The notes beneath the pieces are model-generated. The model had not been told where the DNA came from. It searched no databases and saw only the letters and a program-made list of their open reading frames with translations. The position numbers were made by a program, and so were the translations under genes. Source: a virus (lineage: Duplodnaviria; Caudoviricetes). Taken from it: 54,215 bases of DNA. Each line of letters begins with the position of its first letter. The stretch's first letter is position 1. Below, piece by piece: positions 1 to 54,215 of the stretch. The stretch is from positions 1 through 54,215 of IMG/VR virus record IMGVR_UViG_3300010151_000016. The stretch is one strand, 5' to 3'.

Positions 1-3000
1 GGGCGTGACATCGGTGATGGGCCATTCTCACTCGATCATCTCGGCAGCGGTGAAGGGTGGAAAGGCGTGATGCCTCTTGGTCCTGCGATCTATTTCGCCA
101 CGAACAAAAACATCGCGATGAGGTATTGCAAATACAGCGACGAATCTTATTTGTACGAGGTGTCTATCCCTACTTCCGGTCTGTACAACTCAACTTGGGG
201 AACACCGATTGACCTCAAAGATCGCCTTCGAGAAGCGGTAGTCGACGCAGAAGATCTAACAGGTAAAAAGATAAAGCACTCAATGGGCGGTACTAAAGAC
301 TTGTTTAGTCTCTTGGGCAACGACGCACATGAATTCCTACGTGATGCTGGATGCACTGGCTCATGGACTAATCTTGCTGCGGGTGGCGAAGAGATTGGCG
401 TATACGATCCATCTATTATCGAAATCGTCAACAAGGAACCGATAACCTCGAAGAAAGAAGCAGCGACAATTATCCCTGAGATGGGCGACGTTATTGCAGC
501 TATCGACATGAGCAAGGATATGGTCATGAGCGCGAATGACTGGAACGAGTTCGTCGATGCGCTGTCTCCTGTCCGCTACGCGCTACAAAAGCAGAACGTC
601 CACTTCTACTTGCAACGCGAGTTTGATGCACCACACTTCCTGTTTCCGCGACAGTTTGTCGTTGGTGGTGCGGTACAGACAAGACATTCAGGTGGGTCAC
701 AAAAGCCGATAGATTATTTCATGGCGCTCACAGTCTACCTGCCGCACAAAGACAACCTAGCTTGGTCTGTAATGCGGGACGAATTGATTGCTCGAATTGG
801 ACACGAACTCATTCACGTCAAACAAAAAGAGCTATCGGGTGGAATGTCTCGGTCTCCGCATCCACACAAAAGAGATATCTATGGACCTCTCACCAGAAAA
901 GAAGACAAGAAGAAGACGAAGCAAGACCTAGATTACACGAGGAATCCACAAGAGTTCGGTGCAAAGGCGTGGAACATCGCACAAGAGTTGGCGAGTCTTA
1001 CGCCCAGTGTATTTTACCACTCTTTTAGTGAGATACCTTGGAAGCTATCCGATGAATATGAACTTCAATATGCAGAAAAGCATGGCGATGAGAAGTTCCT
1101 GAAGAAGCTCAAGCGTAAGGTGGTCGACATTCTTCAGGACATGGAGAACAAGAAGACCGAGCAGACTCAGCGCGAATGGGCAGAGCAAGACGCACTCGGC
1201 AAGACAGCGGGCAAAGAAACGCTACCTGTGAATACGATTCTCTATCACGGAACAGTCGAAGAATTAGTTGGTGAGGGGATCAGACAGAGCGTCGACGGTC
1301 TCGCTTGGTTCGCTGAGAGTCCTTCTGTCTCTAAAAGTTACATTCCGACTGCGGGTATGCGCATGCGCGTGAGCCTTAGTAAAAGTGACTACCCGATACG
1401 CCCTGACAGAGATAACAAGGAACTCATAGAGCAGTTTTTCCCTGAAATCGTTTGGGAGATAGAATACTACGAAAACAATCCGCACAGTGTTCGGTCCTGG
1501 GGCGCGAAAGATTCCGAAGGTAATTATGTAGAGCCACCTACGTCTCCACAACTCATCGAAAAACTAGAAGCGTTGGGCTATGAAGACGACCCTGATAACT
1601 CTGGGATTCGTTGGAGCCCTAAATACGGTCTTCTTCTCGGAAACGGATGGGAGGTCATGCCTGCGGACTGGCAGGAACAAGGGCAGCTTATCTCGATTCG
1701 CGTTCGTCAACCGATCAGCTTGTACGACATGACTGAAGATGAAGGCGACTTGATGAACCCGCAGCACTTAGAGATCGACAAGTTCAATAAACTTCAAGAA
1801 GCTGGATATGACGGGGTACGGATCAACGATTTCTTGCAGCACAAGGAATGGGGCAACGTCGGTCATGAGTCCGTTGGGCTCTTCGCTTCAGGTCTAGCGA
1901 AGATTGATTATCACGACATAGAACCCGCTACACATCCGAGCAGCGAAGAACTCATGGGTCGCAAGGCCACAGCGTCGGCAACGTTAGAAGCGATGTACAA
2001 TGAGATTTACGAGCGAGCTAAAGCTGCCGGTGCTAGCGACATCGGTGGAGGTAAATTGCTTATCAGTGGGCTCCTCATCAGACCACCCAAGGAAGCACTC
2101 GAAGAATATTTGAACCGGGGAAGCGAGGGAGAAGTCCGCGCATATTTCATAGAAGAACTCGAACCAGCAATCATGGAGTTCGAGTTAGGGGCAGATGAAA
2201 GGCTCAAGCAAAACGAGCACGATCTGATGGAGACGCGCTTAGAGGGGCAGGCTCATGAAGTCGAGCGAGTTGAGGATTTACCTGAAGCGGGTCCGGTGTG
2301 GGCTTGGCACGGTACGTCAACGGCATTACTAGCTCGGATAAAGTCTGAAGGTCTTGATCCTCGCTTCTCCGGTTCTACTTGGCAGGGCCAACAAGAAGGG
2401 GTGTACCTGAGTCTGACGGGTGATGTCTCAGTTTACACCAGACGTGCAGTCGCGCAGCACGGTGGCGAGCCTGTCATCCTCCGTGTCCTTGTTGACTCTG
2501 CGGACCTCATTCCCGATCCAGATGATTCGGATATCTCGTCGGGTCAGTGGCAAGTTCTTCACATGGGTTCCATTCCACCGGGTTCCATTTGGCAGATCGA
2601 TGACCGTTGGGTGAAGACCGCAGCAGGGGAAATCGTGGAGCGCAAACTCGACGAACTTGCAGGAAGCGACATCGGTAAGCGTCGTCAACTAGAAGATGCA
2701 GCGATGGAACTCTATTCAGAAGGACTAGAGGATATGGAAGTCGCAGACGCGCTAGGTCGCCGCAGGGAACGGACACGCTTGGAGCAGACACCCAACTTCC
2801 CTGGCGCTGAGTTCATTGAAGAGTTTGGCGACTACTTGGTTTACCGAATCGATACCTACGAAGCCGCGAAAAGGTTGGGCACTAGGAACTGGTGCATCGT
2901 AAGAGATGAAAAGATCTGGGATCATTATCAAGAGCACGACCTCACATTTTGGTATCACATCGACAAAGAAGAAGGACCACCAGCGAAGTACGTTGTGGGA

Positions 3001-5736
3001 GAAATGCAAAAGGACGGCATGTCCGGTTTTGAGGTGTACAGCGATCAAGATGAAATGCAAATTGAATCCGTAGAAGACGTGAGTGAATCGCACGAAGAAC
3101 GTGGCAGCACTGACATGGGTGTCGCATTTTACGAAATGCTCTTGGCCGCAATTGATGGCGACCCTCTCGCGCAAAAGAGACTGCTCATGCGACCAGGGCC
3201 AGAACATGAAGGCATGGCGGCGACCACAGATTACGTCGTCAGGAAATTACTCAAGGAGAAACGTCTGCCTCCTGAATATCTGGTAGAACTCGCTGACGGC
3301 TTCGCTGAGAACATGGATGAGTTGTCTTATTCTTATGGGCATCATACAGACACGAAAACGATCACAGATTGGTTCGAAAGTGCGGGCCAGGACTTTCCAA
3401 ATGAGCTAGAAGAAGCTCTGCACCGGTTCGCTTCGATAAAGGTCGCCGCGCCGATTGATACAATGAAGACTAAGTATCCAAACCACCTTGATGAGTTGGA
3501 TAAACTGATCGAGTCAGATCCAACCGGTCGTAGACGCTATATCGATTGGCAGATGCGGCAAGTTGTTCGGGATGTGCGGCTCGAAGAATTGATACCCCTG
3601 ACGTGGCACTATCACAGGCTGTCGAAGCACATCGGCGGTAACATTGATGCCTTTCCAGACGTGGATAGCTTGTCTAAGGCTGTAGACGCTCAGATGAAGA
3701 AGGCTGTTCCACGGACGACAACTGAAGACACGGTAGAAGACAGCAAGTTACCGGAACCAGCTTACGTGACGCATCCACCAAGAGGGACAACGTATCGAGG
3801 ACTGAGCGGTGACTATGACGTATTCGACATTAGTTCACATTCGGGAAGCGTTGCACTCGGTACAAATAAGTGGTGCATCGTTCGCGGTCAGAAGACGTGG
3901 GATGACTACGCTAAGAGAGACATCAAATTTCGCTATCTCGTAAACCGCGAGAAGGGTCTACCGGCTGAGTACGCACTTGCGATACATTTGGACGGTAAGC
4001 TCACAGAAGTCTACGGTCCAAATGACGAAATCATTGTACGTCCGCCCGAAGCCGCCAAGGAACATGGCGAAGGGGAAATGGCCGCAGACGAACTCGACAG
4101 TAAGGTTCGCAGGGCGCTCGATCCAGATTTAGTTATCATGGACCCCGCGTCTTCGTCAGGAGAAGTTCCTTTGGAAAAAGGCATTGGTTCTCATCTCACG
4201 ACTGACTCTAGGTGGATTTACGCATTGGCGAAGGCGTATGACGCGGATACTTTCATCTCCATCGCAGATAGAGCGCACGAACACGCGAAAGACGGAGACC
4301 CCGGATATAGCAGCGAGCCGGGTTTCTATAAAGCGTATGCAGAAACCATCTTGAAGGGGAACCAACGACTGAAGCGCAAATTCGATTCATGGACACGTAT
4401 GCGATACGGAGTTCCCATGCAAAAAATGTACAGGCTCTCGAAGTTGGGCCTCACGCCTGAATGGGTAGAGGATTACAAAGCCAAAGGTATCACGAGTCTT
4501 CGCGCTATGAGCAAGCTCGTGAAGCAACGTGTAACACCTTTCGAGGTGCGTGACGCGCTAGACGTTTGGATTGAAGAAGGACTCGGTACACGGGATGCAC
4601 TGAAACTTAGGGATGTCAATCGTCGGTCGGGCCAATCCAGTTTCACCGTTGAAACATACAGAGAATACGTAGACCTTGGCATCACAGACATCGATCAGAT
4701 AGTCGCGCTCGCCTCACCTTTTGGTCGTAATAGATTGATGATTACACCCGAGCATGTCCGAGGATTCAAGGCAAATGGTGTCGATAGCGTAGAACGCATG
4801 CTAGAGGTTCGAAAAGAGCTAGCTCGTGGGTCCATTGGCGCACATGCGTGGTATCAAGATGACGTGGAACGCCTATTACGCGCAGTTGAAGAATTAGAAG
4901 ACCAGAAAAGACGAAAAGAATTAGAGGCCGAACATCAACGCTTGATGCCGAAGTTGAACGAGGCTTGGGAAAAGTTGCCTGAAGGTGAAGAAAAGGAACG
5001 AATTGCCGACTTAGATGCTTCGTTCTTCAATCGTTATAGTTATTTCATTCACGGATCACAAGGCGAAGGCTCGAAAGAAGCTGCGGAGTTTGTTGCGTGG
5101 GCACGTACAATCGTTCCCGGTGCGTTTCCGAGCTTCATGACTAAGGAAGCTGCGGGTCAGTCCTATAACCTATTACGTGGGCTCACAGAGGCTTCTGCGG
5201 ACTACGATTCTCCTCCATCTGACCAACCCGAAGAAGGCGCAGAGGGACCATGGGAAGAATCGCTCCCCGTGGAGCCTATCAAGAAGCGCAAGGACGACCA
5301 CTACATAGATCGGGAAGTAGACCCCGCAATAAGACAAAAATTTACCTACGAGAACATCGGATATGGAAAGGGTCCAGAGGGGATAGGTGAGGGTGACATG
5401 ACTGGCTATTCTCCTGCGTCCGAGACGGTCGAGCCGGGTGAGGGTGCCATCGTTCGCAGCGGTGAAGTCGTAGACAGCATCAAGTTAATCCTTGGGCTTG
5501 TTCCAGAAGACGTAGAGTGGAAGAAAAGCCCGTTACGAACAAGTTTGGAGTTTCTACAGCTAGAGCCAGAAGACATCGGCGACTGGGTAGAAAACAAAGA
5601 TCTGCGCGACACTGTCGTCAAAGAGATGGAAGAAGATGAAGGTTTAGAGATGCTTGGCTTAGGGCTCATCGAGTTTGGGGTCGCAGACAACATAAAGATA
5701 GACGACGGGTCGCTGGTTTTATGGCGACATGTATAA
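1..5736 (+). CDS. Giant polyvalent multidomain protein, 5'-truncated by the window: three ADP-ribosyltransferase-like domains, a zincin metallopeptidase domain, two related WCI (PcfJ-like) domains, helical repeats and an acidic C-terminus
   Basis: Frame 1 is open from base 1 (GRDIGDGPFSLDHLGSGEGWKGV-MPLGPAIYFA, ART-PolyVal-like FxxxxxGxGEG...GxxxYF), so the true start lies upstream. Other motifs: HELIH (802-816) with YTRNPQEFGA; LYHGT...WFAES...GYDGV; AWHGTS...IKSEGL...GVYLS...GSIPP; LGTRNWCIV and LGTNKWCIV. Confidence 0.8.
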   Translation, partial: GRDIGDGPFSLDHLGSGEGWKGVMPLGPAIYFATNKNIAMRYCKYSDESYLYEVSIPTSGLYNSTWGTPIDLKDRLREAVVDAEDLTGKKIKHSMGGTKDLFSLLGNDAHEFLRDAGCTGSWTNLAAGGEEIGVYDPSIIEIVNKEPITSKKEAATIIPEMGDVIAAIDMSKDMVMSANDWNEFVDALSPVRYALQKQNVHFYLQREFDAPHFLFPRQFVVGGAVQTRHSGGSQKPIDYFMALTVYLPHKDNLAWSVMRDELIARIGHELIHVKQKELSGGMSRSPHPHKRDIYGPLTRKEDKKKTKQDLDYTRNPQEFGAKAWNIAQELASLTPSVFYHSFSEIPWKLSDEYELQYAEKHGDEKFLKKLKRKVVDILQDMENKKTEQTQREWAEQDALGKTAGKETLPVNTILYHGTVEELVGEGIRQSVDGLAWFAESPSVSKSYIPTAGMRMRVSLSKSDYPIRPDRDNKELIEQFFPEIVWEIEYYENNPHSVRSWGAKDSEGNYVEPPTSPQLIEKLEALGYEDDPDNSGIRWSPKYGLLLGNGWEVMPADWQEQGQLISIRVRQPISLYDMTEDEGDLMNPQHLEIDKFNKLQEAGYDGVRINDFLQHKEWGNVGHESVGLFASGLAKIDYHDIEPATHPSSEELMGRKATASATLEAMYNEIYERAKAAGASDIGGGKLLISGLLIRPPKEALEEYLNRGSEGEVRAYFIEELEPAIMEFELGADERLKQNEHDLMETRLEGQAHEVERVEDLPEAGPVWAWHGTSTALLARIKSEGLDPRFSGSTWQGQQEGVYLSLTGDVSVYTRRAVAQHGGEPVILRVLVDSADLIPDPDDSDISSGQWQVLHMGSIPPGSIWQIDDRWVKTAAGEIVERKLDELAGSDIGKRRQLEDAAMELYSEGLEDMEVADALGRRRERTRLEQTPNFPGAEFIEEFGDYLVYRIDTYEAAKRLGTRNWCIVRDEKIWDHYQEHDLTFWYHIDKEEGPPAKYVVGEMQKDGMSGFEVYSDQDEMQIESVEDVSESHEERGSTDMGVAFYEMLLAAIDGDPLAQKRLLMRPGPEHEGMAATTDYVVRKLLKEKRLPPEYLVELADGFAENMDELSYSYGHHTDTKTITDWFESAGQDFPNELEEALHRFASIKVAAPIDTMKTKYPNHLDELDKLIESDPTGRRRYIDWQMRQVVRDVRLEELIPLTWHYHRLSKHIGGNIDAFPDVDSLSKAVDAQMKKAVPRTTTEDTVEDSKLPEPAYVTHPPRGTTYRGLSGDYDVFDISSHSGSVALGTNKWCIVRGQKTWDDYAKRDIKFRYLVNREKGLPAEYALAIHLDGKLTEVYGPNDEIIVRPPEAAKEHGEGEMAADELDSKVRRALDPDLVIMDPASSSGEVPLEKGIGSHLTTDSRWIYALAKAYDADTFISIADRAHEHAKDGDPGYSSEPGFYKAYAETILKGNQRLKRKFDSWTRMRYGVPMQKMYRLSKLGLTPEWVEDYKAKGITSLRAMSKLVKQRVTPFEVRDALDVWIEEGLGTRDALKLRDVNRRSGQSSFTVETYREYVDLGITDIDQIVALASPFGRNRLMITPEHVRGFKANGVDSVERMLEVRKELARGSIGAHAWYQDDVERLLRAVEELEDQKRRKELEAEHQRLMPKLNEAWEKLPEGEEKERIADLDASFFNRYSYFIHGSQGEGSKEAAEFVAWARTIVPGAFPSFMTKEAAGQSYNLLRGLTEASADYDSPPSDQPEEGAEGPWEESLPVEPIKKRKDDHYIDREVDPAIRQKFTYENIGYGKGPEGIGEGDMTGYSPASETVEPGEGAIVRSGEVVDSIKLILGLVPEDVEWKKSPLRTSLEFLQLEPEDIGDWVENKDLRDTVVKEMEEDEGLEMLGLGLIEFGVADNIKIDDGSLVLWRHV
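5729..5736 (+). promoter_or_regulatory. ATGTATAR motif copy (candidate late promoter)
   Basis: ATGTATAA followed by GAC-GAGG-AATCAC-ATG (5750). Confidence 0.55.
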
Positions 5737-5749
5737 GACGAGGAATCAC

Positions 5750-7333
5750 ATGGTTACTGAAGCACAAAAGAAACGACGAGATCACAGACGCTTAAAGACG
5801 TATTCAAAGATCGGGCAAGCCCTGAAATGGAATATCGGACAGGGTGACGTCGACACTGGCGGGATGTTGGTCGGCGACGGACACCCCGGTATTGCCGGAA
5901 TTATGGCTGTGCGTGACGCGCTTGGCGGTTTCGATCTAGGTGGAGAGCTTGAAGCTCGATATGCGGGCATGACCCGTACATCAGAGCACGGGGCGCACGG
6001 CTTCGGTGACGAGGGTGAGGGTGATGGGATTGTACGTATCACCGCATCGATTCGTACTCCATCAGGTGTCAAAGTCCATTTCGACGTGCCGTTAGTCATC
6101 ACAGCAGGTCGGATCTTGCCCCCTAGCGTCCTCGTCCATGAGGGCACACCTCACATTCTCGCACAATCGACCTTTGATGCATTAGTCATGCCAGGAACGT
6201 TTCATCAACCGATTCCGAGACGGTCTACAATGTATTCGCCTGACGAGGCGGAAGGTGCGCAAGAGTCTGTCGTTCGACCCAAGACGCATTTGTACACCGT
6301 CGCTCGACTGGGCGGAAAGACCGCTGATGCCGAAGAATATATCGATCCTGCGGAACGCGAGTGCGAGTCGTTTTGTGTCGGTAGCGAAAAGAAACTCATT
6401 GAGGATTGTCGAGTAAGTGATCGAGGAGGTCGAACATATGACCTCTCAAAAGGATTCAAAGTCAAGATTCTCAAGGATATGTCAGGCGATGGATCGCAGT
6501 ACGAAGTCAAAGACGAAGACGGTGACATTTTTGTCATACCTGGCAAGTCCCTTACGAAGCAGGGCTCCCGAGAGGTAGCTCCCAAGCGCCCTTTTGACCG
6601 GACGGCAGCCGATCCTGAAGAAGGTGGTCCTATGGTAGTAGGAGGCACGCCGCCTTCAGTGGAAGAACTACAGCAACAGTCTGAAGCCATAGGCGGCCTC
6701 CAAGAATCCATACAACAGTTTGAGGAAGGTAGAGAACCAAGTCCCGATGAGGCTCCTCCTATGCAGCCCGAAACCGCAGACATGTCAGGGGTAATTGGAC
6801 AGGATGTCAGCCCAGATTTGAAGACCGTGAGCGGGGCCTTTGCAACTGCCAAGCTGCCTCTCCCATTGAAATTTACGTTTGCAGAAGTAGGTCAAGCGGT
6901 TGAAACAAGAGAAGGTGGACAGCACGCAGAGGTTGGAGATGCAATCATGACGGGCACAGAGGGCGAACGGTGGCCTATTCCTCGACAAACCTTTGAGGAA
7001 ACCTATGATGTATTAGAGCCCGGAGTAGCAGCGAAAAAAGATATTCCCGTACATGCTAAGCAGATGGACGAGCCCTTTTCAGTGAAACCACCTTGGTCCG
7101 ACACGGCGCTGCAAGGAGAAGCAGGAGATTATCTGGTTCAGTACGGTCCAGGTGATTACGGCACTGTTGGGCGGGAGATATTTGGGAAAACATACAAACA
7201 AGGATCTCGTGAGGAAGTGTTCGGTGCGCCTGATGAAAGAGAAACTGCGCTCGAAGCTGAGCGTCATCTGCTAACACGGGATGATACTGTACGTGCGCCT
7301 CCAGATCGGCAGGACACGTCAGTTAATGAGTAG
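5750..7333 (+). CDS. Putative head-associated multidomain protein with a C-terminal PGDYG-family domain
   Basis: The C-terminal part reads GDAIMTGTEGERWPI...TFEETY...GDYLVQYGPGDYGTV...IFGKTY. Start moved from 5729 to ATG 5750, which has a GAGG SD. Acidic linkers contain KTAD, KQGS and RTAA motifs. Confidence 0.7.
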   Translation: MVTEAQKKRRDHRRLKTYSKIGQALKWNIGQGDVDTGGMLVGDGHPGIAGIMAVRDALGGFDLGGELEARYAGMTRTSEHGAHGFGDEGEGDGIVRITASIRTPSGVKVHFDVPLVITAGRILPPSVLVHEGTPHILAQSTFDALVMPGTFHQPIPRRSTMYSPDEAEGAQESVVRPKTHLYTVARLGGKTADAEEYIDPAERECESFCVGSEKKLIEDCRVSDRGGRTYDLSKGFKVKILKDMSGDGSQYEVKDEDGDIFVIPGKSLTKQGSREVAPKRPFDRTAADPEEGGPMVVGGTPPSVEELQQQSEAIGGLQESIQQFEEGREPSPDEAPPMQPETADMSGVIGQDVSPDLKTVSGAFATAKLPLPLKFTFAEVGQAVETREGGQHAEVGDAIMTGTEGERWPIPRQTFEETYDVLEPGVAAKKDIPVHAKQMDEPFSVKPPWSDTALQGEAGDYLVQYGPGDYGTVGREIFGKTYKQGSREEVFGAPDERETALEAERHLLTRDDTVRAPPDRQDTSVNE

Positions 7334-9317
7334 TTATTTCAACACTCTGAAGACTGCGGTTGGTGGTGCGATTAACATTGATGGATCGGCTAACAAGGTA
7401 GTCGATAAAGAACTCGCAGACATAAGAGTCAGTGCGCCCAACGCAATCGAATGGATTGTTGGGCGGGACTGGTGCAACGTACCTTCGACATACAAAATGT
7501 GGAGACAGTACGAATGTATCCGCGATGTCTTTCAGCTTCGATGCCCCATCTGCAATTCGGGCGACGGCTCATGTTGGGGCAAAACACAAACAGAACTAGA
7601 GGATGAACTCCTTCTCGTTTGGTCTGAAGACTTTCAAGAAGACGTCTGCCCGAAGTGTAATACTACTCGGTCACAACTCACCGAAGACGAAATCGTAAAA
7701 TCGTATAATATGCTCCATGCTGTCGTCGGGATGCGCAGCGGCAAGAGTGTCATGGCAGGGCTCATAGGAACCTACGTCGAACACAAGTGCTTGTCCTTAG
7801 CTTGGAACCATCCAGAGGGATTGCAGGGCTATCTCGACATGCCTGCTGCGGAGCAACTAGAGATAACGTTTCTCGCTTCTACAGATACACAGAGCTTCGA
7901 TACCATCTGGGCGAAATACCGAAACTATCGCGCAGCTTCGCCTTGGTTCAGAAAAGCAATCCCTTGGATTAAGGGCCAAGAAACGTCGCAGGCAACTCCA
8001 CCGGGTATGAAGCCTTGGCGTTATGATGAAGGTGACAAGCGAATACGCAACGAAATGCCAGGTGTCCGTCTGACCACAAATTCATTGAATTCAAACTCGG
8101 GCGGAATCGTAGGTCGTACACGTATCGGCTCATTTGCAGATGAGATCTCTCGCATGAAACAGACAGAGTCCGCACAGTCTGCATCTGAAATCTATCGAGG
8201 TCTCGAAAACTCTTTACGTACTGTGCGCTCATGCGCTCGGCGTGGCAACCTACTCCCGTGGCTGGGACTTATGGTGAGCGTGTCGAGCCCGATTAGCGAC
8301 GAAGACAAGGGCATGGAACTTTTGCGAATCGGTCAGTCTGGTCGTGTGAAAGGTATGATGGCTATCCATTCCGCGACCTGGAATTTCAACCCACTGGAGC
8401 CACGGGAGCATTTCGATGACGAATTTGCGAAAGATCCGGTGGGTGCTGAGCGTGATTTTGGCGCACACCCTCCGAAAGCTGCGCATCCTTTGATCCATGA
8501 CGAAGAAAGGTTTATCACATCGTCTATTGATCATGAGGCAGAACAATCCGCTACGCTGTCTACGATTACATTCGACGACGATCTCGGACAAAGTTATGTG
8601 GCCCCACAACTGGATTCATGTAGCCTCGTGCTCGATCATGCGCCTCGCTATGTTGCGTGTGATGCAGGTAAGAATTTCGATGCGTTCGCGATTGCGTGTG
8701 CCCATGGAGAGCAGCGCGGAAGTACATGGGTAACAGTGTTTGATTTTGTGTATCGCATTGTTCCGCCGAAAGGCACTGAAGTCCACTTCGATAGCTTCTA
8801 TGATGTCTTGGGTAAGCTACGCGATAAGATGCCTATCGTACAGGTAGAGTTCGACCGCTGGAATTCAATTCACTTAATCCAAAAGCTACGGCAACTCGGT
8901 GTTCGATCTGAACAAGTGTCTACGAAAACAAAAGACTTCCTGAATTTCGCGCAAGACGCTATGATTGGACGTGTTGCATTACTGCCACCAACTGAAGCCG
9001 ACGAGTCTGCCGAACCACCCTTGATGTCAGGCGCGGGTGTTGCGTTGTACGAATTGCAACGTCTCGAACGCGATCCTGTTTCCGACAAAGTATTCAATCC
9101 GCGAAAGGGGGAACGTCGCGGCTATAACTCAGACGACACCGCACAAGTCATCGTCCACTGCCACAAAATGATCCAGGGCCTAGGATACACCAAGAAAGCT
9201 GAAGACCGAACGAAATCTGCGCGAAGGGCTCGCGCCGAGGCCGGAAGTCTTCAGTGGGAAGGACAGCTTCACCGCGTACAGCAGCGTGGGGGAACAAGCA
9301 TGGGACGAGGTTGGTGA
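7326..9317 (+). CDS. terL: Terminase large subunit
   Basis: Walker A VVGMRSGKS, Walker B SFADEISR, and RNase H-like nuclease motifs YVACDAGKNFD, EFDRWNS and SDDTAQ. Lies upstream of the portal. ATG 7326 overlaps the end of the upstream gene. Confidence 0.9.
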   Translation: MSSYFNTLKTAVGGAINIDGSANKVVDKELADIRVSAPNAIEWIVGRDWCNVPSTYKMWRQYECIRDVFQLRCPICNSGDGSCWGKTQTELEDELLLVWSEDFQEDVCPKCNTTRSQLTEDEIVKSYNMLHAVVGMRSGKSVMAGLIGTYVEHKCLSLAWNHPEGLQGYLDMPAAEQLEITFLASTDTQSFDTIWAKYRNYRAASPWFRKAIPWIKGQETSQATPPGMKPWRYDEGDKRIRNEMPGVRLTTNSLNSNSGGIVGRTRIGSFADEISRMKQTESAQSASEIYRGLENSLRTVRSCARRGNLLPWLGLMVSVSSPISDEDKGMELLRIGQSGRVKGMMAIHSATWNFNPLEPREHFDDEFAKDPVGAERDFGAHPPKAAHPLIHDEERFITSSIDHEAEQSATLSTITFDDDLGQSYVAPQLDSCSLVLDHAPRYVACDAGKNFDAFAIACAHGEQRGSTWVTVFDFVYRIVPPKGTEVHFDSFYDVLGKLRDKMPIVQVEFDRWNSIHLIQKLRQLGVRSEQVSTKTKDFLNFAQDAMIGRVALLPPTEADESAEPPLMSGAGVALYELQRLERDPVSDKVFNPRKGERRGYNSDDTAQVIVHCHKMIQGLGYTKKAEDRTKSARRARAEAGSLQWEGQLHRVQQRGGTSMGRGW

Positions 9318-9760
9318 AAAGAGATACAGACCTTGATCACAGTATAGCGACTTCTGTTATGGGCTTGGCGGTCTGTGAGGGCTGGCAACTTGTCAATGGC
9401 GTTGTCTTACGTCAGTGCGATCATGCCTATGGCACTTGTTTTCCTATAGAAGCGCCTCCTGCATTTTCAGCGGATTTTGAACTTGCGTGGACTGTATGGA
9501 TGCGTGTATTGACGCTTTCACCTCCTGCCCAGTGGTATTGGACATTCGAGGCAACAGACACTATCGCTATCGTATGGCGACCTACAAACGATAGACCGCA
9601 GCAAGTCCTTGGGCCTCTCGCCTGGACAATCTGCACTGCTGCTTTATCTGCGTCGAACTATTGGTGGCGAGACGAAGAAGACGGTATCTTATGCCCCGCA
9701 TGTAAAATCCGCGTCCGCGTAGGCTGGAATGGATTTCATCAGCGCCAGTGTGGGTGTTGA
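9314..9760 (+). CDS. Phage ABA-sandwich (BC1872-like) domain protein
   Basis: Pattern DLDHSIATSVMG...PPAFSADFELAWTV...PLAWTICTAAL. GTG start overlaps the terminase stop (GTGA). Confidence 0.55.
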   Translation: MKRDTDLDHSIATSVMGLAVCEGWQLVNGVVLRQCDHAYGTCFPIEAPPAFSADFELAWTVWMRVLTLSPPAQWYWTFEATDTIAIVWRPTNDRPQQVLGPLAWTICTAALSASNYWWRDEEDGILCPACKIRVRVGWNGFHQRQCGC

Positions 9761-9791
9761 CATGTCGACCTTATTTCAGTGATATGGACCT

Positions 9792-10115
9792 ATGCGATTA
9801 ATAGCGGTAACAGATGGTGATTCATCGATGGACATCGTCGAACTCACTGGCGAGAAACGTCGCGTTTGTACAAGGAGTCTCGAATTCCTCCGTGACGCGG
9901 TGGTCCTTTACTGGGAAAGGCTACCTACGGTCATGGTCAATGCCGACAGGCAAACATGGCGAGCGACATGCGATCTTCGGACCTATGCTTCAGATCAAGA
10001 ATACAATCCCGAGGAAGACGTTGATGTGAATCACATGGTCCGTGTGCATCATCGAGCCAGCATAAGTAAGACAGGATATCCGTTCAGCCCCAGCAGTTTT
10101 AGTCATCATGCGTAA
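9792..10115 (+). CDS. Hypothetical protein
   Basis: Fills the gap between neighbours and overlaps the Dam start. A TTGACA begins 35 nt upstream (9757). Confidence 0.55.
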   Translation: MRLIAVTDGDSSMDIVELTGEKRRVCTRSLEFLRDAVVLYWERLPTVMVNADRQTWRATCDLRTYASDQEYNPEEDVDVNHMVRVHHRASISKTGYPFSPSSFSHHA

Positions 10116-10953
10116 AGCTAAACCTATTATTAAGATCCCAGGCGGCAAACGTCAGCTATCGAAGCGTATCTTAGAACACTTCCCTGTTGCATATCCGATT
10201 GAGCATTACTACGAACCATTCGCAGGAGGGCTAGCCGTATTCTTCGCCGCATGGAATTCTGGGTTTTTAGATAAGGCCGCTGCCCACCTTTCCGACGTTG
10301 GTCCTGGCCTAATGAACCTTTATCAAGAGGTCTTAGACGACCCAGAAAAAGTTCTCGCAGGCGCAAACCGCTTTGTCGCTCGGTATATGCGCGACCCAGA
10401 AGTTGCCTATTATGCGCTCCGTGATGAGTGGAATGGTGGCGCACAGACAGGGCTCAACCGCTTACTCATTAGTAAGACTGGATTCAATGGGCTTTGGCGC
10501 ATGAACAAGAAAGGCGAGTTGAACGTCGCCTGGAACAAGGAAAGTAAGATTCATCTACCAGACCTCGAATGTCTCACTGAGCTACAGCACGCACTTCATG
10601 GTACGCTCGCTCAACTAAATAAGCGTGATTTCAAGGATATATCCTCGAACGTGGTGAAGCGCGGAACCGTTTTGTACTTAGATCCACCGTATCACGGAGG
10701 GTTTACGGGGTATAACCACAGCGGTTTTAGTGATGACGACCACGTAAAAGTGGTGGCTATGGCAGCAAAATGGTCGAAAGCAGGCGCACATGTCATCCTT
10801 TCTTGTAGTGCAACTGAGCAAATGCGGACCTGGATCGGTTCTCACTGGCCTAACGCGAGAATTACAGAGATTGAAGCCTCCCGACGCATCAATAGAGACG
10901 GTGCAGGGCGCAAAGGCGTGAAAGAATTACTATGTATAAGTAGTGGTCAATAA
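10108..10953 (+). CDS. dam: Dam-like D12-class N6-adenine DNA methyltransferase
   Basis: KPIIKIPGGKRQL, YYEPFAGGLAVF (motif I), FNGLWRMNKKG and LYLDPPY (motif IV). Confidence 0.92.
   Translation: MRKAKPIIKIPGGKRQLSKRILEHFPVAYPIEHYYEPFAGGLAVFFAAWNSGFLDKAAAHLSDVGPGLMNLYQEVLDDPEKVLAGANRFVARYMRDPEVAYYALRDEWNGGAQTGLNRLLISKTGFNGLWRMNKKGELNVAWNKESKIHLPDLECLTELQHALHGTLAQLNKRDFKDISSNVVKRGTVLYLDPPYHGGFTGYNHSGFSDDDHVKVVAMAAKWSKAGAHVILSCSATEQMRTWIGSHWPNARITEIEASRRINRDGAGRKGVKELLCISSGQ
10932..10939 (+). promoter_or_regulatory. ATGTATAR motif copy (candidate late promoter)
   Basis: ATGTATAA-GTA-GTG (start 10943). Confidence 0.6.
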
Positions 10954-11143
10954 AGTTTACGCCACTGTCGAAGAAGCCGAACGCGCCATAAAGCTCTCTG
11001 TTCTCATGGAAGAGGGGATTCTCGACAAGGACGACATCGTTTCTGACGAGGATATAGACACCTATTACAGAGGACTCACCAATTTCCGGCGATTGAGGGA
11101 TCTCGTGCGCAAGTATAGCAGTGAGACAAAATGCGACGAATAA
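10943..11143 (+). CDS. Small hypothetical protein
   Basis: Overlaps both neighbours and starts 3 nt after an ATGTATAA motif. Confidence 0.6.
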   Translation: MVNKVYATVEEAERAIKLSVLMEEGILDKDDIVSDEDIDTYYRGLTNFRRLRDLVRKYSSETKCDE

Positions 11144-11925
11144 AAAGTCATATAGTAGAACCGGGAGTCGAGGATAAACCGGCAGCGATGAAATCCCGGT
11201 TACGGTATGAACACACTACGACTATCGCCGATCCTCTTTCGAAGGGCGTAGGTAATGACGGTGTGGGTGGCCCTGATGCAGAAGCGCGTCGTGTCGAAGG
11301 TGACATGGGAGAAAGCATAACGAGCTTGACCGATGAGCCACGGGGCAGTCGCGCTACAGATGGACCTGTACTGGGACCGAGATCTGAAAGTCAGGACGAA
11401 GAAACGGTGCGTATGGGGCAGAAAGTTTCTCCCATGATTGCCATTGACCTCGACGGCACCATATTGGATGAGATCGATGTTGATACGAGCGAAGGTGAAT
11501 TTGGCGCACCGATACCAGGCGCAATCGAAGCACTTGGCGCACTCAAGGACTTAGGCTGGAAAATCATTATATGGACGGCTCGGCTCTCTTTCGCTCCTGA
11601 CGAAGACACACGAGACGAGTGGATCGAGGAAATCGCAGAGTACCTAGGTAGTCAGAACATACCCTTTGATGATATTGCAATTGAGAAGCCTCCCGCCGAC
11701 GTGTTCATAGATAACAAGCAAGTTGTGCAATTCGATGGAGACTGGGATGAGGTTGTTAGAATCGTGACACAGCAATATGTAGAGCGTCCAGATGCGGGAT
11801 TGACCGAAGAAGGCGAGATTGTCGCTGCTTTCGGTGGGTTTGGTCTAGGTGACGATCAGTATCAACGCGGGTCCGACAACTTAGGTGTCACACGACATCG
11901 GGACAGAGCGTACTATGAAGATTAA
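11131..11925 (+). CDS. HAD-superfamily phosphatase-like protein with an acidic disordered N-terminus
   Basis: IAIDLDGTI (DxD motif I), IIIWTAR (motif II) and EKPPADVFIDNK (motifs III/IV). Confidence 0.8.
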   Translation: MRRIKSHIVEPGVEDKPAAMKSRLRYEHTTTIADPLSKGVGNDGVGGPDAEARRVEGDMGESITSLTDEPRGSRATDGPVLGPRSESQDEETVRMGQKVSPMIAIDLDGTILDEIDVDTSEGEFGAPIPGAIEALGALKDLGWKIIIWTARLSFAPDEDTRDEWIEEIAEYLGSQNIPFDDIAIEKPPADVFIDNKQVVQFDGDWDEVVRIVTQQYVERPDAGLTEEGEIVAAFGGFGLGDDQYQRGSDNLGVTRHRDRAYYED

Positions 11926-14083
11926 AACATTTAGCCAATACGGTGATGTGCGGAAACAAGCAGCGAGCGATCCTGTAGATCTCCCACACGGACTGACTTC
12001 TGCACAACACGAGGACATCGCACAGAAGTTCGCGTCGATGGAGCCCAAGCTCGTATCGGCGGGAAGCGCAACACGCATGGACGTCTTATCAGATAAGGGT
12101 CTTTTGCCTGACGGCGCATCATGGACACGTAGCGCATCAGAGTTGGGCGGTACGAGTAGCAGCATCGGCACTGGTGGTAACGTCATGACGAACCAGATGC
12201 CGTACCAGCCTGAGTTCAGTTCCCCAGACCGCCAGCAATATCCGGTTCATCGCCTCCTTGCGAACCGATATTGGCGACTGTTTCACAAAATGGACCCGGT
12301 TATCGGTACTGCGGTTGATATGATTTCAGACATGCCGTGGTCTAACTTCGAGCTTTCTGGTATTGGCGTCGACGGCGAAATCAAAAACGGATTCGAGGAT
12401 ATGTGCAGCGAGGTAAAACTTCGTTCCTTGTTGCCGTACTTTATTCGCGAATACCTCGTTGTCGGTGAGGCATGTCCTCACATGTTTTATGATGAGAGCA
12501 CGGGCGGTTGGTCACACATTACTCTTTTGAATCCAGATCAATTAGAGATCATAGACACACCGTTTATCAAGATGGATGCCGTCGCTGAGTTCGTTCCTGA
12601 TGATCGGTTACGCAACGTTCTCACGTCTACGAATCCAATGCTAAAGCCTATTCGAGATTCGCTACCCGCAGAACTCGTCTCAAAATTAGTCGCGAGACAA
12701 AACATACCATTGTCTTCAGTGAACTTCACGCATCTCCCCAGGAAGTTGCATCCATATGATGTTCGAGGCACTTCTATCATTACGCGCATGTGGAGAGCGT
12801 TGTTCCTAGAAGACGCAATCTTCAGTGCAACGATTACAACTGCACGAAGACAAGCGTCTCCGCTCAAAGTAGCGAAGCTCGGTGATCCGGCGACAGGTTG
12901 GATTCCCGGTCCAGAACAGCAAAGCCGCTTCTTGCAACTTTTGGCTCAAGCTGAATTAGATCCCGCTGCTTGGATCTGTTACAACTACGGACTCTCCTTC
13001 GAACTCGTTGGCGTACAAGAACGCGTAATGATGATTGATCGACATTGGGAGACTATCGAACGTATCAAACTGGTCGCACTCGGTATTAATAAAGGATTCC
13101 TGCACGGAGAAGTAACGTATGCAAGTTCTGCTGCGGGACTTACAGTCTTCTTGCAACGACTCCGTGCGTTACGTGAGCACTTTGAAAACGCGTGGCTATA
13201 TCCAAAGTTCTTCAAGCAAGTTTCGGAGATGAACGGCTGGATCATGCCGAAGACCGCAGAGGTCTCGGGTCCGGGTCCGTATGTTAGAACGCGCAGGTCT
13301 GCACAGGAACTTCGTGAAGACAATCGTTACATCGTACCCAAAATCGAATGGGACAGAAGTCTCGATCCTTCGGTCGATGGGGAGATGATTAATGCCATGA
13401 ACAATCTGTCCAGCCTCGGAATCAAGTTCTCCAAGACAACGCTCATGGCAACAGTGAACCGTGACTATGAGGCCGAACTTCACCAGATGGCCGCTGACGC
13501 GAAGTTAGAGCAAGAAGTTATCGCAGACAACCCAGAGCTTATGATGGCGCTGAGTGGCGGTGAAGAAGCTGAGGGCGGTATGGGTGGCGGTATGGGTGGC
13601 GGGCCGGTCATGCCAGGAATATCGCCAAGCGACATGGGACTTGGTGACGAACCATCGCTAGAAGGTCCGCCAATGGAAGAAGGTCCGCCAATGGAAGAAG
13701 GATTAGGCGCGTCCGCAGAGGAAGGTGCCGAGCACACTAAGCAAAAGACGCGAAATAGTAAAGAAGACAGTCACGCAGATAACTTGGTTTTCGCGATAGA
13801 GACGGGGAACATAAGCGAACTCAAAGACGACCCCATATTCGGGGAATTTTTCACAGAGAAATCCGAGGAAGGAATTAAGTTTAGTGGAGACGGACAAGAG
13901 GACTGGGTACAAGTATATGATTGGTTAGTTCAGAGGGGCTGGCCCGATGAAGACTTGCGTCAGTTTGAGGCTATCCTCATAAAACGGGGTATTTTACCTA
14001 AACAAGCGTTTAGTGATGAGCTTCGTGGAATAGAGGCCCAACTATCCGTAAATTCTAAAGATTCTGGCTTTTACGTAGGCTAG
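11915..14083 (+). CDS. Portal protein
   Basis: Lies between terminase and protease. Portal-like segments DPVIGTAVDMISDMP, REYLVVGE, YDVRGTSII and ALGINKGFLHGEVTYAS, followed by an acidic Gly/Pro-rich tail. Confidence 0.85.
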   Translation: MKIKTFSQYGDVRKQAASDPVDLPHGLTSAQHEDIAQKFASMEPKLVSAGSATRMDVLSDKGLLPDGASWTRSASELGGTSSSIGTGGNVMTNQMPYQPEFSSPDRQQYPVHRLLANRYWRLFHKMDPVIGTAVDMISDMPWSNFELSGIGVDGEIKNGFEDMCSEVKLRSLLPYFIREYLVVGEACPHMFYDESTGGWSHITLLNPDQLEIIDTPFIKMDAVAEFVPDDRLRNVLTSTNPMLKPIRDSLPAELVSKLVARQNIPLSSVNFTHLPRKLHPYDVRGTSIITRMWRALFLEDAIFSATITTARRQASPLKVAKLGDPATGWIPGPEQQSRFLQLLAQAELDPAAWICYNYGLSFELVGVQERVMMIDRHWETIERIKLVALGINKGFLHGEVTYASSAAGLTVFLQRLRALREHFENAWLYPKFFKQVSEMNGWIMPKTAEVSGPGPYVRTRRSAQELREDNRYIVPKIEWDRSLDPSVDGEMINAMNNLSSLGIKFSKTTLMATVNRDYEAELHQMAADAKLEQEVIADNPELMMALSGGEEAEGGMGGGMGGGPVMPGISPSDMGLGDEPSLEGPPMEEGPPMEEGLGASAEEGAEHTKQKTRNSKEDSHADNLVFAIETGNISELKDDPIFGEFFTEKSEEGIKFSGDGQEDWVQVYDWLVQRGWPDEDLRQFEAILIKRGILPKQAFSDELRGIEAQLSVNSKDSGFYVG
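13574..13701 (+). repeat. In-frame tandem repeats in the portal C-terminal linker
   Basis: GGCGGTATGGGT x2 from 13574, and GAAGGTCCGCCAATGGAA x2 plus GAAGG at 13661-13701, encoding GGMGGGMG and EGPPMEEGPPMEEG. Confidence 0.85.
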
Positions 14084-14146
14084 AAATGAAGGTCCGTTGA
14101 GGTTTTTCCGCACCACTGAACACATGGTGGGCCATTTATAGACTCG

Positions 14147-14308
14147 ATGGCAATTGAAGAAGGCTTTCGTCGTACCGGAACTGCCGAAAATTCTACATTA
14201 GGTTTAGTGTCATTGGACACGGACGATTCGCCTTCGCCGTCCCAGTCCCAGATCGATTCGTCAAGCGATGACGAGACTAAAGAAGAAGAAGACGAGCAAG
14301 ATAAATGA
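14147..14308 (+). CDS. 53-aa acidic peptide absent from the ORF track
   Basis: MAIEEGFRRTGTAENSTLGLVSLDTDDSPSPSQSQIDSSSDDETKEEEDEQDK*. Its stop overlaps the protease ATG (ATGA), and it is preceded by ATTTATAG (14134-14141). Confidence 0.6.
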   Translation: MAIEEGFRRTGTAENSTLGLVSLDTDDSPSPSQSQIDSSSDDETKEEEDEQDK

Positions 14309-17070
14309 GCTTCTATAAAATCGGCAAAGTTGAATCGCTCGCGACGTATGACGTAGATAGCGAAGGTCATATTCGATCTGCGGCACAAGATTCCGATTCA
14401 CCTAACCGTTCTTATTATGCAGACGGTGCGCGAAAGATCGATGTGAACGCTATCCTCGAACGTGCTGCATCGAAATTCGATATTTCAGCCGACCCCAAAG
14501 ATTACTTGTTTGAAGCGATTCGAGCAAACACAACCAATATACCAAACGAGAACGAAGACGCATTTCATCGCGAGGAACTTCTCCGCTTCGACCGTCGTGA
14601 AGGTATGCCGGTCTACATGTCTTATACCGGAAAACCGCATCACGTAAATCACAAGACGGATAATCCGAAGACTGCACGAGGCGTTATCCTCGACGCACAC
14701 TACAATGATGACGCACCCTCTATCGCTTCTTGTCCTGGTTGCGCGTCAGACACACTAGACAAACGCGCTCGTGATGAGAGTGGTATTCATTGTCTGAAGT
14801 GTGGTGCAACAGTAAAAGACGAGTTCGTAGAGATCTTGGTCGCTGTTGACACGAGAAAAGATCCAGTATTCGCTAAAGGTGTGAGAACAGGTCAGCTAAA
14901 AGCTGGCTCAATGGGCTGTAATTGTGCGCGTACACAATGTAACGTTTGCGACCATATCGCCTACTCTCAACCGGAATTCTGCGAACACATTCGCGGAGGC
15001 AACAAAGGTACACTGTGGGCTAAATCAGCACGTGGACAATGGCAACGGGTAGAAAAGCGTTCTGCTGAACATACTCTCAAAAGGGCAGGCACGAAGTTGT
15101 CACCAGATTTTTGTTATGCGAAAGTCGGTGGCGTTGAGATTCGTAAAGCCTTTGAGCGATGTCAGGGCGTACAGTTCGACGAGTATTCTCGCGTTCATCA
15201 ACCTGCCGATCCAAAAGCAACGTCGATTGAAGTTCTACAAGCCACTGCTTCTGCATCAACGTCCTTAGAAACTGAGTCGGAACTTCTACTGCTGAAGACG
15301 CGGCTTGCTAAATTGGAGAGCAAAGTAGCTATGAAAAAAACAGCAGATGAAATTCCTCCCGGCCTGCCGCCGATGGAAGCAGACAAGACCGCAGACGAGT
15401 ATAGCTATGAAACCCCAGAAGGCGAGCACATCGTAGTCGCACCGAATCCCGATGGTGAAGGCGTTGTTATTGGACCAGAAGGAGTAAGTAGCGAACTACC
15501 TGAAGACGAATTGGCCCCCTCTATGGGCATTGATGAGTATCAAGAAGAACAACTTCCAGAGAACTCAACCGGAGAAGAGTTAGGTCTCGATCTTGGTGGC
15601 CCGTCTGAACCTGCACCTGAATCTATTGAAGATTCCCCACTTCCACCACCCCCAACAAGACGATCACCCCCGGTAGCTCCGGGTATGAGACAAGGAGCGC
15701 GTATGTTCAAGAGCAGTTACAATAAGTGGACTGTTGAAGTCACTGAGCGCGGAAATGCTCGCGTCATCGCCCCAGAAGGTGCAGTGATGTTGATCCGCGC
15801 TCGTCAAGCAAAGAAAACTGCAAGTAAGAAGGATTTTGGTAAAGAGATCTTATCGAGCTTGTTCGACGGTGGTCTCGTGAAGACTGCCAAAAAATACAAG
15901 GCGTTGATTTCGCCACGATTCGCAAGTATCACAGCCGATCCAATCGGCGATATGTCAATCAAACGTAGCGAACCTACGAATCCCGTTTCTGCTGGTGGCG
16001 ACTGCGATCAAAAAGATGGCTGTCCTCCCGCTTATTCCGGTCAATCTGCGACTGATGGTGGTGAAAGTGATGGACCTGAACGTGGAACCGGTGATTCTGT
16101 AACTGAAGCAGGTCATGCCGATCACGATAATAGAGGAGATGCAGCTACCAGTGCCCTCGAAGGTGGTATCACAGACGGACCTGAACACAAAAAGGTGAAC
16201 GTCGGAAAGGATACTCCGCTTGCAGATCCAGTGAATGATCGGGCTGCTTCGTATATCGGACGGCGCGTAGCCGCAAAAAGCTGGGCCAACGCTGACGCAG
16301 AAACGCTTCGAGAAGAAAGCTGGCTCGTAACCAAACGAGACGCTTCAGCGGATATGTACACACTTCGACGTGGTGAGGACACTTGTGAGATCGGAAACGA
16401 TGACCTCCAAGCTGCCTGGATCATGCTCGATAAGGTTGCGTTGCCTACCAGTAAAGTCGAAGATCGACTGAAGAAAATTCATGCTGCGCGAATCGCGAAG
16501 CTAGAAGATCAACAAAACGAGGCCGTGGAAGCTGGCATTTCTAAATTCATTCGAGCGTTGAAACTCGTTGCGGCTCGTCAAGCAATCAACGTAGAAGACG
16601 CACCGTTGAAAGAATCGTTAGGTGTCGCTCTCTCGAACGCTCGCGAAGTAGGTCGCGATGTCCGCACTGGACACTCGATCACCTACGAAGCCATGCCTGA
16701 AGATCTTGCTGTGCATCTCATTGAGTCTGCATGGAAAGATGGCGGTGATACCCACATCGACCAATTACTCTCTCGCGCTGCCGACCTTGCTGGACGCAGT
16801 GACGAATACTTGGCTGATGCCGAAGCTGACTTGTCAGCACGGCAGGGGTCACATCGCATCGCAACACTAACGTACAAAGAACAAGTCAGTTCTGAAGAGC
16901 GTCGAGCGGCAAGAATCCGCGAAGAAGCTCTTACAGGAAACTTGCAACTCAACACCTCGTCATCGGTAACGACTCCGGTTCCATCGAATGGGCACAATAA
17001 ATCTGCGTCTATTCGGGGAGCCTTGTCTAATACGAAGGCGGGCTTAATCAAACGTCAGTTCCAGTCCTGA
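14305..17070 (+). CDS. Prohead maturation protease (HK97/assemblin-like fold) fused to a scaffold-like C-terminal region
   Basis: NENEDAF...KPHHVNH...RGVILDA...GSMGC...DEYSRVHQPADPKA in the N-terminal third, then a long acidic and coiled-coil region. Lies between portal and capsid genes. Confidence 0.8.
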   Translation: MSFYKIGKVESLATYDVDSEGHIRSAAQDSDSPNRSYYADGARKIDVNAILERAASKFDISADPKDYLFEAIRANTTNIPNENEDAFHREELLRFDRREGMPVYMSYTGKPHHVNHKTDNPKTARGVILDAHYNDDAPSIASCPGCASDTLDKRARDESGIHCLKCGATVKDEFVEILVAVDTRKDPVFAKGVRTGQLKAGSMGCNCARTQCNVCDHIAYSQPEFCEHIRGGNKGTLWAKSARGQWQRVEKRSAEHTLKRAGTKLSPDFCYAKVGGVEIRKAFERCQGVQFDEYSRVHQPADPKATSIEVLQATASASTSLETESELLLLKTRLAKLESKVAMKKTADEIPPGLPPMEADKTADEYSYETPEGEHIVVAPNPDGEGVVIGPEGVSSELPEDELAPSMGIDEYQEEQLPENSTGEELGLDLGGPSEPAPESIEDSPLPPPPTRRSPPVAPGMRQGARMFKSSYNKWTVEVTERGNARVIAPEGAVMLIRARQAKKTASKKDFGKEILSSLFDGGLVKTAKKYKALISPRFASITADPIGDMSIKRSEPTNPVSAGGDCDQKDGCPPAYSGQSATDGGESDGPERGTGDSVTEAGHADHDNRGDAATSALEGGITDGPEHKKVNVGKDTPLADPVNDRAASYIGRRVAAKSWANADAETLREESWLVTKRDASADMYTLRRGEDTCEIGNDDLQAAWIMLDKVALPTSKVEDRLKKIHAARIAKLEDQQNEAVEAGISKFIRALKLVAARQAINVEDAPLKESLGVALSNAREVGRDVRTGHSITYEAMPEDLAVHLIESAWKDGGDTHIDQLLSRAADLAGRSDEYLADAEADLSARQGSHRIATLTYKEQVSSEERRAARIREEALTGNLQLNTSSSVTTPVPSNGHNKSASIRGALSNTKAGLIKRQFQS

Positions 17071-17101
17071 TCGGACCTGCTGACAGGGAAGGTGAACTAA
17101 T

Positions 17102-17854
17102 ATGGGTTCTCAAGGTTTAACCAGCGGTCGTCTCGCTGCCTTCCAGTCCGATGTTTTTGCTTCGGGACTGGATCTTGGCAGATGTGAGATTATCCGTAAT
17201 TTAGGTGTCTACAAAGCAGCAGATGCCGCAACTATTCGACAAGGTATGCTTGTCAAACTTGACGCAAGTGGTGAATTGGTCGCTTGCAATTCTGCGGGAG
17301 AAAAGGCTCTCGGTGTTGCTAAATGGAACAAAGTCACGCTCGGCCTTTTGAAGATCGCTGACGAGGCTTGGATTGCTCCAGCAAACGGCGCAACAACTGC
17401 CTTGTCACGAGCTAACGTCAGCAACGTAACGCTTCGCGCTGCTGTTGGTCACGCTGGTACACGTCTAGGAGAGTTTACTGTCGATGCGGCAACTGGCGTT
17501 ATTACAAACGATGACGCAGACGCCAGCACGTTTGTCGAAGGTACTACGTACTATGCGACGTATAACTCCGAGATGACCGAGACTGATTATCGTTTCCAGG
17601 GGAAGAATTTCTTCAATAACATGGATGACGCGACTATCGCTGAAGGGCGTATGTCAGTTATCCAAGGTCCAGGGACGATTTTCACTACGGAATACGCTTC
17701 TGGGAACTCTACTGCAATGACTATCGGCGCTCCTGTTTATACCACCACAGGTGGTCAATTCACGGCTGTTGCTGGGGGCGCTAACAGTATTGTTGGTCAC
17801 GTAATTCAGTTGCCCACTGCGGCTGATCCATTTTTGGGCGTAACGCTCGCTTAA
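17102..17854 (+). CDS. Head decoration / capsid cement protein
   Basis: Immediately precedes the major capsid gene. Pattern IRQGMLVKL...ALGVA...GAPVYTTTGGQFT...IVGHVI resembles beta-tulip decoration proteins. Confidence 0.7.
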   Translation: MGSQGLTSGRLAAFQSDVFASGLDLGRCEIIRNLGVYKAADAATIRQGMLVKLDASGELVACNSAGEKALGVAKWNKVTLGLLKIADEAWIAPANGATTALSRANVSNVTLRAAVGHAGTRLGEFTVDAATGVITNDDADASTFVEGTTYYATYNSEMTETDYRFQGKNFFNNMDDATIAEGRMSVIQGPGTIFTTEYASGNSTAMTIGAPVYTTTGGQFTAVAGGANSIVGHVIQLPTAADPFLGVTLA

Positions 17855-17872
17855 AGGAAGAGGTAATTAGAA

Positions 17873-19063
17873 ATGACAGATAAAGTTCTAAATCCTTACA
17901 AGCGTGCCGTTGAAGGTGTGCAGAAGGTCGCGTCTAAACAAGACGAAGCTAACATCGATCCTGCGGGCAATCCCAATCCGCAGTCCTTCCCAGGAAACGA
18001 TCCTAGTGCTATCCGCGCTGCGATCAGTGGAACTGGGCCGGTCTCTGAATCGAACCGTATGTTCGACAAAGAAGGTCAAATCAATGCTTGGGACCAAAAA
18101 GATGCGATGACGCAAATTGCTCATCTGCTTCAAAACGTTACCAAGAACACGGGTTCTACATTCTCGTCGCGTAATGCTTCCACGGTTGCTCCAGAAGAGC
18201 GCCGTAAAGTTTTGGCATCTGCGCTTCAAGATCCAACTGGCGAAGGCTTCGCTATCCTCGGTCAAGAGCTTTTGCTCCCGATCAAGGACATCGTTGACTA
18301 TGAGGGTTGGGCTCGCAAAGTATTGCGTGTTCGCCCCTTGGCTCAAGGTGAATTGTTCCGTATCGCGAAAGACGTCCGTGCAACTGCATGGGTTGTCGGT
18401 CAAGACGGTCAGAGCATCGAAAGCCGGTTGTACGGTAAATACGTTCAGCCGAGTGAGTTCAAGATCACTGCGTATCCCACGGTAGACATCGAAGATATCT
18501 ATCAGATGAACTATGATGTTCTGGATCGTGCGCAAGACACGGCTCGCCAGGAAATCGAACTCGAAGAAGACAAGCGATGCTTGGCTATCCTCGATGCGGC
18601 TTCTACTACGGTGAACGCGACTTCAGCGTTTGGTACTGATGGCGTAGATATCTCTGAAATGGAAGCGGTACGTTATCAGGTTGAACGTCACCGTCTCGTT
18701 TGTGAGAAATTCCTCATCAATCGTCAGGAACTTTCCGACTTGATTAGTCTTGGTAATGCTCTTGATCCTGTGACTCAGCGCGAATTGCTTCTCGCTGGTT
18801 ATGTTGGCACTTTGTTCAACGCACAGGTCATCACCGCTGCTGGTACTGGCGTAGAAGAAGTTGTTCCTGCCGGAACAATTTACGCATGCGCTGGTTCTGA
18901 GTATCTTGGTGAGATGGGCGTTCGTGTTGAATTATTCAGCGAACCTTTCAACAAGTTCTCACATCGTGAGAGCGTGAAAGGCTGGGCGTTTATTGAAATG
19001 GTCGGTTTTGGTATTACCAATCCTCGTGCCGTTGCTAGAATGAAAAAGGTTGGGACTCCGTAG
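17873..19063 (+). CDS. Major capsid protein (HK97 fold)
   Basis: Position after protease and decoration genes, 396 aa, purine-rich SD region. Segments PIKDIVDYEGWARKVL, YDVLDRAQDTARQEIELEED and GWAFIEMVGFGITNPRAVA fit large-phage capsid proteins. Confidence 0.88.
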   Translation: MTDKVLNPYKRAVEGVQKVASKQDEANIDPAGNPNPQSFPGNDPSAIRAAISGTGPVSESNRMFDKEGQINAWDQKDAMTQIAHLLQNVTKNTGSTFSSRNASTVAPEERRKVLASALQDPTGEGFAILGQELLLPIKDIVDYEGWARKVLRVRPLAQGELFRIAKDVRATAWVVGQDGQSIESRLYGKYVQPSEFKITAYPTVDIEDIYQMNYDVLDRAQDTARQEIELEEDKRCLAILDAASTTVNATSAFGTDGVDISEMEAVRYQVERHRLVCEKFLINRQELSDLISLGNALDPVTQRELLLAGYVGTLFNAQVITAAGTGVEEVVPAGTIYACAGSEYLGEMGVRVELFSEPFNKFSHRESVKGWAFIEMVGFGITNPRAVARMKKVGTP

Positions 19064-19077
19064 ACAAATTCTTGTCA

Positions 19078-19111
19078 GACACCGGGTGGTTCGGCGTGAC
19101 CATCCGGTGTC
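19078..19111 (+). other. Strong RNA stem-loop just after the capsid gene, with no U-tract (mRNA 3' stabiliser, attenuator or protein-binding site)
   Basis: GACACCGGGTGGT-N8-ACCATCCGGTGTC forms a 13-bp stem with one G-U pair and is followed by AATTACTAA. Confidence 0.7.
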
Positions 19112-19153
19112 AATTACTAACTCCACGTCGGCGAAACCGGGCGCTATCCTGCG

Positions 19154-20080
19154 ATGCATTGTGTGGTGCATGATAATAAACCAAAACGACCAGGCGACGT
19201 TCTCGTCCTCGATCATCGGAGGCAATTCATTGAATATGTTTCTCCAGCGGTCGCGAGGCGAGCACTCAAGAGTGGGGTTGCCTCAGTCTCTCGTAAAAGT
19301 CCGTTTACAATCATGCTTCCACCAGGAGTGCGACGTTGTCCGCGTCCGCACTCACGCAAGGGAGATAGGACAATGATCAATTTTACTGAATACTTCAAAG
19401 AAGAACGCGATGTGTGGGCACGCTGTCTGGTGCCTGGGCAAGTCGTTATATCGTTTCGCGATTCCACAGGTAGATCTCGTGGTGTGACGATTCCTTACGG
19501 AAAAGATCCCGTAAACTTGTCAGCAACCGCGACCTTTAACGACATAAAGGATTCAGGTAGTGTCCGAAGTTTGTTTTCTGCTGGTGCTCTCATGCTGATG
19601 ACGGTTGAAGAAGTAGAGACCTACTTTGAAGAAAAAGCGAAACGTCGAGGACTCGCAAGCGCGGACGAAGCACGTGCGCAAGCTGCGGAGCGTTACAATA
19701 AAATATATTCTCGACAGAAAATCGGACACGACCTTTCTCGTCCTCCCGCAAGTGCCTCCGTGTTCGATACCGAGGACGGAGAGAAATATGACGGAGTTAT
19801 CCGCGTTGAAGACACAATCACGCCTCGCGTGATGCATTTGTGTCGTCAAGTGGCCTCAGACTTACCAGATAATAACCGCATGCCCGCTAGCGAGCTTTTA
19901 GATGAACTCGAAGCCGTTGAGGGCACTCTCACGCTTGATGACCTGGAATACATCCGGGCTAATGGTACATACCACTCCGTAAAGAAATGGGCTGATGTGC
20001 GATCCCGAGCGAAGATAGAAGCAGATACGGGTGGTGGCATCGAAGATGACATTCCGGCTGAAAGAGTGAAATTACCATGA
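19154..20080 (+). CDS. Post-capsid phage protein with an N-terminal PLMP/RRXRR-like module; probable second start at 19373
   Basis: VLVLDHRRQFIEYVSPAVARRALKSGVASVSRKSPFTIML fits the IscB N-terminal pattern. The in-frame ATG at 19373 has an AAGGGAGA SD. Confidence 0.7.
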   Translation: MHCVVHDNKPKRPGDVLVLDHRRQFIEYVSPAVARRALKSGVASVSRKSPFTIMLPPGVRRCPRPHSRKGDRTMINFTEYFKEERDVWARCLVPGQVVISFRDSTGRSRGVTIPYGKDPVNLSATATFNDIKDSGSVRSLFSAGALMLMTVEEVETYFEEKAKRRGLASADEARAQAAERYNKIYSRQKIGHDLSRPPASASVFDTEDGEKYDGVIRVEDTITPRVMHLCRQVASDLPDNNRMPASELLDELEAVEGTLTLDDLEYIRANGTYHSVKKWADVRSRAKIEADTGGGIEDDIPAERVKLP

Positions 20081-20394
20081 CAGAAACAGCTACAACAGCG
20101 ATGACTGGGCTTTTGGATACAATGGCGCAGGCATACAGCAATCAAGCGTGGGCAGTGCTCGCAGGCGTCGTTTTGATGTTTGTGGTCATGGCCGCACGGA
20201 AATTCGTTCTTCCTGCCTTAGAGCCTACGCACACACGCTGGGTGGCTCTAGGATTGGCTATGGCGACCTCTGTCGGCGTAGGTCTTCAGTCCTCTCAGGA
20301 TTGGTTTACAATCGCTGTGACGGCAATCTCGACAGGCTTAGTGGCAATAGGAAGCTGGGAGACACTCGGAAAGGCGCTGAGGCGCAGTAAATGA
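20077..20394 (+). CDS. Putative holin-like membrane protein
   Basis: 105 aa with about three hydrophobic helices and a basic C-terminus (KALRRSK). Confidence 0.55.
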   Translation: MTETATTAMTGLLDTMAQAYSNQAWAVLAGVVLMFVVMAARKFVLPALEPTHTRWVALGLAMATSVGVGLQSSQDWFTIAVTAISTGLVAIGSWETLGKALRRSK

Positions 20395-20684
20395 AGAGTG
20401 TTTGGGCTTGGTTCGTCGCAAGCGCGTTAGTTGTCCTCGCTGGAGTCTTGTATATCTTCAGAAGAAATGACAAAGCACGACGAACCATTTCCGCTTCTGT
20501 CGCTTATAGACAGAAGACCGAGATCGAAAAGCTCAAGTCGAAACTCGATACGGCGCAAGCTGCCGAAGTCGAGAAGATCAAGGCTAACATCGAAGGACGC
20601 AAGTCCAAGATACGCAAGGCGTTTGGCAACGCGGGGATGGCCCCTGGTGAGATTGTTCGTCGCATGCGCAATCTTTCACTTTAG
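20391..20684 (+). CDS. Membrane-anchored coiled-coil protein (i-spanin-like)
   Basis: N-terminal TM (VWAWFVASALVVLAGVLYIF) followed by a charged helical segment. Follows the holin-like gene. Confidence 0.5.
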   Translation: MKSVWAWFVASALVVLAGVLYIFRRNDKARRTISASVAYRQKTEIEKLKSKLDTAQAAEVEKIKANIEGRKSKIRKAFGNAGMAPGEIVRRMRNLSL

Positions 20685-21006
20685 CCTATCCTCAGCTTGG
20701 GCCGATTGCGGCGAAAAAGAACTCGCACACGAGGGCGCACCTGGAATATGGATGCCGTCCGAATGTGCAGAGAAGTACGTTAAAGCCGCCGAAGAACGAG
20801 ATGATCTGAGACTTATCGTCAAGGACTATGAAAAACTCGACCTCGCCCGTCTGCAACAAATAAACACGGCGACAACCGCGCTCGCAGCAACGCAGAGCCT
20901 TATCCCCGATCCTCCTGCTTGGTATGAAGCACCTTCAGTGATGATTGCTGTTGGGATGGTTCTCGGTATCGTGTCGATTACTGTAGCGACCAAGGTGGCA
21001 CAATGA
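20647..21006 (+). CDS. Exported coiled-coil protein with a C-terminal TM helix (spanin-like partner)
   Basis: GTG 20647 gives the signal peptide MRLFVACAIFHFSLSSAWA, and the C-terminus is WYEAPSVMIAVGMVLGIVSITVA. It overlaps the preceding gene. The ORF-track N-terminal extension looks non-coding. Confidence 0.55.
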   Translation: MRLFVACAIFHFSLSSAWADCGEKELAHEGAPGIWMPSECAEKYVKAAEERDDLRLIVKDYEKLDLARLQQINTATTALAATQSLIPDPPAWYEAPSVMIAVGMVLGIVSITVATKVAQ

Positions 21007-21317
21007 GAACTATACCTGCTCTACAATTCGGAAGTGGTAGTGCTGCTTCTGTGGACAAGGGATCGGCGGTGGTTACAGTAGCCACAATTGCAGCGAATGT
21101 GAATGTTACGGGCGCAGGAGTTGGCGCTAACATAGACGCACAACTGCCCACGTATAATGCAGATGATTTCAACGCAAATGTAGACGTTTATCACATGGGT
21201 ATTCTCCTTAGAAATGGCGACGACGTAAATATAGGGGATGATCCATCAACAGGTGATCTAAAGTTCGCATTTATATTAGAAGACACAGCAACGATCATTG
21301 TTGTTGTCCGAAGGTGA
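21003..21317 (+). CDS. Hypothetical protein, probably virion-associated (beta-rich)
   Basis: ATGA coupling to the upstream gene; Ala/Val/Thr/Asn-rich. Confidence 0.6.
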   Translation: MRTIPALQFGSGSAASVDKGSAVVTVATIAANVNVTGAGVGANIDAQLPTYNADDFNANVDVYHMGILLRNGDDVNIGDDPSTGDLKFAFILEDTATIIVVVRR

Positions 21318-21329
21318 TGAGGTCATGAA

Positions 21330-21635
21330 TTGAAAGAAACAGAATATACAACAGACGACTTAGCGTTCGCTGCTACCCTTGCAGCACTTGGCGCTACGGT
21401 AAAGGGCGTAGAGTGGCGACCTGATAAACGTCGGTCTGATATTATTTTAGATCTGTCTACCTTAGACCTCAAAATAGCAGCAGGCATGGCACGAAACTTT
21501 GCGACTAGATTAGAAAGCATGTCAGAAGATATTTCGCCAGACGACTTAGAAGTGAGTTTTCGTGGCACTATAATTCATCATTGTTTTACGTGGCTAAACG
21601 ATCTCAGACAAATGGTTTTACGTAGACGCAAATGA
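21330..21635 (+). CDS. Hypothetical protein (DUF5659-like N-terminus)
   Basis: YTTDDLAFAATLAALG pattern; GAGG SD before TTG. Confidence 0.55.
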   Translation: MKETEYTTDDLAFAATLAALGATVKGVEWRPDKRRSDIILDLSTLDLKIAAGMARNFATRLESMSEDISPDDLEVSFRGTIIHHCFTWLNDLRQMVLRRRK

Positions 21636-21743
21636 TGCTTGACGATACGTTGGTCTGTGATCATGGTATGTGTTCACACCTCCCCCGTTCTTCTCCTGCG
21701 ACGAACAAGTAAAAATTTAACTTTCAAAAAAGGAGTAATCTGA

Positions 21744-24700
21744 ATGGCTTCAGGAACTTTTAATACACGCGCCTATCGCTTCCTCATGTGGGACGAGACA
21801 GGCAAACGAACTATGGCTATGCGCGACGATGCTGTCGTCGATTTCACGGCATCTAACGCACACAGCGGGCGACTCGCCCAACTCAAGGTCTCAGAGATCT
21901 ATGCTGACAATGACAGCAAAACTAAATTCTTCGTTGGCACTACCGAAACTCTAACTGTAAAATCTGCCGGTGTTGATGTCGCTGGCGATTTAGTCATTAG
22001 TGGCAACCTCACTGTCAGCGGCACGACAACTACAGTCGATGCAACTAACTTACTCATAGAAGATCCATTGATGGTTCTTTCGAGCGGTGCTACCGGATCG
22101 GCAGCAGTCGATGCTGGCTTCGTTGTCGAGCGTGGCGACGATACAAATGTCGCGCTTATGTGGGACGAGTCCTCAGATCAATGGGCACTGATTTCTACGA
22201 CAGAAGTCGGAACCACTGCGGGCAACGTATCGATTGCCGATTACGGTAACTTGCGCCTCGGCGCTTTGACCGTAGATGACACTATCACGTGCTCTAGTTC
22301 GATTACTGCTGCTGCTGGAAGTGGGTTCCTCTTCGGTTCTTGCGAACTTAGCGAGAGTGGAAGTGCGCTGCTTTTGGGTAACAACACAACTCGTGCTCCA
22401 TCCGTCCAACAGATGACTTCGACGCAAAGAGACGCCTTGACTGCCAGAAATGGTATGATGATCTACAACACCACGACTTCTCAATTAGAGGGTTACGACA
22501 CTGGCTGGGGCGCTTTGGGCTCTGGTGGTTCTGTACCCGGTACGGATAATCTATCTTTTGAGATCAATCAAGATAACACCAGTGAGGATGAAGATCCGTT
22601 CTTGCTCTTGACGGGTGGAGATGGAACTACAGAAAAACACGGTTATCTCAGATGGCACGCAGGCAACGAAGAGTTCGAACTGTATTCAGATGACAATGGC
22701 ACAAGTATTAAGTCGGTATTGAATCTTAATCCGAAAGGTAATGCGACTGATCTCGATTCTGCCTTGTACTTTAATGGCAACGATGACGCGGCGAATATCA
22801 CATACGACGCTGGTACTTATGACTTAGTCATTACCGGTGGAAATTCGATCTCTGCTGCGACGAACTTCGACGCAGAAGCAGGTCTCGATGTTAGCGGTGG
22901 TGCTCTAACCGTCACCAATCAGGCGATTACGCAATCTACTGGTGGACAAGTTACCTTTGCAGGTAATGTGGACGCTGGTGCTGGCCTAGACGTAGCTGGT
23001 GGCGCACTTACTCTTAGTGGTGGTGCTGCAACACTTACAGCTAACGCAGCTTCTTCGTTGACTACATCGAGTGGAGCACTTTTACTTCACGGGGCTAGCG
23101 GAATTAACATCGGCACAACTGCTGATGTGGCGGTCGACTTTGATGCTGCTGCGATGGATATTGATTGTTCAGGCGCTTACACGCTTGATGCAGCGGGAGT
23201 TTCAATTGACGCTGCTTCGGCCTCGAACCTAACGACATCGGCTGGCGCTCTCACCTTAGATGGTGCGGCTGGCATATCGATCATAGGTAACGCGGCAGAA
23301 GTTGATTTGACCACTACCGGCGCACTTGATCTTAATTCAGGTGCAGGTACGTGGGATGCTTCTACACTTAGTCTCGACAGCACTGGCAATACGAATATGA
23401 CGCTGTCTGCTGACTCATTGGAGGATAAGACCTTTACGATCAGTGCCTCTAATGTAGGCACGGGCGACGGTTTTATCACGATTGATGGAGATGCTGCACT
23501 TTATCTCAAATCAACAAGTGGTGGTGTCGTTGTAGAAGAGAACTGGACATTCGCGACAACTGCTATTTCGGGTACTGATCTTAGCATCGACGACGCGGGT
23601 ACGTTCACGATAGACGGTGACACTTCACTCGTTTTGGGGTCTGCTGCGGGTGCAGTAGACATAAATGCGAGCGGGGCAGTCACGGTTGATGGTAGTAGCT
23701 TTAGCTTAGATAGTACAAGCACGTCTAACGTAACCGTAACTGGTGACGCTCTTACAGTTGGAACAGTCACTAGCGGTGAACTGACCCTTCTTGGCGCAAG
23801 CGGTGTATCGATTGCAGGAAGCACTCTCGATATTTCCATGACAGGTGATACGGAGATAGATAGTGCCGGTACAATCAGTATTGGTACTTCTAGCGACGGC
23901 TCTGCTATTTCGATAGGTCACACTACTTCTGAGGTAACGATAAACGACAACCTTACGGTGACGGGTGATTTGACAGTAAATGGTAGTCAGACTTTTGCTG
24001 ACGCTACTACGATTCAAATCGGTGACACGCTCATCGAACTTGCAACAGACAACACAGCGAATGTCAAAGATCTAGGTTGGTATGCTAAATACAACGACGG
24101 ATCTGCAAAGAAGGCTGGTGTCTATTACGATGCCAGTGCTTCTGAGTTCAAGATGGCTAGTGAGCTTGGGACTGAGACTGATGGTGTGCTTGCTGCTCCT
24201 AGTGAGTATGGCAAACTTCATATTGGTGAGCTTGATGCTGATGGCGCTGCGAATATCGCGGGCGCTGCTACGTTGGAAGACTCACTCGATGTGGATGGTG
24301 CGACTACGTTAGACCAAGTGACGATTGATACTACTGATGGCGCTTTCGCTGTGAGTGGTGCCAACGCAATCAGTTTGGCCTCATCAGCCGCGTCATCATT
24401 CGACGTTACAAGTGCGCAGCTTCAATTGAAAACCACCACTGCTGGTGAGTTGGACATTACTGCTGCTGGATTGTTAGACATAAACGCCGCAGCAAACATG
24501 GACATTGACGTCACTGGCACTTATGACATGCTGGCTTCTAGTACCTTCTCTATTGATGGTACTGGGGCATCTAATGTCACGGCGACTTCTGGTGATCTGA
24601 CTGTAAAAACTGCTACAACTGGTTCGCTTATTCTTGACGGTGTTGACGGTGTCAGCCTCAAAGAGAATGGCGAGGATGTTATCGCGATTGATACCAATCG

Positions 24701-25274
24701 TGATGTGTTGTTTGGTCAAACTGGTGGATCAAGTGGTGATCCAGACGTCGAGATTGACGGTTATTTCCAAGTAGACGGAACCGCTGAGTTCAACGCAAAA
24801 GTTCAGATGGATGCCGAAGCTGAGTTCAACTCAGACATGGACATCAATGAGGACATGGTCATCGCGGAGGGTAAGGAAATCCGCTGGGAAGGCTATACTG
24901 CATCTGATACAGATACACCATCGAACAACGATCTCTTCTACATTGTAGAGGAAGATTCTACGATGAAGGCACGTAAGGTCAATGCAACTGAAACAGATTC
25001 TTCTGTCGATACAGCTAGATGCGCAGGCATTTGGCGTACCGGCGATGAAGCTGTTCTAGTCGGTGAGTGTTTAGCGGGAGTCCTCGACGCACAAGCCGGT
25101 TGTAGTATTGGTGATCGTCTCTATGCTTCGCCAGATCTCAAGGGTGCTTTGACTCCCTTAGTTCCGTCGAACAATGGGGAATTTGTGACCAAGGTCGGAA
25201 TCGCACGTAGCACGGCAAGTGCCTCAGCTACGATTGATTTCGTAATTGCAATTGAAGACCCACTTGCACTGTAG
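21744..25274 (+). CDS. Long Gly/Ser/Thr/Asp-rich fibre protein (putative head fibre) with a decoration-like C-terminal domain
   Basis: Two (G/D)(N/D)LTVxG modules, the motif MTSTQRDAL...GMMIYNTTT and many short beta repeats. AAGGAG SD upstream and a terminator downstream. Confidence 0.75.
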   Translation: MASGTFNTRAYRFLMWDETGKRTMAMRDDAVVDFTASNAHSGRLAQLKVSEIYADNDSKTKFFVGTTETLTVKSAGVDVAGDLVISGNLTVSGTTTTVDATNLLIEDPLMVLSSGATGSAAVDAGFVVERGDDTNVALMWDESSDQWALISTTEVGTTAGNVSIADYGNLRLGALTVDDTITCSSSITAAAGSGFLFGSCELSESGSALLLGNNTTRAPSVQQMTSTQRDALTARNGMMIYNTTTSQLEGYDTGWGALGSGGSVPGTDNLSFEINQDNTSEDEDPFLLLTGGDGTTEKHGYLRWHAGNEEFELYSDDNGTSIKSVLNLNPKGNATDLDSALYFNGNDDAANITYDAGTYDLVITGGNSISAATNFDAEAGLDVSGGALTVTNQAITQSTGGQVTFAGNVDAGAGLDVAGGALTLSGGAATLTANAASSLTTSSGALLLHGASGINIGTTADVAVDFDAAAMDIDCSGAYTLDAAGVSIDAASASNLTTSAGALTLDGAAGISIIGNAAEVDLTTTGALDLNSGAGTWDASTLSLDSTGNTNMTLSADSLEDKTFTISASNVGTGDGFITIDGDAALYLKSTSGGVVVEENWTFATTAISGTDLSIDDAGTFTIDGDTSLVLGSAAGAVDINASGAVTVDGSSFSLDSTSTSNVTVTGDALTVGTVTSGELTLLGASGVSIAGSTLDISMTGDTEIDSAGTISIGTSSDGSAISIGHTTSEVTINDNLTVTGDLTVNGSQTFADATTIQIGDTLIELATDNTANVKDLGWYAKYNDGSAKKAGVYYDASASEFKMASELGTETDGVLAAPSEYGKLHIGELDADGAANIAGAATLEDSLDVDGATTLDQVTIDTTDGAFAVSGANAISLASSAASSFDVTSAQLQLKTTTAGELDITAAGLLDINAAANMDIDVTGTYDMLASSTFSIDGTGASNVTATSGDLTVKTATTGSLILDGVDGVSLKENGEDVIAIDTNRDVLFGQTGGSSGDPDVEIDGYFQVDGTAEFNAKVQMDAEAEFNSDMDINEDMVIAEGKEIRWEGYTASDTDTPSNNDLFYIVEEDSTMKARKVNATETDSSVDTARCAGIWRTGDEAVLVGECLAGVLDAQAGCSIGDRLYASPDLKGALTPLVPSNNGEFVTKVGIARSTASASATIDFVIAIEDPLAL

Positions 25275-25287
25275 GAATTAGTTATTA

Positions 25288-25336
25288 GACTGTTGGGGTC
25301 GGGACTGTGTTGCGGCCCCAACAGTCGTTTTCTTTT
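25288..25336 (+). terminator. Rho-independent terminator after the fibre gene
   Basis: Stem GACTGTTGGGGTCG / CGGCCCCAACAGTC followed by GTTTTCTTTT. Confidence 0.85.
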
Positions 25337-25347
25337 GGTGTAATCAC

Positions 25348-26538
25348 GTGCGTCTTCTTATTTTCGGTGAGTCAGTCCTAAGTCAAACTGGACATGCTCG
25401 CGTTGCGCGAGAGATCGCGGACGTATGCCTTTCTCGTGACTGGGACGTTACGCAAGTCGCGTTCAATCACGTTGGAGATAAGACACGCTACAAGAACATG
25501 CGAATTATCCCTGCGCAACTAGGAAACAGTGTCACTGTTTATGGAGAGGACATTGTCTACAGAGAATACTTAGACGGCGAGTATGAGGCATTACTCATTA
25601 TTCAAGATCTCGAAGTAGGGACGAAATGGGCCTCTAACTTAGCTGTTATACGTGAACAAAGATCTGTCGTAGGGCGTCCTTATTGCCCAATATTCTATTA
25701 TTTCCCGGTCGACGGTCCTTACGAACACGATGTCGACCTCGTTCTAATCGCGGATACAATCGTTACGCATACTCGTTGGGGTCGCGAACTCCTTCGAGAT
25801 ATAATACCGAACGAAACTTTTGAAAGACTGAACGTCATTCCACATGGAACAAACGTTGACGTGTTCCATCCATTGACTGAGACCGAAAGAAAAGAAGCGC
25901 GTAAAGACATATTCTTCGTTGATGATGAAGACACATTTGTAGTCGTTTCCGTTAACCGGAATTCTGCTCGCAAAGACCTATTCCAAGTCATGCAAACGAT
26001 GGCTTCCCTGAAGCGCCGTAAAAGGGTGCCCAGACCATTTTTATACGTGCATACCGCTGCGATAGACAATGGGATCAATCTCGAAGCACAAACGCGCTGC
26101 CTGGGCCTGAGAACCAAGCGCGACGTACTTCTCGCTTCGCCCGGTCGCCTAAAATGGTCCGACGAAGAACTAAGCCGCGTGTATGCCGCTGCTGATTGCA
26201 TGCTCATTACAGCCCGAAGAGAGTCTTGGGGGCTAAGTGTCACTGAAGCGATGGCAGCAGGTTGTCCTGTCGTAGCCCCAGACTACGGGCCATTTAGACA
26301 GCACTTGGGCGATGACAGGGGCTTTCTACATGCGCCAAGTGGATTCATTTGGACTGCCCTAGATAATCGTGGTCCAGGCTGGCTAACCGATCCCGAAGCC
26401 GCCGCTAATCAAATAGAAAAACTTCATGTAAAAGGATTCGATCCTGAACCCGCACGACGATACGTAGAGAGCGCGACTTGGTCCGCTGTCGGAGAAATGT
26501 GGGCAGACTTATTGGAGAACAATACTCATGGAAAATGA
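25348..26538 (+). CDS. GT-B (GT4-like) glycosyltransferase
   Basis: QTGHARV, VIPHGTNVDVFHP, NRNSARKD and RESWGLSVTEAMAAGCPVV (ExxGxxxxEA). Confidence 0.9.
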   Translation: MRLLIFGESVLSQTGHARVAREIADVCLSRDWDVTQVAFNHVGDKTRYKNMRIIPAQLGNSVTVYGEDIVYREYLDGEYEALLIIQDLEVGTKWASNLAVIREQRSVVGRPYCPIFYYFPVDGPYEHDVDLVLIADTIVTHTRWGRELLRDIIPNETFERLNVIPHGTNVDVFHPLTETERKEARKDIFFVDDEDTFVVVSVNRNSARKDLFQVMQTMASLKRRKRVPRPFLYVHTAAIDNGINLEAQTRCLGLRTKRDVLLASPGRLKWSDEELSRVYAAADCMLITARRESWGLSVTEAMAAGCPVVAPDYGPFRQHLGDDRGFLHAPSGFIWTALDNRGPGWLTDPEAAANQIEKLHVKGFDPEPARRYVESATWSAVGEMWADLLENNTHGK

Positions 26539-26609
26539 AATCGACCTCCTACTCAACCAAACACACGCACTAACAATGGAACTAAAGATCTGCGTAAAGG
26601 AGGTAGAAA

Positions 26610-26921
26610 ATGGTAAAAGAAATCGAGAAAATAGCTGCTCAGTTAGACGAGGCAGTGAAAATGGCTACAGACCTCCGTCTGCTAATTGTGACACAGCAGC
26701 AAGAACTCGGAACGGTAGCGAAACGTCTCGACGACCTCGAAACGGATGTAACTCAACTCAGAGAACTAACCACAAAAGTAGCACTGATCGAGCAGTCGTT
26801 GAGTCAACTGGAAGACACCAAGAAACGATGGTGGCCTATTATATTAGCGGTGATGAGTAGTGCCCTTCTAGGTGGTAGTGCGCCTGATGTAATCAAAGCC
26901 CTACTTGGAGCCGCTGGATGA
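26610..26921 (+). CDS. Coiled-coil protein with a C-terminal hydrophobic anchor (XhlA-like architecture)
   Basis: AAGGAGG SD, heptad pattern and C-terminal WWPIILAVMSSALLGG. Confidence 0.6.
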   Translation: MVKEIEKIAAQLDEAVKMATDLRLLIVTQQQELGTVAKRLDDLETDVTQLRELTTKVALIEQSLSQLEDTKKRWWPIILAVMSSALLGGSAPDVIKALLGAAG

Positions 26922-28087
26922 CTCCGAAAGTCCGCTATGTCGGTGCAGTGCTCGACCCTTCCGGTTATGGTCACGCGGCGCGTTCATATATCTCCGCGCT
27001 TGTGGAAGCGGGCGTTGAGGTTACTATCGAGCCTGTTTCTTTCGAGCCGTATGCTACATCATATGGAGGTAAGGACAAGCTCATCCAAGGGCTTATCGAC
27101 CGAGAATTGGATTGGAATGTTCAGATATTACACTTAACACCTGAACAGTGGCACAAGCACATCAAAAGCGTGACGCCTAAAGGAAAGATGCCTTACACTA
27201 TTGGAAACACTGTTTGGGAGACCACGAACATCCATCCGTCCTGGGCGAAGTTTATTCGTGCGTCAGACGTTCTGATCGATGAGCTATGGCTTCCTAATGA
27301 GTTCAACATAGAAGTATTCAAGCGATCATTACCGAACGTCCCGATGACGTGTGTACCGCATGTAGTCGACTACGAAGATTTCGCTGTTCATCCTACGTTG
27401 GAGACTGCGTATGAGGGGTTCATGTTTTTTAGTGTGTTTCAGTGGACACTGAGAAAGAATCCAGAAGCCTTATTGAAGGCTTATTTCACGGAGTTTTCCC
27501 CGGATGAGAATGTTCGTCTAGTGCTAAAGACGTACAAGTCGAGCACGGAAAAAGACGAACAAGACAAAGTCACATATGAAATCGCAGAGATCATACGAAA
27601 CTTGGGGATGAAAAGGAAAGATCTACCTCATCTCGAACTCATACTAGATCTAGTCCCGTTCCCGAAAATGGTTGGTCTTTACAAGCGTTCCGACTGTTTC
27701 GTGTCGCCACATTACGGGGAAGGCTGGGGTCTCGGCATGTCAGATGCTATGGCCTGCGAGACACCTGTAATCGCGACCTCATGGTCAGGCAACATGGAGT
27801 TTTGTCGTTATGATCCACTGAACTTTTACCCTGTCGGCTATCAGATGACACCTGTTTATGGCATGCCGTGGATTCCTTGGTATGTCGCGAAGATGGACGG
27901 AGTCACGCAAGAGTGGGCCGAGGTCGATGTTTCCGACTTACGTAGGGCTATGCGAGAAGTTTACGAGGCAACACCTGAAGAACGCGAACGTATAGGACAA
28001 AGAGGACTACGCAGGATTGAGCGATACTCACCGAAAAAGATTGGCTCACTCATGCGTAGTCGCTTGGAGGATATATGCGAGCGGTAA
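26918..28087 (+). CDS. GT-B (GT4-like) glycosyltransferase
   Basis: SGYGHAAR, VWETT, FQWTLRKNP and GEGWGLGMSDAMACETPVIAT. Confidence 0.9.
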   Translation: MTPKVRYVGAVLDPSGYGHAARSYISALVEAGVEVTIEPVSFEPYATSYGGKDKLIQGLIDRELDWNVQILHLTPEQWHKHIKSVTPKGKMPYTIGNTVWETTNIHPSWAKFIRASDVLIDELWLPNEFNIEVFKRSLPNVPMTCVPHVVDYEDFAVHPTLETAYEGFMFFSVFQWTLRKNPEALLKAYFTEFSPDENVRLVLKTYKSSTEKDEQDKVTYEIAEIIRNLGMKRKDLPHLELILDLVPFPKMVGLYKRSDCFVSPHYGEGWGLGMSDAMACETPVIATSWSGNMEFCRYDPLNFYPVGYQMTPVYGMPWIPWYVAKMDGVTQEWAEVDVSDLRRAMREVYEATPEERERIGQRGLRRIERYSPKKIGSLMRSRLEDICER

Positions 28088-28275
28088 TAGGAACAGCCTG
28101 TTTAGTTTTGAGCTTCATCGGTATCTTAGTCTTAGCGGGATTGAGAATTAGTCACACAGACGCAACATTTTTAGAGGTCGTGTATCTTTATGGCATAGAG
28201 ACATGGCTTACTTCTATATTTTTGGGGTTAGGTATCTGGTGCTTAATCAAGGAGTTTGAGCACGATGACTATTGA
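28075..28275 (+). CDS. Small two-TM membrane protein
   Basis: GGAGG SD, two hydrophobic stretches, overlaps both neighbours. Confidence 0.6.
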   Translation: MRAVIGTACLVLSFIGILVLAGLRISHTDATFLEVVYLYGIETWLTSIFLGLGIWCLIKEFEHDDY

Positions 28276-31105
28276 CAGGCGTTACCGTAAGCAGGTTGCG
28301 CGAGCATACCAAGATATCTTAGGTAGAGATCCTACAGAGAAAGAGATCGAAGAGAATTATGATCTAGGTTTAGCTACTGCAAGTGAGATCGCACAGCGTC
28401 TACGGTATGTGTACAAGGTAAAGAACCGTATCGACTTTGCGTCTATCCAGTCTCCGTGCGGTCGACCTCTCCACATGGAAGAGCTTGAGGCACGCAAGAA
28501 AGCTATCGAGCGTCAACGAAGTAAGCCTATTCAGCGCATAAAGGGACACGTTTTTTCAGGTGATCCAGTTGATGAAGTTTACCGTTGGGAAAAGATTGTC
28601 CGTCAAATGTACAGAAATTACCTGCACAGAGATCCGTTAGATCCCGACAATTTAGACCTGCCCGGTTTTTGTTCTTACGTCTATGAAGATACGCGTCCTC
28701 TTCTTGACACAGAAAACGAGATAGGAAATTCTCAAGAAGCCAGAAGCCTTATTTCTTTTTCGGAAATGATCGACTCGTCCGCCGAGACTGAACCCATATT
28801 TGATGCAGAGCCAGGAAAACCTAAGCTGGTTAGTCTTCTCATATCTGCATACAAAGCAGGTAAATGGATCGAAGGGTGCGTGGCTAACGTATTAGATCAA
28901 GAACTCCCCGTTGATTGGGACATAGAGATTATAGTTGGAATCGATGGTTGTTCATCTACGTTGGCTTCCGCTAAAAACATACAAGATCCCAGGGTCAAGG
29001 TTGTTTGGTTTCCAGAGAACAACGGAACCTATATCACATATAATTCTATTGTCCCTTATTCTCGTGGGTGCTTACTCGTCCGACATGACGCAGATGATCT
29101 TATGGGAGAAGGACGTCTGCTAATAATGATCGAGGAATTCCAACGAGACCGAGAACTTGGATTAGTGGGAACTTGGTATACTAACTGTGATGAAAACATG
29201 GTACGGCATCCATTGCAGTCAAAGGGGCGGTGCGCAGATGGCGTATTTATGTGGCGACGGTCTGTATGGATTGGAGTTATTGGCGGCTACAGGGGATGGC
29301 GGTGCGGTGCAGACACCGAGGCATTAGAACGTGCAAAGTATTTGAGAATCAGATCAAAGTGCATCAAGGATAGTGACTTGTATTTCCGTAGAATACATAG
29401 TAACTCACTAACCAGATCACCAGATACGTATCTAGCACACTCCAAAGGCCAGTCCGAACGTGGACCAGAGAGACATAAAAGTGCCCTTTGCTTGCTTTGG
29501 TTGGCGATGAAATATAAGAAGGGCTTAGAAACACCTAAGAGAGTAGAACCTAAAAAAGTTGAAGGTATTGTTTTTGGCTTCGGCTCCACCAGGACAGTGC
29601 TGGACACTATAACAGTTTCGCTCGCCAGTATTCCTGGAAGACGCGACACGCTTGAAAAAGTTGTAGCGTGTCTTCTTCCTCAAGTTGATCAGCTAAACGT
29701 CTACCTCAATAATTATCCAGACGTGCCTGAATTTCTATCTGCTGATAAAATAACTGTAGCTAGGAGCCAAGATCACGGAGACCACGCGAACCTAAGTAAA
29801 TTCTTTTGGATGGACGCGGCGCAGGGTTATTATATGACATGTGACGATGACATATTATATCCTAGTGATTACGTGGCAAAAACAATCGAAGGAATAGAAA
29901 GGTACAATCGTAGAGCAATTATTAGTTGGCATGCCTCAACACTTACAAAAGACTTCAGTAATTATTATAGAACCGCTACCCCGAAAACTCATGTTCCTTC
30001 GCGTATAGTGGACTGTTTTCATGGATTCAGTGGCGAAGACAAGGCTGTTCATGTCCCAGGCTCGGGTACATTAGGCATGCACACAGACCTAAAACTCCTC
30101 ACCCGAGATTCTTTTAGTGAGAGTTACCTAACTGATGTTGACATAGGACTCTTAGCACAGCGTGCCAGTGTCCCGATAATCACACCCAAAAGGGATAAGG
30201 GGTGGATTCCCGAAGGGCCAAATGATGCGGTGTCTTATTGGACGCGAGGAAGAGATGGAGAGTTTTCAGAAACGAACTCATATGTGTCTGATTTCCCTTG
30301 GAGAACGACACACACAACTGATCATGTTATCTCCGTGATAATTTCAGCGTGGCAAACAGAAGCGTGGGTAGAAGACGCGGTGCGCTCCGTATTAGCGCAA
30401 GACTTACCTGATGGTTGGAAAATAGAAGTCCTGTTAGGAACAGACGGGTGTGAATCGACCAAGGTAGCATGTGAGCCTCTTTATGCTGATGATCGAGTTG
30501 GCATAGTCCACTTTGACGAAAACAGAGGAAGCCCGGTTGTCTTCAATGATCTACTTTCTATTTGTTCAGGTGAACTGGTTTCAAGACATGACGCAGATGA
30601 TCTCATGTTGCCTGGAAGACTATCTTTAATCATCAAAGCCTTTGAGGACCAAAATGTAGACCTCGTCAACACTTTTTGGATTGACGGTCCTGAAGGAGAC
30701 AGCAGACCAGCAAAAGTGAAAGGAGGAAATTCCAAAGAGTTCCCGCAACCTCCAGCAAACGGAGTGTGGACTTGGAGACGTGAGGCAATTGAGAGACTAG
30801 GCGCATTTGATGATTGGCGCGTAGCTGAAGACGCAGAACTTCTTATGCAAGCAGACTTAGCTGAAATGAAAAGAGAGGTTATACCTCAACCGTTATACTT
30901 CCGACGCAGACACGCAAACAGCATTATTCATCAACAGGAAACATGCCCAACTAGCGAATACATGAAAGAAAAGCTCGCCGAACTTGAGAGACGCAAAAAG
31001 AACAAAATAAAAAGACCTCCATTTGTTCCCAAGAAAGTTCGGGGGGAATTCCGTGGCCGTCTTTGGGAAGGCGCTGTCATTATCGACGGCACTAAGTTTG
31101 AGTGA
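28265..31105 (+). CDS. Multidomain glycosyltransferase: DUF4214-like repeats plus GT2, GT-A and GT2 domains
   Basis: Repeats AYQDILGRDP and MYRNYLHRDP. Two paralogous GT2 domains (S-LISA...DGC...RHDADD...LYFRR-H) flank a third GT-A domain (SLASIPGR...TCDDDILYP). AAGGAG SD favours ATG 28265. Confidence 0.88.
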   Translation: MTIDRRYRKQVARAYQDILGRDPTEKEIEENYDLGLATASEIAQRLRYVYKVKNRIDFASIQSPCGRPLHMEELEARKKAIERQRSKPIQRIKGHVFSGDPVDEVYRWEKIVRQMYRNYLHRDPLDPDNLDLPGFCSYVYEDTRPLLDTENEIGNSQEARSLISFSEMIDSSAETEPIFDAEPGKPKLVSLLISAYKAGKWIEGCVANVLDQELPVDWDIEIIVGIDGCSSTLASAKNIQDPRVKVVWFPENNGTYITYNSIVPYSRGCLLVRHDADDLMGEGRLLIMIEEFQRDRELGLVGTWYTNCDENMVRHPLQSKGRCADGVFMWRRSVWIGVIGGYRGWRCGADTEALERAKYLRIRSKCIKDSDLYFRRIHSNSLTRSPDTYLAHSKGQSERGPERHKSALCLLWLAMKYKKGLETPKRVEPKKVEGIVFGFGSTRTVLDTITVSLASIPGRRDTLEKVVACLLPQVDQLNVYLNNYPDVPEFLSADKITVARSQDHGDHANLSKFFWMDAAQGYYMTCDDDILYPSDYVAKTIEGIERYNRRAIISWHASTLTKDFSNYYRTATPKTHVPSRIVDCFHGFSGEDKAVHVPGSGTLGMHTDLKLLTRDSFSESYLTDVDIGLLAQRASVPIITPKRDKGWIPEGPNDAVSYWTRGRDGEFSETNSYVSDFPWRTTHTTDHVISVIISAWQTEAWVEDAVRSVLAQDLPDGWKIEVLLGTDGCESTKVACEPLYADDRVGIVHFDENRGSPVVFNDLLSICSGELVSRHDADDLMLPGRLSLIIKAFEDQNVDLVNTFWIDGPEGDSRPAKVKGGNSKEFPQPPANGVWTWRREAIERLGAFDDWRVAEDAELLMQADLAEMKREVIPQPLYFRRRHANSIIHQQETCPTSEYMKEKLAELERRKKNKIKRPPFVPKKVRGEFRGRLWEGAVIIDGTKFE

Positions 31106-31623
31106 CTAAGATGCTAATTACATTTTCAGACTTCCTAAGTAAGCAGAAATCCGATCCATACTGGAGAACAGAAAAGTGGGAACATATATCTGCAACGTTA
31201 GATGTCCTCCGTAGTCTTCGAATAGATAACTGGAAATCACTGGAAATCGGAACAAGAGGTCTTAGCTTGATAAAGACAAGTGTTGTCATGGACAAGCGAC
31301 GAACTTGGTCGCCTGACATAAGACATGATGCATCGAACATACCTTGGCCGTTTGCGGATAAGCAATTCGATATAGCTATAGGTTTGCTGGTCTGGGAACA
31401 CGTCAGAAATAGAGACGCAGGCGAAGCGTTCAAGGAACTTATGCGCGTGAGCAATTCAGCTATCTTGAGCTTCCCGTACAGGTGGAACGATGTACCAAAA
31501 GAAAACTGCCACCACAAGATCAGCATGAAAGATATACGAAAGTGGACTTGTAATGTTCATCCGACACAAGTTGTGATTGTCGGCGACAAAAGAAAAAGTC
31601 TCATTTGCCATTGGGTGTTCTAA
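31102..31623 (+). CDS. Class I SAM-dependent methyltransferase-like protein
   Basis: SLEIGT, then PWPFADKQFDIAIGLLVWEH and AFKELMRV. Confidence 0.75.
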   Translation: MTKMLITFSDFLSKQKSDPYWRTEKWEHISATLDVLRSLRIDNWKSLEIGTRGLSLIKTSVVMDKRRTWSPDIRHDASNIPWPFADKQFDIAIGLLVWEHVRNRDAGEAFKELMRVSNSAILSFPYRWNDVPKENCHHKISMKDIRKWTCNVHPTQVVIVGDKRKSLICHWVF

Positions 31624-32459
31624 TGAAAGTTGCTATGACTAGGAATAAGAGGCTTGTACATAGTCTCAAAGAGCTAAGGACCATATCAGATAAGGAAGAC
31701 ACTAAGTTTGATTATGTCAGCGAGAATTTTACGTATCAATGTCTGTGGAGACCTCATTGGACAGGTGAGCATGATCGATTATTTGTCTTATTTCACGGAG
31801 CCCAAGTGCGTACTGAGAACGGCCCTTATTGGCCTCGCTGGTCTTGGGACTTTCCCGGCGATGTTCTAGCTATATCCGATCCTACGCTAGATATTAGCCT
31901 GGACGAAGATATGACGATTACTTGGTATGCTGGTTCATTTGGAGAGTACGCGCTGGAGAAGATAACAAGAATAGTTAAGAGCGTAGCAAAATACAAAAAC
32001 ATACAGGAAAAAGATATCGTGTTTTATGGTTCGTCCGGTGGAGGGTTCGCTGCAATAGCTGCGTCTAGGTACATACCGAATTCCTTAGCTGTTAGCATAA
32101 ACGGTCAGACTGACATACTCAAGTATTACTCTGGACCTGGAAGCCGTTTCCAGGCCCTCGTGAGAAACGTCTTCCCTGGGTTCTCTGTGCAATCTGCATA
32201 TGAGAAATATTTCGAACGATTCAATTTAGTGGAAACGTATAAACCGAGAGAAGGTCGCATTTTATACGTGCAAGATAAGCTGGACACACATCATTATGAG
32301 AATCATTATCTTCCCTTTATGCGCAGGCATTCAGATTCCGTGGAAGCGGTTCTATTTGAAGACGGACGCCACGGAGGAGAACTTGGAAACACCAATGATG
32401 AAAAGAAAGAATGGGCAAAGAAGAATTTGTTCCCCCGTATAATCGAAATGACAGAATAG
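31623..32459 (+). CDS. Alpha/beta-hydrolase-fold protein (possible sugar O-acyl transferase or esterase)
   Basis: LFVLFHGA, ISDPTL, nucleophile elbow FYGSSGGGFAA and NGQTDI. TAATG coupling to the upstream gene. Confidence 0.75.
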   Translation: MKVAMTRNKRLVHSLKELRTISDKEDTKFDYVSENFTYQCLWRPHWTGEHDRLFVLFHGAQVRTENGPYWPRWSWDFPGDVLAISDPTLDISLDEDMTITWYAGSFGEYALEKITRIVKSVAKYKNIQEKDIVFYGSSGGGFAAIAASRYIPNSLAVSINGQTDILKYYSGPGSRFQALVRNVFPGFSVQSAYEKYFERFNLVETYKPREGRILYVQDKLDTHHYENHYLPFMRRHSDSVEAVLFEDGRHGGELGNTNDEKKEWAKKNLFPRIIEMTE

Positions 32460-32460
32460 C

Positions 32461-33288
32461 TTATTTTCTGTAGTGCTGTTCTAGTAGCTCGCATATTCCG
32501 TCTATCGACGGCTCAATTATCTTTATGCCTGGAGGTATGTCTTCTTCAGTCTTTTCTACGTCCAATATATCATATGTCGTTACCTTATCGTAGTTGTGGT
32601 ATTTGCAAAATGCGTCTCTCAAGTCGTGCAATCCGATCTTGTAACATTTCTCGACAGTGAATACGTCAGGATTACCAATTGAATCAATCAGTCTCTCGGT
32701 TACAACCGTTATCGGAGTGAAGTATCTTATCGCATCATTACCTCCAACAGTGATTGAGTCGCCGTCAATTCTTTGCTTATCCCAAATATCTAATACGCTA
32801 CCAGTGGAAAATAAGAAGTTCACTCCCCTAAATACGCCGAAACCCGACTCTTGGAAGAGTCTTTCCGCGAGGCACTTAGTCATGCCGTATACACACGAAG
32901 GGTTTATTGCCTTGTCGGTACTGATTAGTATTGCGTTTTTTACGTCGTGTCTTGTCGACGCCTCAACTATGTTAGCACTGCCGAGTAAATTTACCTTGAT
33001 GGACCTAGTCGGATTTCTCTCACAAATCCCAACGTGTTTTACTGCGCCAGCATGGATAACGTAGTCGACAGAGTGATCCTTCATTATTTGATGTATTTTA
33101 TGTCCGTCGCAACCAAGGTCAAAAGTGTAAATTTGTATAGCGCCCTTGAACGTTCGATTAAATTCTTCTGCACGTACCTCTGAATTTCCTGTGCCGACTA
33201 CAAGATAATCCAGGTCGAGCAACGCCTTGCACAAATGTCTGCCTAGGAAGCCCGTCGCACCTGTCACCAGAACTTTTTTCTCTGTCAT
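32461..33288 (-). CDS. NAD-dependent nucleotide-sugar dehydratase/epimerase (CapD/PseB/FlaA1-like)
   Basis: VLVTGATGFLG, HAGAVKHV and ISTDKAINPSCVYGMTK (YxxxK). Start set at MTEKKVLV (33288), 5 nt after a minus-strand ATGTATAA motif. Confidence 0.9.
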   Translation of the reverse strand: MTEKKVLVTGATGFLGRHLCKALLDLDYLVVGTGNSEVRAEEFNRTFKGAIQIYTFDLGCDGHKIHQIMKDHSVDYVIHAGAVKHVGICERNPTRSIKVNLLGSANIVEASTRHDVKNAILISTDKAINPSCVYGMTKCLAERLFQESGFGVFRGVNFLFSTGSVLDIWDKQRIDGDSITVGGNDAIRYFTPITVVTERLIDSIGNPDVFTVEKCYKIGLHDLRDAFCKYHNYDKVTTYDILDVEKTEEDIPPGIKIIEPSIDGICELLEQHYRK

Positions 33289-33293
33289 CTTAT

Positions 33294-33301
33294 TTATACA
33301 T
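33294..33301 (-). promoter_or_regulatory. ATGTATAR motif copy (candidate late promoter, leftward)
   Basis: The minus strand reads ATGTATAA-ATAAG-ATG, which contains TATAAATA. Confidence 0.6.
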
Positions 33302-33326
33302 GAGGACCAATCCAATCTTTTTTGTG

Positions 33327-33334
33327 ATGTATAG
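33327..33334 (+). promoter_or_regulatory. ATGTATAR motif copy (candidate late promoter, rightward)
   Basis: ATGTATAG-GGC-ATG (33338), back-to-back with the leftward copy. Confidence 0.65.
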
Positions 33335-33337
33335 GGC

Positions 33338-33604
33338 ATGGATACCAATATGACGCTCGGCTTGGGTGAGGCCATCGCTCGCTTGGTGCGTATTGAAACT
33401 CTGCAAACGCGAGGTCTTCGTCCTACAGAAGAAATGCGGGCTGAGGCTCAAATGATCGTAGACGCATTGAATCAGTATACGCTAGATCTCAATTTCGCTT
33501 GCAGCATAGAAGTCGCGCCTGATAACGGGATCGGCATTTTCGAACAATCAGTCGCGACGTCGTGTTGTAGGTTAGTGTCTACGTCAGACACAAGTCGTGG
33601 TTAG
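33338..33604 (+). CDS. Hypothetical protein
   Basis: Starts 3 nt after the motif; plausible composition, Cys-containing C-terminus. Confidence 0.65.
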   Translation: MDTNMTLGLGEAIARLVRIETLQTRGLRPTEEMRAEAQMIVDALNQYTLDLNFACSIEVAPDNGIGIFEQSVATSCCRLVSTSDTSRG

Positions 33605-33616
33605 GGGAAAAATAAA

Positions 33617-33892
33617 ATGTTACTACAATTACTCATCGCTTACGCAATCTGCTTTGGTATACAGCACAAAGTTCCTGTACTCCGTGGCAAACTCAAGTTA
33701 CTGGATGACATGCTTACATGCACTTACTGCACAGGATTTCATGCAGGTTGGATGACGTGGGCATTTATTCATCTTAAGATACCGACCAATGCGACAGACG
33801 GATGCAATATGCTGGCTTGGTGCTTCGCATCTGCTGCTTTTTGTTACGTGCTTGATGCGGGTGTTCAATTCTTAGAAAGAGGTTCAAAATAA
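33617..33892 (+). CDS. Small membrane protein, DUF1360-like
   Basis: Hydrophobic helices around LTCTYCTGFHAGW (CxxCxxxW-type motif). Confidence 0.6.
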   Translation: MLLQLLIAYAICFGIQHKVPVLRGKLKLLDDMLTCTYCTGFHAGWMTWAFIHLKIPTNATDGCNMLAWCFASAAFCYVLDAGVQFLERGSK

Positions 33893-34191
33893 TGGCAGGA
33901 AAATCAATTCCGTTGCTCGAAGAAGATAAGCAGAAAATACTGGGGTGTGCTGCAAAGCTCGACAAAGCTAGAAGCAACGCATGGGCGGCAGAGCGAGTCG
34001 CAAAGCAACGCGGCGAAGAAGGTGTGAATGCAGCAGTGGCCGAGCTACAGGACACCCTGAAAGCGTTAGCTGATGAATACTTAGCAGACGAAGAAGATCG
34101 TGATTCTTGGAGCATCAATCTCGATGAGATGGAATTCAGGCAACCGGAACCAAAAGCGGAGACGGGGGCTGATGAAGAGACGGACGAATGA
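33892..34191 (+). CDS. Hypothetical acidic helical protein
   Basis: AGAGG SD, TAATG coupling. Confidence 0.65.
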   Translation: MAGKSIPLLEEDKQKILGCAAKLDKARSNAWAAERVAKQRGEEGVNAAVAELQDTLKALADEYLADEEDRDSWSINLDEMEFRQPEPKAETGADEETDE

Positions 34192-34844
34192 CACATTGTG
34201 TCACAATTCCTCGGGGTTCAATAGAGCGTATTGAAACAGCCCCTTTGTTCCTTGGAACATTGATGCTCACAGGACAGACGAATGTCCTTGTTTCGATTCG
34301 GCGACGTTCTGATGATGCTTGGCTAGATTTTGATGATGGTGCGTTCAAAGCTGCGGGCTGGACGACTAGGCAACAAGCTATGACCGAACTAGATGCAACG
34401 AACGACGCGGGTGTCTATTACTATAATTTTTCGACGGCGGGTCGCGACGATGATGTTTATGAAGTTCGCATTGAGCACGCGACAGCCTCAAACGCGCCTC
34501 AGATTGGGGAGATAAAGATAAGTGTAGATCGAGATGAGGTTTATCAATCGTTCACATACGACTCTACATCAAACTCAATTATAGCAAATATTTGGCTGGC
34601 AGATAGATCTCTGGATCTAGTAAATCAATCAAATGCGACACTGCGTCTTCGTGATTCTTCAGGAACACAATTAGCTGCGCCTTCTGCTGTTGCTGCGGCT
34701 GATGCACAAGGTGTGTTTCGCTTCAGCTTCGCGAACCCTGGATTAGCACTCGGCGATACTGCAACATACTCGGAAGCCAGCATCGATTATGCTGGGACAA
34801 CAATTCGGGGGATAGTAGGTGTCACGTTCAGCCGCGCTGTCTAA
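34188..34844 (+). CDS. Putative virion structural protein (beta-sandwich-like)
   Basis: WLDFDDGAFK...MTELD...GVYYYNF pattern seen in phage structural proteins; ATGA coupling. Confidence 0.6.
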   Translation: MTHCVTIPRGSIERIETAPLFLGTLMLTGQTNVLVSIRRRSDDAWLDFDDGAFKAAGWTTRQQAMTELDATNDAGVYYYNFSTAGRDDDVYEVRIEHATASNAPQIGEIKISVDRDEVYQSFTYDSTSNSIIANIWLADRSLDLVNQSNATLRLRDSSGTQLAAPSAVAAADAQGVFRFSFANPGLALGDTATYSEASIDYAGTTIRGIVGVTFSRAV

Positions 34845-35073
34845 AACTGTTTGGGCGATATTAGCGATATTAAACAGGGATAGAGAGATTTCCGTTTTAC
34901 ATCTCGCAGGAACAGTAGGATTGAGTAGAAACGACGTCTTAGACGCGATCTCTAGGATGGTTGATGCAAAGTGGATCGTTGTTACGGAGTACATTACCAA
35001 TGGCACATCATACGCAAGTAGAATTAGAATCACAGCCGAAGGGAACAGAGTGTGGAGAGTTAACCGACGTTGA
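34819..35073 (+). CDS. Small winged-helix-like DNA-binding protein
   Basis: ISVLHLAGTVGLSRNDVLDAISRMVDAKWI...IRITAEG resembles a MarR/wHTH pattern. Confidence 0.55.
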   Translation: MSRSAALSKTVWAILAILNRDREISVLHLAGTVGLSRNDVLDAISRMVDAKWIVVTEYITNGTSYASRIRITAEGNRVWRVNRR

Positions 35074-35200
35074 GTATGTCGGTTGGGACGGAGACGATCT
35101 CGTGCTCGGATTCACTGACAGTCATGTCTTACGAATACGAGACATAAGACTCGCCGTAAAGATCGGACTCGACGCACAAGAACAGATCGCACATGCCTAA
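34961..35200 (+). CDS. Possible small hypothetical protein (true start uncertain, probably later)
   Basis: The 3' half (DVEYVGWDGDDLVLGF...) fills the gap 35073-35193. Confidence 0.35.
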   Translation: MMQSGSLLRSTLPMAHHTQVELESQPKGTECGELTDVEYVGWDGDDLVLGFTDSHVLRIRDIRLAVKIGLDAQEQIAHA

Positions 35201-35576
35201 CAGTCGCCAGAACGCCTCAAGCACGCGGATCACGATCAAGGTAACGCCCTTGACTAGCGGTGTTACGCCTGGACATGAGACACTACCCGTTCGACGGGTG
35301 CGGGATCGATTGAGGATCGCGATGCCTGTGACGGTCACGCCCTTATCTGACGTACAACGTGATTCTATTGAGGGCACAGGTGCATTCGTGCGGGGCCTCA
35401 TGCATCAAGTCGTAGAGATCTGGCCCTCGGTTTCTATAGCCGCTCCCCCGATATCTGGCAGTGGTAGCGGTGGTGGCACTGCACTAAGACGAGACCAAAG
35501 CAGGACAAATATCAGTAAAGATCGAAGCAGGACAGTCATTCGACCGACGCGGAAGCCATTCAGGATCAATGTATAG
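35193..35576 (+). CDS. Hypothetical basic protein
   Basis: Continuous ORF whose stop codon lies within the next ATGTATAG motif. Confidence 0.55.
   Translation: MPNSRQNASSTRITIKVTPLTSGVTPGHETLPVRRVRDRLRIAMPVTVTPLSDVQRDSIEGTGAFVRGLMHQVVEIWPSVSIAAPPISGSGSGGGTALRRDQSRTNISKDRSRTVIRPTRKPFRINV
35569..35576 (+). promoter_or_regulatory. ATGTATAR motif copy (candidate late promoter)
   Basis: ATGTATAG-GTC-ATG (35580). Confidence 0.65.
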
Positions 35577-35579
35577 GTC

Positions 35580-36458
35580 ATGCCTGTAGTCAATTCACAA
35601 CCTATCGAGCTAATTCTCAAAGGGACCACAGAGCGCGTCGATATACTGGTCACAGACGAATCTGGGGTTCCCGTCGATGTGCAAGCGGGAGGGACACTTC
35701 AACTCACGCTTATGGACCTCACCGAAACTGTCCTCGTTTCTGACGACTTCCTCACGCCTCCTGCCGGGGGAACGCAGATTGTAAAACCAGCCGGGACTAC
35801 AGGACAGTATTACTTCAATTTTGGCTCAGAAACGCCTGTAAAGAACGTTACCACAACGCAGGGTGACTATTTGTTCCACTGGAAGATCGCCATAGACGCG
35901 ACATCGGAGTCAATCAACGTAGTTCAAACAGCGAGAGTGGTTTCTGCGCTTACAATGAGCCTTATCCCTGATTTTCGGTTACTTATCGATAAATCAGCTA
36001 AGCTAGTAGATGACAATCCAACAGATCCAGTGTTTTTGGGCTACACGGATTCGCAACTCATCTCATATCTCATGGGCGGACTCGGCATCATCAACGCATA
36101 TCCAGTCGGAGTCCTGTGGAGCGGACTAGACAACTTCCCTAGTCAATACTTCAAGCAAATTCTATTCGATTCGGGCTTGCTCGTCGGCGTAATGTCTCAA
36201 GAGCTTTTTGCTATTGATACCGATGTCGATAATTGGTCAGATCAAGGAAATACCTTCACGATTAGTCACCAACCCAAGCTCGCTTCTTTCCTAAACACGC
36301 TTTCACAACGCCTCGACAAAATCATACCTCTCATGAAACGACAGTGCATCCGAGACGGAGCAATTCGACTCGAAATGGGTCCGAATTTCCGTCTCGCACA
36401 ACTCGTAGCCGCTGCGCCTACTGGTGCGCTCTTCCGAAACGTATGGTTCAAGGGCTAA
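35580..36458 (+). CDS. Putative head-tail adaptor / neck protein (N-terminal beta-sandwich, C-terminal helical domain)
   Basis: Lies between head and tail genes. FRLLIDKS...GYTDSQL...IINAYP...NWSDQG resembles adaptor proteins of large myoviruses. Confidence 0.6.
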   Translation: MPVVNSQPIELILKGTTERVDILVTDESGVPVDVQAGGTLQLTLMDLTETVLVSDDFLTPPAGGTQIVKPAGTTGQYYFNFGSETPVKNVTTTQGDYLFHWKIAIDATSESINVVQTARVVSALTMSLIPDFRLLIDKSAKLVDDNPTDPVFLGYTDSQLISYLMGGLGIINAYPVGVLWSGLDNFPSQYFKQILFDSGLLVGVMSQELFAIDTDVDNWSDQGNTFTISHQPKLASFLNTLSQRLDKIIPLMKRQCIRDGAIRLEMGPNFRLAQLVAAAPTGALFRNVWFKG

Positions 36459-36697
36459 ACAAGAACTACTGCCTTATATGCAAAAAGCCAAAAGCTAAAC
36501 GAGCGAAATACTGTTCACCTAGTTGCTATCATCAATCACTTCGCGTCATCAACTGGCCTTCATGGGAATCACTTCAACTTCGCGTATTCGCTACTTCTTA
36601 CAGGCAAGTAGCTAAAGAACTTGGCGTTAAGTATTCAACACTCGTGTCTTATGCACGACGGAAAAGAGATGAAAAAAGAAAAACCTTGGGGCCATGA
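36443..36697 (+). CDS. Zn-finger plus helix-turn-helix protein
   Basis: CLICKK...YCSPSC, then WPS...SYRQVAKELGVKYSTL. Start set to ATG 36443. Confidence 0.6.
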   Translation: MVQGLNKNYCLICKKPKAKRAKYCSPSCYHQSLRVINWPSWESLQLRVFATSYRQVAKELGVKYSTLVSYARRKRDEKRKTLGP

Positions 36698-37001
36698 GAT
36701 TATTTGGGCACTTACAGACAAATACGCAGGTAAAATTCTTTCTATCAAAGGGGGCAAACGTCTTTCGCTTCAATACCACGAGAAGAAAGACGAAACTGTG
36801 TACGTCCTTTGGGGCAAGATGGAGCTTCAATTAGGAGAGAATAAAACTGTCTTATTGCCAGGTGATTTTCGTCGAATAAAGGCTGGACAAGTCCATCGCA
36901 TGACGGCCATTACTGACGTTATCTGCATAGAGGCGTCTACGCCAGAGGTCGATGATGTCGTGCGACTTGAAGATGACTATAATCGACTTGACAGTAATTA
37001 G
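36669..37001 (+). CDS. Cupin protein (mannose-6-phosphate isomerase type II-like)
   Basis: KPWGHE...RLSLQYHEKKDET...VHRM...EASTPEVDDVVRLEDDY. Confidence 0.85.
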   Translation: MKKEKPWGHEIIWALTDKYAGKILSIKGGKRLSLQYHEKKDETVYVLWGKMELQLGENKTVLLPGDFRRIKAGQVHRMTAITDVICIEASTPEVDDVVRLEDDYNRLDSN

Positions 37002-37016
37002 ACTGTCAATTAGCGT
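36988..37016 (+). promoter_or_regulatory. Sigma70-type promoter overlapped by a perfect 8-bp inverted repeat (candidate operator)
   Basis: TTGACA (36988), 17-nt spacer, TAGCGT (37011). Palindrome TTGACAGT-N6-ACTGTCAA spans 36988-37009. ATG 37023 falls at the expected +1. Confidence 0.6.
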
Positions 37017-37022
37017 TCATGC

Positions 37023-37364
37023 ATGTCACACACCGTTTTTCCTCACGACCTAATTGCTTATTCAGAAGACGACATGAACCTCATACGAGAATCACTAAAC
37101 AACGGCTTGTCGTATCGAGATCTCAAGGACATTGGTTACCCAACGTCGGTCACGCGCAAGGCGAAAGACGGCGCACACATGAGTTTTGTGCGGGGCGTAC
37201 TTCCCGCAGCGAAGCGGATTGGTGTATCCCCAGAGACTTATGTTGCGTATCGCCTTCTCGACTATTGTTGGTGCTGGCGTGCTCGCCATTGGATTCATGA
37301 GAGCGATAGGGCTATTGGTGCAGACTATTGCCGTGCATGTGACGTCCGTAGGAAGCGTGTATGA
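37023..37364 (+). CDS. Hypothetical protein with a C-terminal Cys/His cluster
   Basis: WCWRARHW...YCRACD. Directly follows the promoter and is ATGA-coupled to the next gene. Confidence 0.6.
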   Translation: MSHTVFPHDLIAYSEDDMNLIRESLNNGLSYRDLKDIGYPTSVTRKAKDGAHMSFVRGVLPAAKRIGVSPETYVAYRLLDYCWCWRARHWIHESDRAIGADYCRACDVRRKRV

Positions 37365-37777
37365 GGTTACTCTGGCCTACAGAAGTTTTGCCTATCCGAC
37401 TTCGCGTTCATCCCGACGCTGAGCATTGGCGTGAGCAGGTCGAGTATGAAGCACGTGCATTGAACATGCAGATTCGTCGTTGTGTCTTTCATGTTATGGA
37501 TGCTTCGGCGCATTGGAGCGTGGCTGACGGTCTCATTGTACACATAGAGGTCAAAGATGGAGCACCCGCGCAAACAGTCTTCCGTCGCATCTCGAACGGT
37601 GGTGTAGATCTATCTCCGGTCTATTTGCCATCTAAACTAGGTCAAGATGCCGATTGCGTAGTCGCTCGGGAACTCCATTCTCTACTGGGCTTGCCTCCTA
37701 CAGCAAAGACCAAATGGCAACTTCCAGAGCCGCAACGTGGTCTTCTCCAGTCCATGTATAGACTGTGTCGAAGATAA
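37361..37777 (+). CDS. Hypothetical protein
   Basis: ATGA coupling; fills the gap to the neck gene. Confidence 0.55.
   Translation: MRLLWPTEVLPIRLRVHPDAEHWREQVEYEARALNMQIRRCVFHVMDASAHWSVADGLIVHIEVKDGAPAQTVFRRISNGGVDLSPVYLPSKLGQDADCVVARELHSLLGLPPTAKTKWQLPEPQRGLLQSMYRLCRR
37754..37761 (+). promoter_or_regulatory. ATGTATAR motif copy (candidate late promoter)
   Basis: ATGTATAG-ACT-GTG (37765). Confidence 0.65.
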
Positions 37778-38811
37778 AAAACGCTCATACTGCCGTTGGA
37801 TACTGGGGCCGGTCGCCCAATCGCCGTATTATCGATGCAGAGCAGATGCCACAACGGACCAAAGTGTTCCTATACGACAAGATGCGAGCACTCGGGAAAC
37901 CTGTTCACCTATATCTACCTGTTCACAGTGGTACTTCTGGCGCAGTTGCGTGTACTTGCATTGGTGAGACTACGAGACAGTCTGATCGACCGTGTTACAC
38001 CTGTTATGGGGCTCAATATGCACCCGGTTTCCTTCGCTTTGGGCACCAGACGCTTTTTTGGGCATCTGCGGAAGCCTCTGGATGGACATTGTCCAACTGT
38101 TCACTAGATACGAGGATTCAACCGCATAGAATCCTTTTGGATAGTAACGCACTAACCGGAACCATCACAACAACGGTCAAAGCCTTCACGAACCCCAAAA
38201 ATGCAGACTGGGAATATCAGATCGATTCTTTCTTGCGTGGCACGGGCAATACGGTGACTGGCACGTTCTCGACAGACGGTGGGACCAATTGGTACGCATT
38301 GGCAGACATAAACGGCGCGAATAAGCCTGGTGTCGATGGCGGAAATATTCAGTTACGCGTTGAAATGACACGCACTGCTGCGGGGGATAAGTCGCCTGCG
38401 TTCGAGATTGCACGGATTAGGCGAGCCATGTCCGAAAACGCGAATACGCTCCTTACCGATACTCGTTCAGATTATTCTGCGGGTCAGATTCTAGTTTTGC
38501 GTACTTGGGTCATGGAAAAAGCAGGTCTCGACGCTGCACGAGGTAGACAAATCGATCACGTATCCGACCGAGGATGGACGCTTCCCTTGGATATTTTCGA
38601 TACGTCAATAACAACCGATACCCCCGCTGTCCTCATTGACGACAGCACTCCCGGCCCGCATCCTTGGTATATGCGCACTACCGGTGTCCAACAGGGCAAT
38701 CGATACGCGCTTACGCAGGTCTCGCTGAGTGAGCAACTTGGTATAATGACGCATCAGACATTCTCAGACAGGCGTGCTCAAAGTGGGGAAGTATATCACT
38801 TGGTGTTTTGA
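37765..38811 (+). CDS. Putative head-closure / neck protein with a CxC...CxxC Zn motif
   Basis: GKPVHLY...CTC...CYTCYGAQYAPGF and C-terminal RYALTQV...HQTF. Located in the neck cluster. Confidence 0.55.
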   Translation: MSKIKNAHTAVGYWGRSPNRRIIDAEQMPQRTKVFLYDKMRALGKPVHLYLPVHSGTSGAVACTCIGETTRQSDRPCYTCYGAQYAPGFLRFGHQTLFWASAEASGWTLSNCSLDTRIQPHRILLDSNALTGTITTTVKAFTNPKNADWEYQIDSFLRGTGNTVTGTFSTDGGTNWYALADINGANKPGVDGGNIQLRVEMTRTAAGDKSPAFEIARIRRAMSENANTLLTDTRSDYSAGQILVLRTWVMEKAGLDAARGRQIDHVSDRGWTLPLDIFDTSITTDTPAVLIDDSTPGPHPWYMRTTGVQQGNRYALTQVSLSEQLGIMTHQTFSDRRAQSGEVYHLVF

Positions 38812-38835
38812 GGTAGACATGCTAGTTATCTTGCC

Positions 38836-39462
38836 ATGTCAACAACACCGCAATTTATCTGGGTAGAAGGTATTTTAGGTGCAGGCAAGACGACGCTGGT
38901 TGAACGTCTCGCAAAGCAACTGAATTACCGACCTATTTACGAACCTGTAGATACGAATCCGTATTTGAATCTCTTTTACGCAAACACGGCACGTTGGGCC
39001 TATCCAATGCAGGTTCATCTTCTCGCGGAACGATTCCAGCTTCAACGTCTTGCCGCTGCGGAAGTTATGACAGGGCGCGGTGCTATCCTCGACCGGGGTC
39101 TTCCAGGTGATCGCGTGTTCTGTAAGCTCATGCACGACCAAGGGCACATTTCGTATATTGAATGGCAGACGTACCAACGTTTCTATGACATCATGTGCGC
39201 CGATTTACGTCCTCCGAGTCTTCTCGTTTATTTAGACGTGCAGCCCAAAACGGCTTATCTGCGTATGGTTTCGCGGCAGCGCGATTGTGAAGAAGGTGTT
39301 CCATTAGATTACCTTATGCAGCTTCATGCGGGTTACGAGGAAATGCTTGCAGAGATTGAAAGTGGCGATCACTTATGGTCGCGAGGCACTAAGATCTTAC
39401 GTTGGCCTTGGGACGAGACACACGCATCTATCGACGAGTTATGTATAGCCTGTGGCACGTGA
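38836..39462 (+). CDS. Deoxynucleoside kinase (dNK family)
   Basis: WVEGILGAGKTT, YEPVDTNPYLNLFY, ILDRG...DRVF, PSLLVYL and RQRDCE. Confidence 0.92.
   Translation: MSTTPQFIWVEGILGAGKTTLVERLAKQLNYRPIYEPVDTNPYLNLFYANTARWAYPMQVHLLAERFQLQRLAAAEVMTGRGAILDRGLPGDRVFCKLMHDQGHISYIEWQTYQRFYDIMCADLRPPSLLVYLDVQPKTAYLRMVSRQRDCEEGVPLDYLMQLHAGYEEMLAEIESGDHLWSRGTKILRWPWDETHASIDELCIACGT
39441..39448 (+). promoter_or_regulatory. ATGTATAR motif copy (candidate late promoter)
   Basis: ATGTATAG-CCT-GTG (39452). Confidence 0.65.
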
Positions 39463-40819
39463 TCTTTTCGAACAACGTAAATTCAGGGCAGTTACCGAAC
39501 CGACTCGTTTCGGTCAGGTCATCGAAACCGCTAAAAATGCGCTCGTCTGGGAACTGAGACGTTTCCTCGATCAAGGCGAGGGCATCACTGAGCGTCTGAC
39601 CGAAATACCCACGCTCGAAAAGTATCAATTCGGCTTCGATCAAGGGCTCGATCCATACGAGACAGTCGTTCAGATCTTGCGCAAGAACCCAGAAGTCCTC
39701 GAAGCCTTACCTCATATCGCGGTACTTGCCGTTGGAGGACAGTGGAAACCTCTCAGCGTTGGTACACCACAACTGGCGACTGTCCAAGATGCTCCAAGGA
39801 TAGTGACCTCTGATGGACCCTGGGACTTTTCAGCAGATCCGGCAGCGACCCCTCTCGATTTCCCAGCCGACCGGGACACCATTTCCGTCCGCACGTTCGA
39901 GGGAACACAGGACATCATTTTACGGACCACTGATTTCGCAACCTTGAGCGCGGTGACTCCGGCAGAACTCGCACGGGCCATCAACGCTCGTGCCAAGCAT
40001 GTAACGGCGGTAGTGAAAAGTAGCGCAGTAGAAATCCGCTGCAAACGTCCTACGCCGAACAGTGTCGAAATCGTTCCCTCACGTCCTGCAACGGCTGAAC
40101 TCACCGGAATCGGGCCAATTGTACCTCCGACTGCATTGAGCCTCATTACGGCAAGCACCCCAAGAACAATCGCAGAGCCCGTAGTAGGTACAATCACCGT
40201 CGATGGCAACGGCACCATGACCCTCACACGTGGAGGGACAGATACGTTTCCTGTAGGTGTCGCGGACCCAGGAAAGACCATCACAGTTACGGGTTCACCC
40301 TATCTTCCAAATAATGGTCGTTACGTAATTTTGACGCGCACGGATACAGCGGTTACGTTCGCGCATCCAGGGGGGCAAGCGGCCTCAGCCGATTGGTCTA
40401 TTGGTCTACAGGATGACTGGAAAAATGTAGCGCGACCACCGAAGCATCGCTATGCGATGGCTTGGGATCTTACTTTAGAACTTCAAACGCTGACTGAAGA
40501 CGAGAATACCCGACAAGAACTCTCCGATCTCATTATCAGCTTTTTGACATTTTACATGGAACAACAGCACTTTACGCTGCTCGGACGTTCAGTTACCGAC
40601 GAGTCCGTTACGGGCGAACATTGGCAGATCGTCCTTTTGCCAAATATCCGTGCGGGCAGTGAGGTCGAGGTCGCTCGGACAGATGATGGGATAGACAAAA
40701 TCTACACGGCTCGGTTTGACGTCAGTCTCAACATTTCGATGTATATTGATCGAGAGGTCGAACACCCGGATAATCCTGGTGTTCCTTGGTACATTACCCC
40801 TTCCGACCTAACAGGCTAG
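39452..40819 (+). CDS. Putative tail terminator / completion protein with inserted accessory domains
   Basis: Immediately precedes the sheath gene. LPHIAV at the N-terminus and WDLTLELQTLTEDENTRQELSDLI at the C-terminus flank a Thr/Pro-rich insert. Confidence 0.55.
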   Translation: MARDLFEQRKFRAVTEPTRFGQVIETAKNALVWELRRFLDQGEGITERLTEIPTLEKYQFGFDQGLDPYETVVQILRKNPEVLEALPHIAVLAVGGQWKPLSVGTPQLATVQDAPRIVTSDGPWDFSADPAATPLDFPADRDTISVRTFEGTQDIILRTTDFATLSAVTPAELARAINARAKHVTAVVKSSAVEIRCKRPTPNSVEIVPSRPATAELTGIGPIVPPTALSLITASTPRTIAEPVVGTITVDGNGTMTLTRGGTDTFPVGVADPGKTITVTGSPYLPNNGRYVILTRTDTAVTFAHPGGQAASADWSIGLQDDWKNVARPPKHRYAMAWDLTLELQTLTEDENTRQELSDLIISFLTFYMEQQHFTLLGRSVTDESVTGEHWQIVLLPNIRAGSEVEVARTDDGIDKIYTARFDVSLNISMYIDREVEHPDNPGVPWYITPSDLTG

Positions 40820-40857
40820 TGACCACCAGCGCCGTTCCCTTCTTGTATTGAGGTGAC

Positions 40858-43416
40858 ATGGCACTAAATACGTCTAAATACACCGACCCAGGTGCGTACA
40901 TTGGTGAAGTTCTCGTTCCTGGCGCGATCAACATCGCAGGGCAAGCGTTCGTCACCTGTCTCATCGGCACGGGCAACCGTTCTAAGAACGTTTCCAACGA
41001 AGCGGCTGTTCGAGGCTTTGTTGGCAGCGAGAGTATCATCTGGTATACCACGGCGGTCAGTGGCTATCATCTTTCGTCCGTATTCGCTAATCGCGGTGAT
41101 CGAAAGACAGCGAACACCGTCGTTTACAAAGATGGAACCGCTATCGCGGATACGCTTCTTCGGTATCCTCCTGCGTACATCACCGGCACCGCATTGTTGG
41201 GCGGGACGTTTACACTTGATGTTAATGAGCGTTCACTCGTTATTGGATTCGACGGAAAAGTTCCTCTCACGGTCAAGACGGCAGTTCAAGGAACAGCCGG
41301 AAATACAACAATTAGTGCGACGAGCACATACGTTGTATCCGATACCGGTGCTGCAAATGTAACTGTGTTTACGAAAGCACTAATTGTTGCGGCGATCAAT
41401 TCAGCGTTCGAAGATCACCCTTCTTATGGTGCGAGCTACGCTGGTGTAGCTTCAATATCAGGCAATTACATAAAGCTCACTTCTCCGACTTCTGGAGCAA
41501 CGTCTGACGTTGTCATCTTCAATGCGATTGGGGGAACAGGTGCGACAGAGCTATTTGGTGGCGCACCGACCGCTGCCGCACCTCTTCGACCGGGCACGCA
41601 GGTAGAAATTGCTGCGAGTCAATACTCCGCTAGTTCAACCTACACAGTCGATTATGTTTCTGACGCCCTTTCGCCTGACGCAGACGGCCTCGTGCAGACA
41701 ACGGGCGTTACAGCAATCAGTCAAGTCGGAGACTTCGCAGGCACAGATACCTATGGCACTGATGCTGAAGGTTATACGCTTGCATCGAGTAAGGTGTCTT
41801 GGGCAGGAGCCGCATGGACAACCGCCTCGATCACAGGCTCGACCATCACGGTCGGGGATGCACTGGCGGAAGGCGCTTCAGACGTTCTCAAGATCGCCAT
41901 TGATAACAAAGCTGCGTTGGAAATAGACCTCGTCGGAACGATGACCCAAGATGGATGGACGACTGCACCGGGGTCTACCGCCACAGACATCGCGACAAAC
42001 ATCAACATTAAGCTAGCAGATTCTTTGGTCTACGGTCCTGCATACCAAGCTGTAGCAAGTGCCGTAGGTAGTGTTATCGTTCTCACGTCTCCGACAAAGG
42101 GAAGAAACGGCGCACTTCAATTATTCGCTCCTGCCGCGAACGATGCGACAGGGAGTCTGTTTTCTAACGTAGTCGTAGCGTCTTCATACACACAGGGCAC
42201 AGGCAAGGCACCAGGAGTCGGCTCGACCTACTTCGTTTCATATACTCATGATCGCCCATCAACAGATTACGCTTCCAGCACTGCGGGTCGCCTAACCCGT
42301 CACTTCTCACTAGACTCAGCGTTTGACGAAGTCGGAGGACATGGAGCCGCGACGTCTGCTCCATCGAATCCTTTAGCTATGGCAATAGAGATCGCATTTG
42401 CTAATGGTGCAGAGAGTGTAGTCATCGCGCAGATTGATGATTCGACAACTGCTGGTACGCCCTCGATGCCTGAGATCCAAGAAGCCTTGGACGTTGTTGG
42501 TGAGTCTGGGATACCGACCGAGATCTGCTTAGTCGGCGCTGCGGGCACATTACTCGCTGCGCAGGTTGCCTTGAAAGATCACATTGAGAACAATAGCGGT
42601 CCTTTCAATAAGCAATACCGACGTGCCTGGATGGGCTTAGGTCGCGATGCTCAAATTGGCGACAAAGAAACAGCAGACACGATCATTTATACAGCCGCTA
42701 AAACCTTGCAAGTATCGGCGAACTCCGCTGCTCGCGGACGCTTGATTGTGATGGCACCTCCACAAGTGGGCGTGCTCACGAAAACAGTGCGGCTTACGGA
42801 CGGCACAATCATAAACGACGTTGCGCTCGACTCGACCTATTTGGCAGTCGCAGCAGCAGCAAGACAGACATCGTTTGATTCACCTTCCGATACGCTAGCT
42901 CGTCAGACCTTGGCCGGTTTTGATATTGACACCATCACGCGACCGATTAGCACAGTAGAGCGTGCTCAAATGGCTTCAGCGGGTGTGACAGTCGTAACAT
43001 ATGACGCAGGCAATCTCAGGCTACTCGATCCAATTACGACCGAGAGGGCTGGTGGGGCCATGATCAGTTTCGAACAGATCCAGGCATCACTGCAAAAAGA
43101 CAACGTCACCCGCAAAATGACTCAAGGACTAGACGCTAATCTCGTCGCGATTGTGCCGACCGACCTATCCTCGTTCGTCTTGGACATCAAGAGTGTAATC
43201 GGATCTATCATATCGGGTGAGATAAGCGCGGGCTCGGTTGGTCCGTATCTCACAGATTCGGGGTTGCCTAGACCTGTGAGTTATGTCGATGACATGGAAG
43301 TCACGCAAGATCCAAACGACCCGACGAAGTTCAACTTTAAGTACTTTTACAACTTACGCTATCCAGCACTTCGATTGTTTGGTGAATACAGCGTCGACAA
43401 TCCGTTCTTCGGATAA
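40858..43416 (+). CDS. Contractile tail sheath protein
   Basis: N-terminal YTDPGAYIGEV and C-terminal GVTVV...LLDPITT...QDPNDPTKFNFKYFYNLRYPA. 852 aa, followed by tube genes. Confidence 0.88.
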   Translation: MALNTSKYTDPGAYIGEVLVPGAINIAGQAFVTCLIGTGNRSKNVSNEAAVRGFVGSESIIWYTTAVSGYHLSSVFANRGDRKTANTVVYKDGTAIADTLLRYPPAYITGTALLGGTFTLDVNERSLVIGFDGKVPLTVKTAVQGTAGNTTISATSTYVVSDTGAANVTVFTKALIVAAINSAFEDHPSYGASYAGVASISGNYIKLTSPTSGATSDVVIFNAIGGTGATELFGGAPTAAAPLRPGTQVEIAASQYSASSTYTVDYVSDALSPDADGLVQTTGVTAISQVGDFAGTDTYGTDAEGYTLASSKVSWAGAAWTTASITGSTITVGDALAEGASDVLKIAIDNKAALEIDLVGTMTQDGWTTAPGSTATDIATNINIKLADSLVYGPAYQAVASAVGSVIVLTSPTKGRNGALQLFAPAANDATGSLFSNVVVASSYTQGTGKAPGVGSTYFVSYTHDRPSTDYASSTAGRLTRHFSLDSAFDEVGGHGAATSAPSNPLAMAIEIAFANGAESVVIAQIDDSTTAGTPSMPEIQEALDVVGESGIPTEICLVGAAGTLLAAQVALKDHIENNSGPFNKQYRRAWMGLGRDAQIGDKETADTIIYTAAKTLQVSANSAARGRLIVMAPPQVGVLTKTVRLTDGTIINDVALDSTYLAVAAAARQTSFDSPSDTLARQTLAGFDIDTITRPISTVERAQMASAGVTVVTYDAGNLRLLDPITTERAGGAMISFEQIQASLQKDNVTRKMTQGLDANLVAIVPTDLSSFVLDIKSVIGSIISGEISAGSVGPYLTDSGLPRPVSYVDDMEVTQDPNDPTKFNFKYFYNLRYPALRLFGEYSVDNPFFG

Positions 43417-43433
43417 GGGCAGGATAAGAAACG

Positions 43434-43940
43434 ATGAGTAACGTACAACCCCCATTAACTTCTACTTTTACCAATCATGGCATGGTCATCCGGGCCAAAG
43501 GCGTAAACGTAGGCGCGATTAGTCAATGGAACACTTCTCAGACCCGAGGGCACACTGCTGTATATGCTTTTGGTGGCACACCACCCACAGGAGCCGGTAT
43601 AAGTTATCCTGCTAGTGGACCAGGCGAAGCCTACGAAAAAGTACCTGGGAATGTCTCTGGAACTACGATCTCCGTAAACCGCTACGACCTCTATGTCGCA
43701 CGCATGGAAGAAGTGTTCGGCGCTGAATCTGACTTGAACATGCTCTCTGAACAACACAGTCCATTTGATATTGTAGAATTTTGGAATACTCCAACCGCTA
43801 CGGGCGCAAACCTGTCTCAACTAAAGTATCAATATACCGGTTGCTGGTTTTCCAATTTAGGTCGAACTCAATCGACAACTGGTGATCGAATCGTAAATGT
43901 AAACGCAACCATCGAATACGTGCGAAGAAAGAAGATGTAA
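43434..43940 (+). CDS. Tail tube protein
   Basis: Follows the sheath. VGAISQW...EKVPGN...NRYDLY...YTGCWF...DRIVNVNATI. Confidence 0.8.
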   Translation: MSNVQPPLTSTFTNHGMVIRAKGVNVGAISQWNTSQTRGHTAVYAFGGTPPTGAGISYPASGPGEAYEKVPGNVSGTTISVNRYDLYVARMEEVFGAESDLNMLSEQHSPFDIVEFWNTPTATGANLSQLKYQYTGCWFSNLGRTQSTTGDRIVNVNATIEYVRRKKM

Positions 43941-43985
43941 ATGTTGTCATAGACACGTTTTTACCCGCTTAAGCGGAGGCTACAA

Positions 43986-44591
43986 TTGGCTAAATTTGAT
44001 CCAGGAAACATCGACCACTATAAAGTGGACTTCTTACGGCAGAAGGCTAAGTCCGGTGGCTGGAACATGGGCAAGAGTTCGCCGAAAGAAGCGCCGAACA
44101 CTGCTACACGAACAAACCATGCACTGACGATACACGGGATACACGGTTCAAAACGTCGCGTCATCGGCGCAATTAGTGACTTCAACGTCCAACAATCACG
44201 AGCACTCACCGAAATACAAGAAGTCAATGTCAATGCTTATGGTCAACCGGTAGACATCATCCCAGGACACATGACAACGCGGACGATCAATGTTCAGCGT
44301 TACGACCTCTATTCTAAAGTCATAGAAGAACTCTTTGCAGATGACACTGCGCCATTCAAAGAATGGAACATGCTACTCGACCAGACGCGCCCATTTGTAC
44401 TCAGAACAGTCTGGTTGAATCCGTCAGGAGGAACCTTTGGAGCCATCGGTGGCGCTCTTTCAGGGAAGCGCGTCTACGAATTTCTGGGTTGCTGGTTCAC
44501 CAGCATGGGACGAACGATTAGCTCCAAGGGTGATCGAATTATCAACGTCAACGCAACAATACAATGGAAGGAAAGAAGGCGAATCAAATGA
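43986..44591 (+). CDS. Tail tube paralogue (minor tube or initiator-like)
   Basis: Clear paralogy to the preceding gene (TNH...IGAIS...PG...RYDLY...GCWF...GDRIINVNATI). GGAGG SD with a TTG start. Confidence 0.78.
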   Translation: MAKFDPGNIDHYKVDFLRQKAKSGGWNMGKSSPKEAPNTATRTNHALTIHGIHGSKRRVIGAISDFNVQQSRALTEIQEVNVNAYGQPVDIIPGHMTTRTINVQRYDLYSKVIEELFADDTAPFKEWNMLLDQTRPFVLRTVWLNPSGGTFGAIGGALSGKRVYEFLGCWFTSMGRTISSKGDRIINVNATIQWKERRRIK

Positions 44592-45094
44592 AGGCAAAAC
44601 GACATCAACTACTAGAAAAACTCATACAAGGTAAACCTGTAACAGCCGATGTAGAAATCGACGGACACACGTACACTGTACAGACGCTAAACACCGCAGA
44701 GGAAGACTGGGTCAACCAGTATCTTTTTGGCGCTACACCGACGCAAATGGCAGCGGGTATCATGACACCGAAGGTATCTGCATCATTGACCGCGATTGAT
44801 GGGATATCCGTCAATGATTTATTTAGCCTTCCTGCTGACGCTGGCGAAGACCTCAGAGAAGAAATGAAAGACGCGAAAGTCAAACGTGCGTGGGTCCGAA
44901 GTCAAGTCCATGAATTTGTCGGCGAACTCAAGCCGTCGACCACGGTTAAACTTCTCACCACGCTCACGGGGCTCGATGAAAAAATCCTCGACGCAGAGGA
45001 AGACCTGGGAAACTCATCAAGGAGGATTACTTCTGGGGGGTCAAATCTTACGTCCTCGCCAGGAAAGGAATCCTCCTTACAGACCCAAGTGTAG
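44588..45094 (+). CDS. Tail assembly chaperone (short, gpG-like form)
   Basis: Lies between tube and tape-measure genes, ATGA coupling, slippery heptamer near the 3' end. Confidence 0.8.
   Translation: MKAKRHQLLEKLIQGKPVTADVEIDGHTYTVQTLNTAEEDWVNQYLFGATPTQMAAGIMTPKVSASLTAIDGISVNDLFSLPADAGEDLREEMKDAKVKRAWVRSQVHEFVGELKPSTTVKLLTTLTGLDEKILDAEEDLGNSSRRITSGGSNLTSSPGKESSLQTQV
45007..45086 (+). promoter_or_regulatory. Programmed -1 ribosomal frameshift signal (G GGA AAC plus downstream stem-loop)
   Basis: The heptamer at 45007-45013 is in the chaperone frame, and the -1 frame is open to 45447. AAGGAGGATT (45019-45028) pairs perfectly with AATCCTCCTT (45069-45078). Confidence 0.85.
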
Positions 45095-45447
45095 AGATGA
45101 TGACGCGGGTACAATGGCTTTTTGAATTCCACTCGCTCAAAGATAGAGAGGAATCACTTTTAGACGCAGTAGTAAGTCTTCTTGGACTTAAGATTGGCCG
45201 TAAAGAGAAAGTCGTACCATTGTCAATGCTCGTAGGTAATCCAAAGATTCTACAACATTTCGCTAAAGAAGCGGAGACAGAAGAAGCGGTGGACGATGAA
45301 GCCTTTGATAAGTTCAGTGACCTATTAGCTAAAGGAGATCTCGATCCTCTTTTCGAGTTACCCGAAGAGATGTCTCCCGAAGAGAACTGGGACTCACCTG
45401 ATGTACAACAAACGCTTGATGCACTGGGAATAAAACGCGATGGCTGA
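45013..45447 (+). CDS. Tail assembly chaperone extension (gpGT-like, reached by -1 frameshift)
   Basis: The -1 frame reads LIKEDYFWGVKSYVLARKGILLTDPSVE-MMTRVQWLFEF... and is continuous with ORF 45097..45447. Confidence 0.78.
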   Translation, partial: LIKEDYFWGVKSYVLARKGILLTDPSVEMMTRVQWLFEFHSLKDREESLLDAVVSLLGLKIGRKEKVVPLSMLVGNPKILQHFAKEAETEEAVDDEAFDKFSDLLAKGDLDPLFELPEEMSPEENWDSPDVQQTLDALGIKRDG

Positions 45448-47572
45448 TAACCAAGACGTCATAGACGCAATCAATAGTCTAGTTCGTCTTATAGAACAAA
45501 ACGCACGTGTGCGTCCCAGTGAATCAACGACGTCTTTCGTAAGCGGCACTGCGAGTAATGACTCGCACCAAAAGAGAATGGAGAACATTCGCAAGGAGCG
45601 CGAAGAAGAAGAAAAGACTGTCGATTTAGTCTCAAGTAGATGGGAACAGTTCTGGAACAAAAGAAAAGACCACGAAGAAAAATGGGCCACTAGACGAGAT
45701 CAAGCGAATCAGGCCGCAACTGACTTCATGAAAAAGAACCGAGATGGGACACTCGGCGAAGGACAGACAGGCATACTTTCTGGGAAGTCGGGAGGTGCAA
45801 ATTTTCAGGCTTTCACACGGGGCTTACTTCAAGGCATGCCTTTTGGCGGTCTCATAGGATTTTTACTATTAGGTGAGATCAAACGACAAGAATTCGAAGC
45901 AAGTGGAAACATAATCAATCTAGCGTTCGACGATATAGGTAAGCGCGGCAAAGATCTGAATGGTGTGTTTGGCTCTATGCAACGTAGTCTTGACAAAATG
46001 TCGATTGGAGGGAAAGCAGATCTCGAAGCTGTAGGCTCTGCTTTTGCGAGCGCAGGCATCAAAGCAGAAGACATGATGAAAAATGTCTTCGGTAAGGCTA
46101 AAGGCGAAAGGGGGGGTCCAACCAATATGCTCCGCGATTCTTTGGCAGGAATCACTTTTTCGATGGACAAGGTCTTTAACATGGCCGCAGGTACAGGAGC
46201 TAAAGCACTTTCTGGAAGCATACGCGATATCGGCCAAGATATAGCTAAAACAAGTCAAGAGTTTGTCGGCTTTTCTTTAGCCTATTCTGATTTAGGTGTA
46301 AAAGGCTCACTTCTAGTCAACACGTTCTCAGAGGTCACGTCTGCTCTGCGTCTACAACGCTCTAGCATGGAAGGCACACTTCCCATGTTTGGAGCCCTCC
46401 TCGGGAACAAGGGCGGGGGAATAGCTCCAGAGGCAAATCTACAGCACAGACAACAGATGGCCGCGCAAGGAATGACAGGTATGGCGGGTGCCGTTGGCGG
46501 AATGCGTCCAGGGCTTTCTGCGTTATTCGGTGAGAAAATTTTCGGGAAGCAAGGTATTGACGCAGTTATCGGTTGGCAAGAAGGCTTCGCTAACATGAAA
46601 TCGGGCGACACTAAGGGGGATGGCTTCTTCGCAAAGGCAGCAGGAGGAATCTCTAAGTGGCTAAGTGATACGTTTGGAAAAGATACCAATATGCAGAAGT
46701 GGGGCGCACAGAAAGCATTAGGTGTTGATCCATTGACTGCACGTGCCTTCGTTGCTTTTGCCCAAGGTGCAGCGGAAAACAAGAGTTCAAATAAAACTGC
46801 TGCTCAGAAAAGAGCCGCACTAAATACACTCATCAAACAATTGAATACTGATATGAAGGACCGTCAGCCTCTTAAGGTGGCAGATTTCCTACGTGAGCAG
46901 AAGAAGTTACAAGTCCTTCTTCAAAAGATAGCGTCTTCGTTGTTGCAATTCCTCATGAAAAGTTTAGACCTGATCGCTACTACTTTAATGGGGATTTTAA
47001 TGGTCGTGTCTGACCCCACGCGCACGGATGGCAGAAATAGAAAAATCGCGAAGCATGTGAAAGGGCGGTGGATAACGGATTCATTTAGCATGGAAAAAGA
47101 CCTAAAGACTATCTGGAATAACGCCGCAGAAATCCCTGGTGTTGCGGAGGACATGGTCAAAGATCTAGGAGGCATGTCTGGTGGTTCTTTTCAAGGAGTG
47201 CGCGGTTTAATCAATCTGTCGAAACCATCAAAGGTGGCGAAGGCAAAGCGAGAGAGCCAACGCTCAGAGATAAGGGCGAAACTAAGAAACAAATTTTCAG
47301 GACATGCGCTAACGAACCAAGAGCTTGATGAGTTAGCAGGCACCTATATTACGCCGGAAGGTGGTGAAGCCTATGGTGGCAAGTCTACGAGATGGAACGA
47401 GCGAACGACAATACTCAATCGGATCGCAGCACAACGCAAGATGCCCCCAAAAGCCAAAACAGAACTGCTTCGAATAGGTAGACTAAAAATAGCATTTACT
47501 ACTACGGCCACAGTCGTTGACGATGGTGTAGACAAGACGGAGCCTGGTTCTGATGTTGTTCCAAGCACATGA
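45440..47572 (+). CDS. Tape measure protein
   Basis: Follows the frameshifted chaperone; helical, Gly/Ala/Lys/Met-rich, 710 aa. Confidence 0.75.
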   Translation: MADNQDVIDAINSLVRLIEQNARVRPSESTTSFVSGTASNDSHQKRMENIRKEREEEEKTVDLVSSRWEQFWNKRKDHEEKWATRRDQANQAATDFMKKNRDGTLGEGQTGILSGKSGGANFQAFTRGLLQGMPFGGLIGFLLLGEIKRQEFEASGNIINLAFDDIGKRGKDLNGVFGSMQRSLDKMSIGGKADLEAVGSAFASAGIKAEDMMKNVFGKAKGERGGPTNMLRDSLAGITFSMDKVFNMAAGTGAKALSGSIRDIGQDIAKTSQEFVGFSLAYSDLGVKGSLLVNTFSEVTSALRLQRSSMEGTLPMFGALLGNKGGGIAPEANLQHRQQMAAQGMTGMAGAVGGMRPGLSALFGEKIFGKQGIDAVIGWQEGFANMKSGDTKGDGFFAKAAGGISKWLSDTFGKDTNMQKWGAQKALGVDPLTARAFVAFAQGAAENKSSNKTAAQKRAALNTLIKQLNTDMKDRQPLKVADFLREQKKLQVLLQKIASSLLQFLMKSLDLIATTLMGILMVVSDPTRTDGRNRKIAKHVKGRWITDSFSMEKDLKTIWNNAAEIPGVAEDMVKDLGGMSGGSFQGVRGLINLSKPSKVAKAKRESQRSEIRAKLRNKFSGHALTNQELDELAGTYITPEGGEAYGGKSTRWNERTTILNRIAAQRKMPPKAKTELLRIGRLKIAFTTTATVVDDGVDKTEPGSDVVPST

Positions 47573-47608
47573 TGTGGTAGGTAGCGCAAGTCTCTAGGAG
47601 TAAAATAA

Positions 47609-48409
47609 ATGGCATTGATAGGATCAGGATACGGAGAGGCACACAACACCAACTATGACAGTGTACGTGTACCTATATCTTTTACGAGTACATACCGTCT
47701 CGGTGCAGAGAAGATACGAAACACGGCGCTAAAAGAGGCTCGCAACAAGAAAACGTCTTTGAGCGTAGACGAGATAAAGAAAGAATGGAATTACGACAAC
47801 GCGTCTAAAAACATTTTCAAGAATGTTGAAATGTTGATCAATCCGCATACGATACAATTCACGCAACCTAAACGTTTCACCAAAATGGACCATAGAAACG
47901 GATCTGTATTCTTTCACTTCGCAAACGAAAAAGGACAAAACAACGACATATTGAAACTGACATTCAATGGGAATACAGGAAACATTGACCGTCGTTCCTA
48001 TGCTGGTGCGGATAAAAAGAAAAAGAAAGAAAGAGATTACTCGAACTGGAATAAACTGCTCGCGTGGCACAATCTGTACCAACTTACGCGAGAGCCGGTA
48101 GTCTTAAAAGACGGAACGAGGAACGAATTTATCATAACTTACATGTCTCCGCTATTTCCTGTACCTATCGACTTTTACGGATTCTATAATAATGTGCTCA
48201 CTTTTTCTGAGGCAGGAATTACACCGTTCTCACGTGAATACACCTTCGAGTTCACGGTTAGTCACACGGAACCGGACTTGGATTCTATTCTCGATGCTGT
48301 TCAAGTTTCTACAGAAGAAGTAGCAGCACACCCAAAGAGTACCGGAAGTGTGTTCCCTAGTCTCGACGCAACGGGTCCGGGTGTAATCGTAATCGGAGTC
48401 ACAGAATGA
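47609..48409 (+). CDS. Baseplate-proximal tube-fold protein (tail initiator / distal-tail-like)
   Basis: MLINPHTIQF...LTFNGNTG...FYGFY...FSE...PFSREYTFEFTV; follows the tape measure gene. Confidence 0.6.
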   Translation: MALIGSGYGEAHNTNYDSVRVPISFTSTYRLGAEKIRNTALKEARNKKTSLSVDEIKKEWNYDNASKNIFKNVEMLINPHTIQFTQPKRFTKMDHRNGSVFFHFANEKGQNNDILKLTFNGNTGNIDRRSYAGADKKKKKERDYSNWNKLLAWHNLYQLTREPVVLKDGTRNEFIITYMSPLFPVPIDFYGFYNNVLTFSEAGITPFSREYTFEFTVSHTEPDLDSILDAVQVSTEEVAAHPKSTGSVFPSLDATGPGVIVIGVTE

Positions 48410-50610
48410 CGACAAAGGGACAAGTTACGAACGCGTTTCCTGCGTGGCGAATATTCATTTTCGGGCAAGAAGTCACCGAGGACGTCACTTCGTGTCACGT
48501 TACGCACAACGATGGCCGCAGTCCAAACTCTGCGGAGGTCACGCTTTTGTCTCCAGGTGATCGTTATGTCGTTACTGCGCAAGACATAGAAGCCTTGTAC
48601 AATAACGTCACACTTAAAGACTTAGCAGCGGATGGCGCGTACCAATTGGTTTCTTGGAACAGTGATCGCAGTATGCGCATGCAGAATATCACCCCGGACC
48701 AAGTCGCGGCTTTCTCTTCGAAAACACGTGAAGTTATACAGGATAAAATAACAGATCAAATTAAAGAGGATGTTATCCTCGCGAAATTCGATAAATCAGT
48801 ACAGGTGAATCAGCCTAAGCTCGGCGACCTAGGCTACGAGAACTCAATAAACATCGACATCAAAACGGCCAAGGAATTATCTGGAGAGGCATTTCGCTAC
48901 CCATTTCAAGAGGGCGATTGCATCTTTCATTCAAGTGACGCTGTCCGCATCTTTTGGCGAGATCCATTCAATCCGAAACAATGGCATCACATGTTCGCAG
49001 GCTTCGTGACAGATTGGTCAGAGGAATCAACCGCAGATCATGCGAGCACCGTCAAAATAAGATTCGAAGATGCATCACGTGTTCTCCGACATGCGAGGAT
49101 ATCTTTACAACCTGGATTCTATGATATTGAAGCACTGGCCGTTCAAGCGATTGATGCCGTTATACGCACAGTCTGGGCTGACGGGTTCTCCAGGTTGTCA
49201 TTGACTGAATTATTATTCACTTTGCTGTTTGGTGTTCAAACGGCGGGCACTGAGGCAAAGACGGGCACTACAAGTTCGTCAGGCGAAAACGAAAAAGGCG
49301 TAGACAAAAAAATAAAACCTGCTACAGCGTGGACGGACTCACGCTATGGTGTCCATGCACCGGAAGGAGTAGAATATTCCGCGCACGATGATGCCCTAGG
49401 TGCTTTTAGCTACTCACGTTCGCAAATATACTATTACGGGCTAGAGGGAGTCCCAGCGGAAGGTACGGAAGACAAGTTACCTACGGAACTGCAAGAACGA
49501 GTAGAGAAAATAAACTCCGACGAACTGGATGTATACTTACGCGATCCACGTGTCCGCACAGAGGTAATGCCTTCAGATCTTGAGTGGCTAAAATTGGATG
49601 GATCAACGGGAGACTCCCTCGACCTGCCCACTGATCTAGTTGCACAGCAGAACTTCATCATGAAAGAGTTGGGCGAGCACCCAGAACTCTATCCAGTTGA
49701 CGGTGGTGGTCTTGTCATGTTGCTGCCCAGTTCTCTTGGTCCAGAGGTTAATAAGACTCTCCTCATGAACGATATTGCCACCGACTTTGCTGGCACGCGC
49801 ACAAAATGGATGACGAGACTCGGCATAATATACGACATGATTCAGCGCATTGATTTTTCTTTCCATGTTTCACCTAAAGGGCACCTACTTTGCGAAATGC
49901 CTCTATACGATTTTAGTCCGCTAACTAATTTACCTGACAGGACGGATGGAGAGCGTGAATATGTCGTCCAAAAGGGAGAAGGTAATACATTCGACGATAC
50001 AGTGTTGGACTTACCTCCAGTTAGCGCCACGTTAATTGTTCCAGAGTCGAGAATTATTAGCTGGACGCGTTCGTTTTCGGAGGAAAATGTAAAAACATTA
50101 ATGTCTACACCTTGGTATATCGCGAAGAATTGGCTAGCTACAGGTCTGTCCATTGATGCAGCACAACCACCCTCCATTACACTTTTGCGTTCCCTAGTAC
50201 CTCAATTCGGTGTCCGTGCTGAAACGGTTAAGCCGGAAGGGTATATTGCATCCGAAGCAGCAGCACAGGTTTTCGGGAACGTAAAACTAAGGCAACTGAA
50301 CTCAAATGTTCGGACAGCAAACGTTTCAATTATACCTCGACTGGGCATCTTACCTAACCGCCCCATATATTTTGGTGCGCGTAATTTCATTGGTTGTTCT
50401 AGGTCCATAAAACATGAACTCACCTGGAATAGCAGTATGACCATGTCGATAGACGTCAATTATCTTCGTGGCTGGGACGGACAAACCAACGAGGGTAAGC
50501 AGATGATACACACGGAAATTGGTGGCGTAGCCACTGCCGGTGGGCTCAATTATGCGAGTATGCACAAAGCTGGGCTCCCAGTCGCGTCGTCTAAGCCCAG
50601 GAAAAAATAG
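48406..50610 (+). CDS. Baseplate hub protein (gp27/gpD-like)
   Basis: WRIFIFGQEVTEDV...MFAGFVTD...QFGVR...ANVSI.PR...IKHEL; lies before the spike gene. Confidence 0.65.
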   Translation: MTTKGQVTNAFPAWRIFIFGQEVTEDVTSCHVTHNDGRSPNSAEVTLLSPGDRYVVTAQDIEALYNNVTLKDLAADGAYQLVSWNSDRSMRMQNITPDQVAAFSSKTREVIQDKITDQIKEDVILAKFDKSVQVNQPKLGDLGYENSINIDIKTAKELSGEAFRYPFQEGDCIFHSSDAVRIFWRDPFNPKQWHHMFAGFVTDWSEESTADHASTVKIRFEDASRVLRHARISLQPGFYDIEALAVQAIDAVIRTVWADGFSRLSLTELLFTLLFGVQTAGTEAKTGTTSSSGENEKGVDKKIKPATAWTDSRYGVHAPEGVEYSAHDDALGAFSYSRSQIYYYGLEGVPAEGTEDKLPTELQERVEKINSDELDVYLRDPRVRTEVMPSDLEWLKLDGSTGDSLDLPTDLVAQQNFIMKELGEHPELYPVDGGGLVMLLPSSLGPEVNKTLLMNDIATDFAGTRTKWMTRLGIIYDMIQRIDFSFHVSPKGHLLCEMPLYDFSPLTNLPDRTDGEREYVVQKGEGNTFDDTVLDLPPVSATLIVPESRIISWTRSFSEENVKTLMSTPWYIAKNWLATGLSIDAAQPPSITLLRSLVPQFGVRAETVKPEGYIASEAAAQVFGNVKLRQLNSNVRTANVSIIPRLGILPNRPIYFGARNFIGCSRSIKHELTWNSSMTMSIDVNYLRGWDGQTNEGKQMIHTEIGGVATAGGLNYASMHKAGLPVASSKPRKK

Positions 50611-50612
50611 TC

Positions 50613-51824
50613 ATGAGCACGGTTAATAGTTACCTACATGAATTCGCGTATAAAAGTCGTCTATGGCTTGGTCAGATCGTGGACATAAAAGAAGAAGACG
50701 GTACGGCTACGGTAAAAGTTATAGGTCAAAATCCTGGTGCCGCAGACCAAGACCTAATTATACCTTGCGCTGTTTCAATACCAAACGCAAACGGCACAAA
50801 ATCTTCTTGGCAAAGGTACATGCCACAAAAGCACGACTACGTAAAACTAACTTACCGTACAGACGGGCATGCAGAGATCGTGTGTATGGCGATGTACGGT
50901 GGTATCAAAGAGAAAGAGAAAAAGTCTGCTCAAGGCCAAACCTACGCGGTTCTCAAGGAAATGAACGCCAGCAAAAATTACTTCGGTCTTCGTGACTTTC
51001 GACCGCTCAAACAAGGCGAATGGGACATGCGAAGTAGTGGCGGCGCGTACATATTTGGATCGAACAAAGGTCGTCTAATCCTAAGAAGTGGAATGTCTCA
51101 AATATCTGTAGAGAGACAACAGGATGAGATAAGGCAAGTAACGGGTCTTTTGAAGCTAAAGACAACGAACAGTGAGCTTCGTTTTGGTAACGTCAAACGA
51201 ACATCAGCATCAGATCCATTGAAAGAAGAAGGCAAGCCTGAAAATGCGCCTGGACAAGAATTCAGTGTATCTTTAGTAGCTGCCGCGCTTGTTCCGTTAC
51301 CTATCTACGAGCACAAAGCAGGCAACGTATACGACTCTTTAGGGATCGAAGTAATGTCATCTACAGGAAAGTCGCTTAGAAGTCAGACCATCGCCTATGA
51401 TGATACCGGCGTTATAGAAGTGCTCAAGACTACGGTAGACTCAGTAGGAAACACGTCTGTAACACAAGGACCGAATTCAACTAACTTCGACATCATTGGT
51501 GGAACAGGCTCGGAATTGTCGTCCACGTTCAACACGGTCGCAATAACTGGGACTACGAGTGTCGACATATCGTCTGCGAGCATAACACTGAAAACTGCTG
51601 CGTCTGGTGTTCCCACTGAAGGCGTTATCCTAGGCAATACTTTCTTCGACAACATGCAGCAGTGTATCTCGAAGCTCTCAGCGGCTATAGCTATTGCTGC
51701 AACATCAACGCAATATTCGGTTGGGGCCGCTGGACCAAACGCAGCAGCGCAAATTGGTGAAGCGATGGTGGCATTCCAGGCAGCGAAGTTATCCGTATCT
51801 AGTACGGTAAAGGTGAGTCTGTAG
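50613..51824 (+). CDS. Baseplate central spike protein (gpV/gp5-like)
   Basis: N-terminal OB-fold-like GQIVDI...ATVKV...YMPQKHDYV, then LKQGEW and a beta-rich C-terminus ending SSTVKV. Confidence 0.65.
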   Translation: MSTVNSYLHEFAYKSRLWLGQIVDIKEEDGTATVKVIGQNPGAADQDLIIPCAVSIPNANGTKSSWQRYMPQKHDYVKLTYRTDGHAEIVCMAMYGGIKEKEKKSAQGQTYAVLKEMNASKNYFGLRDFRPLKQGEWDMRSSGGAYIFGSNKGRLILRSGMSQISVERQQDEIRQVTGLLKLKTTNSELRFGNVKRTSASDPLKEEGKPENAPGQEFSVSLVAAALVPLPIYEHKAGNVYDSLGIEVMSSTGKSLRSQTIAYDDTGVIEVLKTTVDSVGNTSVTQGPNSTNFDIIGGTGSELSSTFNTVAITGTTSVDISSASITLKTAASGVPTEGVILGNTFFDNMQQCISKLSAAIAIAATSTQYSVGAAGPNAAAQIGEAMVAFQAAKLSVSSTVKVSL

Positions 51825-51827
51825 GCT

Positions 51828-52328
51828 ATGGCAATCTCTGGAGAAGCGCCAACAACCGCTCTAATCAATCATGATGTTGACAAGGAATTAAGTCCGTGCG
51901 TGAAATCTATCCTTTGTGGGCTCAACGCAGCGGCTAAAGATGCACTAATTGCGTTCTTAGATCTATACATCGCGCAAGGTCGCACACAAGTAAATGTTTA
52001 CAAGGCTCAGTTACTTCAGTTTGATATCGCAGTAATACCTGTGCAGATAGCACGTGGGATTGCGGATCAGGTGATTGCAGAGATAAAGAAATATACGCAG
52101 GTTCTACCTCTTGGGCTTTTTCAGGGTTGCTCAGATTTAGGCGACTTGAATCAAGCAGCAACCGCGTTTATCGACGAGTACGCTGCTGAGGCTAATATAA
52201 TATTGGACGACTTAGAACGCCTTCTATCGTTCAAGTTGTATTTAGAGGCAACCATAAGGGCACTGGAAGAACTTCTCAAATATTTGACTTCTCTTTTAGA
52301 CATATTCGAAGGATGTGATTCAAAATGA
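51828..52328 (+). CDS. Hypothetical helical protein in the baseplate cluster
   Basis: Tightly packed ORF, ATGA-coupled to the next gene. Confidence 0.65.
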   Translation: MAISGEAPTTALINHDVDKELSPCVKSILCGLNAAAKDALIAFLDLYIAQGRTQVNVYKAQLLQFDIAVIPVQIARGIADQVIAEIKKYTQVLPLGLFQGCSDLGDLNQAATAFIDEYAAEANIILDDLERLLSFKLYLEATIRALEELLKYLTSLLDIFEGCDSK

Positions 52329-52750
52329 CAACAACGTTCAAAATGGAAGGAGGAGATATTGTACTCGATGGTGTTGGACACCCGACGATTATCTCTGACG
52401 GACAAAAACTCAATCAAGACATTTCAGAGATGCTGGCTATACAAACAAAGATTTATGGCTTTGGTGCAGGACTCGAAAGTATGGTCGGTCATATCGGAAG
52501 CACTATTAGTCACACAATGGGAATCTCGCGCCTTGTTCGTGACGGTGTCTCAACGATGATAGCTCTTCAAAAGAAATTTCAGTACACAGAAAGGCCCGAC
52601 GAAGAACGCATTAGTCTGATTAGATCACTTAATGTCTATCCTGTAAGTACGGGTTCGGCAGGTATATCAGCGAAGACGGCATTTGCGTTTCGCGTCGATA
52701 TACAAACTACAGATAACAAGACAAAATCAGCAACAGGAGCGATAGTGTAA
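52325..52750 (+). CDS. Baseplate wedge protein (gp25/gpW-like)
   Basis: GDIVLD...KLNQDI...YGFGAGL...EERI; precedes the J-like gene. Confidence 0.7.
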   Translation: MTTTFKMEGGDIVLDGVGHPTIISDGQKLNQDISEMLAIQTKIYGFGAGLESMVGHIGSTISHTMGISRLVRDGVSTMIALQKKFQYTERPDEERISLIRSLNVYPVSTGSAGISAKTAFAFRVDIQTTDNKTKSATGAIV

Positions 52751-54183
52751 TGGCTATTGATAAAGTTACAGCAGCAGAATTCCAGACTAAGATACGTTCT
52801 GGTATTACATCACGTACAGCAACGCATGACACTTCTTATGGTCCTATAAGAGACATTGTCATCGACCCTATCGCGGAGGTCTTCGAAGATCAGAACGACC
52901 GCGTAAGAAAGGTCTCTGACTTATTGTCTCTTCTAAATATCAGCACATTTGAAGACGAAGACTTAGACGAACTTGTTTACAATGAAGGTCTTGTTAGAAG
53001 CCAAGGAAAGCAAGCGTCAGTTATGGCGACCTTTTCTTCGTCAAATGTTCCAAGTAGCGATCTGGTCGTTTTTCAGGGCTACCCCATATCTTCAGATGAT
53101 GGAGTCACGTTCGTAGTTACAGAGACCACAACATTACCTGTTGCAAGCTCGTCGGCATATTTCAACATCGACACCAATAAATACGAACTCTCTGTGCCCA
53201 TGATTGCAGTAACAACGGGCGCAGCAGGCAATATAGGCTCTGGTCGTCTAACGGGACTACTCAGACCGATGGTTTCTGGGTTTAGCGCCGTTACGAACAC
53301 AGACGCGGCAACGGGTGGCGGTGACGTAGAAACGAATACGCAACTCACAGAGCGTTATCTCCTAGCCATTCTCGGTCGCCAGATGAGCACGGCTTTAGGT
53401 CTCGAACGATTTATCCGTGACGAGTATTCAACTGTGGAGGATGTACATATTGTTCACGGTACAGATCCATTACTCACTCGTGCAGCTACGGACGCTGGTG
53501 CAGTAGACTCTTACATCATCGGTGATCAGCTTCTCACTGTGTCTCCCAGTGAAGTACATGCCTATATTGGGCTCGGTCAGCTTATTGCAGTAACAAAGAC
53601 ACCAGTTAGACAGATCGTGTCTATTGTAAATGGCGCAAATACACACGTTGAAGGTGACGATTACGAAGTCGTGTTTGACACATCAGGGATAGCAAAATCA
53701 ACGAGGTCTGTAGAAGGCATAAAGTTCTTAGCGGGAGGCACTTACTCCGCTGCACTGACTGCTGGCGATGCGATCACAATAACCTATACGTACAATAACC
53801 TTGTTAGAACAGTTCAAGCTGCGCTGGACGAGGAAGGAAGTGCTGTTCTCGGGCGCGACGTTCTCGTAAAAGAGGCTACAAAGATCAATGTCAGACTTTC
53901 CGCTAATCTAACGATTGAGACTGGATTCAATGCGGCAACAATACAGACTGCGGTGTCTTCCGCGATTCTAACGTTCATCAACGCGTTTGAACTCAACGAC
54001 GATGTAGAAGCATCCGACATCCAAGGAGAGGTAAGAAAGGTTACAGGCGTTGATAACTTTGTCATCACGGACCTGAACAATAATACAGCGGCAGCATCAC
54101 CGCTCGTGATTGCAGACCTTGCAATTGGGGGAAGTGAATATCCACGAATGGACGCATTAGACCTCCTCATAACGGTGGTGTAA
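52750..54183 (+). CDS. Baseplate wedge protein J-like (gp47/gp6)
   Basis: GPIRDIVIDP, GVTFVVT, AVTTGAAGNIG, VTNTDAATGGGDVETNTQLTER and DIQGEVRKVTGVD. Confidence 0.88.
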   Translation: MAIDKVTAAEFQTKIRSGITSRTATHDTSYGPIRDIVIDPIAEVFEDQNDRVRKVSDLLSLLNISTFEDEDLDELVYNEGLVRSQGKQASVMATFSSSNVPSSDLVVFQGYPISSDDGVTFVVTETTTLPVASSSAYFNIDTNKYELSVPMIAVTTGAAGNIGSGRLTGLLRPMVSGFSAVTNTDAATGGGDVETNTQLTERYLLAILGRQMSTALGLERFIRDEYSTVEDVHIVHGTDPLLTRAATDAGAVDSYIIGDQLLTVSPSEVHAYIGLGQLIAVTKTPVRQIVSIVNGANTHVEGDDYEVVFDTSGIAKSTRSVEGIKFLAGGTYSAALTAGDAITITYTYNNLVRTVQAALDEEGSAVLGRDVLVKEATKINVRLSANLTIETGFNAATIQTAVSSAILTFINAFELNDDVEASDIQGEVRKVTGVDNFVITDLNNNTAAASPLVIADLAIGGSEYPRMDALDLLITVV

Positions 54184-54215
54184 ATGCTTCATACAGGCAC
54201 ATATAAAACAACACC

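What the first reader, a model, noticed from the sequence alone, without database searches (positions are those of the whole stretch)
19064..20080. Nuclease-free IscB-like PLMP/RRXRR module fused to the post-capsid gene, behind RNA hairpins, with a nested start
Seen in sequence: residues 16-55 (19199-19318), VLVLDHRRQFIEYVSPAVARRALKSGVASVSRKSPFTIML, follow the IscB/IsrB N-terminal pattern V-x-V-L-D...P-A-x-A-R-x-x-L-K-x-G-x-A-x-V...P-F-T-I-x-L. The PLMP tetrapeptide itself is replaced, and no RuvC or HNH motifs follow. An in-frame ATG at 19373 has a strong SD, so forms with and without the module are plausible. The 90 nt upstream contain up to three hairpins (19063-19076, 19078-19111, about 19126-19143). 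Established: the PLMP domain is part of the IscB-omegaRNA ribonucleoprotein. Inference: a domesticated or ancestral RNA-binding module that may bind the capsid mRNA 3' hairpin for autoregulation, or bring an RNA to the virion.
Basis: partly seen in the sequence, partly recalled or inferred. Interest (0 to 1): 0.8.

Follow-up and report, generated by a model that had tools for sequence, protein, structure and literature searches.

The report
Nuclease-free PLMP domain on phage protein
The gene next to the capsid gene of a large marine phage appears to encode, besides its ordinary product, a longer version carrying the small RNA-hairpin-binding PLMP domain otherwise described only in the IscB/IsrB ancestors of Cas9, here without any nuclease.

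Summary
ORF 19154..20080 follows the major capsid gene. Its residues 16-55 are a true homologue of the IscB/IsrB PLMP domain. A profile of 27 phage modules hits TbaIscB at E 1.2e-12 and OgeuIscB at 2.8e-8. The AlphaFold model has four strands and one helix, and Foldseek ranks 1-9 are all IscB/IsrB. No RuvC or HNH follows.

The module is kept in frame in 42 of 44 distinct related ORFs and is under purifying selection (dN/dS 0-0.36). An internal ATG with a strong Shine-Dalgarno written into the linker codons is present in 26 of 26 loci evaluated. This points to two nested isoforms: a rare long one with PLMP and a main short one.

The long start sits behind structured leader RNA. Covariation supports that structure in two clade sets, but the structures differ between clades, and the window's own small hairpins have thin support.

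RNA binding, and the leader as its target, remain inference by analogy with IsrB, where PLMP holds the terminal hairpins that carry the SD. The body is an uncharacterised phage protein. I found no paper describing PLMP outside IscB/IsrB.

Verdict: a real feature and a new variant of a known kind. Interest 0.62.

The parts
17873..19063 (+). Major capsid protein gene (396 aa), upstream neighbour
   Evidence: PHROG 2522 major head protein, E 5.5e-61. 60.7% identical to the Rctr197k homologue.
19063..19076 (+). Small 5-bp stem-loop overlapping the capsid stop codon
   Evidence: RNAfold minimum-free-energy structure. No comparative support was sought.
19078..19111 (+). Strong 14-bp stem-loop after the capsid gene. 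Probably a leaky terminator or an mRNA-stabilising or processing hairpin.
   Evidence: RNAfold MFE and centroid. A GC-rich hairpin follows the capsid stop in the related loci read. The simple scan did not call it an intrinsic terminator because it has no T-run.
19128..19140 (+). Mini hairpin TCGG-CGAAA-CCGG in the leader. Possible counterpart of the GGGY-GAAA-RCCC hairpin of other clades.
   Evidence: RNAfold. The 18-nt motif occurs once in the window, with 0.03 expected by chance. Similar motifs in L001, L030 and L061 were read by eye. The homology to hairpin 3 of clades A-C is my inference.
19138..19151 (+). Alternative mini hairpin CGGG-CGCTAT-CCTG. It overlaps the previous one, so the two are mutually exclusive.
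   Evidence: The same stem can form in 6 of 6 sequences of the window's clade (WIN, L001, L030, L059, L061, L064). The innermost pair is G-C, C-G or A-U (read by eye). In 4 of them it is followed by GAGG and a GTG start. Too few sequences for statistics.
19154..19171 (+). 7-bp hairpin that contains both candidate long-form start codons (ATG 19154, GTG 19166)
   Evidence: RNAfold MFE only; not in the centroid. In clade A a small helix around the long-form ATG has compensatory changes in 2 of 3 pairs.
19166..20080 (+). Long isoform ORF (304 aa from GTG 19166, or 308 aa from ATG 19154): PLMP domain, linker and body
   Evidence: ORF list and translation. GTG-CAT start shared with L029 and L030. 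No stop between module and body in 42 of 44 distinct related ORFs. Its translation is not shown.
19199..19318 (+). PLMP-like domain (residues 16-55 of the 308-aa form), four strands and one helix
   Evidence: Pfam RRXRR, E 9.5e-5. Profile against PDB: TbaIscB 1.2e-12. AF2 pLDDT about 90, strands 16-19, 25-29, 44-47 and 52-54, helix 31-40. Foldseek ranks 1-9 are IscB/IsrB. dN/dS 0-0.36.
19319..19372 (+). Basic, low-confidence linker whose codons carry the SD of the internal start (GGGAG at 19360-19364)
   Evidence: pLDDT 64-76. SD duplex -8.4 kcal/mol. GGAG-type SD upstream of the internal ATG in relatives although the encoded residues differ (GD, RE, EG, RR).
19373..20080 (+). Short isoform ORF (235 aa): the body, an uncharacterised phage protein
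   Evidence: This is the only form in the protein database for this contig (P0003). PHROG 17686, unknown function. BFVD structural relatives are all uncharacterised, e.g. PaBG at 6.1e-10.

Best explanation
The gene after the capsid gene is a nested pair of in-frame isoforms.

Short form. The main product (235 aa, ATG 19373) starts at a strong Shine-Dalgarno that is written into the linker codons.

Long form. A second, probably rarer product (304-308 aa) starts at GTG 19166 or ATG 19154. That start has no SD and lies inside local RNA structure. It adds a 40-residue PLMP domain and a flexible basic linker to the same body.

The PLMP domain. It is a homologue of the N-terminal domain of IscB/IsrB that has lost, or never had, RuvC, the bridge helix and HNH. 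It is therefore not a nuclease.

Most likely mechanism (inferred). The domain keeps the one nuclease-independent activity known for it, which is gripping RNA hairpins. It would bind the small hairpins of its own leader beside the long-form start. That would feed back on synthesis of the long form, or tether the body to this mRNA. Because the two isoforms share the body, they may assemble together, with only a few subunits carrying the RNA-binding arm.

What is shown: homology, fold, absence of nuclease, conservation, purifying selection, the conserved internal SD and ATG, and structured leaders with covariation in other clades.

What is inferred: that both products are made and in what ratio, that the domain binds RNA, what its target is, and that the isoforms co-assemble.

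The confidence given (0.5) is for the whole statement including nucleic-acid binding by the module. The anatomy alone I hold at about 0.9, and the own leader as the target at about 0.3.
For: Homology:
- Pfam RRXRR matches residues 16-56 at E 9.5e-5.
- 31 of 33 family members match it at E<=0.01, best 3.6e-10.
- The module profile hits 8 distinct IscB sequences in the PDB at E<=8.2e-4 (TbaIscB 1.2e-12). DtIsrB is only 0.23.

Fold:
- AF2 gives four strands and a helix at pLDDT about 90. This matches the published description of the IsrB PLMP domain (PMC9581776, passages read).
- Foldseek of the module alone puts IscB/IsrB at ranks 1-9 (prob 0.99-1.00, TM 0.58-0.68, rmsd 1.5-4.1 A) and IF3-N at ranks 10-11.

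No nuclease.

Conservation:
- The module is in frame in 42 of 44 distinct ORFs from three scans.
- It is also in frame in Virus Rctr197k, whose DNA is far more GC-rich.
- Module dN/dS is 0-0.36 in the 9 of 16 pairs where it could be computed. In one pair the module is identical. In 6 pairs dS is saturated while pN is 0.06-0.34.

Nested start:
- An ATG lies 2-12 codons before the NFTEYF motif in 26 of 26 entries evaluated. 3 of the 29 entries had no regex match and were skipped.
- The internal SD is stronger than the long-form SD in 22 of 25 module-bearing entries, duplicates included.

Leader RNA:
- Clade A: 95% of cells paired, 17 of 23 pairs with double changes, 0 of 500 shuffles as high.
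- Clades B/C: tandem hairpins, 86% paired, 8 of 10 pairs with double changes, 0 of 500 shuffles.
- The covariance model finds exactly one site per locus, always just upstream of the PLMP ORF. It gave 12 hits in 238 kb.

Precedent. In IsrB the PLMP domain binds the tandem terminal hairpins of the omegaRNA and contacts the SD just upstream of its own ORF. The authors suggest this could regulate expression (PMC9581776). In IscB the terminal hairpins are recognised by PLMP mainly sequence-independently (PMC9640706).

Weak support. One contig from an RNA library covers 19174-19321 without differences.
Against: - No experiment or computation here shows RNA binding.
- In IscB the PLMP tetrapeptide touches RuvC and the omegaRNA. 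Here it is replaced by the conserved FIEY/FLEY, so that surface may serve another partner.
- In IscB/IsrB the domain binds RNA as part of a rigid PLMP-RuvC-TI scaffold. Alone it may bind weakly.
- Leader structures differ between clades. The clade B/C model does not hit the window, L001, L029, L030 or clade A at E<=10.
- The window's small stems are 3-4 bp, and only six sequences read by eye support them.
- The L033/L037/L041 clade keeps the module, but I could not see the GAAA-type mini hairpins there (by eye).
- No Rfam family, including HEARO, matches.
- The module was lost at least twice. L010 groups with L033/L037 at 100/99. L080 groups with L075 at 96/96, though both sit on long branches. 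It is therefore dispensable.
- The long start in the window has no SD, and neither product has been detected.
- No Foldseek E-value reached 1e-3, as expected for a 45-residue domain.
- The RNA-library contig may be contaminating DNA.
Confidence: 0.5

Rival explanations
1. The PLMP domain acts here as a protein-protein module, not an RNA binder. It docks on the body or on another head or assembly protein. The long isoform would then be a regulatory or targeting variant of the short one, as in other phage long/short pairs.
For: In IscB/IsrB the domain packs extensively against the RuvC and TI domains. The tetrapeptide at that interface has changed to a new, conserved motif, FLEY/ILSY, which suggests a new partner. 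Nested in-frame isoforms in phages often differ in regulation or targeting (recalled, not from a call).
Against: The basic helix (A-R-x-x-L-K-x-G) and strand 4 (P-F-x-I-x-L) are the best conserved parts of the module and are shared with IscB. The linker has low confidence, and pTM of the whole model is 0.47 although both domains are confident; I could not inspect the inter-domain error. The conserved structured leader is left unexplained.
Confidence: 0.22
2. The domain binds nucleic acid, but the target is not its own leader. It could be another phage or host RNA, or DNA. The leader hairpins would serve only to hold down long-form translation and to process or stabilise the capsid mRNA.
For: Leader structures are clade-specific. 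The start codon or SD of the long form sits inside small hairpins in several clades, which by itself explains a low-output start. IscB PLMP recognition of hairpins is mainly sequence-independent.
Against: No candidate alternative target was found. The 18-nt leader motif is unique in the 54-kb window, and the hairpin model hits only the leader site in each locus.
Confidence: 0.2
3. The stretch is a decaying remnant of an IscB-like or HNH homing gene that inserted after the capsid gene. Only the 235-aa protein is functional, and the open frame is chance.
For: Phages carry IscB-like HNH genes: PHROG 2214 'HNH endonuclease' matches residues 16-55 at E 0.004. The gene caller behind the database kept only the 235-aa form. 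The long start in the window lacks an SD.
Against: The module is in frame and free of stops in 42 of 44 distinct ORFs that have diverged to 28-47% identity. dN/dS is 0-0.36, as low as in the body. The model folds confidently. One clade has duplicated the module in tandem.
Confidence: 0.03
4. The upstream reading frame matters only as a translated leader. Ribosomes crossing it would open structure around the internal SD, and the peptide would have no function of its own.
For: The internal SD lies within the long ORF. Coupling effects of this kind are known in bacteria and phages (recalled).
Against: This gives no reason for protein-level purifying selection, a conserved fold or homology to PLMP. 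The two lineages without the module simply use the same SD and ATG.
Confidence: 0.04

Closest known systems
PLMP domain of the OMEGA nucleases IscB and IsrB (N-terminal part of Pfam PF14239 RRXRR)
   Same: Sequence homology is clear: profile E 1.2e-12 to TbaIscB, and V-x-V-L-D ... H-P-A-R-A-R-K-L-L-K-x-G-K-A-x-V ... P-F-x-I-x-L is almost identical. The fold of four strands plus one helix is the same. The domain sits at the very N-terminus, directly behind structured RNA that in several clades carries an SD-like GGGAGG at the base of a hairpin.
   Different: No RuvC, bridge helix, HNH or TI domain. No omegaRNA match. No sign of an IS200/IS605 setting; the neighbours are phage head genes. The PLMP tetrapeptide is replaced (FIEY), although a few relatives keep x-L-x-P (L065, L075, L083). 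The domain is fused to an unrelated phage protein and can be bypassed from an internal start.
[quoted passage not shown]
   Same: It has the same small alpha/beta fold. It takes ranks 10-11 in Foldseek after IscB/IsrB. The IsrB authors report IF3-N as a remote homologue of PLMP (PMC9581776).
   Different: The match is weak (E 0.2-0.25, TM 0.42, rmsd about 7 A). There is no IF3 C-terminal domain and no sequence-level hit.
Nested in-frame isoform pairs of phages (lambda C/Nu3, T7 gp4A/4B, lambda S107/S105); recalled, not from a call
   Same: Two products share a C-terminus. The shorter one starts at an internal start with its own SD inside the longer ORF.
   Different: Here the extra N-terminal part is a PLMP domain. 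The internal start appears to be the strong one. Neither product has been seen experimentally.
Phage translational operators (MS2 coat protein and the replicase hairpin, T4 RegA, T4 gp32); recalled, not from a call
   Same: The proposed logic is the same: a phage protein binds a hairpin at or near a ribosome-binding site and controls translation.
   Different: No binding has been shown here. The regulator would be one isoform acting on its own start while the other start escapes.
Uncharacterised body relatives in large myophages (PaBG gp154, Motura, BcepSaruman, phiRSL1)
   Same: The body has the same predicted fold: 12 BFVD hits at E<=1e-3, best 6.1e-10. The family profile matches PaBG gp154 at 9.3e-6.
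   Different: These proteins are 196-246 aa, or 588-661 aa in the two autotransporter-named hits. The PaBG match (profile positions 75-283 of 287) does not include the module. In PaBG the gene lies among primase, RuvC-like resolvase and Tpt1-like genes, not beside the capsid gene.

Membership tests
IscB/IsrB (OMEGA RNA-guided nucleases) | N-terminal PLMP domain | tested here: met
   Profile E 1.2e-12 to TbaIscB. Foldseek ranks 1-9 are IscB/IsrB. 31 of 33 relatives match PF14239.
IscB/IsrB (OMEGA RNA-guided nucleases) | Split RuvC nuclease domain with arginine-rich bridge helix | tested here: not met
   PF14239 matches only profile positions 1-41 of 174, in the protein and in a six-frame search of the record. 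After residue 56 the protein continues into an unrelated fold. The basic linker (RR, RK) coincides with the purine-rich SD and is not a helix in the model.
IscB/IsrB (OMEGA RNA-guided nucleases) | HNH nuclease domain (IscB only) | tested here: not met
   PF01844 has 0 matches at E<=1 in the 54-kb record; the control rang in 11 of 14 genomes.
IscB/IsrB (OMEGA RNA-guided nucleases) | Cognate omegaRNA (HEARO-type) of 200-400 nt upstream, overlapping the ORF start | tested here: not met
   No Rfam match at E<=10 in window 18800-19600 or at E<=1 in 10 related loci. Only about 90 nt separate the capsid stop from the ORF.
IscB/IsrB (OMEGA RNA-guided nucleases) | IS200/IS605 setting (TnpA, transposon ends) | not tested
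   The neighbours are terminase, portal, protease-like and capsid genes. TnpA and transposon ends were not searched for.
PLMP domain as a fold/domain family | Small beta-sheet plus one helix, about 50-60 residues | tested here: met
   Strands 16-19, 25-29, 44-47 and 52-54, helix 31-40, pLDDT about 90. The module-only model agrees. Published description in PMC9581776.
PLMP domain as a fold/domain family | Conserved P-L-M-P tetrapeptide in strand 2 | tested here: not met
   F-I-E-Y in the window, FLEY/ILSY in most relatives. Aligned to PLMP of TbaIscB.
PLMP domain as a fold/domain family | Binds RNA hairpins | not testable with these tools
   Known for IscB/IsrB. No RNA-protein prediction tool was on hand.
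Nested in-frame isoform genes | Internal in-frame start with its own ribosome-binding site, conserved among relatives | tested here: met
   26 of 26 entries evaluated have the ATG. SD energies run from -4.2 to -12.3 kcal/mol. The SD nucleotides are kept while the encoded residues differ.
Nested in-frame isoform genes | Both products made | not testable with these tools
   The only hint is a contig from an RNA library covering 19174-19321, which may be DNA.

The most novel reading that the evidence does not exclude
The phage PLMP module and the small hairpins in front of it form a self-contained protein-RNA recognition pair. It would be the nuclease-free counterpart of the PLMP and terminal-hairpin corner of the IscB/IsrB-omegaRNA complex. 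Phages would then be the reservoir from which OMEGA nucleases took the PLMP domain, or the reverse. The long isoform would use the domain to hold its own mRNA, or a leader-derived RNA, on an oligomer of the body protein. That would couple translation control to head-gene expression or carry RNA into an assembly.
Probability: 0.2. Interest if true: 0.85.

Novelty: new variant of a known kind. Interest (0 to 1): 0.62.

Why it matters
The structural papers state that the PLMP domain is unique to IscB and IsrB, and they leave its origin open (PMC9581776, passages read). Here it has an independent life:
- a widespread family of large-phage proteins carries it without any nuclease;
- one clade has it in tandem;
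- the nearest sequence neighbours include multi-PLMP proteins and 56-71-aa mini-proteins.

This matters in three ways.
1. It gives a simpler natural system for testing what PLMP does on its own. It also gives a comparison set for deciding where the domain in the Cas9 lineage came from.
2. It shows a hidden isoform. The public protein for this contig is only the 235-aa form, so annotation pipelines miss the module.
3. The conserved internal SD written into a linker, together with a structured, covarying leader, is a clean candidate for isoform-specific translational control in uncultured phages.

Tried and rejected
- Rfam scans found nothing credible. The window 18800-19600 at E<=10 gave six matches at E 3.3-9.5, all far below their gathering scores. 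Ten related loci at E<=1 gave one snoRNA match at E 0.43. No HEARO/omegaRNA match appeared.
- The covariance model R1, built from the clade B/C hairpins, does not find the window's leader, L001, L029, L030 or clade A. I could not unify the leaders into one family. The idea that the GAAA-capped mini hairpin is shared by all clades is my reading by eye.
- MAFFT misaligned the six leaders of the window's clade by one column. I did not run pair counts on that alignment and report only what I read by eye.
- The sigma-70 and terminator scan gave no convincing promoter in the leader and did not call the 14-bp hairpin a terminator. I considered a sigma-54-like TGGCAC in clade B and dropped it, because there was no second element.
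- Function of the body remains unknown. Pfam gave nothing. PHROG 17686 is unknown. The PDB sequence profile matched only the PLMP part. A single-sequence hit to tRNA 2'-phosphotransferase at E 0.66 is not significant. Foldseek against the PDB gave only low-probability CRP-like and SOD hits. The ESM Atlas gave only viral hypotheticals and CRP-like rows with TM<0.4. hhalign against PaBG gp078, the gene near its capsid gene, showed no relation. The true PaBG relative is gp154. The PaBG paper (PMC7412058, term search only) has no match to the terms gp154-gp156 or RuvC.
- Stand-alone phage-type PLMP mini-proteins (56-71 aa) appear among the nearest representatives. Some lie on contigs of 18-103 kb. 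Scans of viral contigs with A8, P0031 and P0069 returned only fused forms (L082, L083) or nothing. Whether they are split versions of this gene is open. Many of the other short hits look like fragments of IscB genes.
- Read laying: the DNA contigs of three other runs are identical where they cover the stretch, so they give no variants to analyse. Uncovered parts mean nothing.
- Literature. The search 'PLMP' + 'phage' + 'capsid' found 0 papers. The search 'RRXRR' found 32 papers, 20 of them listed; none of the listed titles concerns a phage structural or nuclease-free PLMP protein, and only the listing was read. The search 'PLMP domain' + 'IscB' found 10 papers; I read passages of two. Supplements were not consulted. 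Supplementary figures of PMC9640706 and extended data of PMC9581776 hold the residue-level PLMP-RNA contacts and could sharpen the comparison.
- Complex prediction: see the last paragraph.
Full report
WHAT IS THERE

The window is a 54-kb fragment of a viral contig, estimated 32% complete. It carries a head module:
- terminase large subunit, 7281..9317;
- portal, 11885..14083;
- a 921-aa protein with a protease-like N-terminus, 14305..17070;
- a 250-aa protein, 17102..17854;
- the major capsid gene, 17873..19063.

Ninety bases after the capsid stop, ORF 19154..20080 opens (308 aa). The protein database holds only a 235-aa version of this protein, starting at ATG 19373 (P0003).

THE N-TERMINAL MODULE IS A PLMP DOMAIN

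- Pfam RRXRR (PF14239) matches residues 16-56 to its first 41 of 174 positions, at E 9.5e-5 and 22.8 bits against a cut-off of 25. PHROG 2214 'HNH endonuclease' matches the same residues to its positions 5-44 of 429 at E 0.004.
- Among 33 aligned family members, 31 match PF14239 at E<=0.01, best 3.6e-10.
- A profile of 27 modules (A3) searched against PDB sequences finds TbaIscB at 1.2e-12. It finds five OgeuIscB-type sequences at 2.4-3.0e-8, OrufIscB at 1.8e-5 and HfmIscB at 8.2e-4, always over the N-terminal PLMP region. DtIsrB scores only 0.23.
- AlphaFold2 with the 33-sequence alignment gives strand 16-19, strand 25-29, helix 31-40, strand 44-47 and strand 52-54, at pLDDT about 90. The IsrB paper describes the PLMP domain as a four-stranded antiparallel sheet with one helix, similar to IF3-N (PMC9581776, passages read).
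- Foldseek of the whole model against the PDB puts IscB/IsrB at 9 of the first 11 ranks, best E 4.9e-3.
- Foldseek of a module-only model (pLDDT 82.3) puts IscB/IsrB at ranks 1-9: E 1.1e-3 to 0.13, probability 0.99-1.00, TM 0.58-0.68, rmsd 1.5-4.1 A over 42-50 columns, 16-36% identity. IF3-N takes ranks 10-11.
- No Foldseek E-value is below 1e-3, which is expected for 45 residues. The sequence profile carries the statistical weight.
- The tetrapeptide that names the domain is replaced: FIEY here and FLEY or ILSY in most relatives, aligned to PLMP of TbaIscB. A few relatives keep x-L-x-P (L065, L075, L083).

THERE IS NO NUCLEASE

- Only positions 1-41 of the RRXRR profile match, both in the protein and in a six-frame search.
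- Pfam HNH has no match in the record.
- After the module come an 18-residue low-confidence basic linker and a well-folded body (pLDDT about 90) with a disordered insert at 188-217.
- The body has no PDB relative by sequence and no convincing one by fold.
- In BFVD the body resembles 12 viral proteins at E<=1e-3. Ten are uncharacterised; two long ones are named inverse-autotransporter beta-barrel proteins. The uncharacterised ones come from large myophages (PaBG, Motura, BcepSaruman) and unnamed or metagenomic entries; phiRSL1 scores only 1.3e-2.
- The family profile finds PaBG gp154. That gene lies among primase, a RuvC-type resolvase and a Tpt1-like gene, not by the capsid gene. So the body cannot be called a structural protein.

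IT IS CONSERVED AND UNDER SELECTION

- The only relative in the phage genome collection, Virus Rctr197k, is much more GC-rich and has 36% protein identity. It keeps the same arrangement after its capsid gene: module, linker, internal ATG and body in one frame.
- Scans of viral and metagenome contigs gave 27, 20, 27 and 1 loci, many of them overlapping.
- After removing duplicates I count 44 distinct ORFs, some of them partial (plus L083).
- 42 carry the module in frame without a stop. Four of these have two modules in tandem (L023, L024/L028, L047, L048), and these form one clade (100/100).
- Two lack the module. L010/L040 groups with the module-bearing L033 and L037 (100/99). L080 groups with L075 (96/96), with a long-branch warning. 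Loss, twice, is the simplest reading.
- Nei-Gojobori estimates for the 41-42 module codons give dN/dS of 0-0.36 in the 9 of 16 pairs where it could be computed. One pair is identical. Six have saturated dS with pN 0.06-0.34.
- These values are similar to or lower than those of the body. The linker is higher, 0.13-1.24.

THE NESTED START

- In 26 of 26 entries where the script could find the NFTEYF-type motif, an ATG lies 2-12 codons upstream (29 entries examined, 3 without a regex match).
- That ATG is preceded by GGAG, AGGAG or GGGAGG. In L002 the match is weaker. In L019 the script picked the second of two ATGs.
- The encoded residues differ (G-D, R-E, E-G, R-R) while the purine motif stays. 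This argues for selection on the RNA.
- SD duplex energies at the internal start run from -4.2 to -12.3 kcal/mol. They are stronger than at the presumed long start in 22 of 25 module-bearing entries, duplicates included. The exceptions are L002, L006 and L022.
- In the window the values are -8.4 (internal) against -2.5 (ATG 19154) and -1.0 (GTG 19166).
- In five relatives of the window's clade (L001, L029, L030, L059, L064) the long form starts at GTG. L061 has a GTG and a later ATG. L029 and L030 share GTG-CAT with window 19166.
- I therefore prefer GTG 19166, which gives 304 aa.

THE LEADER RNA

The window:
The z-score is -2.81 and 0 of 200 shuffles fold as well.
- A strong GC hairpin follows the capsid gene in the loci I read. 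In many it is followed by TTTACC or TTAACC (by eye). The window's version has no T-run and is not called a terminator.

Other clades, between that hairpin and the long start:
- Clade A (9 sequences): RNAalifold predicts four helices. 95% of cells are paired, 17 of 23 pairs show double changes, and 0 of 500 shuffles reach this. Slid controls give 38-49% paired. The fourth helix pairs the G of the ATG and the next two bases.
- Clades B and C: two tandem hairpins, with GGGAG(G) at the 3' foot of the first. 86% paired, 8 of 10 pairs with double changes, 0 of 500 shuffles. That alignment was fitted to the model, which favours the structure.
- The model finds one site per locus, always just before the PLMP ORF: 12 hits in 238 kb on both strands. 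It finds nothing in the window, L001, L029, L030 or clade A.

The window's own clade:
- It shares the motif AACCGG-N-loop-N'-CCG. In four of six sequences this is followed by GAGG and a GTG. The innermost pair is G-C, C-G or A-U (by eye). The sample is too small for statistics, and MAFFT misaligned it.

Where the hairpins belong:
- In L002 and L006 an extra ORF separates the capsid gene from this gene. All the upstream hairpins, including a large stem followed by a T-rich stretch, lie just before the PLMP gene there.

No Rfam family matches.

HOW IT PROBABLY WORKS

Published structures show that PLMP in IsrB holds the tandem terminal hairpins SL7 and SL8 of the omegaRNA and contacts the SD just upstream of the IsrB ORF. 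The authors suggest a role in regulating expression. In IscB the terminal hairpins are recognised by PLMP mainly without sequence specificity.

The phage arrangement has the same three parts in the same order: small hairpins, sometimes with an SD at their foot, immediately before a PLMP-coding start. My best reading is this:
- The long isoform carries an RNA-hairpin-binding arm.
- It is made in small amounts from a weak, structure-embedded start.
- Its own leader is the most likely ligand.

I hold the anatomy with about 0.9 confidence, nucleic-acid binding with about 0.55-0.6, and the leader as target with about 0.3.

Against this reading:
- The interface tetrapeptide has changed.
- In IscB/IsrB the domain works within a RuvC-TI scaffold.
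- The leaders differ between clades.
- One module-bearing clade (L033, L037, L041) lacks the mini hairpins by eye.
- The module has been lost twice.

The main rival is that the module is a protein-docking domain. The complex prediction that might have spoken to this could not be run.

WIDER CONTEXT

A search of 1.84 billion representatives with the module profile finds 2397 proteins at E<=1e-3 and 99 at E<=1e-10. By a crude regex sort of 148 of the best 150, the set holds:
- this family;
- ordinary IscB-like N-termini;
- many proteins of 80 aa or less;
- proteins made of two or three PLMP repeats (P0062, P0035, P0110);
- tandem-PLMP-plus-body proteins (P0053).

Some mini-proteins with the phage-type motif lie on contigs of 18-103 kb, but their neighbours could not be examined.

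One contig from a marine metatranscriptome library covers 19174-19321 without differences. It lies entirely upstream of the internal start and may be DNA.

NOVELTY

I found no paper that places PLMP outside IscB/IsrB. The search 'PLMP' + 'phage' + 'capsid' gave 0 papers. The 'RRXRR' search listed 20 of 32 papers, titles only. The 'PLMP domain' + 'IscB' search gave 10 papers, two read in passages. The IsrB paper says IsrB and IscB 'uniquely' contain the domain. The feature is not a member of the IscB family, because the nuclease features were tested and not met. It is a new architectural variant built from a known domain.

Noticed in passing
L023 2689-3927; L024/L028; L047 1767-3017; L048; protein P0053: A high-GC clade of the same family has two PLMP-like modules in tandem before the body. 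The clade is monophyletic (100/100).
   Followed up: partly
proteins P0035 (191 aa), P0062 (165 aa), P0110 (674 aa): These proteins consist of two or three PLMP-like repeats with no nuclease motif visible by eye. P0035 lies on a 13-kb contig. Nuclease-free PLMP proteins may therefore be a wider class.
   Followed up: partly
proteins P0027, P0029, P0031/P0172, P0036, P0069, P0071, P0118 (56-71 aa): These are stand-alone mini-proteins with the phage-type F-L-x-Y PLMP motif. Some lie on contigs of 18-103 kb. Their gene neighbourhoods could not be fetched, so it is unknown whether they are split forms of this gene.
   Followed up: partly
L010/L040, L033, L037: In this clade the gene does not follow the capsid gene. 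The ORF upstream of it looks like a dCMP or cytidine deaminase by eye (PCxxC-type motif; not tested with a profile). L010/L040 has lost the module.
   Followed up: no
L002 2137-2994; L006 2165-2994: An extra ORF lies between the capsid gene and the PLMP gene. It may be a decoration-type protein; this was not tested. The upstream hairpins, large stem included, precede the PLMP gene there.
   Followed up: no
L054 (NC_022096 112347-113018, PaBG gp154): The remote homologue of the body in phage PaBG sits beside a RuvC-type resolvase, a primase, a Cas4-like 'CRISPR/Cas system associated' gene and an RNA 2'-phosphotransferase-like gene. This hints that the body acts on nucleic acids rather than in the capsid.
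   Followed up: partly
window 1-5736: A very long ORF of at least 1911 aa runs off the 5' end of the contig. It was not analysed.
   Followed up: no
window 25348-31105 and 11131-11925: A cluster of glycosyltransferase genes: two of about 390 aa matching PHROG 2170, and a 949-aa protein with two GT2 domains. There is also a phosphoheptose-isomerase-like gene in the head region.
   Followed up: no
window 14305-17070: A 921-aa protein whose N-terminus matches a head maturation protease PHROG (E 2.3e-27). The rest matches a large protein of unknown function. It may be a protease-scaffold fusion.
   Followed up: no
window 20077-20684: Two small ORFs lie directly after the gene. They have weak holin-like (E 0.008) and Rz-like spanin (E 0.0025) PHROG matches, both below any safe threshold.
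   Followed up: no
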